Assembly (NCBI GenBank): GCA_948857205.1
Contig: CAQPRV010000107.1
Span: 9,272-73,271 of the forward strand
Reading direction: 5' to 3'
Length of the DNA stretch: 64,000 bases
Source: an uncultured Clostridia bacterium
GTDB lineage: Bacteria > Bacillota > Clostridia > TANB77 > CAG-508
Each line of letters begins with the position of its first letter. The first letter of the stretch is position 1. Of the stretch, positions 1 through 64,000 are shown one piece after another. Both the position numbers and the translations under genes were made by a program. The notes beneath the pieces were generated by a model, which was not told where the DNA came from, did not search any database, and worked only from the letters and a program-made list of their open reading frames with translations.

Positions 1-1
1 A

Positions 2-1312
2 AGTTGCAGAGTAACAGTATATACGCCAATTACAACACCAACAGTAGTACCAATAACAAAAATAAGCTTAAGTCCAACAAGTACTACAATAAAAAAAGGA
101 ACAAAGCTTAAAATAATAGCAACAATAAACCCAACAAATACAACACAAAGCAAAACAATAACATGGACAACAAGCAATAGTGCAGTAGCAACAGTAAGTT
201 CAATAGGAGAAGTAATAGCAAAAGGAAATGGAACAACAATAATTACTGCAAAAACAAGTAATGGAAAAACTGCAAGTTGCAGAGTAACAGTATATACACC
301 AACTACAACAACTCCACCAACACAAAATAAACCAACAACGCCAACAAAACCATCAACACCAAGTAAACCAACAACATCTACAAATACATCAACACAAAAA
401 GCAACACCTAGCATAAGTTATCGTACACATGTACAGAATATAGGATGGCAAAGTTATGTAAAAAATGGAAAAATGGCTGGAACAAGTGGAAGATGTCTAA
501 GACTTGAAGGAATCAATATAAAATTAGAAAATAATCAATATGGCGGAGGAATTAGTTACCAAACACATATACAAAATATAGGATGGCAAAAAAATGTACA
601 AAATGGAGCTATGTCAGGAACAAGTGGAAAATGTTTAAGACTTGAAGGGATTAAAATTAAATTAACAGGACAAATTGCAAATTATTATGATATATATTAT
701 AGAGTTCATTGTCAAAATGTTGGATGGTTAGATTGGGCAAAAAATGGAGAACCAGCAGGAAGTGAGGGATTTAGCTATCGTTTAGAAGGAATAGAAATTT
801 GTTTAGTGAAAAAAGGAGGAAAAGCACCAGGAAAGACAAATAGACATTTTGTTCAAAAGTATTTAAATTATCAAACACATGTACAAAATATAGGATGGCA
901 AAATAAAGTACAAGACAAAGAGATGTCTGGAACCTCTGGAAAATCACTTAGATTAGAAGGAATTAAGATAACTTTACAAAATAAACCATGTTCAGGAAAT
1001 ATAGAATATAGAACACATGTACAAAATATAGGTTGGCAAAACTTTGTTAAAAATGGAGCTATGTCAGGAACAAATGGAAGAAGCTTAAGACTAGAAGCAA
1101 TACAAATACGTTTAACAGGCGAAATAGCTAAAAAATATGATATATATTATAGAGTGCACTGTCAAAATTTTGGCTGGATGGGATGGGCAAAAAACGGTCA
1201 ATCAGCAGGAAGTGCAGGATATTGTTATAGATTAGAAGGAATAGAAATATGTTTAGTAGAAAAAGGTAGTAAAGCACCTGGAACTACAACTAATTGCTTT
1301 AGATCAAGATAG
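2..1312 (+). CDS. Cell-surface protein, 5'-partial: Big_2 (bacterial Ig-like) domain, Thr/Pro-rich linker, six ChW (clostridial hydrophobic W) repeats
   Basis: The frame is open from the window edge. ...ITAKTSNGKTASCRVTVY is Big_2-like and TPTTTTPPTQNKPTTPTKPSTP is a linker. Six repeats fit Y(R/Q)THVQNIGWQ / YRVHCQN(V/F)GW. Track ORF 473..1312 is only the part after an internal Met. Confidence 0.75.
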   Translation, partial: SCRVTVYTPITTPTVVPITKISLSPTSTTIKKGTKLKIIATINPTNTTQSKTITWTTSNSAVATVSSIGEVIAKGNGTTIITAKTSNGKTASCRVTVYTPTTTTPPTQNKPTTPTKPSTPSKPTTSTNTSTQKATPSISYRTHVQNIGWQSYVKNGKMAGTSGRCLRLEGINIKLENNQYGGGISYQTHIQNIGWQKNVQNGAMSGTSGKCLRLEGIKIKLTGQIANYYDIYYRVHCQNVGWLDWAKNGEPAGSEGFSYRLEGIEICLVKKGGKAPGKTNRHFVQKYLNYQTHVQNIGWQNKVQDKEMSGTSGKSLRLEGIKITLQNKPCSGNIEYRTHVQNIGWQNFVKNGAMSGTNGRSLRLEAIQIRLTGEIAKKYDIYYRVHCQNFGWMGWAKNGQSAGSAGYCYRLEGIEICLVEKGSKAPGTTTNCFRSR

Positions 1313-1328
1313 ATTTATTATTAATTTT

Positions 1329-1370
1329 AATAAAGGAAATTGAATTTATTCAATTTCCTTTATTTTTAAA
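1329..1370. terminator. Bidirectional hairpin between convergent genes
   Basis: Arms aataaaggaaattgaa / ttcaatttcctttatt, followed by a T-run. Confidence 0.6.
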
Positions 1371-1699
1371 TTATATTTATCTTCAAAAACTTTCTTTTTT
1401 GCTATATATTCTTTAGTTTTAAAACCTTTAACATCTATTACTTCTGTCGAACAGTCTTTATTAAATACAATAAAATCTGCTTTATACTTTAGACCAGGTG
1501 CTAAAATAAAAGTGGGTTGTAAACAGAAACCATTAATTTCCTGTGCTTGTAATCGTAGTTTTAATTCACAATAATAATCCGCTTCTTTTTGACTATCAAA
1601 GGTATGCCCATCAATAGATACTTTATTAGCTTTATATTTACTTTTTCTTTTTGTTCCATTAGTAAAATTTTTATAATCTTCAACACTCCAATGTTCCAT
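1346..1699 (-). CDS. DUF1064-family protein (phage-type PD-(D/E)xK-like nuclease fold)
   Basis: Pattern IDGHTFDSQKEADYYCELKLRL...EINGF..QP.F......KYKADF.V.......EVIDVKG matches my recollection of DUF1064. Confidence 0.65.
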   Translation of the reverse strand: MEHWSVEDYKNFTNGTKRKSKYKANKVSIDGHTFDSQKEADYYCELKLRLQAQEINGFCLQPTFILAPGLKYKADFIVFNKDCSTEVIDVKGFKTKEYIAKKKVFEDKYNLKIKEIE

Positions 1700-1885
1700 A
1701 ATTATCTTCTCCTAAGTTAAATTATCAATAGTTATTATATAGGAAAAATATAAAAACTGCAATAGTATTAAAATTTCAAGTTTCTACTTTTTGCAAGAAA
1801 AACTTGAATATTAGAATTAATAGGTATTTATAATACTTTGCACAGAAAAATTTTACTAACATAAAATAACATAGAGGTGTTTTAA

Positions 1886-2392
1886 ATGATAAAATATGAA
1901 GAATTAGAGCAGATATTGGCAAGAAATAGAAAAGTACCATATCCACCAGTTCCAAACTTATATCCAAATAAAAAATATGCAAACTTAATTTATGATAGTT
2001 TTGCAGGAAAAGAGGGAGAACTAACTGCGATAACACAATATATTTATGAACATATTGATTTTAAAGATAAAGAAGAAATTAGTAAAATATTATTAAGCAT
2101 AGCAATCGAAGAAATGCACCATATAGACATATTAGGAGAAATTCTAGTTAATCTAGGAGAAAAACCAATCTATAAGAGTTCAGAAGAAAAAGAATGGTGT
2201 GCACATAATGTAAAGTATAAAATTAAAGACCTAAAAGAAGCGATGAAAATCAATATTTGTTTAGAAGAGGAAGCAATATCAGGATATAAACAATTAATGA
2301 GATATACTAACAATGCATATTTAAGAAGAGTATATGAAAGAATTATTTTAGATGAAAAAACACATTTAGAAATCTTCAGAAAATTGATATAA
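1886..2392 (+). CDS. Ferritin-like (Mn-catalase/CotJC-related) domain protein
   Basis: GKEGELTAITQYIYEH and EEMHHIDILGE resemble the di-iron/di-Mn carboxylate helices of the CotJC/Mn-catalase family. Confidence 0.5.
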   Translation: MIKYEELEQILARNRKVPYPPVPNLYPNKKYANLIYDSFAGKEGELTAITQYIYEHIDFKDKEEISKILLSIAIEEMHHIDILGEILVNLGEKPIYKSSEEKEWCAHNVKYKIKDLKEAMKINICLEEEAISGYKQLMRYTNNAYLRRVYERIILDEKTHLEIFRKLI

Positions 2393-2402
2393 GAAAATAA
2401 AG

Positions 2403-2458
2403 TTACAAAGAAGAAGTGCTAATGAGCAATCAACCACTATAGCACCTTTTCTTTGTAA
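2403..2458 (+). terminator. Long stem-loop downstream of the ferritin-like gene
   Basis: Arms ttacaaagaagaagtgct / agcaccttttctttgtaa. Confidence 0.5.
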
Positions 2459-2541
2459 TTCTATATTTATGTATACGCATTGACAATAGATATTTTTCAT
2501 GTTTTAATAAAATACATAATATTTTTAATGGAGAAGTTTAT

Positions 2542-3237
2542 ATGATAAAGAAATATTTTGAAGACTGGAATAAATTTGAATTATTATTTTTATTATTTGG
2601 TTTGCTTTCTTCAATAATATCAGCTATCCTTTTCAAAGGTACAATTATTGATACTTTATACACCTCACTTTATCTAATTACCGCATTATTGATGTCAAAA
2701 GGGAAAGTAGAATGTTATTTTGTAGGTTTTGTTAGTGTATTTTTTTATGGAATAGTATCATATAATCAAGGATACTATGGGGAATTAATTATTACTATAT
2801 TTTTAACCTTTCCTATAATGATATTAGGTATAATATCTTGGTTAAAGCATCAAGATAAAGATGGAGATACAGTTATTATAAGTTCATTATCAAAAAAAGA
2901 AATAACTATTGTATTACTTTCTCAATTAATATTGTTTTGGTTATATTATTTTATATTAAAAGCATTTAATACTGAATTATTAGTAATAAGTTCATTCTCT
3001 GTTGTAACAAGTGTTTTAGCTAGTTATTTTGAAGCAAGAAGAAGTGAATTGTCATTACTATGTTATGTAGCAAATGATTTAGTTATAATAACCTTATGGC
3101 TAATTCCAATTATTAATGGTCAAACTGAATTAATATCAGTTTTAGTTGGACCTATATTATTATTAATAAATGATATTTATGGAAGCTATAATTGGAAAAG
3201 ACTGAAGAAAAAACAAAAAGAAAAGGGAATCAATTAA
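2542..3237 (+). CDS. PnuC-like nicotinamide riboside/NMN transporter family membrane protein
   Basis: About 230 aa and multi-TM. It has N-terminal W..FE, YGIVSY..G.YGE and a Trp-containing C-terminus, as in the PnuC family. Confidence 0.55.
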   Translation: MIKKYFEDWNKFELLFLLFGLLSSIISAILFKGTIIDTLYTSLYLITALLMSKGKVECYFVGFVSVFFYGIVSYNQGYYGELIITIFLTFPIMILGIISWLKHQDKDGDTVIISSLSKKEITIVLLSQLILFWLYYFILKAFNTELLVISSFSVVTSVLASYFEARRSELSLLCYVANDLVIITLWLIPIINGQTELISVLVGPILLLINDIYGSYNWKRLKKKQKEKGIN

Positions 3238-3326
3238 TCACATTTCCCATTTTATTATATAACATCCACATAAAATTATAACTTAAAACTATAAGCTAAT
3301 TAATCTATTAAAGCATTTATATCATT

Positions 3327-3381
3327 AAAAAACTACTATAATAACATTTAAGATTTCTTAAATATTGTTATAGTAGTTTTT
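3327..3381. terminator. Bidirectional terminator between convergent pnuC-like and ATPase genes
   Basis: 14-bp perfect arms aaaaactactataa / ttatagtagttttt. Confidence 0.6.
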
Positions 3382-3396
3382 GATACATTTAATTTA

Positions 3397-5658
3397 TTAT
3401 CCTAAATAAATATTAAAGAAGGAGCTAAAAATAGTTATTCCAACAATAAATAAAATTATCATAGAAATTGCAAGTATTAATCTATATATAGATATAGGTA
3501 ATTTTGTATCTTCACTTTTTCTAGCTGGAATAAAGGTAAGCAATAATCCTAATCCACAAATACCAGTTGTAATAACACATAAACTAGAGAAGTATTGTTC
3601 AGGAAGTATATTATATTTTTTTAGCATTACTAATATAAATATGCTTATAACAACAGTTAGACCTGTGGGCAAAGCTTTTGATATTACATTTTTTAAGAAA
3701 TCTCCTTTTATTTTTTCTTTATTAGGTTCTAAGGCTAACATGAAAGAAGGAACACCAATTGTTACTAAACTAATTAAGCTTAGTTGTATTGGAATAAAAG
3801 GATATTCTTCTTGTATAAATAAAAACATTAATGCAAGTAGAGAAGAATATATTGTTTTTACTAAAAACAAAGATGCAGATCTTTGAATATTATTAATTGT
3901 ACGTCTTCCTTCAGCAACTATTTTTGGCATAGATGAAAAGTTTGAATCTAATAATACTAATTTTGATATGTTTTTGGTTGCATCGCTACCATTTGCCATT
4001 GCTATACTACAATCAGCTTCTTTTAATGCTAAAACATCATTAACACCATCACCAGTCATAGCTACTGTTTTTCCATTTTCTTGTAAGGCTTGTATTAGTT
4101 CTTTTTTTTGTGTAGGTGATACTCTTCCAAAAATACAATATTTTATGGCTAGGTCTTTTAGCTTTGTAGTTTTGTCTAAAGTAGACATATCAATATATTT
4201 ATCCGAATTTTTAATACCAACTCTTTTGGCTATTTTAGATACTGTAATAGGGTTGTCTCCAGATATTATTTTAACTTCAACACCTTGTTTGTAGAAATAT
4301 TTAATAGTATTTGTGGCTTCTTTTCTAATTTTGTCTAATATAAAAACATATCCAATTAATTCAATACCTTGAGGAAGGTTATTTTTTTCATCAAAATTAT
4401 TTTTACTGTGGGCTACAACTAAAACACGATAATCCTTTGAATAGTTTTCTATATCTTCTTTATATTGTGCATATTGTTCTTTTAGAATAAATTCAGGTGC
4501 ACCAATTATATATGTACCAGTTTCTTTAAAGTTTATTCCAGACCATTTGGTTTCTGATGAAAAGGCTACTTTTTTATTAGGAGTATATTGATCTTTTATA
4601 TTACAAAATTTATTTTTAATTGCCATTATAGTTGAATTTTCATCTTCTGAAAATTTTGCTATATTTGATAATATATTTTCTAAATGTTTTTTATCATTTT
4701 CTATTGAGATGTAGTCTTTTACTTCCATAGTTCCTTCTGTTAAAGTACCAGTTTTATCTAAACATAAGGTATCAACTCTTGCTAAAGTTTCAATACAATA
4801 TAAATCTTGAACTAAAACTTTTGATTTAGATAATCTTGTAATACTTACTGCTAATACAGTACTTGTTAAGAGAACAAGACCCTCTGGAATCATACCTATT
4901 AATGCAGCTACAGTTTTAACTACTGCTTCTTTAAAAGTTGCATTATCTAAATGTAGCTGGCTATAAAATAAAGCAATACCAATTGGTATAATAGCAAAAG
5001 ATAAGAATTTGATTATTTTATTTAAAGAAAGCATTATTTCTGATTTTGTATTTTTCATTATTTTAGCACCACTTGAAATTTGTGCAGTATAATTCTCATT
5101 TCCAATATGTTCTACTTTTGCAAGGCATTTACCACTTATTATATAACTTCCAGATAAAATCATATCACCACTTTTTTTTGTGATGCTATCAGGTTCGCCA
5201 GTAATGTAGGCTTCATTAACTAGTACTGTACCAGATTTAACAATTGAGTCAGTTGCTACTTGATTTCCAGTAGAAAATTCTAAAAGGTCATCAAGAACAA
5301 TATTATTGATTTCAATTTGTTCTTTTTTACCATTTCTAAGTACTTTTGCTTTATTACTTGCCATTATTGACAATTTATCAATTGCTCTTTTGGAGTGTAT
5401 TTCTTGAATTGTGCTAATTGCTGTATTTATTATTATAATTAATAAAAATGTCATGTTTTTATAAGATTTAACACTAAATATTGCAATAGCAAATATCAAA
5501 TTTAAAAAGTTAAATAGTGTAAAAAAGTTTTCGAATAAAATTTGTTTGATGGATTTAGTGGGGATAGAGGTATCATAATTGATAAGCTTGTTTTCTATCC
5601 TATTTTTGACTTGTTTATCAGTTAAACCAATTTCTATATTCGGCTCATATCTTTCCAT
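3397..5658 (-). CDS. Cation-translocating P-type ATPase (P2-like, HAD-IC family)
   Basis: DKTGTLTEG phosphorylation motif, TGEPD, MTGDGVNDVLALKEAD hinge, about 10 TM segments. Confidence 0.9.
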   Translation of the reverse strand: MERYEPNIEIGLTDKQVKNRIENKLINYDTSIPTKSIKQILFENFFTLFNFLNLIFAIAIFSVKSYKNMTFLLIIIINTAISTIQEIHSKRAIDKLSIMASNKAKVLRNGKKEQIEINNIVLDDLLEFSTGNQVATDSIVKSGTVLVNEAYITGEPDSITKKSGDMILSGSYIISGKCLAKVEHIGNENYTAQISSGAKIMKNTKSEIMLSLNKIIKFLSFAIIPIGIALFYSQLHLDNATFKEAVVKTVAALIGMIPEGLVLLTSTVLAVSITRLSKSKVLVQDLYCIETLARVDTLCLDKTGTLTEGTMEVKDYISIENDKKHLENILSNIAKFSEDENSTIMAIKNKFCNIKDQYTPNKKVAFSSETKWSGINFKETGTYIIGAPEFILKEQYAQYKEDIENYSKDYRVLVVAHSKNNFDEKNNLPQGIELIGYVFILDKIRKEATNTIKYFYKQGVEVKIISGDNPITVSKIAKRVGIKNSDKYIDMSTLDKTTKLKDLAIKYCIFGRVSPTQKKELIQALQENGKTVAMTGDGVNDVLALKEADCSIAMANGSDATKNISKLVLLDSNFSSMPKIVAEGRRTINNIQRSASLFLVKTIYSSLLALMFLFIQEEYPFIPIQLSLISLVTIGVPSFMLALEPNKEKIKGDFLKNVISKALPTGLTVVISIFILVMLKKYNILPEQYFSSLCVITTGICGLGLLLTFIPARKSEDTKLPISIYRLILAISMIILFIVGITIFSSFFNIYLG

Positions 5659-6099
5659 TTCTTAAGCTCCTTTTATAGTGTGACATTGTGAAAGTAGTTT
5701 TGTCACAGTTGTTTAGTTTCTTTATGGATTTTACCATATTGATTTTTAAAAGTCTAGGAAAGTTTCTTACTTAATTTTTTTTTAAGAATTATAAGTTACA
5801 TTTAATCATTTTAAAGAAAAATAAGTAAAAAAGTATTATAATATCTAAAAAGTACAAAAAAAAATTTAAAATTATGTAAAATTATAGTATAATATACTTA
5901 TATCATTTTTTTTTGAGAAAATAGGAAAGATTAATGTAAAAATTTTTTGAATAAGCCATTAATAAAATGAGCACACAATAAGGACAAAGCTTTATACTTT
6001 GTCCTTATTTAAGTTGATTGTCATAACATGCTTGTGAAATATCAATAATAATGATAAAATAACATAAAAAAAACATTATTAGAAGGAGAAACTAATGAA

Positions 6100-6534
6100 A
6101 TGGAAGAATCATATAAAGATGGATTAGCAGAAGTTGATGAAATATTAAAATATGCGAATAAAGAATCTTTAGATAAAATACCAAAAGATTTCAAAAAATT
6201 TATAAAAGAAAATAAATCAAATTATAAAGCAAATATTAATCCTGAAAAAGATTTAGCTGAGCAAAATTTATTATATGAAACAAAAGTAATTTTATCGGTC
6301 TTATATAGAGATTATTGGTCATCAGAAGATGAAAGAAAAATAATAATTTCTAAAGAAAAAGAAGAATTAAAAAATAAAGAGAGAGAGAAAATAGAAAAAT
6401 ATAATAAGAATAATTTATTTAAAAACAAAAAGGACAATAGTTATGAAGAAATAAGAATTTTAGTAAAAGAAGAAAATATAGTACAAAAGATTTTAAATAA
6501 AATAAAAAGATTTTTCAAGTTAGGTGATAGATAA
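6100..6534 (+). CDS. Hypothetical Lys/Glu-rich protein, translationally coupled to the amidoligase gene
   Basis: GGAG Shine-Dalgarno upstream. The stop lies 3 nt before the next ATG. No recognisable domain. Confidence 0.5.
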   Translation: MEESYKDGLAEVDEILKYANKESLDKIPKDFKKFIKENKSNYKANINPEKDLAEQNLLYETKVILSVLYRDYWSSEDERKIIISKEKEELKNKEREKIEKYNKNNLFKNKKDNSYEEIRILVKEENIVQKILNKIKRFFKLGDR

Positions 6535-6537
6535 AAT

Positions 6538-7668
6538 ATGGATATTAGTGAAATATATAAGTTAACTGATGAAGAAAAGAAAAAATATATGCATCTTTTT
6601 GATTATAAAGAACAATTATTAATTGTTTGTTCCTTAAAAGATAAAAATAAATTTAAAGATTTTGGTATTATTCCAGATGAAATTTATAAGAAAACCTTAG
6701 ATATACCCAAGGATATGACAATAGGTGTTGAATTAGAAGCAGAAGGAAAATATGCAACTTCTATTAGAACAATCGGAAAAATATTAGATGGTTGGACAGT
6801 AAAAGAAGATACAACTTTAGATGATGGAGTTGAAATAACTAGTCCTATAATGCACATGACAGAAGATGATAGATATGAATTAGCAACTGTATGTAAAGTT
6901 ATGCAAGAACTAGGATTAGAGATAAAGGAAACATGTGGAGGACATATTCATATTGGTGCAGACTATTTTGGAAAAAATTATAAGGCATGGGAAAACTTTT
7001 ATAGAATTAATAATGAAGGTGAAGAAATTATATATAAAATGGTCAATAAAGTTAACGAAGAGCCAAGATTTATTATGACTGTAGCAGCAATAAGTAGTGA
7101 ATATGAAATTTCTCAAATGTTTGAAAATGGAGAAGTTACTATTGAGACAGAAGAAGATTTTAATAGATTAATGGAAAGAATGCAAAATACTAGAAATAGA
7201 GGTGTTAATGTTAAAAATATAAAAGAAAATGGAATAAATACAATAGAGTTTAGAATGCCAAATGGAACAATAGATATAAAGGTAATTAGAGAAAATATAC
7301 GATTATTTAGTCAAATTATGAAAGTCTCAAAACAAATGTCTTACAATTCAAAATACAAAAAACATGAATTTGAAATTTTGAAAAAACATGATTTAACAGA
7401 AAGAGAAAAAGTGGAAAGTCTATTAAATTTATTATTTGATAAGGAAGAAGAAAAAGATATATATAGGAAACGTTGGGATAGTGTTAAAGATGTAAAGTTG
7501 TTTGAAATGATAAAGGCAGAAAATCCTACCTTTAAAAGAGGAGACTATTCTATGAGAGAACAAACAGCTTTTACTATAGAAGAAACACATGCAGAAGATA
7601 GAATAAAGTTAATTAACATGATAAAACGAATTATAGGTTCATTAGAAAATGAAAATTATCGTAATTAA
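6538..7668 (+). CDS. Putative amidoligase (Amidoligase_2 family, glutamine-synthetase-like fold)
   Basis: GVELEAEG ... W.VKEDTTLDDGVEITSP ... CGGHIHIG ... NTIEFRMPNGT match the conserved blocks of the family. Confidence 0.65.
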   Translation: MDISEIYKLTDEEKKKYMHLFDYKEQLLIVCSLKDKNKFKDFGIIPDEIYKKTLDIPKDMTIGVELEAEGKYATSIRTIGKILDGWTVKEDTTLDDGVEITSPIMHMTEDDRYELATVCKVMQELGLEIKETCGGHIHIGADYFGKNYKAWENFYRINNEGEEIIYKMVNKVNEEPRFIMTVAAISSEYEISQMFENGEVTIETEEDFNRLMERMQNTRNRGVNVKNIKENGINTIEFRMPNGTIDIKVIRENIRLFSQIMKVSKQMSYNSKYKKHEFEILKKHDLTEREKVESLLNLLFDKEEEKDIYRKRWDSVKDVKLFEMIKAENPTFKRGDYSMREQTAFTIEETHAEDRIKLINMIKRIIGSLENENYRN

Positions 7669-7728
7669 TATTTTGATATTATTTAAAAAGTGATATAAAA
7701 TAAAGAAAAAAGTAAAGAGAGGTAAAAA

Positions 7729-8796
7729 ATGAAGAGCAAATATTTAGAAAATCTAAAAGAAGAAGTAAAGGAATATTTTAAAATATTATCACCAGAATTT
7801 CCAACATGGTTAGAAGAATATATAGACACACCAGAAATGCAAAGAATAAATGGAATAAGTTTAAATTGTGGCACAGATTATACAAAAATATTTAATATTA
7901 AATACTGGTACTCAAATTTAGACCATAGTATTGGAGTAGCACTAATAGTATGGAATTTTACAAAAGATAAAAAACAAACACTAGCAGGATTATTTCATGA
8001 CATAGCAACGCCCACCTTTAAACATGTTATAGATTTTATGAATGGGGATTACGAAAATCAAGAATCAACTGAAGAAAGAACAGAAACTATAATAAGAAAC
8101 TCAAAAGAAATAATGAAACTATTAAATAGAGACAAAATTAAAATAGAAGAAGTATCAGATTATCATATATATCCAATTGCAGATAATGACACACCAAAAT
8201 TAAGTGCAGATAGATTTGAATACAATTTTTCAAGTGGATTAACCTTCAAAAGGGTATGGGATTTAGAAAAAATAAGAGAAATATATAATAATATAACAAT
8301 TTTAAAAAATGAAGAAGGTATTGAAGAATTAGGCTTTAAAGATTATAAAATTTGTGAAAAATATATAAATATAGTATCAAAATTATGGCCAAAATGGATA
8401 TGCGACGAGGATAGAACCAGTATGCAATTTTTAGCTGATATTGTAAAATCTATGAATATAAAAGGTTATTTAACAATAAATGATTTATACAATTTATCAG
8501 AAAAAGAAGTTATAAATAAAATCCTAAACTGTGAAGATGAATATATAAGAGAAAATTTTATTAAATTTCAAAATGCAACAACAGTATATGGAAGCGACAC
8601 TCCAATAAACGATAAATATTGTATAAATATAAAAGCAAAAAAGAGATATGTAGTACCCTTAGCAATACATAACAATAAAACACAAAGAATAAATGAAATT
8701 TCAGAATCAGCCAAAAAGGATATAGAAGAATACTTAAATATTAAACATTATAAATACACAGGTTTTAATTTTTATTTTAAACCATATAGTAGATAA
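7729..8796 (+). CDS. HD-domain phosphohydrolase
   Basis: LDHSIGVA ... LAGLFHDIATPTFKH (His...His-Asp metal ligands). Confidence 0.7.
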   Translation: MKSKYLENLKEEVKEYFKILSPEFPTWLEEYIDTPEMQRINGISLNCGTDYTKIFNIKYWYSNLDHSIGVALIVWNFTKDKKQTLAGLFHDIATPTFKHVIDFMNGDYENQESTEERTETIIRNSKEIMKLLNRDKIKIEEVSDYHIYPIADNDTPKLSADRFEYNFSSGLTFKRVWDLEKIREIYNNITILKNEEGIEELGFKDYKICEKYINIVSKLWPKWICDEDRTSMQFLADIVKSMNIKGYLTINDLYNLSEKEVINKILNCEDEYIRENFIKFQNATTVYGSDTPINDKYCINIKAKKRYVVPLAIHNNKTQRINEISESAKKDIEEYLNIKHYKYTGFNFYFKPYSR

Positions 8797-8828
8797 ATAA
8801 ACAATAATAAGAAATAGGAGAACAAAAA

Positions 8829-11800
8829 ATGAAATGGACAAAGGAGCAAGAACAAGCAATATATGAAAAAAACTCAAATATACTAGTTGCAGCAGCAGCT
8901 GGTAGTGGTAAAACCGCTGTACTAGTAGAAAGAATAATACATAAAATAATTGATGAAAAAATAGACATAGACAAACTACTTGTAGTAACCTTTACAAATG
9001 CAACAGCGTCTGAAATGAGAGAAAGAATATTAGATGCAATATATAAAAAAATAGATGAAGATCCAGACAATCTAAATTTACAAAGACAAATAACCTTATT
9101 AAATAAAGCTAGTATATGTACTATAGACTCCTTTTGTTTAGATATAGTTAGAAACTATTTTTATGAACTAGAAAATGTATCACCAAACTTTAGAATAGGA
9201 GACACAACAGAAATTGAATTATTAAAACAAGAAGTTATAGAGGAAATATTCGAAAAAAAGTACGAAGAAGAAGACGAAGCTTTTACAAAACTAATAAACA
9301 CCTACACAAGTTATAGAGATGATACGCCACTAAAAGAAATTATCCTAAAAATATACAATTATATACAAAGTAATCCCTTTCCTGAAAAATGGTTAAAAGA
9401 AAAAATTGAGATGTTTAATTTAAAAGACATAAATAATGAAGATTTTAGTAATACAATATGGGGAGAAGAACTACTAAAAGAAGTAGAAGAAGAATTAATA
9501 GATGATATAACAACTTTACAAGAGGTAGAAAAGAGTTTATCTTATGATCCAGAGCTAGATAAATTCCAAAAAATAATAAGAAGTGACATAGACATGTTAC
9601 AAAACCTAAATAAAAATTTAGACAACTGGGATAAAGCCTATGAAATTAGTCAGAATATCAGCTTTATAACTTGGTCAAGAAAGAAAGTAGAATCTCAAAT
9701 AAAAGATGAAGCAAAAATCATTAGAGATAATGTAAAGCAAAAATATAGTAAAGTAATAGGCAAAATATTAATATGTAATTCAAGAGAAGCAAAACAAGAT
9801 ATAGTAGACATGTACAGTACCTTACAAAAATTAGAAAACATCATTATAGAATTTCAAAAAGAATTTTCAAAAAGAAAAAGAGAAAAAAACCTTGTAGACT
9901 TTAATGATATTGAACATTTTGCATTAAAAATATTATTAAAAGAAGTAGATGGCAAAATTGAACCAACACAAGTTGCAAAAAAATATAAAGAAACTTATGC
10001 AGAAATAGCAATAGATGAATACCAAGATAGTAATTTAGTACAAGAATATATTTTAAATGCAGTATCAAAAGGAAAAAATATTTTTATGGTAGGTGACGTA
10101 AAACAAAGTATATATAAATTTAGACAAGCAAGACCAGAATTATTTTTAGAAAAATATGAAAACTATAAAACCATAGAAAACAAAAAAGAAAACGAAGATT
10201 TAAAAATAAAACTATTCAAAAATTTTAGAAGTAGGGATAAGGTATTAAAATTTACAAATGAAATTTTTCAAAATATAATGAGTAGTTTATTAGGAGATAT
10301 AGAATATAATCAAGAAGAATATTTAAATTTAGGAGCAGACTATACAACAATAGAACAAAACTTAAATATAGAGCTTGATATAATAGACTTAAAACAAGAT
10401 GAAGAAGAAACAAAAGAAGAATTTGAAGAAACAGAAGAAGGTGAAGAAAAAGAAGAACAAGAAAGAATAGAAGATGTTGAATTAGAAGCAAGATTTGTAG
10501 CAAACAAAATAAAAAATCTAATAGAAAATAAATTTCAAATTTGGGATGGAAAGAAAAATAAATATAGAGATATCCAATATAAAGATATAGTAATACTATT
10601 AAGATCAACATCAAATATTGCACCAGTTTATGAACAAGAAATAATACATTTAGACATGCCAGTATTTTCGGATAGTTCTCAAGAATATTTAGCTTCTATA
10701 GAAATACAAACAATTATGAGTTTGCTAAAAATAATAGATAATCCAATACAAGACCTTCCTTTAGTAACAGTATTAAGGTCAAATATAGGAAAATTTACAG
10801 ATGATGAACTAGTAGAAATTAGATTATCAGATAAATATGACAATTTTTATACTTGTATGCAAAAAGCAAAAATGGATGTAGATATAAAGCTAAAAAATAA
10901 AATACAGAACTTTTTTGACTTATTATCAAAATGGAGAAAAGAACAAGAATATCTAGCCTTAGATGAGTTGATTTGGAAAATTTATCTAGATACTGGATAT
11001 TACAATTATGTAGGATTAATGCCAAATGGATCTTTAAGACAAGCAAATTTAAAAATGTTATTTCAAAGAGCAAAGCAATATGAAAGTAGCAATTTTAAAG
11101 GATTATATAATTTTATTAATTTTATAGAAAAACTAAAATTAAGTAGTGGAGATTTAGGAGCAGCAAAATTAATTGGTGAAAATGATAATGTAATTAGAAT
11201 AATGAGTATTCATAAAAGTAAGGGCTTGGAATTTCCAGTAGTATTTTTGTCAAGGACAAGTAAGCAATTTAATTTAAAGGACTTAAATCAGAACATATTA
11301 TTACATCAAGACATGGGAATAGGTGTTAAATATATTGATTATGAAAAACAAGTACAATATGATACTTTAACAAAGGTAGCTTTGAAAAATAAGATATTAG
11401 TTGAAACTATGTCAGAAGAAATGAGAATTTTATATGTTGCTTTAACTAGAGCAAAAGAAAAATTGTTTATTACAGGGTTAACTAAAGCCTATGACAAAGA
11501 AATAGAGAAAATAGAACAACAAGTAAATCAATATCCAAAATGCCAAAATAAAATTAATCCTATTTTAGTAAAAAAATATAAAAAATATTTAGATTGGATA
11601 TTGCTTGTATATCAATATGGAAAAGATACAATTAAGGATATAGTGGATTTAAAAGTATATGATAAAAAAGAATTAACGAGTTCTTTTAAAAGTTTTGAGA
11701 AAAAAGAAATTGATGTAATAAGCTTATTAGACAATTATAGATTAGATGAAGATAGAATAAAAGATATATCAAAAACTATAAATTGGAGTTATGCTCATAA

Positions 11801-12509
11801 ATTATCTACAATAATTCCTACTAAAACATCTGTAACTAAAATAAAGCAAATGCAAATAGAGGAAGAATTAGAAGCTAGCTTAGATGAATTCTTAGTTAAA
11901 GACACAGAGCTTGATAAGGAAAAGGATAATAAGCAATTTGAAAAAGAAACTTTTCCAGTACCAAAGTTTTTAAAAGAAGATGACAAAGAAAAGCTATCTT
12001 CAGCACAAAAAGGTACTTTAGTGCATTTGTGCCTTCAAAAGCTTGATGAGAAGAAAAATTATACAATTGAAGAGATTAAAGCTTTGATTTCAGAATTATT
12101 ACATAAGCAGATAATAACAAAAAAAGAAGCGGATTCAATATCTCCTTTTAAAATATTTGCTTTTACGAAATCTAATATTTGGAAAGAGCTAAAAAAAGCT
12201 AAAAAAATAGAGAAGGAGAAACCATTTTATATTAACGTTTCTGCAAAGGAAATTTTTAAACAAGAAGTTGATGATGATATTTTAGTTCAGGGTATTATAG
12301 ACTTATTTTATATTAATGAAAATAATGAACTAATTTTGGTTGATTATAAAACAGATTTTGTAGAAATTGGTAAGGAACAAGCTTTAATTAGTAAATATCA
12401 AAAACAATTAGATTTGTATAAAAGAGCTCTAGAAGAAGCACTAGATATGAAGGTTAGCAAGGTTTATATTTATTCTGTTTCTTTAGAAAAAGAATTATTA
12501 TGTAGTTAA
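8829..12509 (+). CDS. addA: ATP-dependent helicase/nuclease AddA
   Basis: WTKEQEQAI..., AAAGSGKT Walker A, UvrD-type helicase motifs, C-terminal RecB-type nuclease GIIDLFY...LVDYKTD, 1226 aa. Confidence 0.95.
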   Translation: MKWTKEQEQAIYEKNSNILVAAAAGSGKTAVLVERIIHKIIDEKIDIDKLLVVTFTNATASEMRERILDAIYKKIDEDPDNLNLQRQITLLNKASICTIDSFCLDIVRNYFYELENVSPNFRIGDTTEIELLKQEVIEEIFEKKYEEEDEAFTKLINTYTSYRDDTPLKEIILKIYNYIQSNPFPEKWLKEKIEMFNLKDINNEDFSNTIWGEELLKEVEEELIDDITTLQEVEKSLSYDPELDKFQKIIRSDIDMLQNLNKNLDNWDKAYEISQNISFITWSRKKVESQIKDEAKIIRDNVKQKYSKVIGKILICNSREAKQDIVDMYSTLQKLENIIIEFQKEFSKRKREKNLVDFNDIEHFALKILLKEVDGKIEPTQVAKKYKETYAEIAIDEYQDSNLVQEYILNAVSKGKNIFMVGDVKQSIYKFRQARPELFLEKYENYKTIENKKENEDLKIKLFKNFRSRDKVLKFTNEIFQNIMSSLLGDIEYNQEEYLNLGADYTTIEQNLNIELDIIDLKQDEEETKEEFEETEEGEEKEEQERIEDVELEARFVANKIKNLIENKFQIWDGKKNKYRDIQYKDIVILLRSTSNIAPVYEQEIIHLDMPVFSDSSQEYLASIEIQTIMSLLKIIDNPIQDLPLVTVLRSNIGKFTDDELVEIRLSDKYDNFYTCMQKAKMDVDIKLKNKIQNFFDLLSKWRKEQEYLALDELIWKIYLDTGYYNYVGLMPNGSLRQANLKMLFQRAKQYESSNFKGLYNFINFIEKLKLSSGDLGAAKLIGENDNVIRIMSIHKSKGLEFPVVFLSRTSKQFNLKDLNQNILLHQDMGIGVKYIDYEKQVQYDTLTKVALKNKILVETMSEEMRILYVALTRAKEKLFITGLTKAYDKEIEKIEQQVNQYPKCQNKINPILVKKYKKYLDWILLVYQYGKDTIKDIVDLKVYDKKELTSSFKSFEKKEIDVISLLDNYRLDEDRIKDISKTINWSYAHKLSTIIPTKTSVTKIKQMQIEEELEASLDEFLVKDTELDKEKDNKQFEKETFPVPKFLKEDDKEKLSSAQKGTLVHLCLQKLDEKKNYTIEEIKALISELLHKQIITKKEADSISPFKIFAFTKSNIWKELKKAKKIEKEKPFYINVSAKEIFKQEVDDDILVQGIIDLFYINENNELILVDYKTDFVEIGKEQALISKYQKQLDLYKRALEEALDMKVSKVYIYSVSLEKELLCS

Positions 12510-12662
12510 TTAAAAATAAAATAAACCAAATAATAAATCAAAAAGATTTTATCATAAATTATCTATTTATAATAAAAACTAAATCAAAAGCCTACATATG
12601 AGAAAAATATATTATATTATAAAATTTAAAAGATAATATTTCAATTAATTATCGTAACAATA

Positions 12663-12691
12663 TTGTAAAAAATGCCATTTTTTGCTATAAT
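12663..12691 (+). promoter_or_regulatory. Sigma-A type promoter
   Basis: TTGTAA, 17 nt, TATAAT. Confidence 0.55.
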
Positions 12692-12723
12692 ATAAACATA
12701 AATAAAAAATGGAGAGAAAAATT

Positions 12724-13200
12724 ATGAGTAGAATAAAAACATTTATTATATATGCAATATGGATAATAATATTTTTCATATTTTCAGAGCTGATTATTAA
12801 TGTTGGATTAAATTCAAGTTATAAAGATATGAGAAGTATAGGACAAATAGAACAAGTAAATATAGAACAAGCACAAGCAACTTTAATAAATGGAAGAATA
12901 AAAGGTACAATTAAAGATATAGAAAGTATAAATGGAAAATATTTAAAAATTGACATTTATTCAGAGAGAGGAGTACATTTAGGTTCAAAATATTATGATA
13001 TAAGCAATATGGGAGGAGAAGAAAATCGAGACTTTCAACTATATTTTAAAACTGAATATGCAAAATATTATAAAGTAAGTATTGTTGATGAGAAAAATAC
13101 AGAAGATGATTTAGATCAAAAAATTGAATTTATAGCAAAAGATCTTAGCAAACCTGAAATTTGGGTTGCAACTATTGTTACATTATTGATATTATGGTAG
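12724..13200 (+). CDS. Hypothetical membrane-anchored protein
   Basis: N- and C-terminal TM segments. The ATG at 12724 is preferred because GGAGAG sits 7 nt upstream; the track start 12709 overlaps that SD. Confidence 0.5.
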   Translation: MSRIKTFIIYAIWIIIFFIFSELIINVGLNSSYKDMRSIGQIEQVNIEQAQATLINGRIKGTIKDIESINGKYLKIDIYSERGVHLGSKYYDISNMGGEENRDFQLYFKTEYAKYYKVSIVDEKNTEDDLDQKIEFIAKDLSKPEIWVATIVTLLILW

Positions 13201-13242
13201 CTTGATATTATACATAGATTAATTTTATAAATTTAACCACAT

Positions 13243-13281
13243 GAAAAAATCTGAAGAATTTTTTATTTTTCAGATTTTTTC
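13243..13281. terminator. Bidirectional terminator
   Basis: Arms gaaaaaatctgaa / ttcagatttttt. Confidence 0.6.
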
Positions 13282-13317
13282 TGTTTGTAAGTTTCAAGCT
13301 AAGTCAGGGTATAATTA

Positions 13318-15033
13318 CTAAATTTTAGGTTGCACATTTAAAGTTTTATTATTACTATATATAACCATTCCTGGTTTACTGCCTTTAGGTTTTTTTACAA
13401 ATTTTACTTCACAATAATCAACAGGTACATTTGAGGAATCACGAGCTTTACTATGAAAAGCAACAATTTGAGCACACTTAATTAAAACGATATCACTAGG
13501 AACTTTTCCATCAACAAATAAAATTGCATGACTTCCATGAATATCTTTTGTATGAAACCATAAATCAGTTTTTTTCGCAAACTTTAATGTCAAATAATCA
13601 TTTTCTTTATTATTTCTGCCAACTAATAGAGTAAAACCGTCAATAGTATATTTGATAGGATTAAAAGTTACATTTTTATTTTTAGTGAGTGTAGATTTTT
13701 TTACTTTAGGGCTTTTTTTGTAAGAAACATTATCTTTAAAAATAACATTTTCAGTTATTTCTTCAAAAATACTTAAAACTTCATCTAAATTTGATGCTCT
13801 TTCTAATTCATAAACAATACTTTCTATATAATTTAATTCTTTTTCAGTTTCAGTTTTTTGAATAGTTACTACTTCTAAAGCATTTTTTAATTTATTATAC
13901 TTTTTAAAATATCTTTTAGCATTAACACTTGGAGTATATTTAATATCTAAAGGAATAGATATTAAATTATTATTATCATAATAATTTTCTAAGGTGATAT
14001 TAGATATATTATGATTTTTTATTTTGTATAAATTAGTTGTAATTAATTCACCATATAATTTATATAAATCCATATTTTCGCAATTTTCTAATTTTTCATT
14101 TATATTAAATAGTCTTTTTTTATATTTTTTTAAGGTATTTAAAATCATTTTTAAAATACTATTTCTATAATTTTTAAAGTCTTCATCTGATTCTTTTGAA
14201 AAGTAATAATCATCTATATAAAAATTTAATTCAAAGCTTTCATTAGAATTAGAAGGAACTAAAGTATAATCTATAATAGTGTCATTTTTATAAATTGATT
14301 CGAATTTTAATTTATTAGAATCAGTTAGATTTATAATCTTTATGATATATAAATATATTTTTTCTAAATTATCACTATTTAGTTCATTCACTTTTAGTTT
14401 TTTTATGATATTATCTATAAATGTTTTCGAAATTCCATTATAAGTATTAGATATATTAGTTGATATATCTTCTAAATTTTCTATATTAAGTGGTTTTACA
14501 AATTCTTTAAAATTTTTAATTTCCAATATATTTAGCTTTGTAACAGGTGGATATATATATTTTGTATGTGGCGAAATATTTCTAGAACTATTTTCTGAAT
14601 TTATATGTCTTATACAATCTATTATAATATTTTGTTCATCAATTAGTATTATGTTACAATGTTTTCCCATTAATTCTATTATTAATTTTTTTGTAATTAT
14701 ATCGTCTACATCATCAAAACCTTCAAATTCAATTGTTATTATTCTTTCAAGGTTGTTTGTTATTATGTTTTTTATATGTAGACCTATTAAGTGTTTTCTT
14801 AGTACCATACAAAAGTTAGGGGCTACCTTTGGATTTTTTCTAGCATGTGTTGTTATATGATATCTATAATTTTTTGGATCTATATTTATATTTAGTGCAT
14901 AATTTTTTCCATTATGATAAAAACCTAATATAATATTGTTTTTATTAGGTTGGTAGATTTTATCTATTCTTGCTCCAGATAGTTGTTGTAATTCTGAAGC
15001 TATTGCTTTTGTTACAATTCCATCAAATGCCAT
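13318..15033 (-). CDS. rqcH: Ribosome quality-control protein RqcH (FbpA/NFACT family)
   Basis: MAFDGIVTKAI...GARIDKIYQP N-terminal NFACT-N domain. The C-terminal part GRNNKENDYLT...WFHTKDIHGSH is DUF814/NFACT-R. Confidence 0.85.
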   Translation of the reverse strand: MAFDGIVTKAIASELQQLSGARIDKIYQPNKNNIILGFYHNGKNYALNINIDPKNYRYHITTHARKNPKVAPNFCMVLRKHLIGLHIKNIITNNLERIITIEFEGFDDVDDIITKKLIIELMGKHCNIILIDEQNIIIDCIRHINSENSSRNISPHTKYIYPPVTKLNILEIKNFKEFVKPLNIENLEDISTNISNTYNGISKTFIDNIIKKLKVNELNSDNLEKIYLYIIKIINLTDSNKLKFESIYKNDTIIDYTLVPSNSNESFELNFYIDDYYFSKESDEDFKNYRNSILKMILNTLKKYKKRLFNINEKLENCENMDLYKLYGELITTNLYKIKNHNISNITLENYYDNNNLISIPLDIKYTPSVNAKRYFKKYNKLKNALEVVTIQKTETEKELNYIESIVYELERASNLDEVLSIFEEITENVIFKDNVSYKKSPKVKKSTLTKNKNVTFNPIKYTIDGFTLLVGRNNKENDYLTLKFAKKTDLWFHTKDIHGSHAILFVDGKVPSDIVLIKCAQIVAFHSKARDSSNVPVDYCEVKFVKKPKGSKPGMVIYSNNKTLNVQPKI

Positions 15034-15224
15034 TTTCTTTCTCCTTTTTTATAAAATAATATCATATAAATTTTATTATGGCAATCAATTAAAAATCAAG
15101 TACATAAATGTAACAAATTTTTAATTTATTGTCATAAAATACTTGTAATTTTTTTGAAATTGTGTAATAATAAAAAATACAAATAGGAAAAAGACTAAAA
15201 AAAAGAGGATTAAGTTTATACTAT

Positions 15225-15435
15225 TTGAAAGAGAAAAGAAGTCATAGGTTGTAAACTTCTTACAAAAAAGGTAAACTGAAGGTAGCTTTTTTGTCAATAT
15301 TCTGAAAAAAGTAAGAGTATTCGCTTAAGTAGCGTTAAAAACTAATTAAGATATAATTTTAGAAAAATAAATTATAATTAAGGTGGTACCGTGAGTATAA
15401 ACTCGCCCTTATGAATAGGGGCGAGTTTATTTGTA
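15225..15435 (+). promoter_or_regulatory. T-box leader (Val) with terminator
   Basis: AGAGA bulge motif and a conserved distal loop. The T-box sequence AGGTGGTACCGTG lies at 15381..15393. The terminator is aaactcgccc/ggggcgagttt. A GUA triplet at 15282..15284 is a tentative specifier. Confidence 0.8.
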
Positions 15436-15506
15436 TAATAATAAAGTTATATGACTTTATATTATATAAAAATGTTAAATTATATAAAAATGGAAGGGGT
15501 TAAAAA

Positions 15507-18182
15507 ATGGAAGATAAAAGATTAAAGGATAATTATAATCCAAAAGAATTTGAAGATGATTTATATAGAGAGTGGGAAGAAAAAGGATATTTTAGACCTA
15601 GTATGGATAAAACAAAAGAAAGTTATTGTATAATGATGCCACCTCCAAATGTAACAGGAAAACTACATATGGGGCATGCACTTGATGACACAATTCAAGA
15701 TGTTTTAATTCGTTTTAAAAGAATGCAAGGATATAATACTTTATGGTTACCAGGTTCTGACCATGCAGCTATTGCAACTGAAGTTAAAGTAGTAGAAAAA
15801 ATGAAAAAAGAAGAAGGGCTTACAAAATCAGATATAACAAGAGAACAATTTTTAGAAAGAGCATGGGCTTGGACAAAAGAATATGGAGGAACTATTCAGC
15901 AACAACAAAAAAAATTAGGATGTTCTTGTGACTGGGAAAGAAATAGATTTACATTAGATGAAGGGTTATCAGAAGCAGTAATAGAGCAATTTATTACATT
16001 ATACAATAAGGGATTAATTTATAAAGGTAAAAAAATGATTAACTGGTGTCCATCATGTCATACAACTATTTCAGATGCAGAAGTTGAATATGAAGATGAA
16101 GCATCACATTTATGGCATATAAGATATAAAATAAAAGATACTGAAAAATATATTATTGTAGCAACAACAAGACCAGAAACAATGTTAGGAGATACAGCTA
16201 TAGCAGTACATCCAGAGGATGAAAGATATAAAGACTTAATTGGTAAGAAAGCTATTCTTCCAATAATGAATAAAGAGATTCCTGTAATTGCGGATGAATT
16301 TGTAGAAAAAGAATTCGGAACAGGTTGTGTAAAAATTACACCAGCACATGATCCAAACGATTATCAAGCAGGATTAAGGCATAATTTAGAAATTATTGAA
16401 GTTTTTGATGATAGTTCAATAATGGGAGATTTAGTTTCAGAATATAAAGGAATGAAAGCAATTGATGCAAGAAAACATATAGTTAAGAAATTAGAAGAAA
16501 TTGGAGCTTTAGTAAAAATAGAAGATTACAATCACAATGTTGGAAAATGCTATAGATGTCATAATACAATAGAACCAAGAATATCTGAACAATGGTTTAT
16601 TAGTATGAAAGATTTAGCTAAAAAAGCTGCTGATGTTGTTAGAAAAGATGAAGTAAGATTTGTACCAAAAAGATATGAAAAAATGTACTTTAATTGGCTA
16701 GATAATATTCAAGATTGGTGTATATCAAGACAATTGTGGTGGGGACATAGAATTCCTGTATATTATTGTGATGAATGTGGTCATATGAATGTAGAAAAAC
16801 AAACTCCAGCAAAATGTGAAAAATGTAATTCTAATAAATTACACCAAGATGAAGATTCATTAGATACATGGTTTAGTTCGGCTTTATGGCCATTTTCAAC
16901 TTTAGGTTGGCCGAATATAGAATCAGATGACTATAAAATGTTTTATCCAACTAATGTTTTAGTTACAGGATATGATATAATTACCTTTTGGATATCAAGA
17001 ATGATGACACAGGGAATAGAACTAACTAATAATAATCCATTTAAAGATGTAGTAGTACATGGAATTGTTAGAGATTCACAAGGAAGAAAAATGTCAAAAT
17101 CTTTAGGAAATGGAATTGATCCAATTGAAATTATAGAACAATATGGAGCAGATAGCTTAAGGTTTTCTGTATTATCTGGAACTACTATGGGTAATGATAT
17201 TAGATATATGCCTGAAAAATTAGAACAAGCTTCAAATTTTGCAAACAAATTATGGAATGCGGGAAAATTTATAATAAATAATATATCAACAAAAGAAGAA
17301 ATAATGGAATTTGCTGAAGCAATAAAAGATAAAGAAACTGGTAAATATAGGGCAGATAAACTAAAAATACAAGATAGATGGATTTTAAATAAACTTGATA
17401 ATTTAATAATAACAGTTACTAAAAATATTGAGGAATATGATTTAGGAATTGCATTAGATAATATTTATAGTTTTGTTTGGAATGAGTTCTGTGATTGGTA
17501 TATTGAAATGGCAAAAACTCGATTATATAGCGAAAATAAGCAAGAAAAATTGCAAGTTAGTTTTATATTAAATTATGTTTTTGGAGATATTTTAAAATTA
17601 TTACATCCTTTTATGCCTTTTGTTACATCAAAGCTTTATTCTAATCTTGTAAATTATGATGATAAGGAATTAATGATTTCTAATTGGCCAAAAATGAAAC
17701 AAAGGGTAGACTATGATGAAAATAAGGATATAATTGAAAAAGTTAAAGAAATTATTATTGAAATAAGAAACATCAGGAATAATAAAAATATTCATCCAAG
17801 TAAAAAATCAGAATTAATTTTTGTAACAATTCAATTTACAGAAGAGTTAATACAGATGGAAGAGATTCTTTTAAAATTAGGCTTTGGAGATAAAATTATT
17901 ATAAAGAAAGATAAATGTGAGCTTCCAAAGAATGCAATTAATATTATTAAAGATGGTATAGAACTTTATATTCCTTTAAATGGATTAATTGATTTACAGG
18001 AGGAACATAATAGATTATTACAAGAGAAAGAACGTTTAGAAGCAGAAGTTGCTAGATGTGAAAAAATGTTATCAAATCCTGGTTTTGTTAATAAGGCTCC
18101 TGAGTCAAAGATAAATGAAGAAAAGGCAAAACTTGAAAAGTATAAAGAGATGCTACAAAAAGTTATTGATAGCTTGTCATAA
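15507..18182 (+). CDS. valS: Valine--tRNA ligase
   Basis: PPPNVTGKLHMGHA (HIGH), KMSKS, C-terminal coiled coil, 891 aa. Confidence 0.97.
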   Translation: MEDKRLKDNYNPKEFEDDLYREWEEKGYFRPSMDKTKESYCIMMPPPNVTGKLHMGHALDDTIQDVLIRFKRMQGYNTLWLPGSDHAAIATEVKVVEKMKKEEGLTKSDITREQFLERAWAWTKEYGGTIQQQQKKLGCSCDWERNRFTLDEGLSEAVIEQFITLYNKGLIYKGKKMINWCPSCHTTISDAEVEYEDEASHLWHIRYKIKDTEKYIIVATTRPETMLGDTAIAVHPEDERYKDLIGKKAILPIMNKEIPVIADEFVEKEFGTGCVKITPAHDPNDYQAGLRHNLEIIEVFDDSSIMGDLVSEYKGMKAIDARKHIVKKLEEIGALVKIEDYNHNVGKCYRCHNTIEPRISEQWFISMKDLAKKAADVVRKDEVRFVPKRYEKMYFNWLDNIQDWCISRQLWWGHRIPVYYCDECGHMNVEKQTPAKCEKCNSNKLHQDEDSLDTWFSSALWPFSTLGWPNIESDDYKMFYPTNVLVTGYDIITFWISRMMTQGIELTNNNPFKDVVVHGIVRDSQGRKMSKSLGNGIDPIEIIEQYGADSLRFSVLSGTTMGNDIRYMPEKLEQASNFANKLWNAGKFIINNISTKEEIMEFAEAIKDKETGKYRADKLKIQDRWILNKLDNLIITVTKNIEEYDLGIALDNIYSFVWNEFCDWYIEMAKTRLYSENKQEKLQVSFILNYVFGDILKLLHPFMPFVTSKLYSNLVNYDDKELMISNWPKMKQRVDYDENKDIIEKVKEIIIEIRNIRNNKNIHPSKKSELIFVTIQFTEELIQMEEILLKLGFGDKIIIKKDKCELPKNAINIIKDGIELYIPLNGLIDLQEEHNRLLQEKERLEAEVARCEKMLSNPGFVNKAPESKINEEKAKLEKYKEMLQKVIDSLS

Positions 18183-18193
18183 GTTTGATATAT

Positions 18194-18229
18194 AAATTTG
18201 GACTACTAATTATTTAGTAGTCCAAATTT
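18194..18229. terminator. Bidirectional terminator between valS and cotJC
   Basis: Arms aaatttggactact / agtagtccaaattt. Confidence 0.7.
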
Positions 18230-18242
18230 AAGTGCTTTTTTC

Positions 18243-18869
18243 TTAATTGCAACCACAATTGTTGTTATTTGAGTCATATGGTTTCATGTCATTCATATAG
18301 AATTTCTTTTCAGCTAATTTATCTTGAACGCCTCTAAGCGCTTCTCCAAATCTTTGGAAGTGTACTACTTCTCTTTGTCTTAAATATCTTAATGGATCTA
18401 GTACTTCTGGATTATCACGACATAGGTCAATTAACTTTTCATATGTTGCTCTTGCTTTTTGTTCTGCAGCTAAATCTTCTTGTAAGTTGGCAATAGGGTC
18501 ACCTTTACATGCAATATATGCTGCAGTAAATGGTACTCCTGCTGCTGATGATGGATATACATCTACTCCATGATCTGTATAATATGCACTTAATCCAGCT
18601 TTTTCAATTTCTTCAATAGAAGCGTCTTTTGTTAGCTGGTGTACAATTGTTCCAACCATTTCTAAGTGAGCTAATTCTTCAGTACCTATATCATTTAATA
18701 TAGCTTTTGATTTTTGATCTGGCATACCGAATCTTTGAGATAAATATCTTAGAGAAGCTGCAAGTTCTCCATCAGGTCCACCATATTGTGATATAATAAC
18801 TTTAGCTAATCTTGGATCAGTACATTTTATATTAATTGGATATTGTAATGTTTTATTATAAGTCCACAT
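18243..18869 (-). CDS. cotJC: Spore coat protein CotJC (Mn-catalase family)
   Basis: MWTYNKTLQYP...QYGGPDGELAASLRYLSQRF is near-collinear with B. subtilis CotJC as I recall it. The start is set at MWTY (18869), which follows an AGGGGG SD by 8 nt, rather than at track start 18890. Confidence 0.9.
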   Translation of the reverse strand: MWTYNKTLQYPINIKCTDPRLAKVIISQYGGPDGELAASLRYLSQRFGMPDQKSKAILNDIGTEELAHLEMVGTIVHQLTKDASIEEIEKAGLSAYYTDHGVDVYPSSAAGVPFTAAYIACKGDPIANLQEDLAAEQKARATYEKLIDLCRDNPEVLDPLRYLRQREVVHFQRFGEALRGVQDKLAEKKFYMNDMKPYDSNNNNCGCN

Positions 18870-18895
18870 TAGAAATTCCCCCTTTCCCAAGGCCA
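18869..18895 (-). other. cotJB: Detached 3' end of cotJB (encodes W-PWERGNF-stop, stop overlapping the cotJC ATG as TAATG)
   Basis: The minus strand reads TGG CCT TGG GAA AGG GGG AAT TTC TAA TG. PWPWE is the conserved CotJB C-terminal signature, and it is missing from the upstream cotJB ORF. Confidence 0.75.
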
Positions 18896-18916
18896 GTTTT
18901 CGTTTTGTTTGGAGGA
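18878..18916. other. Left recombination junction of the intervening element (att-like)
   Basis: Minus strand: TCCTCCAAACAAAACGAAAAC-TGG-CCTTGGGAAAGGGGG. The element-side half is an imperfect inverted repeat of the right end. Confidence 0.65.
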
Positions 18917-18937
18917 ACTATTTGTTTATATGATTTT

Positions 18938-19039
18938 TATATCCATATTTATTATTAAAGTGGATATAAAATGGGCTTCAAATGGATACCTTTAATATAT
19001 CCACTTGGGGCTTTTTTTCATATCTTTAAAGTGGATATT
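18938..19039. promoter_or_regulatory. Array of five TATCCA(C/T)-core motifs (DnaA-box-like; AAAGTGGATAT) just inside the element's left end
   Basis: tatatccata 18938..18947, aaagtggatata 18957..18968, aatggatacc 18981..18990, atatatccactt 18995..19006, aaagtggatatt 19028..19039. Confidence 0.4.
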
Positions 19040-19269
19040 TTGACAGACTTCTAATATGCCAAAAATAAACAAAAACTCAAAAAAAGTTGTTTGGAGTTTA
19101 AAGGGTATGATACAGGAAAAGGGATTTTTACAAAATTAAGTGTGTATATTGTTAGTGGTTTTGATATGGATATGTGGCTGATTAAAATTAATGTAAAAAT
19201 TTGTTGAAGATATGAATTTTTTATGATAACATACTATTAATATTTATTTAAGTAATTAGGAGATTTGTA

Positions 19270-19800
19270 ATGAAATTATATGTACTTAGACATGGTGAAA
19301 CTAATATGGGTAAAAATGAAATTATAGCAACTGAAGATGAGCCGTTAAATGAAACAGGTATCCAACAAGCTATAGCAGTTGGAAAAGATATTAAAAAGTT
19401 AAATATCAATAAAATATTTTGTTCTCCAATACCAAGAACGGAACATACATTAAAATTATTTGGATTAAACAAAAATATTCCTGTGATAATTGAAAATAGA
19501 ATAAAAGAACGAAATATGGGAATATATGAAAAAGTTCCTTTCAAGCAACTTAAATGGGATGAATTTTGGAATTATAATTCAGATAGATTATATCCAGAAT
19601 TAGAAACTATGAAAAGTGTATATGAAAGGATATCTGATTTTCTAGATGAATTAAAATCAAGTAATAGTGATGATAATATTTTATTAGTTACACATGGAGG
19701 AATATCAAGAGCAATTTATTGGTATTTTAATGGTATTCCTGAAAATGGGAACTCTTCAAATATTAATGAAAACTGTAAAATCTATAATTATGAACTATAA
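19270..19800 (+). CDS. Histidine phosphatase (phosphoglycerate mutase-like) family protein
   Basis: LRHGET catalytic motif at the N-terminus and a later THGG. Confidence 0.8.
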   Translation: MKLYVLRHGETNMGKNEIIATEDEPLNETGIQQAIAVGKDIKKLNINKIFCSPIPRTEHTLKLFGLNKNIPVIIENRIKERNMGIYEKVPFKQLKWDEFWNYNSDRLYPELETMKSVYERISDFLDELKSSNSDDNILLVTHGGISRAIYWYFNGIPENGNSSNINENCKIYNYEL

Positions 19801-19816
19801 AGAAAGGATTTAAAAA

Positions 19817-21256
19817 ATGAGAATTGGTATAGATATAGATAACTGCATATCTAATTTTGATGATACATTATTAAAAGAATATTTAAAACATGATAAAGAG
19901 TTAAGAAACACAGGAATTATAAATGAAAATCTAGAAAATTTAAGAAAAGGAATGTTTGATTGGACAGATGAAGAAGAAACAAGTTTTTATAATTCAAATA
20001 TTGAAAAGTTTGCGAAAAATCTAAAACCAATAGAAGATTCATCTTATTACATAAAAAAATTAAAAGAAGATGGACACGAAATATATATAATAACTGGAAG
20101 AAATAATGGAGAATACACAAATCCTTATGAATTAACTATTGAATGGCTAGCTAAATACAATATTGTTTATGATAAATTAATACTTACAGATGCCTATGAC
20201 AAACATGCAAAAACTGTAGTATGTTTAGAAAATAATATTGATTTAATGATTGAAGATAATACAAGAATAAGTTTAGATTTAAAAAATAATGGAATTAAAG
20301 TTTTTACAATGAATACAAGATATAATCAAAAAGAAAAAACATTAGATAGAGTTTCAAAGTGGAAAGAAATATACGAAAGAATATCAAAATTAAATAAAAA
20401 AGGTGATAAGCAAAAAGTAAATGTTATTTTGGATACAGATATTTACAATGAATGTGGTGATCAATTTGCTCTTTCCTATTTACTAAAATCACAAGATAAA
20501 TTTAATATTGAGGCAATTACAGTAGCACCATATCATCATGATAATAGTATCTCTATTGAGGAAGGAACTGATAAAAGTTATAATGAAATCATTAAAATAT
20601 GTAATTGGTTAAATTTTGACTGGACTAATAAAGTATTTAAAGGTTCAACAGACTATGTAATAAATGATTATAACAAAGAAAATGATGCAGTAAATAAAAT
20701 AATTGAAATTGCAAATAAGAATAATAAAACTTATATTTTAGCAATAGGAGCAATAACAAATTTAGCTATTGCCATAAAAAAAGAACCTAAAATAATTGAT
20801 AAAATTGAAGTTATTTGGCTTGGAGGAAATAGTTTTTTAAGTAAAGATAATAAGGAATTTAATTTTAAACAAGATGTACAAGCTGTAAGAACTATTTTTG
20901 CATCAAAAGTGAAATTAACTATTATTCCTTGTAAAAATGTAGCATCAAATTTAAGAACATCAATATATGAACTAGAACATTTCTTAAAAGGAACAAGTGA
21001 ATTATGCGACTATCTATGCCAAAGATTTTATGATGATGGTGTGCATGGTATTCAAGAAAGAAGAGTTATTTGGGATATTAGTGTTATAGCTTATATAATT
21101 AACAAAGAATGGTTTGAAACTAATGAAATTAGTTGTCCAAATATTAATGATGATACATCTTATGAACTAACAGAAAATAACCATAAAATAACAATTGTTA
21201 ATTATTTGAATGTTGATAAAATATTTAAAGATTTATTTAAGAAATTAGGAGAATAG
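19817..21256 (+). CDS. Fusion protein: HAD-type 5'(3')-deoxyribonucleotidase-like N-domain plus inosine-uridine nucleoside hydrolase-like C-domain
   Basis: N-terminal GIDIDNC (DxDx motif I, NT5C-like). From about residue 200, VILDTDIYNECGDQFALSYLL and AIGAITNLAIAIKKEP resemble the IU_nuc_hydro blocks. It is a single uninterrupted 479-aa ORF. Confidence 0.65.
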   Translation: MRIGIDIDNCISNFDDTLLKEYLKHDKELRNTGIINENLENLRKGMFDWTDEEETSFYNSNIEKFAKNLKPIEDSSYYIKKLKEDGHEIYIITGRNNGEYTNPYELTIEWLAKYNIVYDKLILTDAYDKHAKTVVCLENNIDLMIEDNTRISLDLKNNGIKVFTMNTRYNQKEKTLDRVSKWKEIYERISKLNKKGDKQKVNVILDTDIYNECGDQFALSYLLKSQDKFNIEAITVAPYHHDNSISIEEGTDKSYNEIIKICNWLNFDWTNKVFKGSTDYVINDYNKENDAVNKIIEIANKNNKTYILAIGAITNLAIAIKKEPKIIDKIEVIWLGGNSFLSKDNKEFNFKQDVQAVRTIFASKVKLTIIPCKNVASNLRTSIYELEHFLKGTSELCDYLCQRFYDDGVHGIQERRVIWDISVIAYIINKEWFETNEISCPNINDDTSYELTENNHKITIVNYLNVDKIFKDLFKKLGE

Positions 21257-21258
21257 AA

Positions 21259-21867
21259 ATGAAATTAACAAGTAACAAAGCATTAGAAATACTAGAAAAT
21301 TTTAGAGGAACAACTCAAAGTGATAAATGGATAAATCATTGCATTTGTGTAGGAAATACAGCAGGAAAAATTGCTAAAGCTTTAACTGAAAAAGGTTACA
21401 ATGTAGATATAGATAAAGCAATATCACATGGATATGTTCATGATATTGGAAAATATAGTGATAAACCACAGAGTCATGAAATGAAAGGTTTTGAATTTTT
21501 AAAAGAAAAAGGTTTTGATGAAGATTATTGTAACATCTGTTTAACACATTCATTTTTGAATAATGATATTATTTGTACAGCTGGTGGTGTTCCAGATCTT
21601 GCAAAAAATCCATTTTTAACTGAATTTATAAAAAACCATGAATATACAATGGAAGAAAAAATAGTAAATTTATGTGATTTAATGTGTACAAGTATAGGAA
21701 ATGTTTTTACAATAGATAAAAGACTAATTGATCTTATTATAAGAAAAGGTGGTCATCCAAATACACAATATCATGTAAAAAAAACATATAAATTAAAAGC
21801 ATATTTTGATGATTTATTAGGATATAATCTTTATGATTTATTTCCAGAAATAAAAGAAAATTTGTAA
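21259..21867 (+). CDS. HD/HDIG-domain phosphohydrolase
   Basis: NHCICVG ... HGYVHDIGK. The start lies 2 nt after the preceding stop. Confidence 0.75.
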   Translation: MKLTSNKALEILENFRGTTQSDKWINHCICVGNTAGKIAKALTEKGYNVDIDKAISHGYVHDIGKYSDKPQSHEMKGFEFLKEKGFDEDYCNICLTHSFLNNDIICTAGGVPDLAKNPFLTEFIKNHEYTMEEKIVNLCDLMCTSIGNVFTIDKRLIDLIIRKGGHPNTQYHVKKTYKLKAYFDDLLGYNLYDLFPEIKENL

Positions 21868-22051
21868 AATAAAATTAAAGTGGATATATTTTTCTTCTAT
21901 AAACATTGAAATATAAGCCTTTAAAAATTTCACTTGTATCTATTTTCAAAACAAATAAAATGTTATATAATCTATGTAGTAGCAATTAACATGCAGATTG
22001 CTACTACAAAACTATATAAAAAAATAAGTAAACACATTTTGAACTAAAATG

Positions 22052-22095
22052 AATAAATATAAATTATCTTCGGACAATTTATATTTATTTTTTTC
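22052..22095 (+). terminator. Rho-independent terminator insulating the cargo operon from the recombinase region
   Basis: Arms aataaatataaattatc / gacaatttatatttatt with loop ttcg, followed by TTTTT. Confidence 0.65.
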
Positions 22096-22124
22096 GTTCA
22101 TAAACTTATGTAGAAGGTGATTCA

Positions 22125-22283
22125 ATGCAAAAAAACACATTACAACCTAAAGTAACAAATATATATGATGAAAATGGCTTAACACTTACAGAATTAATGC
22201 AAGAATGGTTAAATGAAAATTATTTTTTTTGGAATTTAAATAATGATAAAAATGAAATAAAATATAAAGGTATAAATAAATAG
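22125..22283 (+). CDS. Small ORF (52 aa) immediately upstream of the recombinase gene
   Basis: GAAGGTGA SD 5 nt before the ATG. Sequence MQKNTLQPKVTNIYDENGLTLTELMQEWLNENYFFWNLNNDKNEIKYKGINK. It is below the track's size cut-off and has no recognisable domain. Confidence 0.3.
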   Translation: MQKNTLQPKVTNIYDENGLTLTELMQEWLNENYFFWNLNNDKNEIKYKGINK

Positions 22284-22317
22284 TTATCGTAAATTTAAAC
22301 TCTGGGAAGGAGGCAAA

Positions 22318-23868
22318 ATGCAAGAGTTAAACTATAACTTTCCCCCTACTTATTTTAAAGTAGGAATCTACACAAGACTTTCAAGAGAAGATGAAAAAGA
22401 CAAAGAATCTGAAAGTATTGATACACAAAAAAAGTTACTAACAAACTATATAAACAGTCAAGGTTGGACTTTATTTAAAATATATGTAGATGATGGATTT
22501 ACTGGTACAAATTTTAATAGACCAGATTTTAAAAATTTAATCAATGATATTGAACTTGGAAATGTAAATTTAGTCATTACAAAGGATTTATCAAGACTTG
22601 GCAGAGATTACATTGAAACAGGCTATTATTTGGAAAAATATTTTCCATTAAAAAATGTAAGATATATTGCCTTAAATGATGGAATTGATACATTTGACAA
22701 TAATAACACAAATAATGATATGACACCATTCAAATCAGTGTTTAATGATATGTATGCAAAAGACATTTCAAAAAAAGTTCGATCTAGCTTACTAACGAAA
22801 GCATCCAGTGGACAAAACATCAAATCTTTTTTGCCTTATGGCTATAAAAAAAATGAAAAGGACAAAAATATCATTTTAGTAGATTATGAAGTCTCTCCTA
22901 TTGTTCAAAAAATATTTGAAATGTATTATGCTGGAAACAATAAAACCCAAATATGTAGATATCTAAATAATAATAAAATACTAACACCACTTGCATATAA
23001 AAGAAAAACTACAAACTATTATAATCCAAACAATAAAACCAATTTATGGAGTACAACTATGATTTCTAAAATTCTTAGAGATAGAATTTATACAGGAGAT
23101 TTAGTACAACATAAATATAGCAAATTAAATTACAAAACTAAAAAAATTATTGATGTACCAAAACAGCAACATATTATTATTGAAAATAATCACAAACCAA
23201 TCATTGATAGAAATATTTTTAATAGTGTTCAAATTATGCTTGATAAAAAATCAAATGAATGGAATTATACCGCTTCTTCTCCTCATTTGTTACAAGGGCT
23301 AGTTTTATGCAAAAAGTGTAAATCAAAAATAACCTATAATAAAAATCATGGAAAATATTTTAGATGTGTGTGTTCTTCTTATAAAAGAAATGGTAGTAAA
23401 TTTTGCTCCAATATCCATTTAAGAGAAGATACTTTAATTAGTAGTGTAATTACTAGTTTGAAAGAAAACATTTCTGATTTTCTAAAATACGATGAATTAG
23501 AATATATCTGTCCTAATACACAAATAGATAATAAAAAATTAGATTATTTGAATTCTAAAATAACTGAAAAGGATGATTTGATCCAGTCTTTATATGAAGA
23601 TAAAGTAAAAGGAATTATCACAGAAGATTTATTTATCAAACTTTCTAAACAATATGAAGTAGATAAAAAAACTTTACTAAATCTAGTTCAAAAAGAAAAA
23701 GAGATTAATAAGAATACAATAAAAAAAGAAGATTTAATCTGTAATGTGAAAGAATTATTAGATTTTAATGAAAATAACCTAGATAGAAATTTGCTTTTAA
23801 AATTAATTGATAAAATAGAAATAGATGATGACAATATTGAAATTTATTATAAATTTAAAGCCATTTAA
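22318..23868 (+). CDS. Large serine recombinase (SpoIVCA/SprA/TnpX class)
   Basis: VGIYTRLSREDE catalytic-Ser motif and the resolvase core LVITKDLSRLGRDY. The recombinase domain is followed by a Cys-rich zinc ribbon (CKKCKSK...FRCVCSSYKRNGSKFCSN) and a C-terminal coiled coil. GGAAGGAGG SD. Confidence 0.9.
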   Translation: MQELNYNFPPTYFKVGIYTRLSREDEKDKESESIDTQKKLLTNYINSQGWTLFKIYVDDGFTGTNFNRPDFKNLINDIELGNVNLVITKDLSRLGRDYIETGYYLEKYFPLKNVRYIALNDGIDTFDNNNTNNDMTPFKSVFNDMYAKDISKKVRSSLLTKASSGQNIKSFLPYGYKKNEKDKNIILVDYEVSPIVQKIFEMYYAGNNKTQICRYLNNNKILTPLAYKRKTTNYYNPNNKTNLWSTTMISKILRDRIYTGDLVQHKYSKLNYKTKKIIDVPKQQHIIIENNHKPIIDRNIFNSVQIMLDKKSNEWNYTASSPHLLQGLVLCKKCKSKITYNKNHGKYFRCVCSSYKRNGSKFCSNIHLREDTLISSVITSLKENISDFLKYDELEYICPNTQIDNKKLDYLNSKITEKDDLIQSLYEDKVKGIITEDLFIKLSKQYEVDKKTLLNLVQKEKEINKNTIKKEDLICNVKELLDFNENNLDRNLLLKLIDKIEIDDDNIEIYYKFKAI

Positions 23869-23971
23869 ACTTTTAAAACCAAATTCTAATAAATTCACAA
23901 TAGAGATTGTAAATTCAATTTGAACTTGCTATAATATACATATAAATTACAAAGAAAGGAGCTGATTAATT

Positions 23972-24268
23972 ATGTCTGAAGCACAAATTCAAGCAATCAA
24001 AGATGTTATTAAAATGACACCAAGACTTAATACAGAATGTCTAAACTCTATTAAAATTCTAATGGAAAAAGCAATTGATTCTGAACTATTAAGACTAGAA
24101 CCTACTGTCATTTTAGAAAACATGGATATTACAGAAAAAGTAATGTATTTAGACTATTTAACAGAAAGCAAAGATACCAAAGAAAAAGAACTAAAAAATG
24201 CAGTATCTTTTGAAGAAATACTACAAAGAGAGGGGTTGACTTATGATGATTTACAAGATAAAAATTAG
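23972..24268 (+). CDS. Putative antitoxin (called by position; overlaps the toxin start)
   Basis: 98 aa and acidic. TTGTAA-17-TATAAT promoter and AAAGGAG SD upstream. It overlaps the RelE-like ORF by 26 nt. No domain recognised. Confidence 0.4.
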   Translation: MSEAQIQAIKDVIKMTPRLNTECLNSIKILMEKAIDSELLRLEPTVILENMDITEKVMYLDYLTESKDTKEKELKNAVSFEEILQREGLTYDDLQDKN

Positions 24269-24492
24269 ACCTAAAGCTCTCAAATTTATTGAAAAACAAG
24301 ACAAAATTCAAAGACTACGAATTTACAAAGCAATTTATAACCTGCCAAATGGCGATATAAAGAAAATGGTAGGTTGTAAAAATGAATATCGACTTAGAAT
24401 TCGGCGATTATCGAATTATTTATGAATTAAATCAAAATGAACTTATCATTTTAGTAACAAAAGCAGACAACAGAGGACAAGCCTATAAGTAA
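24243..24492 (+). pseudogene. RelE/ParE-family toxin, frameshifted
   Basis: IYKIKIRPKALKFIEKQDK...NEYRLRI, then a frame break near 24402. The canonical continuation GDYRIIYELNQNELIILVTKADNRGQAYK* is in the adjacent frame. Removing one base (the C at 24402) restores RLRIGDYRIIY. Confidence 0.8.
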
Positions 24493-24554
24493 TAATTTTT
24501 TAATTTTAAAATCTTTAAAATTAAACTCTAAATTAAATTTTATTCAAGCAGAGT

Positions 24555-24920
24555 TTAATAAGCTACTCCCAAAACAAACGAAACCCATGGTTCTTCTAAC
24601 CATCTCCACTTATTACAAGGGTAATTAATAGTAAGAGGTCCATAAACTTTTTGGTATTTATCTTTTAATTCTTTAACTTGTTTAGCATATTTTCTATGCA
24701 AACAAAGAGCTCTTTGATCATCTGGATGCGTATCTAAATATAAAGCAAGCTCAGTAATTGCAAAATCATAACATCTAATTTGTTCAATCATTTCTCTTCT
24801 AACGTCGCAATCTATTGTTCTTTCTGGTTCACAGTCGCAACCACATCCACAACTATTATTATTAACAGTTACTTCTTCCATATTGTTGCAACCACAATTT
24901 CTATTTTCGTTTATTGACAT
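24555..24920 (-). CDS. cotJB: Spore coat protein CotJB, interrupted: the native C-terminus is replaced by 9 element-encoded residues
   Basis: FAITELALYLDTHPDDQRAL and KWRWLEEPW are CotJB signatures. After EEPW the ORF reads VSFVLGVAY* from element DNA. Confidence 0.85.
   Translation of the reverse strand: MSINENRNCGCNNMEEVTVNNNSCGCGCDCEPERTIDCDVRREMIEQIRCYDFAITELALYLDTHPDDQRALCLHRKYAKQVKELKDKYQKVYGPLTINYPCNKWRWLEEPWVSFVLGVAY
24562..24600. other. Right recombination junction of the intervening element (att-like)
   Basis: Minus strand: GTTAGAAGAACCA-TGG-GTTTCGTTTGTTTTGGGAGTAGCT. Confidence 0.65.
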
Positions 24921-25267
24921 TTATTACACCCCTTTCCAATTACATTTGTAGCTTCAATAAATCTTTGTTGTTCCATATCTTGACAAGGAACATAAGGACT
25001 AACTAATTCAGGGAATATAGTACCCATTTTTAGACCAACACAAGGCTTAAAGGTTTTATCCATATATTGAAAAGGAACATAACTTTGTGCTAGCATAGGA
25101 TTTTCAGGGAATACATTATATTCTTCGTCAAATCCACAATCACAACTATTACTACAATCTTCATATGAAACAACATTATTACATTTATCTTCAATTATAT
25201 CATTGTGTAGTTCACATGAATTATCTTTGTAGCTATTATTCATACAGTAACATTTTCTTCTAAACAT
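24911..25267 (-). CDS. cotJA: Spore coat-associated protein CotJA
   Basis: LAQSYVPFQ...GLKMGTIFPELVSPY is the CotJA signature. It overlaps the cotJB start by 10 nt. AAAGGAGG SD. Confidence 0.85.
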   Translation of the reverse strand: MFRRKCYCMNNSYKDNSCELHNDIIEDKCNNVVSYEDCSNSCDCGFDEEYNVFPENPMLAQSYVPFQYMDKTFKPCVGLKMGTIFPELVSPYVPCQDMEQQRFIEATNVIGKGCNKCQ

Positions 25268-25363
25268 TTTTATTCCTCCTTTTATATAATTATATGAATT
25301 AATTCGACAAAAGTTACATGCTTTACTTAAAAATTTATTTTTATAGTTTTTTTAATTAAAGTA

Positions 25364-25418
25364 TTGACAAAAAAAGAAAGATATCATATCATGAACATAT
25401 GAACATATAATCATATGA
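25364..25418 (+). promoter_or_regulatory. Promoter plus a putative ArsR/SmtB operator
   Basis: TTGACA at 25364, 17 nt, TATCAT. Then CATATGAA-CATATGAA-CATATAA-TCATATGA direct/palindromic repeats overlap the start region. Confidence 0.4.
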
Positions 25419-25450
25419 AAACATACAATATATAAAAGGAGGAAAATAGA

Positions 25451-25738
25451 ATGCCAAAAGATGAAATAATATATGACTTAGCAGAATTTTTCAAAGTATT
25501 TGCAGATTCAACTAGGATGAAAATCATATATGCATTAATGGAAAAAGAGCTATGTGTATGTGACATAGCAAAAATAGTAGGAACAACACAATCAGCGATA
25601 TCACATCAATTAAGAGTATTAAAACAATCAAAACTAGTAAAATTCAAAAAAGAAGGAAAAGAGGTAATCTACAGTTTGGATGATGATCATATAGCAGAAA
25701 TAGTAAAGAAAGGTTGTGAGCATATTGAAGAATTATAG
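25451..25738 (+). CDS. ArsR/SmtB-family metal-sensing repressor (CadC-like)
   Basis: ELCVCDIAKIVGTTQSAISHQLRVLKQSKLV (metal-binding CxC plus wHTH). Confidence 0.9.
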   Translation: MPKDEIIYDLAEFFKVFADSTRMKIIYALMEKELCVCDIAKIVGTTQSAISHQLRVLKQSKLVKFKKEGKEVIYSLDDDHIAEIVKKGCEHIEEL

Positions 25739-27778
25739 ATATACCTTAGAAGGTTTAGACTGTGCAAATTGTGCAAAAAAAATAGAAGATAAAATAGCAC
25801 AAACAGAAGGATACGAACAAGTAAATGTAAATTTTTCTACATGTAAGCTAACTTTTCAAACTAGCAAAAAGGAAAACATAAAAAAAGAAATAACAAATCT
25901 TGTACAAAGTTTAGAACCAGAAGTAAAAGTTTTAGACGAAAAAGATAAAGAAGAACAAGCTGAAAGAACAAATACAGAATAATAATTGGAATTGCAATTT
26001 TTATGCTTGCAGAATATATATTTAGACAAAATAGTAACAATTACAATAAAAATAGTAGCTATAATAATATTATTATCTAAGACAACCAAAAAGGCCTTTA
26101 AACAAATAATAAAAAACAAAGTCCTTGATGAAAATACTTTAATTTTAATATCTGTTATTGGAGCATTTTTTGTAGATAAATCATTTGAAGGAGTAATGGT
26201 TATAACCTTATATGAAATAGGAAAAATATTAGAAGCAAGAGCAGTTAATAAAACGAGAAAATCAATATCAAATTTAATGAATATAAAGCCAGAATACGCA
26301 AACCTAAAAAATGGGGAAGAAGTACTACAAATAAATCCAGAAGAAGTTAAAATAGGGGATATAATTCTAGTAAAAGCAGGGGAAAAAATCCCATTAGATG
26401 GAAAGGTAGTAAAAGGTAAAGCAGAGATAGATAATTCAGCATTAACAGGAGAAAGTGCACTAATAAAAGTAGAAGAAAAAACTAAGGTATTATCAGGAGG
26501 AATTAATGTACAAGGTTTAATAGAAATTCAAGTAGAAAAAACTTATGAAAATAGTACTGTAAGTCAAATATTAAACTTAGTTGAAAATGCAACAGATAAA
26601 AAAGCAAAAACAGAAACATTTGTAGCAAAAGCTGCAAAAATTTATACACCAATAGTATTAGGGTTAGCGTTAATAGTTGCAGTATTTCTTCCAATCTTAC
26701 AAAATAATATAACCTATAGTCAAAGTATTTATAAAGCACTAATATTTTTAGTAATATCATGTCCTTGTTCAATTGCAATATCAGTACCATTAAGTTATTT
26801 TAGTGGAATAGGAAAGGCATCTAAAAAAGGAATACTTATAAAAGGAAGTGATTATTTAGATGGTCTAAAAGATATTGGAGAAATTGTATTTGATAAGACA
26901 GGGACAATTACAACTGGAAAATTTTTGGTAAGTGAAATACAAGCAATAGATAATAACTATAATGAAGAAGAAATATTAAATTACTTTGCAAAAGGAGAAA
27001 GTTTTTCAAATCATCCAATTGCAAAATCATATTAAATAAAGTAAACAAAGAAATAGATACAACACAAGTAAAAGAATTTAAAGAAGTTTCTGGAAAAGGG
27101 CTTCAGTACAAATATAAAGAAAAAGAAGTTAAAATAGGAAATGCAGGTTTTGTTGGATTAAAAGATAATTTAAAAGTAGAATTAGGAACAATATTATATT
27201 TAAAAATAGATGAAAAAATAGTAGGAAAAATAATTTTAACAGATGAAATAAAAAGAGATGCAAAAACAACAATAGAACAACTAAATAAAAATAATATAAG
27301 AACAAAAATGTTAACTGGAGATAGAAAAGAAATAGCCAATAAAATTGCTAAAGAGATTGGAATAACCGAAATACAAGCAGAGATGTTACCACAAGAAAAA
27401 TATTTAGAGCTAGAAAAATTAATAAAACAAACTACAGGAAATAAAAAAGTTGCATATGTAGGAGATGGAATAAATGATAGCCCAGTATTAGCAAGAGCTG
27501 ATATAGGAATTTCAATGGGTGGAATAGGTTCAAGTTCAGCAATTGAAGCATCAGATATTGTAATAATGACAGATGAATTATCAAAAATAGTTGAAGCTAT
27601 AAGAATATCAAAAAAGACTAATACAATAATAAAGGAAAATTTATTATTTTCAATAGGAATTAAAATACTAATTTTAGTATTAAGTTTATTTGGAATAACA
27701 GATATGTGGGAAGCAGTATTTGCAGATGTTGGAACAACACTTATTACTATATTTAACACAATAAGAATATTAAAATAA
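25716..27778 (+). pseudogene. Heavy-metal (Cd/Zn/Co-type) P1B-ATPase, disrupted by at least three frame changes
   Basis: HMA domain GLDCANCAKKIE, TGESALI, CPC (ISCPCS), DKTGTITTG, HP (SNHPIAKS), GDGINDSPVLARAD. Frame switches occur at about 25964..25979, about 26020..26030 and about 27027..27033. Track ORFs 25716, 25986 and 27308 are fragments of one gene. Confidence 0.85.
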
Positions 27779-27834
27779 AAAAGCTTATACAATTTAGTTC
27801 ATATTATAAAAGGTAGAAGGTATTTAAAAAAATT

Positions 27835-28521
27835 ATGGAAGAAGAAATAAAAAAGAATTTATTTGAATTAGCAGACGAAAGATATAAAGAATTTCATGGA
27901 GGACTATGTCCTGGAGTAAACAATATAATTGGTGTTAGAGTACCAATACTTAGAAAATATGCAAAAGAATTAATAAAAGAATATCCAATAGAGAATTTAT
28001 TACATCAGATAAAGGATGAATATTATGAAGAAAAAATGTTAAAAGGTATGATAATAGGATTAGCAACTGAAGAAGATTTTAACACAATTCTTAATTATAT
28101 ATATGACTTTGTTTCAAAAATTGATAATTGGGCAATCTGTGATGTATTTAGTGCTGGTCTAAAAATAACAAAAAAGAATAAAGAAAATATGTGGAATTTT
28201 TTACAACAGTTTTTAAAATCAAAAAAAGAATTCGAAATACGTTTTGGTGTTGTTATGATTTTAGATTATTATATTGAAGAAGAATATTTAAATAAAGCTT
28301 TTGATATATTTGATAAAATTAATAGTAAAGATTATTATGTACAAATGGCTATAGCTTGGGCAGTTTCCATTTGTCTAATTAAGTATTATAATAGAACAAT
28401 TGAATACTTAAATAGATGTAATTTAGATAAATTCACTTATAATAAAGCTATACAAAAAGCAATAGAATCTTATAGAACAACTGATGAACAGAAGCAATTT
28501 TTAAGAAAAATGAGACAATAG
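27835..28521 (+). CDS. DNA alkylation repair protein (AlkC/AlkD-like HEAT-repeat family)
   Basis: ADERYKEFHGGLCPG..NIIGVRVPILRKYAKEL and W.ICD are typical of the family. Confidence 0.75.
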   Translation: MEEEIKKNLFELADERYKEFHGGLCPGVNNIIGVRVPILRKYAKELIKEYPIENLLHQIKDEYYEEKMLKGMIIGLATEEDFNTILNYIYDFVSKIDNWAICDVFSAGLKITKKNKENMWNFLQQFLKSKKEFEIRFGVVMILDYYIEEEYLNKAFDIFDKINSKDYYVQMAIAWAVSICLIKYYNRTIEYLNRCNLDKFTYNKAIQKAIESYRTTDEQKQFLRKMRQ

Positions 28522-28548
28522 AGATAAACTTTATTTGTCTCATTTTTT
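28507..28548 (+). terminator. Rho-independent terminator
   Basis: Arms aaaatgagacaa / ttgtctcatttt plus a T-run. Confidence 0.7.
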
Positions 28549-28668
28549 CGACACTTTTATAAGAAAAAAATGAATATCTTACTTTACTTTATAAAAAGAT
28601 ACTTTTTTTCCTAAAAACCTTTGCTAAAAAAAACTTTTATGATATAGTATAAAAATAAAAAAAAATTT

Positions 28669-30375
28669 GTGACTAATGGAAGGAATAAGATAAAAATGAA
28701 AAAGGGAAAAAGAGTAGCCAATAATGAAAAAACAAAATTATTAAAAATATTAGTTATAATAAGTGTAGTAATAATATTATTTATAATAGGCTTAATAGTA
28801 AACAATTTTGTTATTTTTGATCAAAACAAAAAAGTGAATTTAGTAATTAATAATAAAAATGTTACCTCAAATCTAAAAAATGAAATATTATTTGAAGATA
28901 AAATTATTTATTTATCACAACAAGATATACAAAATTTCTTTGATAAATACTTATACAAAGAAAAAGAAACAAACCAAATTATAACAACGTATGACAAAAA
29001 AATAGCAACAATAGGTTATGAAAAAAACTCAATAACAATTAATGGAAAAGACAAACAAATATATGCACATGCAATTGAGAAAAATGGAACTACATATTTG
29101 CCAATTTCAGAAATGAAAGATGTATATGACATTCAAATAGAAAATATAGAAAAGACAAAAGTTTTAATTATTGACTCTTTAGATAGAGAACAGAAAAAGG
29201 CAGTAGTAACCTCAAATATATCTGTCAAATCATCTTCAAATATTCTTTCTAAAACAGTTGATATAATTAAAAAAGGAGCTTATGTAATAGTATTATCAAC
29301 TGAAAAAGACTATTCTAAAATAAGAACAGAAAATGGAAAGATAGGATATATAAAATCAAGCAAATTATCTAATCAAATTACTGTAAGAGAAGAACAAAAA
29401 GAAGAAAAACAAATAAAGGGGAAAGTTAATTTAACTTGGGATTATTTTTCACAAGTTGCTTCTGCACCAGACAGATCTGGCACAAAGATAGAAGGAATTA
29501 ATGTAGTTTCGCCATCCTTTTTCTATTTAGATGATAATGGGAATTTAAAGGAAAACGTTGGAGATAGTGGAAAAGAATATATTAAATGGGCACATAATAA
29601 TGGATATAAAGTATGGCCAATGGTATCAAATGCAGAAGCAGGTATAAAAGTTACATCAAAAATAATGAATAGTTATAAAAATAGACAAGAATTAATTGAT
29701 GATATAGTAAATAAATGTATTGAATATAAAATTGATGGAATAAATATAGATTTTGAAAATATGAAAAAAGAGGACAAAGATTTATATTCAAGATTTATAA
29801 TAGAATTAACACCTAGACTAAAAGATATAGGTATAGTAACTTCTGTTGATGTAACAGCACCAGATGGTGGAGAAACTTGGTCTTTGTGTTTTGATAGACA
29901 TGTGATTGGAGATGTAGCAGATTATATTGTATTTATGGCATATGATGAATATGGAGTATCAAGTACAAAGCCAGGAACAACAGCTGGTTATGATTGGGTA
30001 AAATTAAGTTTAAATAAGTTTTTACAAACAGAAGAAATAGAACCTGAAAAAATAATTTTGGCCATTCCTTTCTATACCAGAGTATGGACAACAGATAGTA
30101 ATGGAAAAGTGACAAGTAAAACTGTTTCAATGAAAAACACATATTCAGTAATCCCAGAAAATGCAAATAAACAATGGAATGATCAGTTAAAGCAAAATTA
30201 TGTTGAATATACTGATGGTGACAATAAGAAACAAATTTGGATTGAAGATATAGATTCTTTAAAAGAAAAGGTTTCACTAATTACTGAAAAAAACTTAGGG
30301 GGAGTTGCATCTTGGCAAAAGGGAATGGAATCAGAGGAAGTTTGGAAAATGCTTAAAAATGAACTAAATAAATAA
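28669..30375 (+). CDS. Membrane-anchored GH18 glycosyl hydrolase (YaaH/YdhD-like), with copper-amine-oxidase-N-like and SH3-like domains
   Basis: N-terminal TM, GTTYLPISEMKDVY stalk domain, SH3-like KGAYVIVL...GKIGYIKSSKL, GH18 catalytic DGINIDFE. The start could alternatively be the ATG at 28696. Confidence 0.8.
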   Translation: MTNGRNKIKMKKGKRVANNEKTKLLKILVIISVVIILFIIGLIVNNFVIFDQNKKVNLVINNKNVTSNLKNEILFEDKIIYLSQQDIQNFFDKYLYKEKETNQIITTYDKKIATIGYEKNSITINGKDKQIYAHAIEKNGTTYLPISEMKDVYDIQIENIEKTKVLIIDSLDREQKKAVVTSNISVKSSSNILSKTVDIIKKGAYVIVLSTEKDYSKIRTENGKIGYIKSSKLSNQITVREEQKEEKQIKGKVNLTWDYFSQVASAPDRSGTKIEGINVVSPSFFYLDDNGNLKENVGDSGKEYIKWAHNNGYKVWPMVSNAEAGIKVTSKIMNSYKNRQELIDDIVNKCIEYKIDGINIDFENMKKEDKDLYSRFIIELTPRLKDIGIVTSVDVTAPDGGETWSLCFDRHVIGDVADYIVFMAYDEYGVSSTKPGTTAGYDWVKLSLNKFLQTEEIEPEKIILAIPFYTRVWTTDSNGKVTSKTVSMKNTYSVIPENANKQWNDQLKQNYVEYTDGDNKKQIWIEDIDSLKEKVSLITEKNLGGVASWQKGMESEEVWKMLKNELNK

Positions 30376-30393
30376 AAAAATCCTTAAAACTGC

Positions 30394-30422
30394 TTGACAT
30401 TAGTGGTTTTGAAATATATAAT
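30394..30422 (+). promoter_or_regulatory. Consensus sigma-A promoter upstream of sigH
   Basis: TTGACA (30394..30399), 17 nt, TATAAT (30417..30422). Confidence 0.65.
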
Positions 30423-30456
30423 ACTGGAAAAGTACATTTGGAGGTATTTATGACAT

Positions 30457-31095
30457 ATGCAAAATGAAAAAATATATTTTACAACAGACGAATATAATAA
30501 TATAACAGATGAACAAATAATATCTCAAATTAAACAAGGAGACCAAAATGCATTATCATATTTACTAGAAAAATATAGAGATCTAGTTAATGTAAAAGTA
30601 GGAAAATATTTTATGATAGGTGCAGAAAGAGAAGATGTTATTCAAGAAGGTATGATTGGACTATTTAAAGCTATAAAAGACTTTAATCCAGAAAAACAGA
30701 ATGCTTTTAAATCCTTTGCAAATATTTGCATAGAAAGACAACTAATTACTGCAATAAAAACATCAAATCGACAAAAACACATGCCTTTGAATTCATATCT
30801 ATCCCTTAATATATCTGCCTATGAAAATAATGATGAAAGTAGTGTGGAATTGATAGATACTTTTGACAATAAAACAGTAGAAGATCCTTTAGAAACAATT
30901 ATGAAAGAAGAATATTATAACGAAGTTCAGCAAGCAGTATATAAATCTCTAAGTAAATTTGAAAAGCAAGTATTAGATAGGTTTATTAAAGGAGATAGCT
31001 ATATAACAATTGCTAAGAAATTGGATTCACCAGTTAAATCTGTAGATAATGCTATCCAAAGAATTAGAAAAAAGGCTATTAAAAATATTTTTTGA
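30457..31095 (+). CDS. sigH: RNA polymerase sporulation sigma factor SigH
   Basis: Collinear with B. subtilis Spo0H as I recall it: GDQNAL.YLLEKYR..V..K...Y...GAEREDVIQEGMIGLFKAIKDF...FKSFA..CI.RQ.ITAIKT..RQKH.PLNSY. Confidence 0.88.
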   Translation: MQNEKIYFTTDEYNNITDEQIISQIKQGDQNALSYLLEKYRDLVNVKVGKYFMIGAEREDVIQEGMIGLFKAIKDFNPEKQNAFKSFANICIERQLITAIKTSNRQKHMPLNSYLSLNISAYENNDESSVELIDTFDNKTVEDPLETIMKEEYYNEVQQAVYKSLSKFEKQVLDRFIKGDSYITIAKKLDSPVKSVDNAIQRIRKKAIKNIF

Positions 31096-31147
31096 AAGAA
31101 GAATTAGAACCTTATTACAAATTTTTTCAAAAAGTAATCAATAAAGC

Positions 31148-31196
31148 AAAATCAAAAGACAATACTTCTGCTTAGTAGTATTGTCTTTTGATTTTT
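31148..31196. terminator. Bidirectional terminator
   Basis: 18-bp arms aaatcaaaagacaatact / agtattgtcttttgattt. Confidence 0.75.
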
Positions 31197-31217
31197 AGTA
31201 TAATCTTTTTAAGAATT

Positions 31218-31770
31218 TTATTCTGCTATAAATTGTTTTGCATCTTCAAAAACTTCATCTATGCATTTTTTGCCATCAATAACATAATCAGCACTTTCAA
31301 TCAATCTATCTATTTCAACCTCATTTTTTAATCGTTCTTTAATTTCATTTTCTTTTTTAGCTTGTTCTATTGTAATCGATAATCTTTTAGATATTCTCTC
31401 ATAACGGATATTATTATCTGTTTCTAAATACATTATCTTACAATTATAATTTTCTTTGAGTACCCTTACCACATCATATATATAAAGTCCATCAACAATA
31501 ACCACATCACTATTACTTAATTGTTCATTAATTATATTTAAAATATGCCCGAGATATTTTCGTTTTAAATTCATTTAATTCCATTGCTTGATGACATTCT
31601 CTAATACGGTTATAACCATTTGCATTAGCAAATTTCTTTCCCATACTAGCAAAACTAAGAAGAGGATAATTAAAATATTCTTCTAGTTTTTGACATAAAG
31701 TTGATTTTCCTGCTCCAGTTCTACCAGTAATTATAAAAATGTTTTTCATAAAATTAATCCTTTCTTGCAA
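31218..31770 (-). pseudogene. P-loop nucleoside/nucleotide-kinase-like protein, frameshifted
   Basis: N-terminal fragment with GRTGAGKST (Walker A) is ORF 31528..31770. The remainder is ORF 31218..31574 in another frame, with the two overlapping at 31528..31574. Confidence 0.7.
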
Positions 31771-31840
31771 TTATAAAAGTATTTTTTGTGATTTTTTGAA
31801 TTATATCTTGTTCTTTATAAGTCTTTTCAAATTCTTTTAT

Positions 31841-32512
31841 TCATATGTAAATTTCTTTATCAGTAAGAAAACTAAAGTTTGAAGTACCTCTTTTTTTATA
31901 TTGTTCTATATATTTTTCTTTGCTTTTTTCAACAATTATAGATGAATTTTCTATTTCTATTTTTGAAAAAATTGATAATCCATTTCTTAATTCAGTTATA
32001 TCTGGATATCTTGTTCTATCTATTTCAAGAGTTTTTGGGAAAAATTTAGCTGTAAATCTATATTTCAAATCTTCATGAGAACAAGTTTTTATAATCAATA
32101 TGCCATTTGTTTTTAAAACTCTATGTGCTTCTTCAAATGCCTTTATTCTATCTTTTTTTGATAATTGCTGAATCATTATAATCATTGTGCAAATATCAAA
32201 TGACTCATCTTTAAATGGTAAGTTTGTAGCATCTCCTTTATAAGCTTCAATTAATTGCTTTGCTTGATTAATTTGAGTTTCAGATTTGTCTATTCCAACA
32301 ACTTTATATCCATTTTCTTGCATCATTTCTCCATATTTTCCTGTACCACAACCAATGTCTAGAATTTTTGCATTTTTAGAGTTCGAATATTTTTTTATAA
32401 TTCCGATAACATTTTCTCTGTCATTTCTAACATCTAAACGAATATTATTATATTCATTGCCTATCTTTTCATAATATTTATTATAGTCTTTACTAATCTC
32501 CATTTTTTTCAT
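31841..32512 (-). CDS. Class I SAM-dependent methyltransferase
   Basis: ILDIGCGTGKYG motif I and a D-containing motif II. Confidence 0.85.
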   Translation of the reverse strand: MKKMEISKDYNKYYEKIGNEYNNIRLDVRNDRENVIGIIKKYSNSKNAKILDIGCGTGKYGEMMQENGYKVVGIDKSETQINQAKQLIEAYKGDATNLPFKDESFDICTMIIMIQQLSKKDRIKAFEEAHRVLKTNGILIIKTCSHEDLKYRFTAKFFPKTLEIDRTRYPDITELRNGLSIFSKIEIENSSIIVEKSKEKYIEQYKKRGTSNFSFLTDKEIYI

Positions 32513-32564
32513 TTTCCTTTTTAAAATTATATAAATGTTGAGCTTTGTAATATGTTAAACATAA

Positions 32565-32999
32565 TTAATACACCAACTTCTTAATAATTTCTAAAGGATA
32601 TTCTTTATTTTCTTTTACATCTTTTATTATATGTTTACTTGAATTATATGCTCTTAATTCTTTACTAGTCATATTCTCTAATTCTTCTATAGAAATCCAT
32701 TTTACATCTAATACTTCATTTTTATCATACGAAATATCTCCATCTATTATATTAGCATTAAATGTAATTTTTATATTTTCTTTATTAGGATAATTCTGTA
32801 TTGAAATTATACTTGTCAATTCTACTTTATAACCAGTTTCTTCTTTTACTTCTCTTTTTGCTCCTTCAAAAATTGTTTCTCCATCATCTAAATGTCCCAT
32901 AGGAAAATTCCACATTTTATATACTTTTTTCTTTGCTTCTTGGATCATTAAAATTTTTCCATCTCTTTTTATACATACACCTACTATAATGTTTTTCAT
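32565..32999 (-). CDS. NUDIX hydrolase
   Basis: Nudix box GHLDDGETIFEGAKREVKEETGY. Confidence 0.88.
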   Translation of the reverse strand: MKNIIVGVCIKRDGKILMIQEAKKKVYKMWNFPMGHLDDGETIFEGAKREVKEETGYKVELTSIISIQNYPNKENIKITFNANIIDGDISYDKNEVLDVKWISIEELENMTSKELRAYNSSKHIIKDVKENKEYPLEIIKKLVY

Positions 33000-33289
33000 T
33001 TTCTATTTCCTCCCTTAAATTTTCTATGTTTATATTCATATGTAAATAATATTTATGTACTAAATAATAACATAAATATTATTATTTTTTAAGCTATTCT
33101 ATAAAGGACTTGGGACTTAGTCCAAAATCTTGAATTTTATAATTTTATTTATTAGATTTTGAAATAATTTTGTTAGTTGTTCAATGTAACTAATTCTAAA
33201 AAGTAAAGTTTTAAAAATTTGTAACATTCGCATAACTATTTTGTATGAAGCTTTTCTTCCTTACATTCGAAAATTTCTAAAAAATAGAA

Positions 33290-33318
33290 AAAATCAACCT
33301 TTTACAGTTGATTTTTAA
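33290..33318 (-). terminator. Terminator downstream of tRNA-Thr
   Basis: Minus strand aaaatcaac/gttgatttt followed by a T-rich tail. Confidence 0.5.
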
Positions 33319-33350
33319 ATACCTTCGTCTGGTGCAACAATTTTATTTAA

Positions 33351-33426
33351 TGGAGCCTCCAACGGGAATTGAACCCGTGACCTCAGCCTTACCAAGGCTG
33401 CACTCTACCAACTGAGCTATGAAGGC
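33351..33426 (-). tRNA. tRNA-Thr (anticodon GGU), CCA encoded
   Basis: The 76-nt cloverleaf folds by hand: acceptor GCCUUCA/UGGAGGC, anticodon stem CAGCC/GGCUG with loop UUGGUAA, T-arm ACGGG-UUCAAUU-CCCGU. Confidence 0.9.
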
Positions 33427-33512
33427 ACAAAACAAATACAAAACAAATTATACAATAATAATAAAAAAAACACAAGCAAATTTTAAAAATTCTTTAAAGG
33501 CAAAAATTACTA

Positions 33513-33541
33513 TTGACAACTAAAGCAAAAGAGATTAAAAT
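33513..33541 (+). promoter_or_regulatory. Sigma-A type promoter for the thrS leader
   Basis: TTGACA, 17 nt, TAAAAT. Confidence 0.5.
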
Positions 33542-33584
33542 ATAAACAAATACAAAAAAGACAAGTAAGAGAAAAAGTAAAATA

Positions 33585-33779
33585 AAGGTTACTTATAGAG
33601 AAAGTTAGCCATAGGCTGAAAGCTAGCTGAAGAAAACATATTTGAAAAACTCACTCTTCAAGTCTCTAGTGAACAAGCTAGACGGAAAAGAACCGTTATA
33701 ATCTTAGAAATTAAGAAAAAATGAGGATGGAACCGTGTAAATAATGCACTCCTATGGCACAAGCCAAGGAGTGTTTTTT
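33585..33779 (+). promoter_or_regulatory. T-box leader (Thr) with terminator
   Basis: AGAGA bulge and a distal loop cataggctgaaa similar to the valS leader. T-box GAGGATGGAACCGTG at 33724..33737. Terminator gcactcct/aggagtgt plus TTTTT. ACU at 33649..33651 is a tentative specifier. Confidence 0.8.
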
Positions 33780-33782
33780 GAT

Positions 33783-33876
33783 GATGATTTTGGGGATGGA
33801 GAAAAAAATCATTGTCAAAATTCAAAAAAAATTAATAAAAAAGATGATGATTTTTTCCTCAGTCCCCAAAATCATC
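33783..33876. repeat. 94-bp palindromic (MITE/REP-like) element between the T-box terminator and the thrS SD
   Basis: 28-nt arms gatgattttggggatggagaaaaaaatc and the reverse complement of the right arm, gatgattttggggactgaggaaaaaatc. About 24 of 28 positions are identical. Confidence 0.7.
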
Positions 33877-33896
33877 ACTAAAAAAGGAGGAAAATT

Positions 33897-35834
33897 ATGA
33901 TAAAAATAGGTTTAAAAGATGGTTCTATTTTAGAAGTAGAAAAAGGAAGTTCAATTTTAGAAGTAGCAAAAAAGATTAGTGAAGGTTTGGCAAGGGTTGC
34001 AACCTGTGGTGAAATTAATGGAAAGATAAAAGATTTAAGGTATGAAATTTTAGAAGATTGTAATTTAGTTATTCATTCTTTTAGTGAGGATGATATTGAA
34101 GGGAAAAAGGCTTATTGGCATACAACTTCACATATTATGGCACAAGCTATTAAAAGGTTATTTCCAGAAGTTAAGTTTGCAATAGGACCTTCAATAGATG
34201 ATGGCTTCTATTATGATTTTGATGTTGAAAGACCTTTTACAGATGAAGATAAAGCAAAAATCGAAGAAGAGATGAAAAAAATTATTAAAGAAGATATTAT
34301 AATAGAAAAATTTTCTTTACCTAAAGATGATGCACTAAAATTAATGGAAGATCAGCCTTACAAGCAAGAGTTAATTAATGAATTACCAGAAGGAGAAGAA
34401 ATAAGCTTTTACAAGCAAGGGGATTTTACAGATTTATGTGCAGGACCACATCTTGAGAGTACAGGGAAAGTAAAATCAGTAAAAATTTTATCTTCTTCTG
34501 GAGCTTATTGGAGAGGAAGCGAAAAAAATAAGATGCTTCAAAGAATTTATGCAATTTCTTTTCCAAAAGCAAGTATGTTAGAAGAACATATGAAAAAGCT
34601 TGAAGATATTAAACAAAGAGATCATAGAAAAATAGGAAAAGATTTAGAAATATTTATGACACATCCATTAGTAGGTTCAGGTTTACCAATGTATTTGCCA
34701 AATGGAGCAACTATTAGAAGAATTTTAGAGAGATATATACAAGATAAAGAAATTGCCTTAGGATATAGTCATGTGTATACGCCATCCTTAGCAAATGTAG
34801 ACTTATATAAGACTTCAGGACATTGGGAGCATTATAAAGAAGATATGTTTCCAGTAATGAAGATGGAAAATGAAGAAATGGTATTAAGACCAATGAACTG
34901 TCCACATCATATGTTAGTTTATAAAAATAAAATGCATTCATACCGTGATTTACCAATAAAAATTGGAGAACTTGCACACGATTTTAGATATGAAGACAGT
35001 GGAAGTGTATGTGGATTAGAGAGAGTTCGCCAAATGTGTCAAAATGATGCACATTTATTTGTACGACCAGATCAAATAAAAGAAGAAGCTGGTAAAGTTC
35101 TAAGGCTAATAGTTGAAGTATATCAGAAAGATTTTGGATTTCCAGCATCAAGCTTTGAATATAGATTATCATTAAGAGATAAAGATAATAAAGAAAAATA
35201 TATAGATAATGATGAAATGTGGGACACTGCTGAAAGTCAATTAAGAGAAATTTTGACAGAATTAGAAATACCATTTTATGAAGCAAAAGGAGAAGCAGCC
35301 TTTTACGGTCCTAAAATAGATATACAAATAAAAACAGCCTTAAACCATGATGTAACAATTCCTACATGTCAATTAGATTTTGCTCTACCAGAAAGATTTG
35401 AACTTGAATATATAGGAGAAGATGGGGAAAAGCATAGACCAGTAGTAATACACAGAGCAATACTAGGAAGTTCTGACAGATTTATATCTTTCTTACTAGA
35501 AGAGACAAAAGGATTTTTACCAACATGGTTAGCACCAACACAAGTAAAAATATTGCCAATTACAGATAAACAACATGAATATGCATATAAAATAAAAGAA
35601 GAGTTAATTAAAGAAAGCCTTCGTGTAGAAGTAGATGATAGAAATGAAAAAACTGGTTATAAAATTCGTGAAGCACAAATATCAAAAGTACCATATATGC
35701 TAATTATAGGTGCAAAAGAAGTTGAGGAAAATACAGTTTCAGTTCGTTCAAGAGAAAATGCAGAAAACGAAACAATTAAACTAGAAGAATTTTTAGAAAA
35801 AATAAAAAAAGAAATTAAAGAAAAACGAAAATAG
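33897..35834 (+). CDS. thrS: Threonine--tRNA ligase
   Basis: TGS domain at the N-terminus, class II motifs, editing-domain HxxxH, 645 aa. Confidence 0.97.
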   Translation: MIKIGLKDGSILEVEKGSSILEVAKKISEGLARVATCGEINGKIKDLRYEILEDCNLVIHSFSEDDIEGKKAYWHTTSHIMAQAIKRLFPEVKFAIGPSIDDGFYYDFDVERPFTDEDKAKIEEEMKKIIKEDIIIEKFSLPKDDALKLMEDQPYKQELINELPEGEEISFYKQGDFTDLCAGPHLESTGKVKSVKILSSSGAYWRGSEKNKMLQRIYAISFPKASMLEEHMKKLEDIKQRDHRKIGKDLEIFMTHPLVGSGLPMYLPNGATIRRILERYIQDKEIALGYSHVYTPSLANVDLYKTSGHWEHYKEDMFPVMKMENEEMVLRPMNCPHHMLVYKNKMHSYRDLPIKIGELAHDFRYEDSGSVCGLERVRQMCQNDAHLFVRPDQIKEEAGKVLRLIVEVYQKDFGFPASSFEYRLSLRDKDNKEKYIDNDEMWDTAESQLREILTELEIPFYEAKGEAAFYGPKIDIQIKTALNHDVTIPTCQLDFALPERFELEYIGEDGEKHRPVVIHRAILGSSDRFISFLLEETKGFLPTWLAPTQVKILPITDKQHEYAYKIKEELIKESLRVEVDDRNEKTGYKIREAQISKVPYMLIIGAKEVEENTVSVRSRENAENETIKLEEFLEKIKKEIKEKRK

Positions 35835-35909
35835 TAAATATGATATAATACAATAAATATTGTAAGACAAATTAGGAACTTCCAAATTGTCTTAGAAAGG
35901 AAAGTATAT

Positions 35910-37001
35910 ATGAAATTAGGAATAGTAGGATTACCAAATGTAGGAAAAAGTACAATGTTTAACAGTATAACTAAAGCAGGTGCAGAATGTGCAAATTATC
36001 CCTTTTGTACTATAGAGCCAAATGTTGGTGTAGTACCTGTACCAGATGATAGATTAGATAAGTTGACAGAAATGTATAATCCACAGAAAACAACGCATGC
36101 AGTAATAGAGTTCGTAGACATTGCTGGTCTCGTTAAAGGTGCAAGTAAAGGTGAAGGATTAGGAAATAAGTTCCTTTCACATATTCGTGAAACAGATGCA
36201 ATATGTGAAGTTGTAAGATGTTTTAAAGATTCTAATGTTGTACATGTTGATGGAGAGGTAAATCCAATTAGAGATATTGAAATAATAAATTTTGAATTAA
36301 TTTTTGCTGATATTGAAACAGTTAATAAAAGATTAGATAAGGCAAGAAAAAATTTGAAAGCAGATAAAAAATACCAAGAAGAAATTAATTTATTAGAAAG
36401 AATAAAAGAAAATTTAGAAAATGGAATATCTGCAAGAAGCTTGGAGTATAATGAAGAAGAACAAGTTTTGATTAAAGATATGTTTTTATTAACAACTAAA
36501 CCAATACTATATATTGCAAATATTTCTGAAGAACAAATTGAAAATGTAGAAAAAGATGATTTAGTATTAAAAGTAAAAGAATATGCAAAAAAAGAAAAAG
36601 CTGAAGTCATCCCTTTATGTGTTAAAATAGAAGAAGAACTATCTGGATTAGAAGATAAGGATAAAACAGAAATGCTAGAAGCTTTGGGCTTGCAAGAATC
36701 TGGATTAGATAAAGTAATAAAAAAGAGTTATGATTTATTAGGATTAATGTCATTTTTAACAGCTGGAGAACCAGAAGTAAGAGCATGGACAATAAAAAAA
36801 GGTACAAAAGCGCCACAAGCTGCAGGAAAAATTCACTCAGATATAGAAAGAGGATTTATAAAAGCAGAAGTTGTATCTTATAAGGATTTAATACAAGAAG
36901 GTTCAATGGTTTCTGCAAAAGAAAAAGGCTTAGTTCGTTCAGAAGGCAAAGAGTATGTTATGCAAGACGGAGACATAGTTTTATTCAAATTTAATGTCTA
37001 A
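35910..37001 (+). CDS. ychF: Ribosome-binding ATPase YchF
   Basis: GIVGLPNVGKST, NYPFCTIEPN, C-terminal TGS-like domain, 363 aa. Confidence 0.95.
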   Translation: MKLGIVGLPNVGKSTMFNSITKAGAECANYPFCTIEPNVGVVPVPDDRLDKLTEMYNPQKTTHAVIEFVDIAGLVKGASKGEGLGNKFLSHIRETDAICEVVRCFKDSNVVHVDGEVNPIRDIEIINFELIFADIETVNKRLDKARKNLKADKKYQEEINLLERIKENLENGISARSLEYNEEEQVLIKDMFLLTTKPILYIANISEEQIENVEKDDLVLKVKEYAKKEKAEVIPLCVKIEEELSGLEDKDKTEMLEALGLQESGLDKVIKKSYDLLGLMSFLTAGEPEVRAWTIKKGTKAPQAAGKIHSDIERGFIKAEVVSYKDLIQEGSMVSAKEKGLVRSEGKEYVMQDGDIVLFKFNV

Positions 37002-37233
37002 AAATGTTACAAATGTAATATCTTTGTAATATAACTGTAAAATAAAATGACGAAAAAAGTATTGACATAGAAAATTTTAAAGTATAAAATAAGATTATAA
37101 AAACAAAAGAAATATATTTATTTATTTGTTTTTTTGGAATAATTGCTAAAATTATATAAAATTAAGTATAATTATTAACAGTTATAACAATACTAATAAA
37201 AAATATATTAAAGAGAGGTAAGGAGAAACAGTT

Positions 37234-37632
37234 ATGAAAAAAACAAATTTAATGAAAGTAGTTTCAATATTATTAATTAGTGCAATGGTAATTTTATTTA
37301 ATGTAAGTGTATTTGCAGCAGACAATGCAGGATTTAATGATTTAACATCAACATTAACAAATTCTTCAAATAGTACAAATAACACAAATTCATCAAACAG
37401 TACAAACTCTAATACAAATAGCTCAAATACAAATTCAAATACATCAAATAATAGTAATAAATCAAATACAAATTCTAATTCTAATGTTAATTCTAATATG
37501 ACAAGTATTTATAACACTAATTTACCAAAAACAGGTGTTGAAAGTTCTGTACCAATGGCAATGTTTATAATAATACTTGCTATATCAGCTATATATGCAT
37601 ACAGAAAAATAAAAGAATATAAAAATATTTAA
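37234..37632 (+). CDS. Small LPXTG-anchored surface protein with an Asn/Ser/Thr-rich low-complexity core
   Basis: Signal peptide ...VSVFAADNA, about 55 aa of S/N/T repeats, then LPKTG, a hydrophobic segment and an RKIKEYK tail. Confidence 0.75.
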   Translation: MKKTNLMKVVSILLISAMVILFNVSVFAADNAGFNDLTSTLTNSSNSTNNTNSSNSTNSNTNSSNTNSNTSNNSNKSNTNSNSNVNSNMTSIYNTNLPKTGVESSVPMAMFIIILAISAIYAYRKIKEYKNI

Positions 37633-37750
37633 TTATTTAATAATAAATAAAAAATTACCAGTAACATATTAATAATATCAAGTTTAAAACAAAAAAACAC
37701 TATAGTGCACAATAATAGAACAAGAATAAGATTATTATAATAATATTATC

Positions 37751-38371
37751 TTATTCTTGTTTTGATTTTACAATAATTCTATTATTATTTAAATTATTAC
37801 AAGTAATCAAAGTTAATTCCTTAGATTTTTTATTGAAATTCAAAATTGGTGATAAATCTGAAGGCTTTACTTCATAGATATTATAAACATAATAAATATA
37901 TTTTTTTCCAATATTATTATAAATAAATATTTTATCATTAAAATTTAATGTATTTATATTACTAAAAAAAAGAGAATTGTTATAATTATGTCCAGCAATA
38001 CAAATATTTTCATAAGAATCTAAAGAATCTCCATAAAATTTGCAAGGCGATATTTTTAATAGTTCTTCAGTGGTTTTTGAAAATATTGGATAATATATAT
38101 TAAGTTTTGGTATTTCTATTATTCCAAATAAATTGTTATCATCTGTTGTTGAATTAAGTTCTTCATTTGCTTGGTTTGAATATAACCTATAAATATTATA
38201 GTTAGATATTAGTGAGTTAGATATTTTTTGCTTGTTATTTAATGAATAAATATAAACTATTATAGTTATAATAGATATAATTATTAAAAATAATGATAAT
38301 ATAAATTGAAATTTATAAAAATTTTTAATATTTTTTCTATGCTTTCGTTTTGTACATAATATTTGATTCAT
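37751..38371 (-). CDS. Sortase-family transpeptidase
   Basis: N-terminal TM, catalytic His (IAGHNY), TLITC Cys motif, downstream Arg (NRIIVKS). Confidence 0.8.
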   Translation of the reverse strand: MNQILCTKRKHRKNIKNFYKFQFILSLFLIIISIITIIVYIYSLNNKQKISNSLISNYNIYRLYSNQANEELNSTTDDNNLFGIIEIPKLNIYYPIFSKTTEELLKISPCKFYGDSLDSYENICIAGHNYNNSLFFSNINTLNFNDKIFIYNNIGKKYIYYVYNIYEVKPSDLSPILNFNKKSKELTLITCNNLNNNRIIVKSKQE

Positions 38372-38467
38372 TCTTTTCTCCTATAAACTTTTTTTTAGTT
38401 TATGTAGAAAAATGTTTTTTATAATATATATTTCTGGTAATATTATTTTATAATTTTCAATTTTATA

Positions 38468-39421
38468 TTATTTCTTTTTTATATAAGGTGAAACTTCAAA
38501 TTTGATTTCAAAACATTTAAAATCATATAATTCATTTTTTTCTAAGCAATCTAGAAATATGTCCAGTTCGTCTAAATTTCTACATGCAGCAATAACTATT
38601 GGATTTAATTCATGTTTAAACATTAATTCTAATCCTAAATCTAAAGAGTTTGAAATAGATTTATTTTCTTTTTTTCTCATTAAATAAAATGCTTCTCTAA
38701 ATCTTGAAATTGAAGAATTTTTAAACTTGTTTAGAGGAACAATATAAATATCATTAACTACATCTTGCATAACTTTATATTTGTCTTTAGAAGCTAAATA
38801 TAGTTTTTTAACTTCATCAAAATAATAAGGTAAATACGCTTTTTGCGATTTTTCAGAAATATATAAGATATTATTATCTATATGATTTAATTCTATATTA
38901 TTATCAAATTTTGATGTACAGTTTTTTTGTTCATTTTTTTTTCTTTTTTTATATTTTTTAAATTGATATGGTAAAAGATAGAGCATTTCAGATAATATTG
39001 ATGATACTAAATTTTCATATTCAAATATTATTTGATATAAATAATCACTTTTTTTATTATATTCAATTAGTTCAGCCTTTATTTCGTTGTAATTATTATA
39101 GATATCTTTATCATATAATGAAATGATGTTTAATAATGATGAGTCTAATTTGATTGATAAGTTATATATATTATCTAATTTTTCAAAAGAGTCTTTAAGT
39201 AGTTTATTTATATTATAAAATTTTTCCATATTTTTTTTATTAAGAATATTAGAATTTTTTATTAAAGTTTGTGTTAAAAAATCAAGATTATTTTTTTTAG
39301 TTTCATATAGATTTTGTATATTTTTTATCCTATTTGATTCTGCTTGTATTTCATATATTAAGTTATTTTTCATAAATTTATCTAAAGATTCAAAATTATA
39401 GAAAAGCATGATATCCTCCAT
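38468..39421 (-). CDS. Hypothetical protein
   Basis: Long ORF with an SD-like GGAGGA upstream. No recognisable domain. Confidence 0.5.
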   Translation of the reverse strand: MEDIMLFYNFESLDKFMKNNLIYEIQAESNRIKNIQNLYETKKNNLDFLTQTLIKNSNILNKKNMEKFYNINKLLKDSFEKLDNIYNLSIKLDSSLLNIISLYDKDIYNNYNEIKAELIEYNKKSDYLYQIIFEYENLVSSILSEMLYLLPYQFKKYKKRKKNEQKNCTSKFDNNIELNHIDNNILYISEKSQKAYLPYYFDEVKKLYLASKDKYKVMQDVVNDIYIVPLNKFKNSSISRFREAFYLMRKKENKSISNSLDLGLELMFKHELNPIVIAACRNLDELDIFLDCLEKNELYDFKCFEIKFEVSPYIKKK

Positions 39422-39679
39422 TTTTATATTATAGTAAAATAATTATATCATTTAAAATTTTGTAAATCAATTATAACATTTTTTAATTTTCAACTTTTTG
39501 CAAGTGAAGGTATTTAAACATAGAAATATTAAAATATTTTAATAGTAATATTAGTGTATTTGTAATAAAAATGTAATAAAAAAAATATTGATAAAAATTT
39601 TAGGATTTGATATTATATAAATAAGATGTATAAAATATAATTATACATTATTTAAGCACAGAAGAAAAGAGGAAAAGAA

Positions 39680-40018
39680 ATGATTTTATTAAATATGTCA
39701 AATCCAGTTATTTTATTATTAATGTTATGTGCTACAATATTGTTAATATTTTTAGCACAAGAGATAAAAAAGAGTTTTATTGCAGGGCTAGTTTTATTTG
39801 CATATTTGGGAATACTAGGGGTACATGTTTTTCAAATAAGTACATTATTAGAAGAATTTAAAGTATTCACTCCAATTCTTTCAAAATGTATTATAATTGA
39901 TTTTGTATTTGTATTTATCTCATTTTTGTCATATTTATGGGTAGATGATATAGAAGCAAAAGCAAAAGGTAAAAAGAGTATATGCAATTCTTTAGATTGG
40001 TTATGGAAAAAAGTATAA
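39680..40018 (+). CDS. Hypothetical small membrane protein
   Basis: Three predicted TM segments and a GAGGAAAAG SD. Confidence 0.5.
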   Translation: MILLNMSNPVILLLMLCATILLIFLAQEIKKSFIAGLVLFAYLGILGVHVFQISTLLEEFKVFTPILSKCIIIDFVFVFISFLSYLWVDDIEAKAKGKKSICNSLDWLWKKV

Positions 40019-40139
40019 ATAAAACTGAACCAAGTATTTAACTAAATATTAGGTTCTTTTTTTGTTGTATAGAAAAGTCATAAAGCAGTATCAAAATGAA
40101 TATACATATATATAGTAGACTTAAGACAAGGAGAAATGT

Positions 40140-41321
40140 ATGTTTAATGTTACTGTATTAAAAATAAAGGATGTAGTCAAAATTTTTGCAGGAATAATAT
40201 TTCTGCTAGGAATAATATATATAGGAAAGTATTCTCTTAAACAGACAAAAGAAAAGTCAGTTTCAAGTGAAATTGAAAGTAAAATAAGAACAATATCACA
40301 AAACAATATGTTACAATGTTTAGATACTGTAATGCCAGTAATACCACAAACTGATAAAAAAGAAAACAAACAAGAAAGCCAAAAAGAATCAAAAAAGAAT
40401 GAACAATTAAAAAGTAACATTTTACAGGGTTTATTAAAAAAACAGATTAGTACTATAGGTGGCATAGAAAAAATAGAAGAGAAACAAGCTAAAATAGCTA
40501 GCACAAAAGAAACTATAGCAGAAGAAGAAATAAAGCAATCAGAAGAAACAAAGTTAGCTGAAACAGGTTTAGATACACAAGTAATAACAAACAATCCAAT
40601 ACAAGAGAATTTTAATGTACAGTATGGAAAAGTTAAAATAAGAAATCAAACAGAAACACCACTAACACAAGAAATGTTAACTCCAGATATTAAAATAGAA
40701 AATAAAAATATAGTATTATTTCATACACATAGTTGTGAAAGTTATACGGCAAGTGAAAAATATCAGTATAATCCTACAGGAAGTTATAGAACAACAGATT
40801 TAAATTTTACTGTTGTTAGAGTAGGAACAGAATTGGAAAAACAACTAAAACAATATAATTATAATGTAGTACATAGTACAGATTATCATGACTATCCTTC
40901 CTATAATGGTTCATATACTCGTTCTTTAGCTACAGTAGAAAATATATTAAAAACAACTCCTAGTGATATTATTATAGATGTACATAGAGACGCAGTTGGT
41001 TCTAGAAATGACTATGCACCAACTGTTAAAATTGGTAACGATGAAGCAGCTCAAATAATGTTTGTAGTTGGAACAAATGTTGGTGGACTTTGGCATCCAA
41101 ATTGGAATCAAAATTTAAAATTTGCAATAAAAATTCAAGAAAAGGCAGAAGAGATGTATCCAGGATTGTTTAAACCCATAATGCTTACACCTTCTAGATA
41201 TAATCAACATACAGGTAAATATGCAAGTATTATCGAAGTAGGAGCTACAGGAAATACACTTGATCAGTGTCTAAATAGTATGAGATATTTGGCAAAGGTC
41301 ATGAACGAAGTTTGCCAATAA
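40140..41321 (+). CDS. spoIIP: Stage II sporulation protein P (SpoIIP amidase/endopeptidase)
   Basis: N-terminal TM. LFHTHSCESY, IIDVHRDA and MFVVG... blocks are typical of SpoIIP. Confidence 0.85.
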   Translation: MFNVTVLKIKDVVKIFAGIIFLLGIIYIGKYSLKQTKEKSVSSEIESKIRTISQNNMLQCLDTVMPVIPQTDKKENKQESQKESKKNEQLKSNILQGLLKKQISTIGGIEKIEEKQAKIASTKETIAEEEIKQSEETKLAETGLDTQVITNNPIQENFNVQYGKVKIRNQTETPLTQEMLTPDIKIENKNIVLFHTHSCESYTASEKYQYNPTGSYRTTDLNFTVVRVGTELEKQLKQYNYNVVHSTDYHDYPSYNGSYTRSLATVENILKTTPSDIIIDVHRDAVGSRNDYAPTVKIGNDEAAQIMFVVGTNVGGLWHPNWNQNLKFAIKIQEKAEEMYPGLFKPIMLTPSRYNQHTGKYASIIEVGATGNTLDQCLNSMRYLAKVMNEVCQ

Positions 41322-41378
41322 TTCCATTTTATCATTTATATTGTTTCTAGTTATTTATTATTGTTGTTGATAAATACC

Positions 41379-41420
41379 AAATTCTAAGAAGAAGTTTTTA
41401 ACTGTTTCTTAGAATTTTTT
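41379..41420 (+). terminator. Rho-independent terminator after spoIIP
   Basis: 12-bp arms aaattctaagaa / ttcttagaattt plus a T-run. Confidence 0.7.
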
Positions 41421-41559
41421 GAATAATTATAATATAGCTATTGAAAAAACATAGTAAAGATTTACTAACACATAATTTATATCTAGTTTTTCAATGTCCA
41501 CAAAGTAAGATATCCACAAGAATTTATTATAATATAATAGTTTTCTTAGAATAGAAAAA

Positions 41560-41649
41560 ATAAGAAAATGAAAGAATTTATTGAATTTGTTCTCGCCTGA
41601 TTTGAGTTTTCGAATGTAAGGAGAAAATCTCAAAGGGCTAGAGATTGTA
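41560..41649 (+). repeat. 90-nt intergenic repeat, copy A
   Basis: About 81 of 90 positions are identical, without gaps, to the reverse complement of 49416..49505 (hand alignment). Confidence 0.75.
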
Positions 41650-41762
41650 TAAAAAAATTGCCAAATTTCTCCGTCCCCAATGGCACAAATTTAAATTTAA
41701 TATTGAATAATAAAAAAATATTATATATAATATAAATATCAAAAGAAAAGAGAGGTAAAAAA

Positions 41763-43070
41763 ATGTTAGATATTAAATTAAATTTAAAAAATAGTGGAAT
41801 TGAGAAAGAAGAAATTTATTGTTATAAAGAAAAGGTTGAAACAATTCACAAAATATTACATAACAGAGCAAATGATGAAAAAGATTTTGTAGGATGGTTA
41901 GAATTACCAACAAACTATGATAAGAATGAATTTGAAAGAATTAAAAAATCAGCACAAAAGATACAAGAAGAATCAGATGTGTTGGTAGTTATAGGAATAG
42001 GAGGATCATATTTAGGGGCAAGAGCAGTAATAGAAGCTTTGACAAGTTCTTTTTATAATATGTTATCAGAAAAACAAAGGAAAACACCAGAAATATTATA
42101 TGTAGGAAATAACTTAAGTCCAAATTATATAAATGAATTAATTGAATACTTAGAAGATAAAGATTTTTCTGTAAATGTAATATCAAAATCTGGAACAACA
42201 ACAGAACCAGCAATAGCATTTAGAATTTTTAGAGAAATCTTAGAAAACAAATATGGAATAGATGAAGCTAGAAGCAGAATATATGCAACAACAGATAAAG
42301 AAAAAGGAGCACTAAAGACTCTTGCACAAAATGAAGGTTATGAGCAGTTTATTGTACCAGATAATGTTGGTGGAAGATATTCAGTATTAACAGCAGTAGG
42401 ATTACTTCCAATTGCAGCAGCTGGAATAAATATAGATAAATTAATGCAAGGAGCAAAAATAGCACAAGATAGATATAATGACTCAGATGTGAGATACAAT
42501 GAATGTTACCAATATGCAGTAGTAAGAAACTTATTATATCAAATAAATAAAAATATAGAAATATTAGTAAACTATGAGCCAAAAATGCATTACTTTACAG
42601 AATGGTGGAAGCAACTTTATGGAGAAAGTGAAGGAAAAGATAAAAAAGGCATATTCCCAGCAGGAGTAGACTTTACAACAGACTTACATTCTATGGGACA
42701 ATATATTCAAGATGGAAGAAGAAATTTATTTGAAACAGTAATATCAATACAAAATCCAAATTCAGATATACAAATAAATTCAGATGATGATAATTTAGAT
42801 GGATTAAATTATTTAGCAGGAAAAAGCTTAGATTATGTTAATAAAAAGGCTATGGAAGGGACAATAGAAGCACATGTATCTGGCAATGTGCCAAATCTTC
42901 AAATAACAATTGAAAAACTAGATGAAGAAAATCTTGGTAAATTAATATATTTCTTTGAAAAAGCATGTGCAATATCTGGAATGCTCTTAGGTGTAAACCC
43001 ATTTAATCAACCAGGAGTAGAAGAATACAAGAAAAACATGTTCAGATTATTAGAAAAGCCAGGATATTAG
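41763..43070 (+). CDS. pgi: Glucose-6-phosphate isomerase
   Basis: Firmicute-type PGI, about 435 aa. [34 protein letters not shown]. Confidence 0.95.
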
Positions 43071-43083
43071 AAGGATAGAACTT

Positions 43084-43542
43084 ATGGAATTATTAGAATT
43101 GGAACAAGACCAATACCTTATTATAGAAAAGGAAAAATACAAAGTACTAAATAAAGTTAAATTTATAGAAAAATCTTCTTATTGGATAGAATATAAATTG
43201 CAAAAAATAGATAATGCCGAAAGGCATTATCTAAATGTAGAGATATCTGGAAAAGCAATTTTATATAAAATAATAGAAGCAAAAGATATACAAATAAAAA
43301 TAAATATGACAATCCAAGAAGAAGCTTTTGAATTGTTTGAAAAAGGTATAGGAAAAGTAGAAAATTATTATGGAATGACAGATGTAGGTTTAAAGGAAGA
43401 AGTAAATTATTACGAATATAAAAGTAAAGTAGATAACCAAAAAATATTATCAATTGAGAAATGGAAAGACGAAATAGAAGTTAGTATAGGAAAGATAATA
43501 AGTTTAAGAAATATAAAAATATTAAAGGAATTTGAAAGATAA
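43084..43542 (+). CDS. DUF4178 domain protein
   Basis: Pattern ...Y.V..K......SYWIEYKL.......HYLNVE... matches DUF4178 as I recall it. Confidence 0.65.
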   Translation: MELLELEQDQYLIIEKEKYKVLNKVKFIEKSSYWIEYKLQKIDNAERHYLNVEISGKAILYKIIEAKDIQIKINMTIQEEAFELFEKGIGKVENYYGMTDVGLKEEVNYYEYKSKVDNQKILSIEKWKDEIEVSIGKIISLRNIKILKEFER

Positions 43543-43565
43543 AAGGTAAAAGGGGAAAATAAAGG

Positions 43566-44609
43566 GTGAACTTAAAAAAAGGACAAGTTTTATATGTAGA
43601 CAATATAAAATACACTGTGGTAAACATGGTTGAATATAAAGAAGATACATGGTTATGGCAAGAATACGAAATAAGAGCAGATAATTATACCTATAAATGG
43701 TTAACAGTAGAAGAAAACGAGAATAAGCAAATTGAATATTATATATATAGTTCATACTATAGTACTAATATGAACATAGATATAAACGAAATAGAACAAA
43801 CAATTGAAAATATAAAATATGAATTATATGAAAAAGGGAGAGCAGTTGTTAATAACTATTTTGGAGATGCAGATGTAGATAAATATGAAAGTTGTGAATA
43901 TTTTGATTATATTTCAGAAGATAAAAAGACTATTTTGTCATTAGAAAAATGGGAATATGAAATTGAAAAAAGTATAGGTTCAAAAATAGAAAAGGAAAGA
44001 GTTCAAATTACAGAGGAAATATTTAAAAACAGTAGACAAACAAATGAATTTGGAAATTATAATAAAAAACAAACAAAGCTAATTCCCTTATGGATTATAT
44101 CAATATTAATTATATTTCTTCCAATAATAATAAGAATATTTTATAATTCTAATAATTCAATAGAAAAATATTTACAAAAAGAAATATCAAAATATACCTA
44201 TGTAACATCAGTTACAAATAATGTAAATAATAAAAAAGCAAAAGTATATAAATCGTCTTTTTCTACAATTGATGAAACTGTAAAAGATATTATAGATGGA
44301 ATACCAGATAAAATAACAGATACAATTGATAGTAATCCAAATACAGAAGATGATGGAATAGGCTTGCACACAAAAAAAGAATTTGCATATATCTACAAAG
44401 AAAAATCAGAGATATATATACAAGTATCAAGTAAGGAGTACGTAAATAATTCAGGAACAATGTATCATTCAAGATATCATAGTTATTATTATAATACTTT
44501 TTTAAGTACAAGAAGAAGTTCAACTTATTCTAATTATGCTTCTTCAGCTAGACAAAAAAGTATAAATAGTAGAACATCATCTGGTGGAGGAACTAGTTCA
44601 GGGAAATAG
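43566..44609 (+). CDS. DUF4178 domain protein with central TM and a Ser/Tyr-rich C-terminal tail
   Basis: N-terminal VDNIKYTVVNMVEYKEDTWLWQEYEIR...KWLTVEE, TM LIPLWIISILIIFLPIIIRIF, tail ...SRTSSGGGTSSGK. Confidence 0.6.
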   Translation: MNLKKGQVLYVDNIKYTVVNMVEYKEDTWLWQEYEIRADNYTYKWLTVEENENKQIEYYIYSSYYSTNMNIDINEIEQTIENIKYELYEKGRAVVNNYFGDADVDKYESCEYFDYISEDKKTILSLEKWEYEIEKSIGSKIEKERVQITEEIFKNSRQTNEFGNYNKKQTKLIPLWIISILIIFLPIIIRIFYNSNNSIEKYLQKEISKYTYVTSVTNNVNNKKAKVYKSSFSTIDETVKDIIDGIPDKITDTIDSNPNTEDDGIGLHTKKEFAYIYKEKSEIYIQVSSKEYVNNSGTMYHSRYHSYYYNTFLSTRRSSTYSNYASSARQKSINSRTSSGGGTSSGK

Positions 44610-44670
44610 GAGGGAAAAGGTTGAAAAATAATTATAATTTTTTTCAACCAGATTTGTGCCTTAGAAAGGA

Positions 44671-44892
44671 ATGAGATTAAATATGATAAATATAAATTGG
44701 ATAGAAATACTAAATACAATAATATATGCAGGTTTAGGTGTTGTTTTAATGCTTGTTAGCATGTATATCTTTGATTTAACAGTGCCATATGACTTTAATA
44801 AAGAATTAAAAGAAAAAAATGTTGGTGCAGGATTTATGATTGCAGGGATTTTTATAGCAATTGCCATTATTATAAGAACAGTAATTATGTAG
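44671..44892 (+). CDS. DUF350 (YjfL-like) small membrane protein
   Basis: FDLTVPYDFNKELKEKNVGAGFMIAGIFIAIAIII matches the DUF350 pattern. Confidence 0.65.
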   Translation: MRLNMININWIEILNTIIYAGLGVVLMLVSMYIFDLTVPYDFNKELKEKNVGAGFMIAGIFIAIAIIIRTVIM

Positions 44893-44904
44893 GAGGGAAA
44901 TAAA

Positions 44905-45111
44905 TTGGAAGTTTTATCAAAACTAATAGAAATTATTATATATGTAGCAATAGGAATCATATTTTGTTTTATTGGATATAAATTAACAGAATTTATATTT
45001 AGAAAAAGTTTTAAATTAACAGAAGAAATAGACAATCATAATAAGGCTGCTGGGATTATGATTGGAGGAATGTTTATAGCAATAGGAATTATTATGAGTG
45101 GTGTATTATAA
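44905..45111 (+). CDS. DUF350 (YjfL-like) small membrane protein
   Basis: LTEEIDNHNKAAGIMIGGMFIAIGII. Non-ATG (TTG) start. Confidence 0.6.
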   Translation: MEVLSKLIEIIIYVAIGIIFCFIGYKLTEFIFRKSFKLTEEIDNHNKAAGIMIGGMFIAIGIIMSGVL

Positions 45112-45112
45112 A

Positions 45113-46645
45113 ATGGAAGAAAAAAATGAACAAATAAATGAAAAATTTGATGCAAGATTATTATTAGTAACAACCTTATTAATTTCAATATGTTCAATAA
45201 TTTATGAACTGATAATTAGTAGTATCAGTTCATATTTGCAAGGTGATAGTATTACACAATTTTCAATTACAATAGGTTTATATATGAGTGCAATGGGGAT
45301 TGGTTCATACTTATCAAAGTATATAAAAAATAAATTATTTAATAGATTTGTTTTTATAGAAATGAGTGTAGGTATACTTGGAGGATTTTCAAGTTTAGTT
45401 TTATTTTTGGCTAATATCTATACAGAAATATATGATTTGATAATGTATATATTGATAATTTTAATTGGTATATTTGTAGGGCTAGAAATTCCAATATTGA
45501 CAAGAATTATTGAAAATAATGAAAGTAATGTACGAAAAAATTTGGCAAATATTTTTACTTTTGATTATATTGGCGGATTAATAGGTTCTATTGCTTTTCC
45601 TTTATTATTATTTCCAAAATTAGGCTTTGTAACAACTACTCTTTTAGTTGGAAGTATTAATATTTTTGTAGCCTTATTGATTATATTAAGGTATAGAAAT
45701 TATATAGAAAAATATAAAATAGTTCTAAATATTTCAATACTGGGTTTAGTTATAATTACTATTTTTCTTTTTACTGGAAAACTATTAACAAGCAAAATTG
45801 AGGAAGGCTTGTATAGAGACGATATAATCTTATCTGAACAAACTCAATATCAGAAAATAGTTATGACAAAACATAAAGATGATGTAAGATTATTTTTAGA
45901 TGGGAATTTGCAATTAAGTTCAACTGATGAATATAGATATCATGAAGCCTTAGTTCATATTCCTATGTTGTATGCAAAGTCTCATGAAAGGGTTTTAATC
46001 CTTGGTGGTGGAGATGGATTAGCAGCTAGAGAAGTACTAAAATATAAAGATGTTAAGGAAATTGTGTTAGTTGATATTGATAAGCAAATGACAGATTTAT
46101 GCAGTACTGATAAACAACTTGTTGAATTAAATAAAGGTTCTTTAAGTGATCAAAAATTACATATTGTTAATCAAGATGCTTATTTATATGTTCAAGAAAA
46201 TGATAAAAAGTTTGATGTAATTATAATAGACTTTCCAGATCCTAATAATGAAAGTTTAAATAAATTGTATACTAATGTTTTTTATAATTATATAAAATCA
46301 AACTTAGTAGAAAAGGGTGTTATGGTTTGCCAGTCTACAAGCCCTTATTATGCTAAAAAATCCTTTTGGTGTATTAATAAAACTATTAAAACTCAATTTG
46401 AAACAGTACTTCCGTATCATTTGCAAGTTCCAACTTTTGGTGAGTGGGGTTTTAATTTGGCTTTTAACGGAGAAAACATAAGAAATAATTTATCTGTTGA
46501 AACTAGATATTTGTCTGCAGATAATATTGATACCTTGTTCTTATTTGGAAAGGATGAATTGGTGAATTTAAATATGGTTCAAGAAAATAATATGTTTAAG
46601 CCTTCTCTTGTTACCTATTATAATGAGGAAGTTCAAAATTGGTGA
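45113..46645 (+). CDS. Polyamine aminopropyltransferase (spermidine-synthase fold) fused to an N-terminal multi-TM domain
   Basis: About 7 TM segments, then VLILGGGDGLAAREVLKY, VDIDKQM and IIDFPDPNN. The ATG at 45113 lies 1 nt after the preceding stop; the track start 45098 is an upstream GTG. Confidence 0.8.
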   Translation: MEEKNEQINEKFDARLLLVTTLLISICSIIYELIISSISSYLQGDSITQFSITIGLYMSAMGIGSYLSKYIKNKLFNRFVFIEMSVGILGGFSSLVLFLANIYTEIYDLIMYILIILIGIFVGLEIPILTRIIENNESNVRKNLANIFTFDYIGGLIGSIAFPLLLFPKLGFVTTTLLVGSINIFVALLIILRYRNYIEKYKIVLNISILGLVIITIFLFTGKLLTSKIEEGLYRDDIILSEQTQYQKIVMTKHKDDVRLFLDGNLQLSSTDEYRYHEALVHIPMLYAKSHERVLILGGGDGLAAREVLKYKDVKEIVLVDIDKQMTDLCSTDKQLVELNKGSLSDQKLHIVNQDAYLYVQENDKKFDVIIIDFPDPNNESLNKLYTNVFYNYIKSNLVEKGVMVCQSTSPYYAKKSFWCINKTIKTQFETVLPYHLQVPTFGEWGFNLAFNGENIRNNLSVETRYLSADNIDTLFLFGKDELVNLNMVQENNMFKPSLVTYYNEEVQNW

Positions 46646-46690
46646 GGTGTGTGATGGTTTGAAAGAAAACAAAATCTTTCATTACTATGT

Positions 46691-47026
46691 GTGCCTTTAG
46701 AGCGAAGCGAGAAAGGAATGGAATTTTATATGAAAGCTATGATGTATAATTTTAATACTTGGATTAAATATAGAGATGAGAGTATCTTAGTTAGAGATTT
46801 TGATAGGTTACTTGTTAATTCTGGTTTTACTATTGTTAATAAAGTAGAGCATTTTTTTGAGGGTCAGGGTTATACTGGTTTATGGCTTTTGGCAGAAAGT
46901 CATTTTGCTATTCATTCTTTTCCAGAAGAGGATAAGGTTTATATTGAGATTTCTAGTTGTGTTAAGGAGTATTTTGATAGGTTTGTAAAAGAAATTTCTA
47001 GATTAGATTTTAATTGGAAATATTAA
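46691..47026 (+). CDS. S-adenosylmethionine decarboxylase-like pyruvoyl proenzyme (SpeH/SpeD class 1)
   Basis: LLAESHFAIHSFPEE matches the E-S self-cleavage motif (xESHxxxHTxPE). The true start is probably an internal ATG (46718 or 46730). Confidence 0.7.
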   Translation: MPLERSEKGMEFYMKAMMYNFNTWIKYRDESILVRDFDRLLVNSGFTIVNKVEHFFEGQGYTGLWLLAESHFAIHSFPEEDKVYIEISSCVKEYFDRFVKEISRLDFNWKY

Positions 47027-47206
47027 GAAAAAGGATAATTCTGTTAGTAAAAATAGTACAAATCTGTAAGTAAAAAAATTGTAATAAATTTTGCATGTAT
47101 AGAAATTTTCTAGTGAAAATTTAGTACACGAGCAAATTAACAGAAAGCCAAAGAAAAAAGTTAAAGTTATGCTAATATTAAGGCTTTCTGATTTGTTCTA
47201 TCAATA

Positions 47207-49183
47207 TTATCTATCAAATTCGTTATATTTTCCTTGACTTAATTTTTTATTGTTATTTTTTTGTTCTTTAGTAGTTTTTTGTAACTTCTCAATCATTTCA
47301 TTTAAATTGCACCAAGCAATGTAAGTTATAGTTCCATCTTCATTGAATACACCTGTTCTTAACATAACATCTGCATCTTTTTCAACTCCTATTTTATATA
47401 ACTTATCTATATTTTCTATTTCACCATCTTGTATAATGTCATTATCTTTTATTACTCTTACTAAATCACAATACAAATTATCATAATCATAGGACATTTT
47501 CGCTATATCATTTTCAACTTTATAGCTTGTTTTATATACTTTATCTCCTTTTTTTAAGCTAATTCCATTTTTTAAGTAATTTCTAATTAAACTTTCTTTT
47601 TGTTTTTGAATAACTTTTTCTGTTTCATGTTTATTTTTTAATTTTTCTGAAATTATATTTTCTTCTTTTCCTAATTGTTTATTTTGTTTAGTATCTTTAT
47701 CTAAAACTTCTTCAATTTTAGAAGATTCTTGTACATTTCTGTCAATACAATGTTTAACAAAAAATCCTGATGATATTCCTAGAGTAGCAAGTATAGCCAA
47801 GACTGTCATGGGTTTTAAATCTTTTTTATGAGTTTTAATTTTACTAAAAGTATCTTGAACGAAAAAATCCATATTATATGCAATATCTTTTATTTTTCTA
47901 TTAATAATATCAATAATGTCTCTATCATTTTTTCTTCCCATAAATCTTTTGGATTCTGAACTTACAAAGGAAGGTTTCTTTATCTTATTTTTAATTTTCA
48001 TTTTAATTGGTATATTTTCTTCATCCTCTTGATTAATCATTTTTTTATCAGGAGTCAATTTAAAAGAATTTTTTATTTTTATACTAATTTTTTTATAAAG
48101 ATTTTTTGAGTCATTAATATTAGTATTACCAAAGATACTAGATGTTATATCCTTTTGTAAATCTTTAATATCAGTTAATTCTAATTTCCTATTTTGTCTG
48201 CTATCAGCTCGTTCTATTATTGTTTTTATAGTTTCTAATTGTTCTGTTTCATTTTCATCACAATCTATAACAAATTTATTAAGCTCATCAAGAAAGTCTT
48301 GTTCAGATTTACAGTTTTTAAAGGTTTTTAATTTCCTAATGTTGTTCTCAAAATTCATGCAAAAATTCTCAGTTGTACTTAATAATTCTTCATTCTTTCC
48401 ATCTCTTTTAAGTTCTTCTTGCAGTTTTTTTGCTTCTAAATATTTCTTTGACATTTCTTTTTCATTTTCTCTTACATACATAAAGTCTAGCATTCTAGTA
48501 AAAAGAATTCCTACTTCTTTAGACATATTTAGAGTGTTAAAAATATAATTATAGTCCCCATCTTTAAATTTTTTCATTATTTCAATGGCATTACCATTTT
48601 TAATTTCTAACCTTTTTTGAATAATATCAAATATATGAGTAAGTTTCTCATAAGATATGTTTTCATCATTTTTTAATATGTTTTTTCTAAACCATTCTGT
48701 ATATCCTTCGTTAGCTCCTCTTCCAAACTCATTTATATAAGAACCTGCGTGAAATAGTTTCATAGTAATTTGACTAATAAGTTCCATTGTTCTATTTATT
48801 TTGCTTGTTCTTAAATATTCATTAAATTCGGGACTTCTATCTACCATTTTTAATAATCCAGTACCTATTATTTGTCCATTTTCATCTCTTTTAATCAGAA
48901 ATTTATGTATTAATTCATGAAGTGATACTCCTCTGTAATATTTAATATTTGAATCAAATTCAAATGAATTTAATTCATGTCCTAGTTGTGCAAATAATGC
49001 TATAGTTGGATTATCCATTTTCGCATATCCTGCAATATGTTCATCAAAAGGTTTCAATTCTAAAAATTTAAATTCTTTTTCAAACTTCTTTACTACATCA
49101 TCTATATTAAACCCTCCATAGGATTGAAAATATACCAATCCTAAAAATATCATTTTTGCTCTTATAATTTCTGCATCTTTCAT
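47207..49183 (-). CDS. Hypothetical 658-aa membrane-spanning protein with a zincin-like HExxH motif
   Basis: SLHELIHKF, then GANEGYTEW about 80 aa later (gluzincin-like third ligand). Single TM MTVLAILATLGISSGFFV near residue 470. Confidence 0.5.
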   Translation of the reverse strand: MKDAEIIRAKMIFLGLVYFQSYGGFNIDDVVKKFEKEFKFLELKPFDEHIAGYAKMDNPTIALFAQLGHELNSFEFDSNIKYYRGVSLHELIHKFLIKRDENGQIIGTGLLKMVDRSPEFNEYLRTSKINRTMELISQITMKLFHAGSYINEFGRGANEGYTEWFRKNILKNDENISYEKLTHIFDIIQKRLEIKNGNAIEIMKKFKDGDYNYIFNTLNMSKEVGILFTRMLDFMYVRENEKEMSKKYLEAKKLQEELKRDGKNEELLSTTENFCMNFENNIRKLKTFKNCKSEQDFLDELNKFVIDCDENETEQLETIKTIIERADSRQNRKLELTDIKDLQKDITSSIFGNTNINDSKNLYKKISIKIKNSFKLTPDKKMINQEDEENIPIKMKIKNKIKKPSFVSSESKRFMGRKNDRDIIDIINRKIKDIAYNMDFFVQDTFSKIKTHKKDLKPMTVLAILATLGISSGFFVKHCIDRNVQESSKIEEVLDKDTKQNKQLGKEENIISEKLKNKHETEKVIQKQKESLIRNYLKNGISLKKGDKVYKTSYKVENDIAKMSYDYDNLYCDLVRVIKDNDIIQDGEIENIDKLYKIGVEKDADVMLRTGVFNEDGTITYIAWCNLNEMIEKLQKTTKEQKNNNKKLSQGKYNEFDR

Positions 49184-49415
49184 TATTTTTATTTCCTTTC
49201 TTTATAATTATCTGTACTATTCATATGTAAATCTTATTGCGATTTACATAAAGTCTAATAATTACATTTTAACATAAATTATGTTTTATTGTCAATCACT
49301 TCTTTTTTATATCTAGGTAAAAATTAATTTATAAGACAAAGAAAATTATAAAGTAAGTTTTAAAATTTGATTTTTTATACAATAGGAAAGTTATACTTCC
49401 ATATTGTATAAAAGC

Positions 49416-49505
49416 TACAATCGCTAGCCCTTTGAGATTTTTTACTTACAGTCGAAAACTCAAATCGGGCGAGAACAAATTAAAGAAAATCTTTGATTTT
49501 CTTAT
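49416..49505 (-). repeat. 90-nt intergenic repeat, copy B (inverted relative to copy A)
   Basis: See copy A. This copy lies about 230 nt upstream of the minus-strand gene starting at 49183. Confidence 0.75.
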
Positions 49506-49556
49506 TTGTTCTGTTATAATATATAAATAATAAGAAAATGAAAGGAATACAAAAAC

Positions 49557-50279
49557 ATGATATATTCAGAAACATTTAAAATAGGATTAAAAGATATAGG
49601 AAAAAATAATAAAATAAAAAATAGAGCAATATTAGAATTCTTAGAAGACATAGGAGGATATCATTCAGACACTGCAGGATATGGAGTAAACCAAATAGAA
49701 GAAACACAATTAAGTTGGATACTACTAGACTGGAAACTAGAAGTAAAAAACAGACCAAAATATGGAGACAAACTAGAAATACATACATGGGCAAGAGGAA
49801 TAAACAAATTTTTCACCTATCGAGATTATGAAATATATAATCAAAAAGGAGAAAAATGTGCAATAGCAACATCAAAATGGGTATTAATGAACATATCAAA
49901 GGGAAAACTAGAAAGAATAACAGACAACATAATGGAAGAGTACCATCCAGAAGAACAACAAGTATTTACAGAAGAACTAGATAAAATTAAAATACCAACA
50001 GAATATAATTCAAAAATAGAATACAAGGTTAAAAGAAAAGATATAGATCTAAACAAACATATGCATAATTTATACTATTTAGACCTAGCCTATGAAACCT
50101 TACCAGAGGATGTATATGAGCAAAGACCTTTTAATAAAGTACGAATTGTATATAAAAAAGAAATAAAATTAGGAGAAAAAATATATTGCTATTATACAAA
50201 AGAAAAAAAAAAAAATGTAATAACAATAAAAAGCGAAGATAATAATACAATACACGCAGTAATAGAATTAGAGCAATAA
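49557..50279 (+). CDS. Acyl-ACP thioesterase
   Basis: Double hot-dog. SWILLDWKLEV...GDKLEIHTW and YRDYEIY are typical of the FatA/B-like family. Confidence 0.8.
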   Translation: MIYSETFKIGLKDIGKNNKIKNRAILEFLEDIGGYHSDTAGYGVNQIEETQLSWILLDWKLEVKNRPKYGDKLEIHTWARGINKFFTYRDYEIYNQKGEKCAIATSKWVLMNISKGKLERITDNIMEEYHPEEQQVFTEELDKIKIPTEYNSKIEYKVKRKDIDLNKHMHNLYYLDLAYETLPEDVYEQRPFNKVRIVYKKEIKLGEKIYCYYTKEKKKNVITIKSEDNNTIHAVIELEQ

Positions 50280-50282
50280 GGA

Positions 50283-50423
50283 TTTTGGGGACGGAGGAAA
50301 AAACAGTGGCTATTAATTTTTGAGATTATTCTAAGAACAGTGGAAAAAAATCTTTGTTTATTAATTTTTATAATAAGAATAAAAGTAATAATTTAAATCA
50401 TAATTTTTTTCTCCATCCGCAAA
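50283..50423. repeat. Inverted pair of TTGGGGAYGGAGRAAAAA-family repeats
   Basis: ttttggggacggaggaaaaaa (50283..50303) and tttttttctccatccgcaaa (50404..50423). They belong to the same family as 33783..33876 and 41666..41680. Confidence 0.5.
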
Positions 50424-50434
50424 CAAAAAAATGT

Positions 50435-50463
50435 TTGACATCTATTTGTTTGTGTGATATTAT
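50435..50463 (+). promoter_or_regulatory. lexA promoter (extended -10)
   Basis: TTGACA, 17 nt ending in TGA, TATTAT. Confidence 0.6.
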
Positions 50464-50495
50464 ATAACAAATTATAAAAAAATGGAGTGATAAAT

Positions 50496-51149
50496 ATGCC
50501 AAAAAAGAAGAAACCAGAACTAAATAAAAGAGAGAAAGCTATACTAAAATTTATTGAAAAGCAAATTATGACACAAGGATATCCACCATCTGTAAGAGAA
50601 ATAGGTAAAGCAGTAGGGCTAAGTTCAACAGCAACAGTACATGGATACTTAGCCAAACTAGATGAAAAAGGATACATCAAAAAGCAAGACAAAAAAGGAA
50701 GAACCCTAAGACTATTAAAAGGAGGAACAGGAGAACCTAAAGCAACATCAAGTAAAGACTTTTACACACAAAAAGAACTAGTAGAAGTACCAATAATAGG
50801 GAAAATAACAGCAGGAGAACCAATATTAGCAGTAGAAAATGTAACAGATACCTTTCCAATTCCTATTGACTTTGTTGGAAACTCAGAAAGTTTTATGCTA
50901 ACAGTTAGAGGAGAAAGTATGATAGAAGCAGGAATATTAGATGGAGACTATATACTAGTTAAAAAGCAAAACACTGCAAATAATGGAGAAATAGTAGTAG
51001 CCTTAATAGACGAAGAAGCAACAGTAAAAACCTTTTACAAAGAAATGGACCATATAAGACTACAACCAGAAAATAGTACAATGGATCCAATAATAGTACC
51101 AACCTGTGAAATATTAGGAAAAGTAGCAGGAGTATTTAGAAAAATGTAA
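50496..51149 (+). CDS. lexA: LexA repressor
   Basis: w[24 protein letters not shown], cleavage site AG (ITAGEP), S24 peptidase GESM...Lys. The ATG at 50496 follows GGAG by 8 nt. Confidence 0.93.
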
Positions 51150-51324
51150 AAAATCTAAAATTCACATAACTTTCACAGAACTATATTGACATAAATACAC
51201 TGTATCACATATAATGATACAGTGTATTTAGTTTAAGAGAATTTAAGGAAATTACTAAAAAATATTAAATAAAAATATAACAAAAGTAGTAATAAAATAA
51301 CCTAAAAAAAGGAAGGAGAAAAAA

Positions 51325-53625
51325 ATGCTAAAAATATTAAAAAATTTAAAAAAATCTTTTTGGTCAGTTGTAATAATAGTTGTACTTTTATGCTTACAAG
51401 CAGCAGCAGATTTAGCCTTGCCTGATTATACATCAAAAATAGTAAATATAGGAATACAAGCAGGAGGAATTGAAACAGCAGTACCTAAAATAATCTCAAA
51501 AGAAGATATGGAAGCCCTATTAATTTTTAACAATACAGATGAAATTATAGAAAACTATAGTCTAATAGAAGAAACAATCTCAAAAGAGCAAGAAAAAATA
51601 ATAAAAAAATATTTAGGTAAAGAATATAAGATTGAACCAGATACAATATATGTATTAAATAATATAGAAGAGAAAAAAGAGCAAGAATTATCAAAAATTT
51701 TAGCAACACCTTTGATGGAATTAACAACAATTAAAAATGAAGAAATAGCTAACAAAATAAAAGAACAAATGGTATCAAATATTCCAGAAACACAAAAACA
51801 ATATATATTATCACAAAATTTAATTGATTTAATAAAAAACATACCAGAAGAACAAAGGAGCAAAATTTTAGAGCAATTCACAAATAAAATAAACGAAATG
51901 GCAGATTCAATAAAAGAACAAGCAGCAATATCATCAGTAAAAGAGATTTATAAAAATTTAGGTGTAGATACAGATAAATTACAAAATGACTATATATTTT
52001 TATCTGGAATACAAATGTTAGGAGTAGCATTAGTTAGTATGGTATCTGCAGTACTAATAATGTTATATTCATCAAGAGTTGCAGCAAAGCTTGGTCAAAT
52101 ACTAAGAGAAAAAGTATTTAATAAAGTACTAAGCTTTTCAAATAAAGAACTAAGTGAATTTTCAACTGCATCCTTAATAACACGAAGCACAAATGACATC
52201 CAACAAATTCAGCAATTAATTACAATGTTATTTAGAGTATTAATATATGCTCCAATAATTGGTGTAGGAGGATTTATAAAAGTACTAACAAATAGTGATA
52301 ACTCAATGGCATGGATTATAGGAGTAGCAATACTTGCAATATTATTTGTAGTTGGAACTTTGTTTATAGTAGCAATGCCAAAATTCAAAAAATTGCAAGA
52401 CTTAACAGACAAATTAAATCTAGTGTCTAGAGAAATATTGACAGGGTTACCAGTAATAAGAGCCTTTAATAAAGAAAATAGAGAAGAAGCAAGATTTGAT
52501 GATGCAAATAAAGACTTAATGAAAACAAATATCTTTGTAAATAGAGCAATGTCAATGATGATGCCTATGTTAATGTTCATAATGAATTCAATGATGATAT
52601 TAATTATATGGGTTGGAGGTCAAGGGGTAGATAAAGGTTTACTACAAGTTGGAGACATGATGGCCTTTATACAATACATGATGCAAATACTAATGTCCTT
52701 CTTAATGATATCAATGATTTCAATAATGTTACCAAGAGCATCTGTATCAGCAAAACGTATAAATGAAGTAATAGAAACAGAACCTGACATTCAGAATAAA
52801 AAAGAAACAAAATATTTTGACACAAATAAGAAAGGATTAGTTGAATTTAAAAATGTAAGTTTTAGATATCCAGATGCAGACACAGAAATACTAGAAGATA
52901 TCAATTTTACTGCAAGACCAGGAGAAACTACAGCAATAATAGGAAGTACAGGAAGTGGAAAATCTACGATTGTAAACCTAATACCTAGATTTTATGATGT
53001 AACAGGTGGAGAATTATTAATAGATGGTGTAAACATAAAAAATGTAGAATTAAAAAAATTAAGAGACATAATAGGTTTTGTACCACAAAAGGGAATTTTA
53101 TTTTCAGGAACAATAGAATCAAACATAAAATATTCTGATGAAAATATGTCTGATGAACAAATGATAGAAGCAGCAAGAATTGCACAAGCAACAGAATTTA
53201 TTGAAGGAAAAGATAAAAAGTATAAAGATGAAATTGCACAAGGTGGAGGAAATGTAAGTGGAGGTCAAAAGCAACGTTTATCAATAGCAAGAGCAATTGC
53301 AAAAGATCCAGAAATATTTGTATTTGATGACAGTTTTTCTGCCTTAGACTTTAAAACAGATGCTATTTTAAGAGAAGCCTTAGCTGAAAAAACAGAAGAT
53401 AAAACAGTAATAATAGTTGCACAAAGAATTAGTACAATACTAAAGGCAGATCAAATTATAGTATTAGAAGAAGGAAAAGTAGTAGGAATAGGAACACATG
53501 AAGAATTAATGAAAGAAAATGAAACTTATAGACAAATAGCCTTGTCGCAATTAACAGAAGAAGAACTTTCAAATAATGGAGAAAAGAATAGTGATAATAA
53601 AGATAAAAAAGGAAAGGAGGAATAG
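51325..53625 (+). CDS. ABC exporter permease/ATPase subunit (heterodimer partner 1) with a ~190-aa insertion between TM1 and TM2
   Basis: GSTGSGKST Walker A, VSGGQKQR signature, FVFDD Walker B. 766 aa, against about 580 for canonical members. Confidence 0.9.
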   Translation: MLKILKNLKKSFWSVVIIVVLLCLQAAADLALPDYTSKIVNIGIQAGGIETAVPKIISKEDMEALLIFNNTDEIIENYSLIEETISKEQEKIIKKYLGKEYKIEPDTIYVLNNIEEKKEQELSKILATPLMELTTIKNEEIANKIKEQMVSNIPETQKQYILSQNLIDLIKNIPEEQRSKILEQFTNKINEMADSIKEQAAISSVKEIYKNLGVDTDKLQNDYIFLSGIQMLGVALVSMVSAVLIMLYSSRVAAKLGQILREKVFNKVLSFSNKELSEFSTASLITRSTNDIQQIQQLITMLFRVLIYAPIIGVGGFIKVLTNSDNSMAWIIGVAILAILFVVGTLFIVAMPKFKKLQDLTDKLNLVSREILTGLPVIRAFNKENREEARFDDANKDLMKTNIFVNRAMSMMMPMLMFIMNSMMILIIWVGGQGVDKGLLQVGDMMAFIQYMMQILMSFLMISMISIMLPRASVSAKRINEVIETEPDIQNKKETKYFDTNKKGLVEFKNVSFRYPDADTEILEDINFTARPGETTAIIGSTGSGKSTIVNLIPRFYDVTGGELLIDGVNIKNVELKKLRDIIGFVPQKGILFSGTIESNIKYSDENMSDEQMIEAARIAQATEFIEGKDKKYKDEIAQGGGNVSGGQKQRLSIARAIAKDPEIFVFDDSFSALDFKTDAILREALAEKTEDKTVIIVAQRISTILKADQIIVLEEGKVVGIGTHEELMKENETYRQIALSQLTEEELSNNGEKNSDNKDKKGKEE

Positions 53626-53627
53626 AA

Positions 53628-55463
53628 ATGCCAGGACCAAGAGGTGGACTAGGACATGGACCAAATGCAGCAGCAACACAAGAAAAACCAAAAAACTTCA
53701 TGAATACAACAAAAAAATTAATAAAAGACTATCTATCAAAATATAAATTAGCTTTAATAATTGTATTCATATTTGCAATAGGAAGTACAATATTTACAAT
53801 AGTTGGACCAAAAATATTAGGAAATGCAACAACAGAAATTTTTAATGGTTTAATAAGTAAATTATCAGGTGGAAGTGGAATTGATTTTGGAAAAATAGCA
53901 CAAATTTTAATAACTTTACTTATATTATACATAATAAGTGCTCTATTCTCCTTTATCCAAGGATTTACCATGACAAGTATATCACAAAAACTAACCTATA
54001 AATTGAGAAACGATCTTGCAATAAAAATTAATAAATTACCAATGAAATATTTTGACAAAAAAACTCATGGTGAAGTATTATCAATAATAACAAATGATAT
54101 TGACACTTTAAGTATGAACTTAAATCAAAGTATTACACAAATAATTACTGCAATATGTACATTAATAGGAATATTGGTAATGATGTTTTCTATTAGTTGG
54201 CAAATGACAATTATATCACTTATAGTATTACCAATATCAATACTAATTGTAAAACAAGTAGTAGGAAAATCACAAAAATATTTCAAAAAACAACAAGATT
54301 ATTTAGGACATGTAAATGGTCAGGTAGAAGAAGTATATAGCGGATTAAATGTTATTAAAGTATTTAATGGAGAAGAAAAAGCAGAGACCGAATTTAAAAA
54401 AGCAAATGAAGAATTATATCATTCAGGTTGGAAATCACAGTTTTTATCAGGATTAATGCATCCCTTAATGAATTTTATAGGAAATGTATCATATGCAGCA
54501 GTTGCAGCAGTGGGAGGATATTTAGCAGTAAAAGGAACAATAACAGTTGGAAATATTCAAAGTTTTATTCAATACAATAAACAATTTACACAACCAATAT
54601 CACAAATAGCACAAATATCAGGAATGTTACAAGCAATGGTTGCAGCAGCTGAAAGGGTATTCGATTTTTTAGAAGAACAAGAGGAAGAAGAAACATCAAA
54701 AGGAAATATTGATATAACTAAATTAAAAGGAAATGTTGAGTTTAAAAACGTACATTTTGGATACAATCCAGAAAAAACAATAATAAATGATTTTAGTGCA
54801 GAAATAAAACAAGGACAAAAAATAGCAATAGTTGGACCAACTGGTGCTGGAAAAACAACAATAGTAAAATTATTAATGAGATTTTATGATGTTAATTCAG
54901 GTGAAATTTTAATTGATGGTCATAATATAAAAGATTTTACAAGAGGAGAGCTTCGTAAAAGGTTTGGAATGGTACTACAAGATACTTGGTTATTTGGAGG
55001 AACAGTTCAAGACAATATAAAATATGGAAAAGAAGATGCAACAGAAGATGAAGTAATAAGAGCAGCAAAAGCAGCTCATGTACATCACTTTATAAAAACT
55101 TTACCTAAAGGTTATAATTCAGTATTAAATGAAGAGTCAAGTAATGTATCTGCAGGTCAAAAACAATTATTAACAATTGCAAGAGTTATATTAACAGATC
55201 CTAAAATATTAATTCTAGACGAAGCAACAAGTTCTATAGATACAAGAACAGAAATACAAATTCAAAAAGCAATGGATAATTTAATGGAAGGTAGAACAAG
55301 TTTTATAATAGCACATAGGTTATCGACAATAAAAAATGCAGATTTAATATTAGTTATGAATCATGGTGATATAGTTGAACAAGGAAATCATGAAGAATTA
55401 CTTGCAAAAAATGGCTTTTATGCAGATTTATACAATAGTCAATTTGATGAGGAAGAAGATTGA
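53628..55463 (+). CDS. ABC exporter permease/ATPase subunit (heterodimer partner 2)
   Basis: GPTGAGKTT, VSAGQKQL, LILDEATS. The start lies 2 nt after the partner's stop. Confidence 0.9.
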   Translation: MPGPRGGLGHGPNAAATQEKPKNFMNTTKKLIKDYLSKYKLALIIVFIFAIGSTIFTIVGPKILGNATTEIFNGLISKLSGGSGIDFGKIAQILITLLILYIISALFSFIQGFTMTSISQKLTYKLRNDLAIKINKLPMKYFDKKTHGEVLSIITNDIDTLSMNLNQSITQIITAICTLIGILVMMFSISWQMTIISLIVLPISILIVKQVVGKSQKYFKKQQDYLGHVNGQVEEVYSGLNVIKVFNGEEKAETEFKKANEELYHSGWKSQFLSGLMHPLMNFIGNVSYAAVAAVGGYLAVKGTITVGNIQSFIQYNKQFTQPISQIAQISGMLQAMVAAAERVFDFLEEQEEEETSKGNIDITKLKGNVEFKNVHFGYNPEKTIINDFSAEIKQGQKIAIVGPTGAGKTTIVKLLMRFYDVNSGEILIDGHNIKDFTRGELRKRFGMVLQDTWLFGGTVQDNIKYGKEDATEDEVIRAAKAAHVHHFIKTLPKGYNSVLNEESSNVSAGQKQLLTIARVILTDPKILILDEATSSIDTRTEIQIQKAMDNLMEGRTSFIIAHRLSTIKNADLILVMNHGDIVEQGNHEELLAKNGFYADLYNSQFDEEED

Positions 55464-55686
55464 GATTTTGTACAGTAATAAATTGTCTAATTATATTTTC
55501 CTAAAATTATATATTAACGGGGAGGAAATAATATATTTCCTTCTCGTTTTTTATGTGTACAAATAAGTTAGCAAAAATCTATCTTAATTACAGTTTTTTA
55601 TATTTAGATAAAAAATAATTATTATACACATAAAAAAGATAAAAATGTATAAAATAATTACAAAAATTAAAAAAGGAAAAATACAA

Positions 55687-56592
55687 ATGACATATGATAT
55701 AATTATTATAGGTGGTGGACCAGCTGGGGTAACATCAGCTATATATGCCTTAAGAGCAAATAAAAGAGTCTTATTATTAGAAAAAGAAATAATAGGAGGA
55801 AAAGTTGCATCCTCTCCATTAATAGAAAATTATCCAGGAATAATGAATATAAATGGTGTAGAATTATCTGATGATTTAAATAAACAATTAATTAGTTTAG
55901 GTGTAGAAATACTTAGAAAAACAGTAATAGATCTTCAATATGAAGGAGCAGTGAAAAAAATAATAACAAAAGATGAAATATATGAAGCACAAGCAATTAT
56001 TATTGCTACAGGTACAAAATATAAAAAATTAGGAATTGAAAAAGAGGATGAATTTATAGGTAAAGGAATTTCATTTTGTGCAATATGTGATGGATTTTTT
56101 TATAAAAATAAAACTGTTGCTGTAATTGGTGGAGGAAATACAGCAGTTGCAAATGCACTAGAACTAGCAAATATTTGCGAAAAGATATATCTTGTACAAA
56201 ATCTAGAATATCTAACAGCAGAATATATTTTAACTGAACAACTTTATAAAAATAAAAAAGTTGAAATTTTATATAATCATTCTATTACCAAGATATTAGG
56301 AGACGAAAAGTTAAGTGGAATAGAGTTAACTTCAAATAACAAAACAAAAATTCTAAAAATAGATGGAATATTTTTAGCAATTGGTCAAATACCAGAAACT
56401 GAGTTTATAAACAAAGAAAAAGTTAAGGTAGATGAAATGGGCTATATAATTATAGATGAAAAGTGCAGAACAAATATAGAAGGAATATTTGCAGGTGGAG
56501 ATTGTGTAAGTAAAGAAATAAGACAATTAACAACAGCTGTAAGTGATGGTACTATAGCAGCTTTAAATGCTATAAAGTATTTAAGGGTATAA
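55687..56592 (+). CDS. Thioredoxin-reductase-like flavoprotein (low-Mr TrxR fold) lacking the NADPH HRRxxxR motif
   Basis: GGGPAG FAD motif, redox CAICDG, second GGGNTAV motif followed by YLVQNLEYLTAE where NADPH-dependent TrxR has HRRDxxRA. The start is set at MTYDIIIIGGG. Confidence 0.8.
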   Translation: MTYDIIIIGGGPAGVTSAIYALRANKRVLLLEKEIIGGKVASSPLIENYPGIMNINGVELSDDLNKQLISLGVEILRKTVIDLQYEGAVKKIITKDEIYEAQAIIIATGTKYKKLGIEKEDEFIGKGISFCAICDGFFYKNKTVAVIGGGNTAVANALELANICEKIYLVQNLEYLTAEYILTEQLYKNKKVEILYNHSITKILGDEKLSGIELTSNNKTKILKIDGIFLAIGQIPETEFINKEKVKVDEMGYIIIDEKCRTNIEGIFAGGDCVSKEIRQLTTAVSDGTIAALNAIKYLRV

Positions 56593-56622
56593 AAAAAGTT
56601 CAAAATATGTGAAAATTTGCTA

Positions 56623-56650
56623 TTTACAAATACATTTTTTTTGATATAAT
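56623..56650 (+). promoter_or_regulatory. Promoter for the small hydrophobic peptide gene
   Basis: TTTACA, 16 nt ending in TGA, TATAAT. Confidence 0.5.
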
Positions 56651-56680
56651 TAAAATATCTCTAAAAGGAGGTAGCACATA

Positions 56681-56797
56681 ATGAAAAAAAAACTATTAGT
56701 AATACTACTAATAGTAGTATTACTAATTGTGGTCATTATTTTGTTTGATGACCATAATCAATATGTTTACAGTACTTTTTATAGTACTGTAGATTAA
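56681..56797 (+). CDS. Small hydrophobic peptide (38 aa)
   Basis: AAAGGAGG SD 8 nt before the ATG. MKKKLLVILLIVVLLIVVIILFDDHNQYVYSTFYSTVD. A hairpin acagtact/agtactgt overlaps the stop. It is below the track's size cut-off. Confidence 0.4.
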   Translation: MKKKLLVILLIVVLLIVVIILFDDHNQYVYSTFYSTVD

Positions 56798-57139
56798 GTA
56801 GAAAGGCACTTACTATATATTATATAAATATATAGTGGTGCTGATTTTTCATTATATAAAATATATTGTACATAAATTAACTAAAAATGTTTTATTTTTA
56901 TTATTTGTTCTATGAGAAAAATTATAAAAAGATAATTAATAAAAAAGATTCCTAATTATATTTAGATTAGTATAAAAAAATAAACTACTCTAAATTTTAA
57001 CATTAAACTAAAAAAATAGGTTCTTAAAACACTTGAAAACACTACAATGTTAAAATCAGTTGACAAAGTTCCAACCAAAATTGATAGAATGCAACGAAGA
57101 AAACAAGTATAATTTAAAAATTAGAGAGGAGTGAATAGA

Positions 57140-57802
57140 ATGGACTTAGGAGAAAAATTATTTGAACTAAGAAAATCTAAAAATTTAACACAAGATGAAG
57201 TAGCAGAAAAATTAAAAGTAACAAGACAAACCATTTCAAAATGGGAAACAAATCAAAGTACACCAGATTTTGACAAAATAATTCCATTGTGTGAGTTATT
57301 TGAAATTGGTGTAGAAGAATTATTAACTGGCAAAAAGCCAAAGGAATATTATGACGAGGCAGTGGATACTGACAATTTACAGGAAAAAGTATTAACAAAA
57401 CAAGAAGCAAAAGAGAAGTCAGCAAAAGTTGTAAGTAGTTCAATTTTTATTTATATAGGATCTATAGCATTTCTTATGGTAGCTATATTAGTGCAACATG
57501 CAAATCTAATTGTATCAAGTTCTATATTTTTATTATTAATTGGTTGGGCAACTGCTAGAATAATTAAAAATTACATGTCAATGCCAAAATTTGAAAAGAC
57601 AAAAGAAGAAAAGAAGCAAGAAAAAATAATTAAACAAATTAATGGAATTATTAGTTCAATTTGTGTAGGAATCTATTTTATTGTAAGTTTTATAACTATG
57701 GCATGGCATATAACTTGGATTATATTTATTATTAATAGTTTAATATGTCAAGTAGTAAAATTAATATTTATGTTAAAAGAGGAGGAAGAAGATGGAGAAT
57801 AA
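57140..57802 (+). CDS. Membrane-tethered XRE-family HTH regulator
   Basis: LRKSKNLTQDEVAEKLKVTRQTISKWETNQSTP plus 3 C-terminal TM segments. The ATG at 57140 follows an AGAGAGGAG SD. Confidence 0.8.
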   Translation: MDLGEKLFELRKSKNLTQDEVAEKLKVTRQTISKWETNQSTPDFDKIIPLCELFEIGVEELLTGKKPKEYYDEAVDTDNLQEKVLTKQEAKEKSAKVVSSSIFIYIGSIAFLMVAILVQHANLIVSSSIFLLLIGWATARIIKNYMSMPKFEKTKEEKKQEKIIKQINGIISSICVGIYFIVSFITMAWHITWIIFIINSLICQVVKLIFMLKEEEEDGE

Positions 57803-58580
57803 AACACCAATTATAATATTAATTATTTTGTTAACAATTATTATATTTTTTTTAGTAATATTTTTAGTGCAATACTTGTGTGGTGGGAAAATTGGAATAA
57901 TTAATATAGGTACTAAAAATAATGAGGTAATATATGAAGAAGAATTCAAATTAGAAGAAATAAAAAACATAGATATAAAGCAAGATGTTGGAAATATTAT
58001 TTTAAAAGAAGCAACTGATAATAAAATTAAATTAATTGTTTATGGAGAAAAAGTTGGAGATATAAAAGTTAATTTAAATCATAATAAATTAGAAATTGAT
58101 TATACAATACAGAAAAGGTTTACACTTTTTAATTTTGGAAGGAGTAAGAAGGATATTATTTTATTAATTCCAAGTAGCTATTATGATAAAATAAAAATTA
58201 AAAATGATTTAGGGAATTGTAAGATTAGTAATTTAGAAGACGCTACATTAGATATTGAATGTAATGCAGGAAATGTAGAAGTTGAAAAGATAAAAAACGT
58301 AAAGATTAAATGTGACATGGGTGAAGTGAAAATACAAGAAATAAATAATAAATGTGATATATTTGTTAATGCAGGAAATGTTCAAGTTACAAAACTTTCA
58401 ATTCAAGAAGATTCAAAAATAAAAGCAGATTTAGGAAATGTAAATATTAGCGAAACAAATGATGTTTACATAGAAGGACATGTTGACTTAGGAAATTCGA
58501 ATATAAATGATAGTAATAGAAATTCAAATGTTACATTAAAGATAGAGTGTGATTGTGGAAATATCAAGATAGGAAAATAA
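57792..58580 (+). CDS. DUF4097-family (LiaG-like beta-helix 'putative adhesin') membrane-anchored protein
   Basis: N-terminal TM, then repeated D(L/M)G(N/E)(V/C)K(I/V) strands. It overlaps the upstream regulator gene by 11 nt. Confidence 0.65.
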   Translation: MENKTPIIILIILLTIIIFFLVIFLVQYLCGGKIGIINIGTKNNEVIYEEEFKLEEIKNIDIKQDVGNIILKEATDNKIKLIVYGEKVGDIKVNLNHNKLEIDYTIQKRFTLFNFGRSKKDIILLIPSSYYDKIKIKNDLGNCKISNLEDATLDIECNAGNVEVEKIKNVKIKCDMGEVKIQEINNKCDIFVNAGNVQVTKLSIQEDSKIKADLGNVNISETNDVYIEGHVDLGNSNINDSNRNSNVTLKIECDCGNIKIGK

Positions 58581-58848
58581 AAAACATATTTTTGAGTTAG
58601 AAAAAATGCTTATAGAAATATAGGCATTTTTTGAAAATTTGTAAATAATGACAAATTTTATTTATAAAAAGACTACACAAATAAAAAATAATGTGATAAA
58701 ATAAAAAACGAATTTAATACGATTATATTGATATAAAATCAAAAATACTAAAATTGACAAACCATAAGTAAAGCATAAAAGTGAACAAATCTAATGTTAA
58801 ATGTTTAGAAGACCTTAAAAAAAGAAGAAAATAAAGGAGGAGTTAACC

Positions 58849-58971
58849 ATGTCAGGACATAGTAAAGGACATAATATCGTTCCTCAAACCTTTACAGTAT
58901 CAAGGACTTTAGAAAATATATATTTGTCTTTAGCACAATTTGAGCGTAATCAAATCAATAAAAATCCATAA
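58849..58971 (+). CDS. Small ORF (40 aa) with a strong SD
   Basis: AAAGGAGGAG 8 nt upstream. MSGHSKGHNIVPQTFTVSRTLENIYLSLAQFERNQINKNP. No known family recognised. Confidence 0.3.
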   Translation: MSGHSKGHNIVPQTFTVSRTLENIYLSLAQFERNQINKNP

Positions 58972-59239
58972 AAATGATAAAATAATGATAAAAAATGAAT
59001 AAATTTTGGAAAAAGGTAACCAGATTTTAGGTTATCTTTTTTGTTCCCTATCATATAAAATATCAAATGTTTTTGTACAAATAAACAACTAAAAAAGGTA
59101 ATAATATCAATATTATCAAAATATAAGATACTCATCAAAGTTGTGTGAAAATATTTACACTAAATCGCAAAAGAAGTATAAAAAGAAAAATGAATTTATG
59201 TAAAATGAAAAAACAAATGTACTTTGTATATTTGTACAA

Positions 59240-60064
59240 GTGAAATTGATAAAATTAAAAAATGAATTAGGAAAAGGATTTTCTCGTACAAATTTACAAA
59301 ATATGAGACTATTTTATCAATATTATCCAAAATGCCAGACGTCTGGCAAATTATCATGGTCACATTATTGCGAATTAGTAATGATTAAAGAAAAAGAAAA
59401 AAGAGACTTTTACGAAAAAGAATGTATAAATTCTAAATGGGCAGTTAGAGAATTAAAAAGACAAGTAGAATCATCACTTTATGAAAGATTATTATTATCT
59501 AATGGAAAAGCAAATAAAGAAAAAGTTTTAAAATTAGCTAAGGAAGGACAAGTAATAGAAAAGCCTGAGGATATATTAAAGGATCCTTATGTATTTGAAT
59601 TTTTAGGAATACCAGAAAATAAACCAGTATTAGAAAGAGATTTAGAGTATAAATTGATTAAACATATTGAAGATTTTTTACTTGAATTAGGAAAAGGTTT
59701 TATGTTTGTTGGTTCACAACAAAGAGTAACATTAGGCAATACACATTATTATGTAGATATGGTATTTTATAATAAAATATTAAAATGTTATGTTTTAATT
59801 GATTTGAAGATAGGACATCTAAAACCAGAAAACATGGGACAAATGAACATGTATTTGAATTATTACGAAAGGGAAGTAAATACAGAAGAAGATAATAAGC
59901 CAATAGGAATTGTATTATGTGCTGAAAAAGATGAGATTGTTGCAGAATATTCATTAGAAGGTTTAAATAACAATATATTTGCTTCACAGTATACGTATTG
60001 TATTCCTGATAAAGAACAATTGATAAAAGAAGTTGAAAAAGTTTTAAGAGAAAATGAAGAATAA
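59240..60064 (+). CDS. DUF1016/YhcG-family PD-(D/E)xK nuclease, N-terminally truncated relative to the family
   Basis: LGKGFSRTNLQNMRLFY, KDPYVFEFLG, GKGFMFVG.Q.R......YYVDMVFYN..LKCYVLIDLK. It has a GTG start, about 70 N-terminal family residues are absent, and upstream frames contain stops. Confidence 0.7.
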   Translation: MKLIKLKNELGKGFSRTNLQNMRLFYQYYPKCQTSGKLSWSHYCELVMIKEKEKRDFYEKECINSKWAVRELKRQVESSLYERLLLSNGKANKEKVLKLAKEGQVIEKPEDILKDPYVFEFLGIPENKPVLERDLEYKLIKHIEDFLLELGKGFMFVGSQQRVTLGNTHYYVDMVFYNKILKCYVLIDLKIGHLKPENMGQMNMYLNYYEREVNTEEDNKPIGIVLCAEKDEIVAEYSLEGLNNNIFASQYTYCIPDKEQLIKEVEKVLRENEE

Positions 60065-60090
60065 AATATACGAAAGAAAGAGGGAAAAAT

Positions 60091-61131
60091 ATGATTGATT
60101 TTACAGATGTCAAAATAGAAAAATTGATAGTACATAGAGTAGGAAACAAAATGAAAAATGAAAATATTACTATATCAAACAATCTATGTGATATAAATAA
60201 TCAAGTTACAGAAAGTATAATACAAAAGTATTTACTAACACCATTTAATAAAATAAATACTTGGTTTAGATTTAATCATGAAAGTGATATAAAATATAAT
60301 GAAATATATTCTTACATAAAAAATATTTTTAATAATGATGAAGAGTTTTATAAAGAAACAGTACAAATAACAAAACATTTATATGAGAAATCAACACACC
60401 CCAATATTAAAAATGGAGAATTGTATATTGCATATATAAAAAATTGCAATATTGATAATCAAAATGTAAATGCAATAGGAATATTTAAATCTGAAAACAA
60501 AGACATATTTATTGATATTATAGAAAATAGAAATCAAATTAATGTAAACTGGAAAAAAGGTACTAACATTAATAAATTAGATAAAGGATGTATTGTGTTT
60601 AACAAAAATGAAGAAACGGGTTATAAAATTTTATTAGTGGATAATACGAACAATAGAGAAGCTAAATATTGGGAAGAAGATTTTTTGAATGTAGCCTTAA
60701 TTCAGGATTCATTCATAAAAACAAAGGAAATAGTAAATATTTGTAAAAAGTTTACTGAAGACAGATACATAGGTGATAAGAAGGAAAAAGCTATAATATT
60801 AAACAGTACATATGAGTATTTAAAAGAAAATGAAAAATTTGAGACGAATGATTTTATCGAAAAGGTTGTAGAAAAAAATGAGGATAAAGTAAAATTAAAA
60901 GAATATATAGATGGATATACAAAAGACAAAATGGATATAAATGAATTTAATATATCGACTAATGCAATAAAGGAAATTAAAAGAGAAATAAAAAACTTAA
61001 TTAAGTTAGATAAAACAATAGAGATAAAAATTACAGATATTACTAAAGAAAAGGCAAATATGATAGAAAAGGGATACGATGCAGAAAAAAATATGAGATA
61101 TTATAAATTATATTATAATGAAGAAAGTTGA
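60091..61131 (+). CDS. NdpA/YejK-like nucleoid-associated protein family (NA37)
   Basis: The N-terminus MIDFTDVKIEKLIVHRVGNK..., HESD...E.Y.Y....F, HLYE.S.HP.IK.GELY.AY and AIGIFKSENKD match my recollection of Firmicutes/Bacteroidetes NA37 proteins. Confidence 0.65.
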   Translation: MIDFTDVKIEKLIVHRVGNKMKNENITISNNLCDINNQVTESIIQKYLLTPFNKINTWFRFNHESDIKYNEIYSYIKNIFNNDEEFYKETVQITKHLYEKSTHPNIKNGELYIAYIKNCNIDNQNVNAIGIFKSENKDIFIDIIENRNQINVNWKKGTNINKLDKGCIVFNKNEETGYKILLVDNTNNREAKYWEEDFLNVALIQDSFIKTKEIVNICKKFTEDRYIGDKKEKAIILNSTYEYLKENEKFETNDFIEKVVEKNEDKVKLKEYIDGYTKDKMDINEFNISTNAIKEIKREIKNLIKLDKTIEIKITDITKEKANMIEKGYDAEKNMRYYKLYYNEES

Positions 61132-61152
61132 TAGTTTTAAGGGGGAAAACTA

Positions 61153-62091
61153 ATGGGAGGAGAAAATTCAAAAAAATCTGGAGAAATAGGAGAAAAAATT
61201 GCTGAAAAAGTATTGAATTTAATAGGTTGGAAAGATTCATTTAGTGGATTTAATGTAGACTGTATAAATAATAAAGAACATAAGTTAAAAGGTAGAGAAG
61301 AGAGAAAAACTCATGGAATTGATTTGTATTTTAGATATAAATGTCCATTAAGTGATAGAATACAAGAAAATGTGGTAATATCTGTAAAAAATAGAGATTC
61401 ATATCCAAATGGAGAAACTGGAAAAAAGAGTGAAGCGAAGGGATTTTTAAGAGAGTTATCCCAATCAATAGAATGCTTATTAAAGTCTCAAATATATAAA
61501 GAAAATAAAATAGCTAGTATTAGACAAATTGATAATGCTGGAGTATTATTTTGGATTAATAAGAATGGAAATGAAGATGACGAAGTTATTAAAGATATTG
61601 CAAATATACAACTTACATCAACTGACATAAAATATCCAATGTATATAGTAGACAATAAAGTTGCGAATTTTTTATGTCAAAGTATAAATTTTGCTAAAAA
61701 TTATTTTGAGAATGGTTTAGTAAGATACTTATATCCTCCTAATACAGGATATAATAATTCTAATTATGATAAGACATCATGTGGAGAACTATTACCAGTG
61801 CAATACATAAATTCACATATAATTCCTTTTAAAGAAGAAACAAAGGATATACTTATAATAACGATTATGCAAGAATTCAATAGAGAAGCGTTACCAAGAT
61901 TAATAGCACTAGCACAGGATTTAACTAGTTCATGGGGGAGTAAAATAATTATTGCATTTCCAAATTATGACTCATATAAGTATGAGCAAGATGTTATATG
62001 GGCAAAAAATCAATTCCAAGACCAAAAATTCATAGATAAAATAGAAATTAGAAGTTATGGGCAAGATTTTAGAAACTTAAAGGAGGAGTAA
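61153..62091 (+). CDS. Hypothetical protein with a possible restriction-endonuclease-like (PD-(D/E)xK) N-terminal domain
   Basis: GEIGEKIAEKVLNLIGW ... HGIDLYFRY ... VVISVKN resembles the G.xGE...D...(E/S)xK core. AAGGGGGA SD. Confidence 0.4.
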   Translation: MGGENSKKSGEIGEKIAEKVLNLIGWKDSFSGFNVDCINNKEHKLKGREERKTHGIDLYFRYKCPLSDRIQENVVISVKNRDSYPNGETGKKSEAKGFLRELSQSIECLLKSQIYKENKIASIRQIDNAGVLFWINKNGNEDDEVIKDIANIQLTSTDIKYPMYIVDNKVANFLCQSINFAKNYFENGLVRYLYPPNTGYNNSNYDKTSCGELLPVQYINSHIIPFKEETKDILIITIMQEFNREALPRLIALAQDLTSSWGSKIIIAFPNYDSYKYEQDVIWAKNQFQDQKFIDKIEIRSYGQDFRNLKEE

Positions 62092-62094
62092 TAT

Positions 62095-63205
62095 ATGGAA
62101 ATAGCAGAAAGTAAAATAAATAGAGAAGTATTACTACCATATGGAGAAAAGTTAAAACCATTATTAAATAATTCAACAGTAAAAGCAACAGAATTGAAAA
62201 ATATTTTAAATGATAGAGGTATATTTGTTGCAGAAAATAGTAAAGAAAAAGAAATACCTATACTGACTAAAATATTATTGATATCTAGTGAGTTTGAAAA
62301 AATTTTAGAAACTCAGAAAACAAAGGACAAAACAATTAAGAGAAGAACTAGGAGTATAAAATGTAATACAGAAAAATCTTTAATGGATATATTAGACGAT
62401 GAAATAAAAGAAGAACAATTAAATTTGCCAGAGTATAAATCTTATGAATTAAACTGCAACTTAGAAGTTATGCCAGTATCAAAAAATAAAAATTCAGTAG
62501 AAATTGATTATAGCATTTCTAGAGAAGATCAAACAAAAGACTGGACAAATCAAAAATCTATATTTAATGGAAAAGTAAAGCTTACTAAAAATGGAAGTGA
62601 TATTGATATTGAAATGGAATATACATCTATAGAAACGCAAGATGTTAATAATAAAATTATTTCGTGCATAAAAAGACAATTGGTAGATAAAAATATTGTT
62701 AATAAAGATGAGAAAATAGATATTATAACTTCTAGTAAACTTAGTAACAAAAATAGATTTGAGTTTTTGTTAAATTTATCAAGTGATAGTGAAACAGGTA
62801 TATTAGTATTTAAACAGATAAAAAATGTGGAATTTAGTCCAGATAATAGTCAAAATTTGGTAGAAGATATAAAATGGATGAGTGAAAGAGTCAAAAATAT
62901 GAAACTAAGAGGGGAAGCGCTGAATGAAATTAAATATTTACAAGACGAACAATACAGAGATTGCTTAAAGTTAAGTGAGATACAATCTGAATATTCATAT
63001 GAATATGAAGGAGGAAAACGGTAATTGTACTATTGAATATGGCTTTCCTAATATAGATGGGGATACAGAATTTGAAATGAAAATAGTTAATAATAATCTA
63101 GATAAAGAATATAAGAATGCTAATAAGACTAATATAGAGAAGAAGATAAGAGATGAATTCGATTCTATAAAAATTAGAAAATATAAATCTATTTCGGAAG
63201 AATAG
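62095..63205 (+). pseudogene. Hypothetical protein, apparently frameshifted near its C-terminus
   Basis: ORF 62095..63024 and ORF 62975..63205 overlap in adjacent frames around the ggaggaaaacgg run (about 63005..63020). AAGGAGGAG SD; the start lies 3 nt after the preceding stop. Confidence 0.5.
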
Positions 63206-63349
63206 TAATATATTACTAAAAATTTCACAATTTATGCTTAAAAAATAACAAAAATGTCAATGATAAATAATAAAAAGAGATAATCAATGATATTGAAGTA
63301 ATTTAAAATAGTTTGAAGTTAATTGTAATAGATAAAAAGAGGTAAAAAT

Positions 63350-63655
63350 ATGCCAATAAAAAAAGAATATAGGTGTAAAACATATAGAATGAGACCAAAA
63401 GAATATATGAAATTATTTGACAAACAAATAAAAAAGCCAAAAGATTGTAAAGGGTATAAAGAATTTTTAGAGGATGCTAAAATACTAAAAGAAACTAATA
63501 ATGGTGGTAGACCAGCATTATTAGCAAATATATGGATAAAGCGAATTTGCCAAATGGATGATGAACAGTTATTTAAATTTGTTAATAAGTATAAAAAAGG
63601 GGAATTTGATCCATATCAATTCGAACCAGAATATTTACTACAAAAACAGAAATAG
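63350..63655 (+). CDS. Small hypothetical protein (possible HTH; GGRPA motif)
   Basis: AGAGGT SD. NNGGRPALLANIWIKRI is reminiscent of resolvase/transposase HTH_7 helices. Weak call. Confidence 0.35.
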   Translation: MPIKKEYRCKTYRMRPKEYMKLFDKQIKKPKDCKGYKEFLEDAKILKETNNGGRPALLANIWIKRICQMDDEQLFKFVNKYKKGEFDPYQFEPEYLLQKQK

Positions 63656-63761
63656 GAAAAGAATAAAATTAAATAAGATAATTAAATAGAATAAAATATT
63701 AGAATAATTTATTTTACCATAATATGATGGTATTACTTATATATAAATATAAGGTTCAGTT

Positions 63762-63788
63762 TAAGATAGGAGAAAATCCTATCTTTTT
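63762..63788 (+). terminator. Rho-independent terminator
   Basis: Arms aagatagga / tcctatctt plus TTTT. Confidence 0.6.
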
Positions 63789-64000
63789 TGATAAATAAAA
63801 TATATGTAAAATGATAATTTTTTATACTATACATAAAACTAATTGAGTTATAGTGATATTTATTGTAGTTAATGGATACTTATTTATTCTAAATGAAAAA
63901 TGATTCATAAATATACATGTCTACTAAGAATTAAATGGCATAATATTAAAAAGATAATATAACTTGACTTGTACAAATAGACTAAAAAATCAAAAATGAG

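Follow-up and report, generated by a model that had tools for sequence, protein, structure and literature searches.

A small non-phage serine-recombinase element inside cotJB splits the cotJ spore-coat operon of gut Clostridia and is a candidate for excision during sporulation

Mother-cell genes of spore-forming bacteria can be split by inserts bearing a large serine recombinase (LSR), as are sigK by skin (SpoIVCA in B. subtilis, CD1231/CD1234 in C. difficile) and spsM by SPbeta (SprA/SprB). Elements of the skin/SPbeta type measure 14-134 kb and are either prophages or what remains of them. Their directionality relies on a small recombination directionality factor (RDF) controlled by sporulation sigma factors (PMC5025042, PMC5499854). 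The yin prophage, reported from the single strain V73 of Clostridium botulinum, occupies the spore-coat-related gene yabG and has an LSR and a putative small RDF under a putative sigK promoter; the element is present in some strains and absent from others (PMC10747680). The gin element, located inside the coding sequence of the small mother-cell sporulation gene gerE of Bacillus cereus ATCC 10987, is not a phage. It spans 28.6 kb with three recombinases, involves the serine recombinase GirC and the small factor GirX, and restores the open reading frame by precise joining, its excision being experimentally demonstrated (PMC5595907). Excision has been reported for all of skin, SPbeta, vfbin, vrin, gin and yin (PMC4191935, PMC5595907, PMC10747680). 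Cyanobacterial heterocyst elements (nifD, fdxN/XisF, hupL) are independent recombinase elements that also reside in terminal-cell-specific genes. Small LSR-moved elements are known in clostridia as well, namely Tn4451/Tn4453 (TnpX) and Tn5397 (TndX), which insert at many targets and bear genes for resistance and mobilisation.

The locus analysed here belongs to a 64-kb stretch of DNA from an uncultured Clostridia bacterium, referred to as the window. Its cotJ operon is split in two: cotJA and the 5' portion of cotJB lie at 24555..25267 on the minus strand, the 3' end of cotJB and cotJC at 18243..18895. The features are the following.

18243..18869, minus: cotJC, Mn-catalase-type coat protein, intact in the window (Pfam Mn_catalase 7.6e-55)
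18505..18529 and about 18674 (codon 65): empty target sites, in cotJC, of two other LSR elements
18869..18892, minus: cotJB 3' segment, PWERGNF and a stop overlapping the cotJC ATG; holds the cotJC ribosome-binding site
18893..18895: attR core, TGG on the cotJ strand
18896..18917, minus: attR-side attP half-site (...TTCCTCCAAACAAAACGAAAAC), kept in L002, L003, L004, L006, L084 and L085
18896..24584: intervening element, 5,689 bp, missing from L001 and L166-L175
18950..19040: cluster of three AAGTGGATAT motifs (18958+, 18997-, 19029+)
19270..19800, plus: cargo, histidine phosphatase, alpha-ribazole phosphatase-like (Pfam His_Phos_1 3.4e-37; NCBIfam matches all below cut-offs)
19817..21256, plus: cargo, NT5C-type 5'-nucleotidase/nucleoside hydrolase fusion (Pfam NT5C 2e-9, IU_nuc_hydro 1.5e-23)
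21259..21867, plus: cargo, HD/HDIG phosphohydrolase (Pfam HD 5.7e-9, NCBIfam HDIG)
21943..22008, plus: sigma-A-like promoter (TTTTCA-17-TATAAT), then a hairpin with 13-bp stem (-17.4 kcal/mol, z = -6.0)
22040..22100, plus: terminator-like hairpin and U-run just before the orf52-LSR operon (-17.8 kcal/mol, z = -6.5)
22099..22106, plus: CATAAACT, sigE/sigK-type -10-like motif (CATAnAnT), 28-29 nt upstream of the last base of the orf52 start codon
22125..22283, plus: orf52, small acidic protein (pI 5.1), candidate RDF
22318..23868, plus: LSR, 516 aa (Pfam Resolvase, Recombinase, Zn_ribbon_recom)
23972..24268, plus: orf98, putative antitoxin, core element gene overlapping the toxin start
24243..24492, plus: RelE/ParE-like toxin gene in two frames, 24243..24425 and 24403..24492 (NCBIfam RelE/ParE 0.0036, frame-corrected sequence)
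24555..24584, minus: element-encoded cotJB tail, nine codons and a stop (VSFVLGVAY*), also the attL-side attP half-site GTTTCGTTTGTTTTGGGAG
24555..24920, minus: truncated cotJB ORF (Pfam CotJB 7.5e-24, profile positions 2-73 of 76)
24585..24587: attL core, plus-strand CCA, read as TGG along cotJ (3-bp overlap in the L001 alignment)
24585..24920, minus: cotJB 5' segment, codons 1-112, ending ...WLEEPW (100% identical to uninterrupted L001 up to 24585)
24911..25267, minus: cotJA, first gene of the operon (Pfam CotJA 1.4e-13, ORF)
25289..25314, minus: candidate mother-cell promoter of cotJ, AC-N16-CATATAAT (consensus match only, read directly from the sequence)
25303..25309: exact Spo0A-box-like TGTCGAA within that promoter (consensus match only)

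The cotJB element, like skin and SPbeta, is an LSR-bearing insert in a mother-cell gene, but those are prophage-derived and interrupt a regulator or polysaccharide gene, whereas it lies in a coat operon and its 5,689 bp hold no phage gene, which brings it closer to gin. With gin it shares the position inside a small sporulation gene, the pairing of a serine recombinase with a small protein (here orf52) and the predicted precise restoration of the frame; it differs by its size (5.7 kb), its single recombinase, its unrelated target and accessory protein and its host class (gut Clostridia rather than Bacilli), and its excision is a prediction. Like yin, it is clostridial, affects a spore-coat gene, has an LSR and a candidate small RDF and is present in some strains only, but its family is non-phage and spread over many species. 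The heterocyst elements offer another case of one doubly interrupted operon, in a different phylum and developmental programme; the NCBIfam model XisF ranks second for the LSR, at 100.5 bits, far under its cut-off of 375.

The insertion is precise. Public contig L001 (2,048 bp) shows 100.000% identity to the predicted flank join (25663..24585 with 18895..17924, 3-bp overlap) and encodes the predicted 119-aa CotJB with its PWERGNF end, whereas other strains of the same species diverge by 3-6%. Outside the element, the flanks of L001 and L166-L175 are 94-100% identical to the window, and two same-species pairs (P0009/P0050, P0018/P0109) combine one member with and one without insertion. The source sample of L001 is absent from those yielding element proteins; the contig could come from an element-free sister strain. 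In the window, CotJB reads ...KWRWLEEPW followed by VSFVLGVAY*, and its usual end is found upstream of cotJC (minus strand 18895..18869, TGG CCT TGG GAA AGG GGG AAT TTC TAA). Among the 120 CotJB clusters nearest to that of the window, 98 end in PWERGN[FY] or a near variant and 18 in insertion-type tails akin to that of the window (VSFGLGVV and others). The insertion swaps the last seven CotJB codons for a nine-codon tail and leaves cotJC without the cotJ promoter and uncoupled from cotJB translation; the truncated CotJB, retaining 112 of 119 residues, might still work. The six sequence statements of the preliminary description all hold; it had given these gene positions and strands, borne out by ORFs and Pfam, together with the displaced CotJB end, the TGG common to both junctions and the 119-aa join, and L001 is the uninterrupted locus in a close relative that it had proposed to look for. 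Its reading of the element ends as imperfect inverted repeats made of attP half-sites also holds: GTTTTCGTTTTGTTTGGAGG and GTTTCGTTTGTTTTGGGAG outscore all 5,000 random 24-mer pairs drawn from the element. The reconstructed attP, …TTCCTCCAAACAAAACGAAAAC-TG-GGTTTCGTTTGTTTTGGGAG…, is quasi-palindromic (dyad at 16 of 22 positions) with best symmetry around TG, where crossover probably occurs. Both the dyad and the att arms are conserved from one element to another, and the conserved attB covers cotJB codons 112/113 and the cotJC ribosome-binding site.

The 516-aa protein is an LSR, as first described, by its three Pfam domains; its R20-x-S22 motif is invariant in 26 relatives. Its best relatives of solved structure are TnpX (1.4e-32, N-terminal/catalytic domain) and then SprA/YokA (1.7e-13), the homology to SprA being detectable across residues 18-497. 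Searches of IMG/VR and of GenBank phages yielded no LSR relative exceeding 46% identity. The LSR lies between cotJB-5' and cotJC in all six species-representative genomes whose LSR reaches 53% identity or more, and wherever an LSR of at least this identity could be placed, it occupies the same codon of cotJB; the hosts are numerous uncultured gut Clostridia. The clade is dedicated to this site. In several species, an identical 98-aa orf98 protein is encoded next to the LSR and cotJB', and 8 of the 10 contigs matching it have the LSR element between cotJB-5' and cotJC. As hosts with no more than 54-80% identity in CotJA share 92-96% in the LSR and 100% in orf98, cotJB elements have moved between species; the insert belongs to a widespread, horizontally spreading family of non-phage integrative elements, about 3 to 8 kb in size and variable in cargo. 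In close relatives, cotJC itself harbours two further LSR elements, in some cases along with the cotJB element; these sites are occupied in L084, L085, L009, L177, L183 and in L166-L175. At least four sites of this single sporulation operon are used by three unrelated LSR families. A 2021 preprint, citing Abe et al. 2013, counts cotJC among the sporulation genes into which phages or transposons often integrate (bioRxiv 10.1101/2021.11.22.469490); the in silico listing, as cited there, concerns the same operon but cotJC, in other taxa (Abe et al. 2013, Mol Microbiol 90:415). The view that cotJB was not a described target proved largely right, cotJB being absent as an integration target from the literature searched. 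We know of no experimental work on cotJ elements.

Homologues of orf52, with the core IYxExGxxLxELxQEW[LI]NEN, precede every cotJB-clade LSR examined, the 53-58% group included; orf52 has no match in Pfam, PDB, NCBIfam or PADLOC and no detectable similarity to known RDFs. The window group, L004 and L009 share the CATAnAnT motif at one and the same position, as does the cotJC element of L084, which is unrelated; the motif is found at -28/-29 in three independent lineages (background 2-7% per upstream region), and its assignment to a sigE/sigK-type promoter relies on a short consensus in DNA of 25% GC. It sits at -39 in L008 and, among the upstream regions compared, is missing in L007 and the third element family. 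The terminator-like hairpin is kept in relatives, with an analogous one upstream of the small ORF of L084 element-2, and the sigma-A-like promoter and hairpin region is conserved in L006, L084 and L085. The frame split of the toxin gene recurs in L005, L084 and L085. AAGTGGATAT has only four exact copies in the window, all inside the element, the fourth at 21878..21887. Sister elements encode Spo0A_C-domain proteins (48 and 34 bits, cut-off 25) and an ECF-type sigma factor. Orf52, the -10-like motif, the upstream hairpin and the Spo0A-like cargo of sister elements provide circumstantial support for regulated excision.

Can the split operon be only apparent? The window derives from an 82-kb contig of a metagenome-assembled genome (MAG) and an identical uninterrupted allele is known, which would fit an assembly or binning artefact over a contiguous operon. 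Yet the attR junction recurs on separate contigs (L002, L003; 99-100% identical) and equivalent attL junctions on L168, L173 and L085; these come from other samples, so the insertion is not an assembly artefact, and both junctions have proper att architecture. Such an error is extremely improbable. A mobilisable transposon of the Tn4451/Tn5397 type, loosely targeted and landed in cotJB by chance, would account for the TnpX-like N-terminal domain and for a small element with variable cargo and no phage gene. The central dinucleotide of Tn4451 is GA, whereas it is TG here; Pfam scans of the cargo reveal no Mob, relaxase or oriT-type protein, and the codon is identical in all cases examined over 53-97% LSR identity. 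The site is strict and single, and a chance landing is very unlikely.

The weightier question is whether excision is developmental. In the explanation we favour, by a modest preference, the LSR integrates its quasi-palindromic attP into the conserved attB at the cotJB/cotJC junction, and mother-cell excision would restore cotJABC. In vegetative cells the upstream terminator would insulate the orf52-LSR operon, which would be transcribed from the sigE/sigK-type promoter in the sporulating mother cell; with orf52 as putative RDF, the LSR would then join attL and attR and free a 5.7-kb circle. The operon would be restored in the terminal cell only, the forespore genome retaining the element, with the toxin-antitoxin remnant and variable cargo as presumed accessories. 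Dependence of cotJ-type operons on sigE or sigK has been described (PMC3789822; Henriques 1995, as referenced in PMC5025042). Alternatively, the element could be an ordinary site-specific integrative element using cotJB/cotJC as a safe harbour, with sporadic or transfer-linked excision and a tolerated loss or weakening of cotJ. This reading, a serious possibility though short of even odds, agrees with the recent transfer between species, the variable presence within species and the decay of cargo in relatives (HD and NT5C-NH genes split in L085). TnpX of Tn4451, to which the catalytic domain is closest, excises and is not known to need an RDF. B. subtilis cotJ mutants still sporulate and C. 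difficile cotCB/cotD mutants have no major coat defect, so a permanent knock-out could be tolerated (PMC11222575). The search for junctions suggested in the preliminary description recovered the rejoined junction on a public contig (L001) but no true match to the circular attP product (six chance matches in JGI metagenome contigs, none in IMG/VR). Since the elements spread recently, intact cotJ fragments tell nothing of long-term selection for reconstitution. Against a mere safe harbour stand the three unrelated LSR families on a single sporulation operon, hard to credit to sequence conservation alone, the conserved small ORF upstream of each LSR, the common mother-cell-type -10 motif and the fact that all experimentally tested intervening elements in sporulation genes did excise. 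Of the original intervening-element reading, the structural part stands, with a precise insertion, a near-isogenic empty site and a dedicated LSR clade, and its developmental part has only circumstantial support. The cotJB element probably excises itself during sporulation; if so, cotJB would be a new target for a known type of genetic switch.

The cotJ operon is interrupted within cotJB by DNA that encodes its own large serine recombinase (LSR). The preliminary description had placed cotJA and the CotJB reading frame on the minus strand with cotJC 5.7 kb away, and coordinates and Pfam domains bear this out:

25289..25314, minus strand: cotJ promoter candidate upstream of cotJA, AC-N16-CATATAAT, sigK/sigE-like consensus match
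24911..25267, minus strand: cotJA (Pfam CotJA), overlapping the start of the CotJB reading frame
24555..24920, minus strand: interrupted CotJB reading frame (cotJB'), ...NKWRWLEEPW followed by VSFVLGVAY and a stop; Pfam CotJB, profile positions 2-73 of 76
18243..18869, minus strand: cotJC (Pfam Mn-catalase type), 5.7 kb beyond cotJB'

The interrupted CotJB matches PF12652 with 84.2 bits (gathering cut-off 29), and the C-terminal W-x-W-L-E-E-P-W-P-W-E is complete only once the flanks are joined. As had been proposed, the missing end lies directly upstream of cotJC, where TGG CCT TGG GAA AGG GGG AAT TTC TAA TG encodes W-PWERGNF and a stop; this stop and the ATG of cotJC overlap, and the stretch also contains the cotJC ribosome-binding site. 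TGG is indeed common to both junctions (24585..24587 and 18893..18895, plus-strand coordinates), so that the insert spans 18896..24584 (5,689 bp). In cotJABC it splits cotJB, assigned with support from Pfam, between codons 112 and 113 and is thus seated in the coding sequence of a mother-cell sporulation gene, mother-cell expression being taken from literature on other organisms (sigE in B. subtilis, sigK in C. difficile; PMC3789822).

The predicted in-frame join was found on a public contig. L001, a Logan assembly of run DRR818514 retrieved through the exact CotJC protein, contains contiguous cotJA, a 119-aa cotJB and cotJC, and over its full 2,048 bp matches 25663..24585 joined to 18895..17924 (3-bp overlap) with 100.000% identity. 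After the join CotJB ends in the family consensus PWERGNF, an intact in-frame gene. Elsewhere in the same species, or in one very close to it, strains diverge from the window by 3-6% in these flanks, so L001 represents a near-isogenic chromosome without the element. This match is proof that the rejoined product exists, not that the excision reaction occurs. The attR junction also occurs in two contigs from other metagenomes (L002 and L003, 99-100% identity) and equivalent attL junctions in L168, L173 and L085; such junctions on separate contigs exclude an assembly artefact.

Of the 120 closest CotJB clusters, 98 terminate with PWERGN[FY] or a sequence close to it, and 18 more stop after ...EEPW and a short tail (VSFGLGVV, ASFGLGVI, VSFCWGVM and the like), and there are otherwise identical pairs with and without tail (P0009/P0050, P0018/P0109). 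The tail is the translated form of the conserved attP half-site. The exact reconstituted CotJB sequence is absent from the cluster collection.

The recombination module and associated features of the element are as follows:

22125..22283, plus strand: orf52, 52 codons, 35 bp upstream of the LSR gene; acidic, pI 5.1
22318..23868, plus strand: large serine recombinase, 516 aa, three LSR domains
24243..24492, plus strand: RelE/ParE-like toxin gene adjoining orf98, in two reading frames
18958, 18997 (minus strand), 19029 and 21878: repeated motif AAGTGGATAT, exactly four copies in 64 kb, all in the element
attB junction, predicted: GAAGAACCATGGCCTTGGGAAAGG
attP junction, predicted: AACGAAAACTGGGTTTCGTTTG

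The presence of an LSR is corroborated by the resolvase catalytic (PF00239, N-terminal), recombinase (PF07508) and zinc-ribbon (PF13408) domains, all above Pfam gathering thresholds, which make it an integrase-type enzyme. It has the long C-terminal region of this type and aligns to SprA over residues 18-497, and the catalytic R-x-S motif is invariant among its relatives; the element thus possesses its own site-specific serine recombinase. Its ends had been described as imperfect inverted repeats, and their alignment indeed scores higher than any of 5,000 pairs of 24-mers sampled at random within the element. As is usual for large serine recombinases, the reconstructed attP forms a dyad (16/22 positions matching) centred on the dinucleotide TG, and the reconstructed attB is asymmetric. 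LSR att sites are typically short (about 40-50 bp), with imperfect dyad symmetry about a 2-bp crossover and a single specific attB; the sites here conform to this, and all relatives use one and the same attB.

The likeness to skin and SPbeta drawn in the preliminary description holds for structure and fails for gene content. The structural features of the sporulation-gene intervening elements (skin, SPbeta, vfbin, vrin, gin, yin) are all present, and the prophage-like content of the original definition is the sole one lacking. Neither Pfam, PADLOC nor NCBIfam identified a phage protein in the element, and no LSR relative exceeded 46% identity in IMG/VR or 36% in GenBank phages; a phage origin was rejected on these grounds. 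The closest analogue in kind is gin, also a non-phage element with an LSR and a small factor, which already relaxed the prophage-like definition of the class (PMC5595907). LSR transposons of the Tn4451/Tn5397 type possess mobilisation functions and multiple targets, whereas the cotJB element has a single target codon and no Mob or relaxase domain was found in the window or in the relatives' cargo; we consider this assignment very unlikely. Nor does the LSR qualify as an equivalog of XisF, the fdxN-element excisase (NF041201), scoring 100.5 bits against a curated cut-off of 375.

LSRs at least 53% identical occur at only six loci in one-genome-per-species contigs, every one between a cotJB 5' fragment and cotJC, and the next relatives in these contigs share 46% identity or less. 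The exact 98-aa orf98 protein accompanies an LSR and cotJB' on 8 of the 10 contigs returned, in at least four genomic backgrounds. Element size ranges from about 2.9 kb (L196, estimated from called-gene coordinates) through 3.5 kb (L004) to 8.2 kb (L085), around a constant core of orf52, LSR and orf98, usually with the RelE/ParE-like toxin. All copies examined have the toxin reading frame split in two. The break falls at one position (about residue 52) in the window and in L005, L084 and L085, and gene calls of 54-60 aa plus 36 aa in L177, L183 and L185 match this split; it reflects either a pseudogene passed on by descent or a frameshift that is conserved. Searches of family models and the PDB gave orf98 no usable assignment, its sole Pfam match (GIDA_C_1st, 0.0015) being below threshold. 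Exact orf98 and the 36-aa toxin remnant also occur away from any LSR or cotJ in L176 and L178 (6001..6521), flanked by a trypsin/PDZ protease gene and a peptidase M23 gene, so the toxin-antitoxin module also travels or persists alone.

Cargo varies. The window element encodes a histidine phosphatase, an NT5C-nucleoside hydrolase fusion and an HD protein; its relatives carry MatE fragments, WG-repeat proteins, a DUF4143 protein and a Fic protein. Sister elements add a secreted 175-aa protein, an ECF-type sigma factor with a DUF4179 partner and Spo0A_C-domain proteins (48.1 and 34.4 bits in sister cotJB elements, cut-off 25), these genes lying in L008 (6413..7135, 9081..9629), L009 (6359..7087, 9011..9556) and L085 (5539..5970). 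The Spo0A_C and ECF-sigma cargo are sporulation-regulator look-alikes on a mobile element seated in a sporulation gene. No conjugation or mobilisation protein was found in the family; PADLOC returned nothing meaningful for the cargo and small ORFs, their NCBIfam matches were all below cut-offs, and Rfam gave no match in window 17500..26000. In L085, the closest relative, the HD (7971..8577) and NT5C-nucleoside hydrolase (9626..11061) genes are each in two frames and orf52, LSR and orf98 are intact. Cargo looks dispensable relative to the recombination core. Three copies of AAGTGGATAT lie near the attR end, upstream of a cargo promoter, and the copy at 21878 lies upstream of a sigma-A-like promoter preceding orf52; the core TATCCAC resembles a DnaA box, and the motif is kept in L006 and L085.

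Element and host histories are decoupled. LSRs 92-96% and orf98 100% identical to those of the window occur in hosts whose CotJA is only 54-80% identical, and the hosts of the 53% and 58% LSRs (L008, L009) have CotJC 86-94% identical; the family therefore moves between species. An argument from dN/dS or long-term maintenance fails, the elements being recent horizontal arrivals, and for the same reason intact cotJ fragments are not evidence of selection for reconstitution. All interrupted loci retrieved are MAG or metagenome contigs with no cultured carrier among them, which makes direct tests harder.

Homologues of orf52, with the core IYxExGxxLxELxQEW[LI]NEN, lie upstream of every cotJB-clade LSR examined, even in the distant 53-58% group, where the remaining intergenic DNA is unalignable. 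Its size, acidity and position beside the LSR fit a putative recombination directionality factor (RDF) such as CD1234, SprB or GirX. No match was found in Pfam, PADLOC, NCBIfam or PDB, nor any similarity to known RDFs; since known RDFs share no common fold (PMC12286644), this is uninformative. The motif CATAnAnT, the -10 element shared by sigE and sigK promoters (PMC3789822), begins 28-29 nt before the end of the small-ORF start codon in the window group, L004, L009 and the unrelated element-2 of L084, an LSR element seated in cotJC. It stands at -39 in L008 and is missing from L007 and from element-3, another cotJC family; the background frequency is 2-7% per upstream region. Immediately preceding the motif, a strong hairpin and U-run (z = -6.5) would shield the orf52-LSR operon from the sigma-A-like promoter and the cargo genes.

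On the host side, the cotJ promoter candidate contains an exact TGTCGAA, the Spo0A-box consensus, between its two elements. The adjoining segment (window 25333..28638: ArsR-type regulator, HMA protein, P-type ATPase) differs within the species: other strains have two unrelated ORFs (331 and 126 aa; L166 3582..5439) in its place. It is a second variable segment next to the operon. The idea of cotJC transcription from a promoter pointing outward at the attR end was dropped, as consensus matches there are weak.

In close relatives, two further, unrelated LSR elements lie within cotJC:

cotJC codon 65, empty site at window ~18674: 519-aa LSR, 25% identical to the window LSR; peptidase C1 and RhuM cargo; occupied in L084 (725..5974), L085 (from 13195) and L009 (from 11813)
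cotJC codons 114-121, empty site at window 18505..18529: 540-aa LSR; HepT/MNT toxin-antitoxin pair and HTH_36 protein; occupied in L166 (6568..11351)

The codon-65 element occurs in L084, L085, L009, L177 and L183, all five of which also carry the cotJB element, so that their cotJ operon is cut twice. The codons 114-121 element occurs in L166-L175, strains with the window's exact CotJA and an empty cotJB site. A single species cluster thus includes chromosomes with no insertion, with cotJB only, with cotJC only and with two insertions. In all three LSR families a small acidic ORF lies directly upstream of the recombinase. With two more LSR families and double interruptions, cotJ gives the impression of a preferred integration target within a terminal cell line, resembling the heterocyst nif and hup genes. 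In L012 (a Bacillota MAG, LSR 46% identical) cotJC is cut near codon 36 (5530..5860), a possible further insertion point. In L006 (1..1800) it is perhaps cut near codon 104 and followed by Fic-domain genes, on a contig containing Ns where the apparent cut may be a scaffolding artefact.

We lean towards the view that excision of the cotJB element is coupled to sporulation: the promoter consensus matches and the Spo0A_C and sigma-factor cargo of sister elements point towards such control. The main rival, to which we grant a substantial if smaller chance, is a tolerated insertion with merely sporadic excision, since model organisms can form spores without cotJ-type genes (PMC11222575). Of the two junctions that excision would produce, the rejoined one is present in L001, which may come from an element-free sister strain, and the circular attP product was not found in JGI metagenome contigs or IMG/VR, which also suits a tolerated insertion. 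The scan pattern AAAACGAAAMNTGGGKTTCRTTT gave six matches in the JGI contigs, all by chance (unrelated flanks, GC 33-70%, none of the element proteins), and none in IMG/VR. Exact-protein look-ups did not find element and empty site together in one sample: those for the LSR, CotJB' and histidine phosphatase returned no record, and the one for the HD protein only a sample other than that of L001.

An extension of sporulation-coupled excision, which as a whole we consider rather unlikely, would turn cotJ in these gut Clostridia into a developmental switch with several locks. As many as three mutually unrelated LSR elements could sit in the operon, at cotJB codon 112, cotJC codon 65 and cotJC codons 114-121, and each would have a small RDF-like gene behind a mother-cell-type promoter, and rebuilding cotJABC would need mother-cell excision of all occupying elements. 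The lysing mother cell would then be the launch point of excised circles for transfer between species, and the Spo0A-like and ECF-sigma regulators of some members might tune the host sporulation decision.

Described targets of such elements are sigK, spsM, spoVFB, spoVR, gerE and yabG (PMC4191935, PMC5595907, PMC10747680), and SPbeta-like phages also use kamA and spoVK (bioRxiv 10.1101/2021.11.22.469490). The passage of that preprint citing Abe et al. 2013 names cotJC as a frequent integration target, so the cotJ operon has already been noticed in silico. The literature searched, Abe et al. 2013 aside, contains neither a cotJB target nor cotJ excision, in agreement with the preliminary description, and the supplements of a large LSR/att catalogue (PMC10083194) mention neither CotJ nor sporulation. 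If excision is developmental, cotJB would be the seventh or eighth target of regulated excision from sporulation genes and the first such case widespread in uncultured gut Clostridia (mouse, rabbit and human-associated MAGs). Elements of this non-phage family are unusually compact, at about 3-8 kb, and clearly pass from one species to another. They bring no new principle but extend a known phenomenon to another gene, another group of hosts and a hot spot shared by several elements. The family's new LSR, attP, attB and candidate-RDF sets, with natural single-site specificity, are starting material for toolkits in genome engineering. Should excision not be developmental, the carriers would be natural cotJ mutants, relevant to the spore properties of gut commensals.
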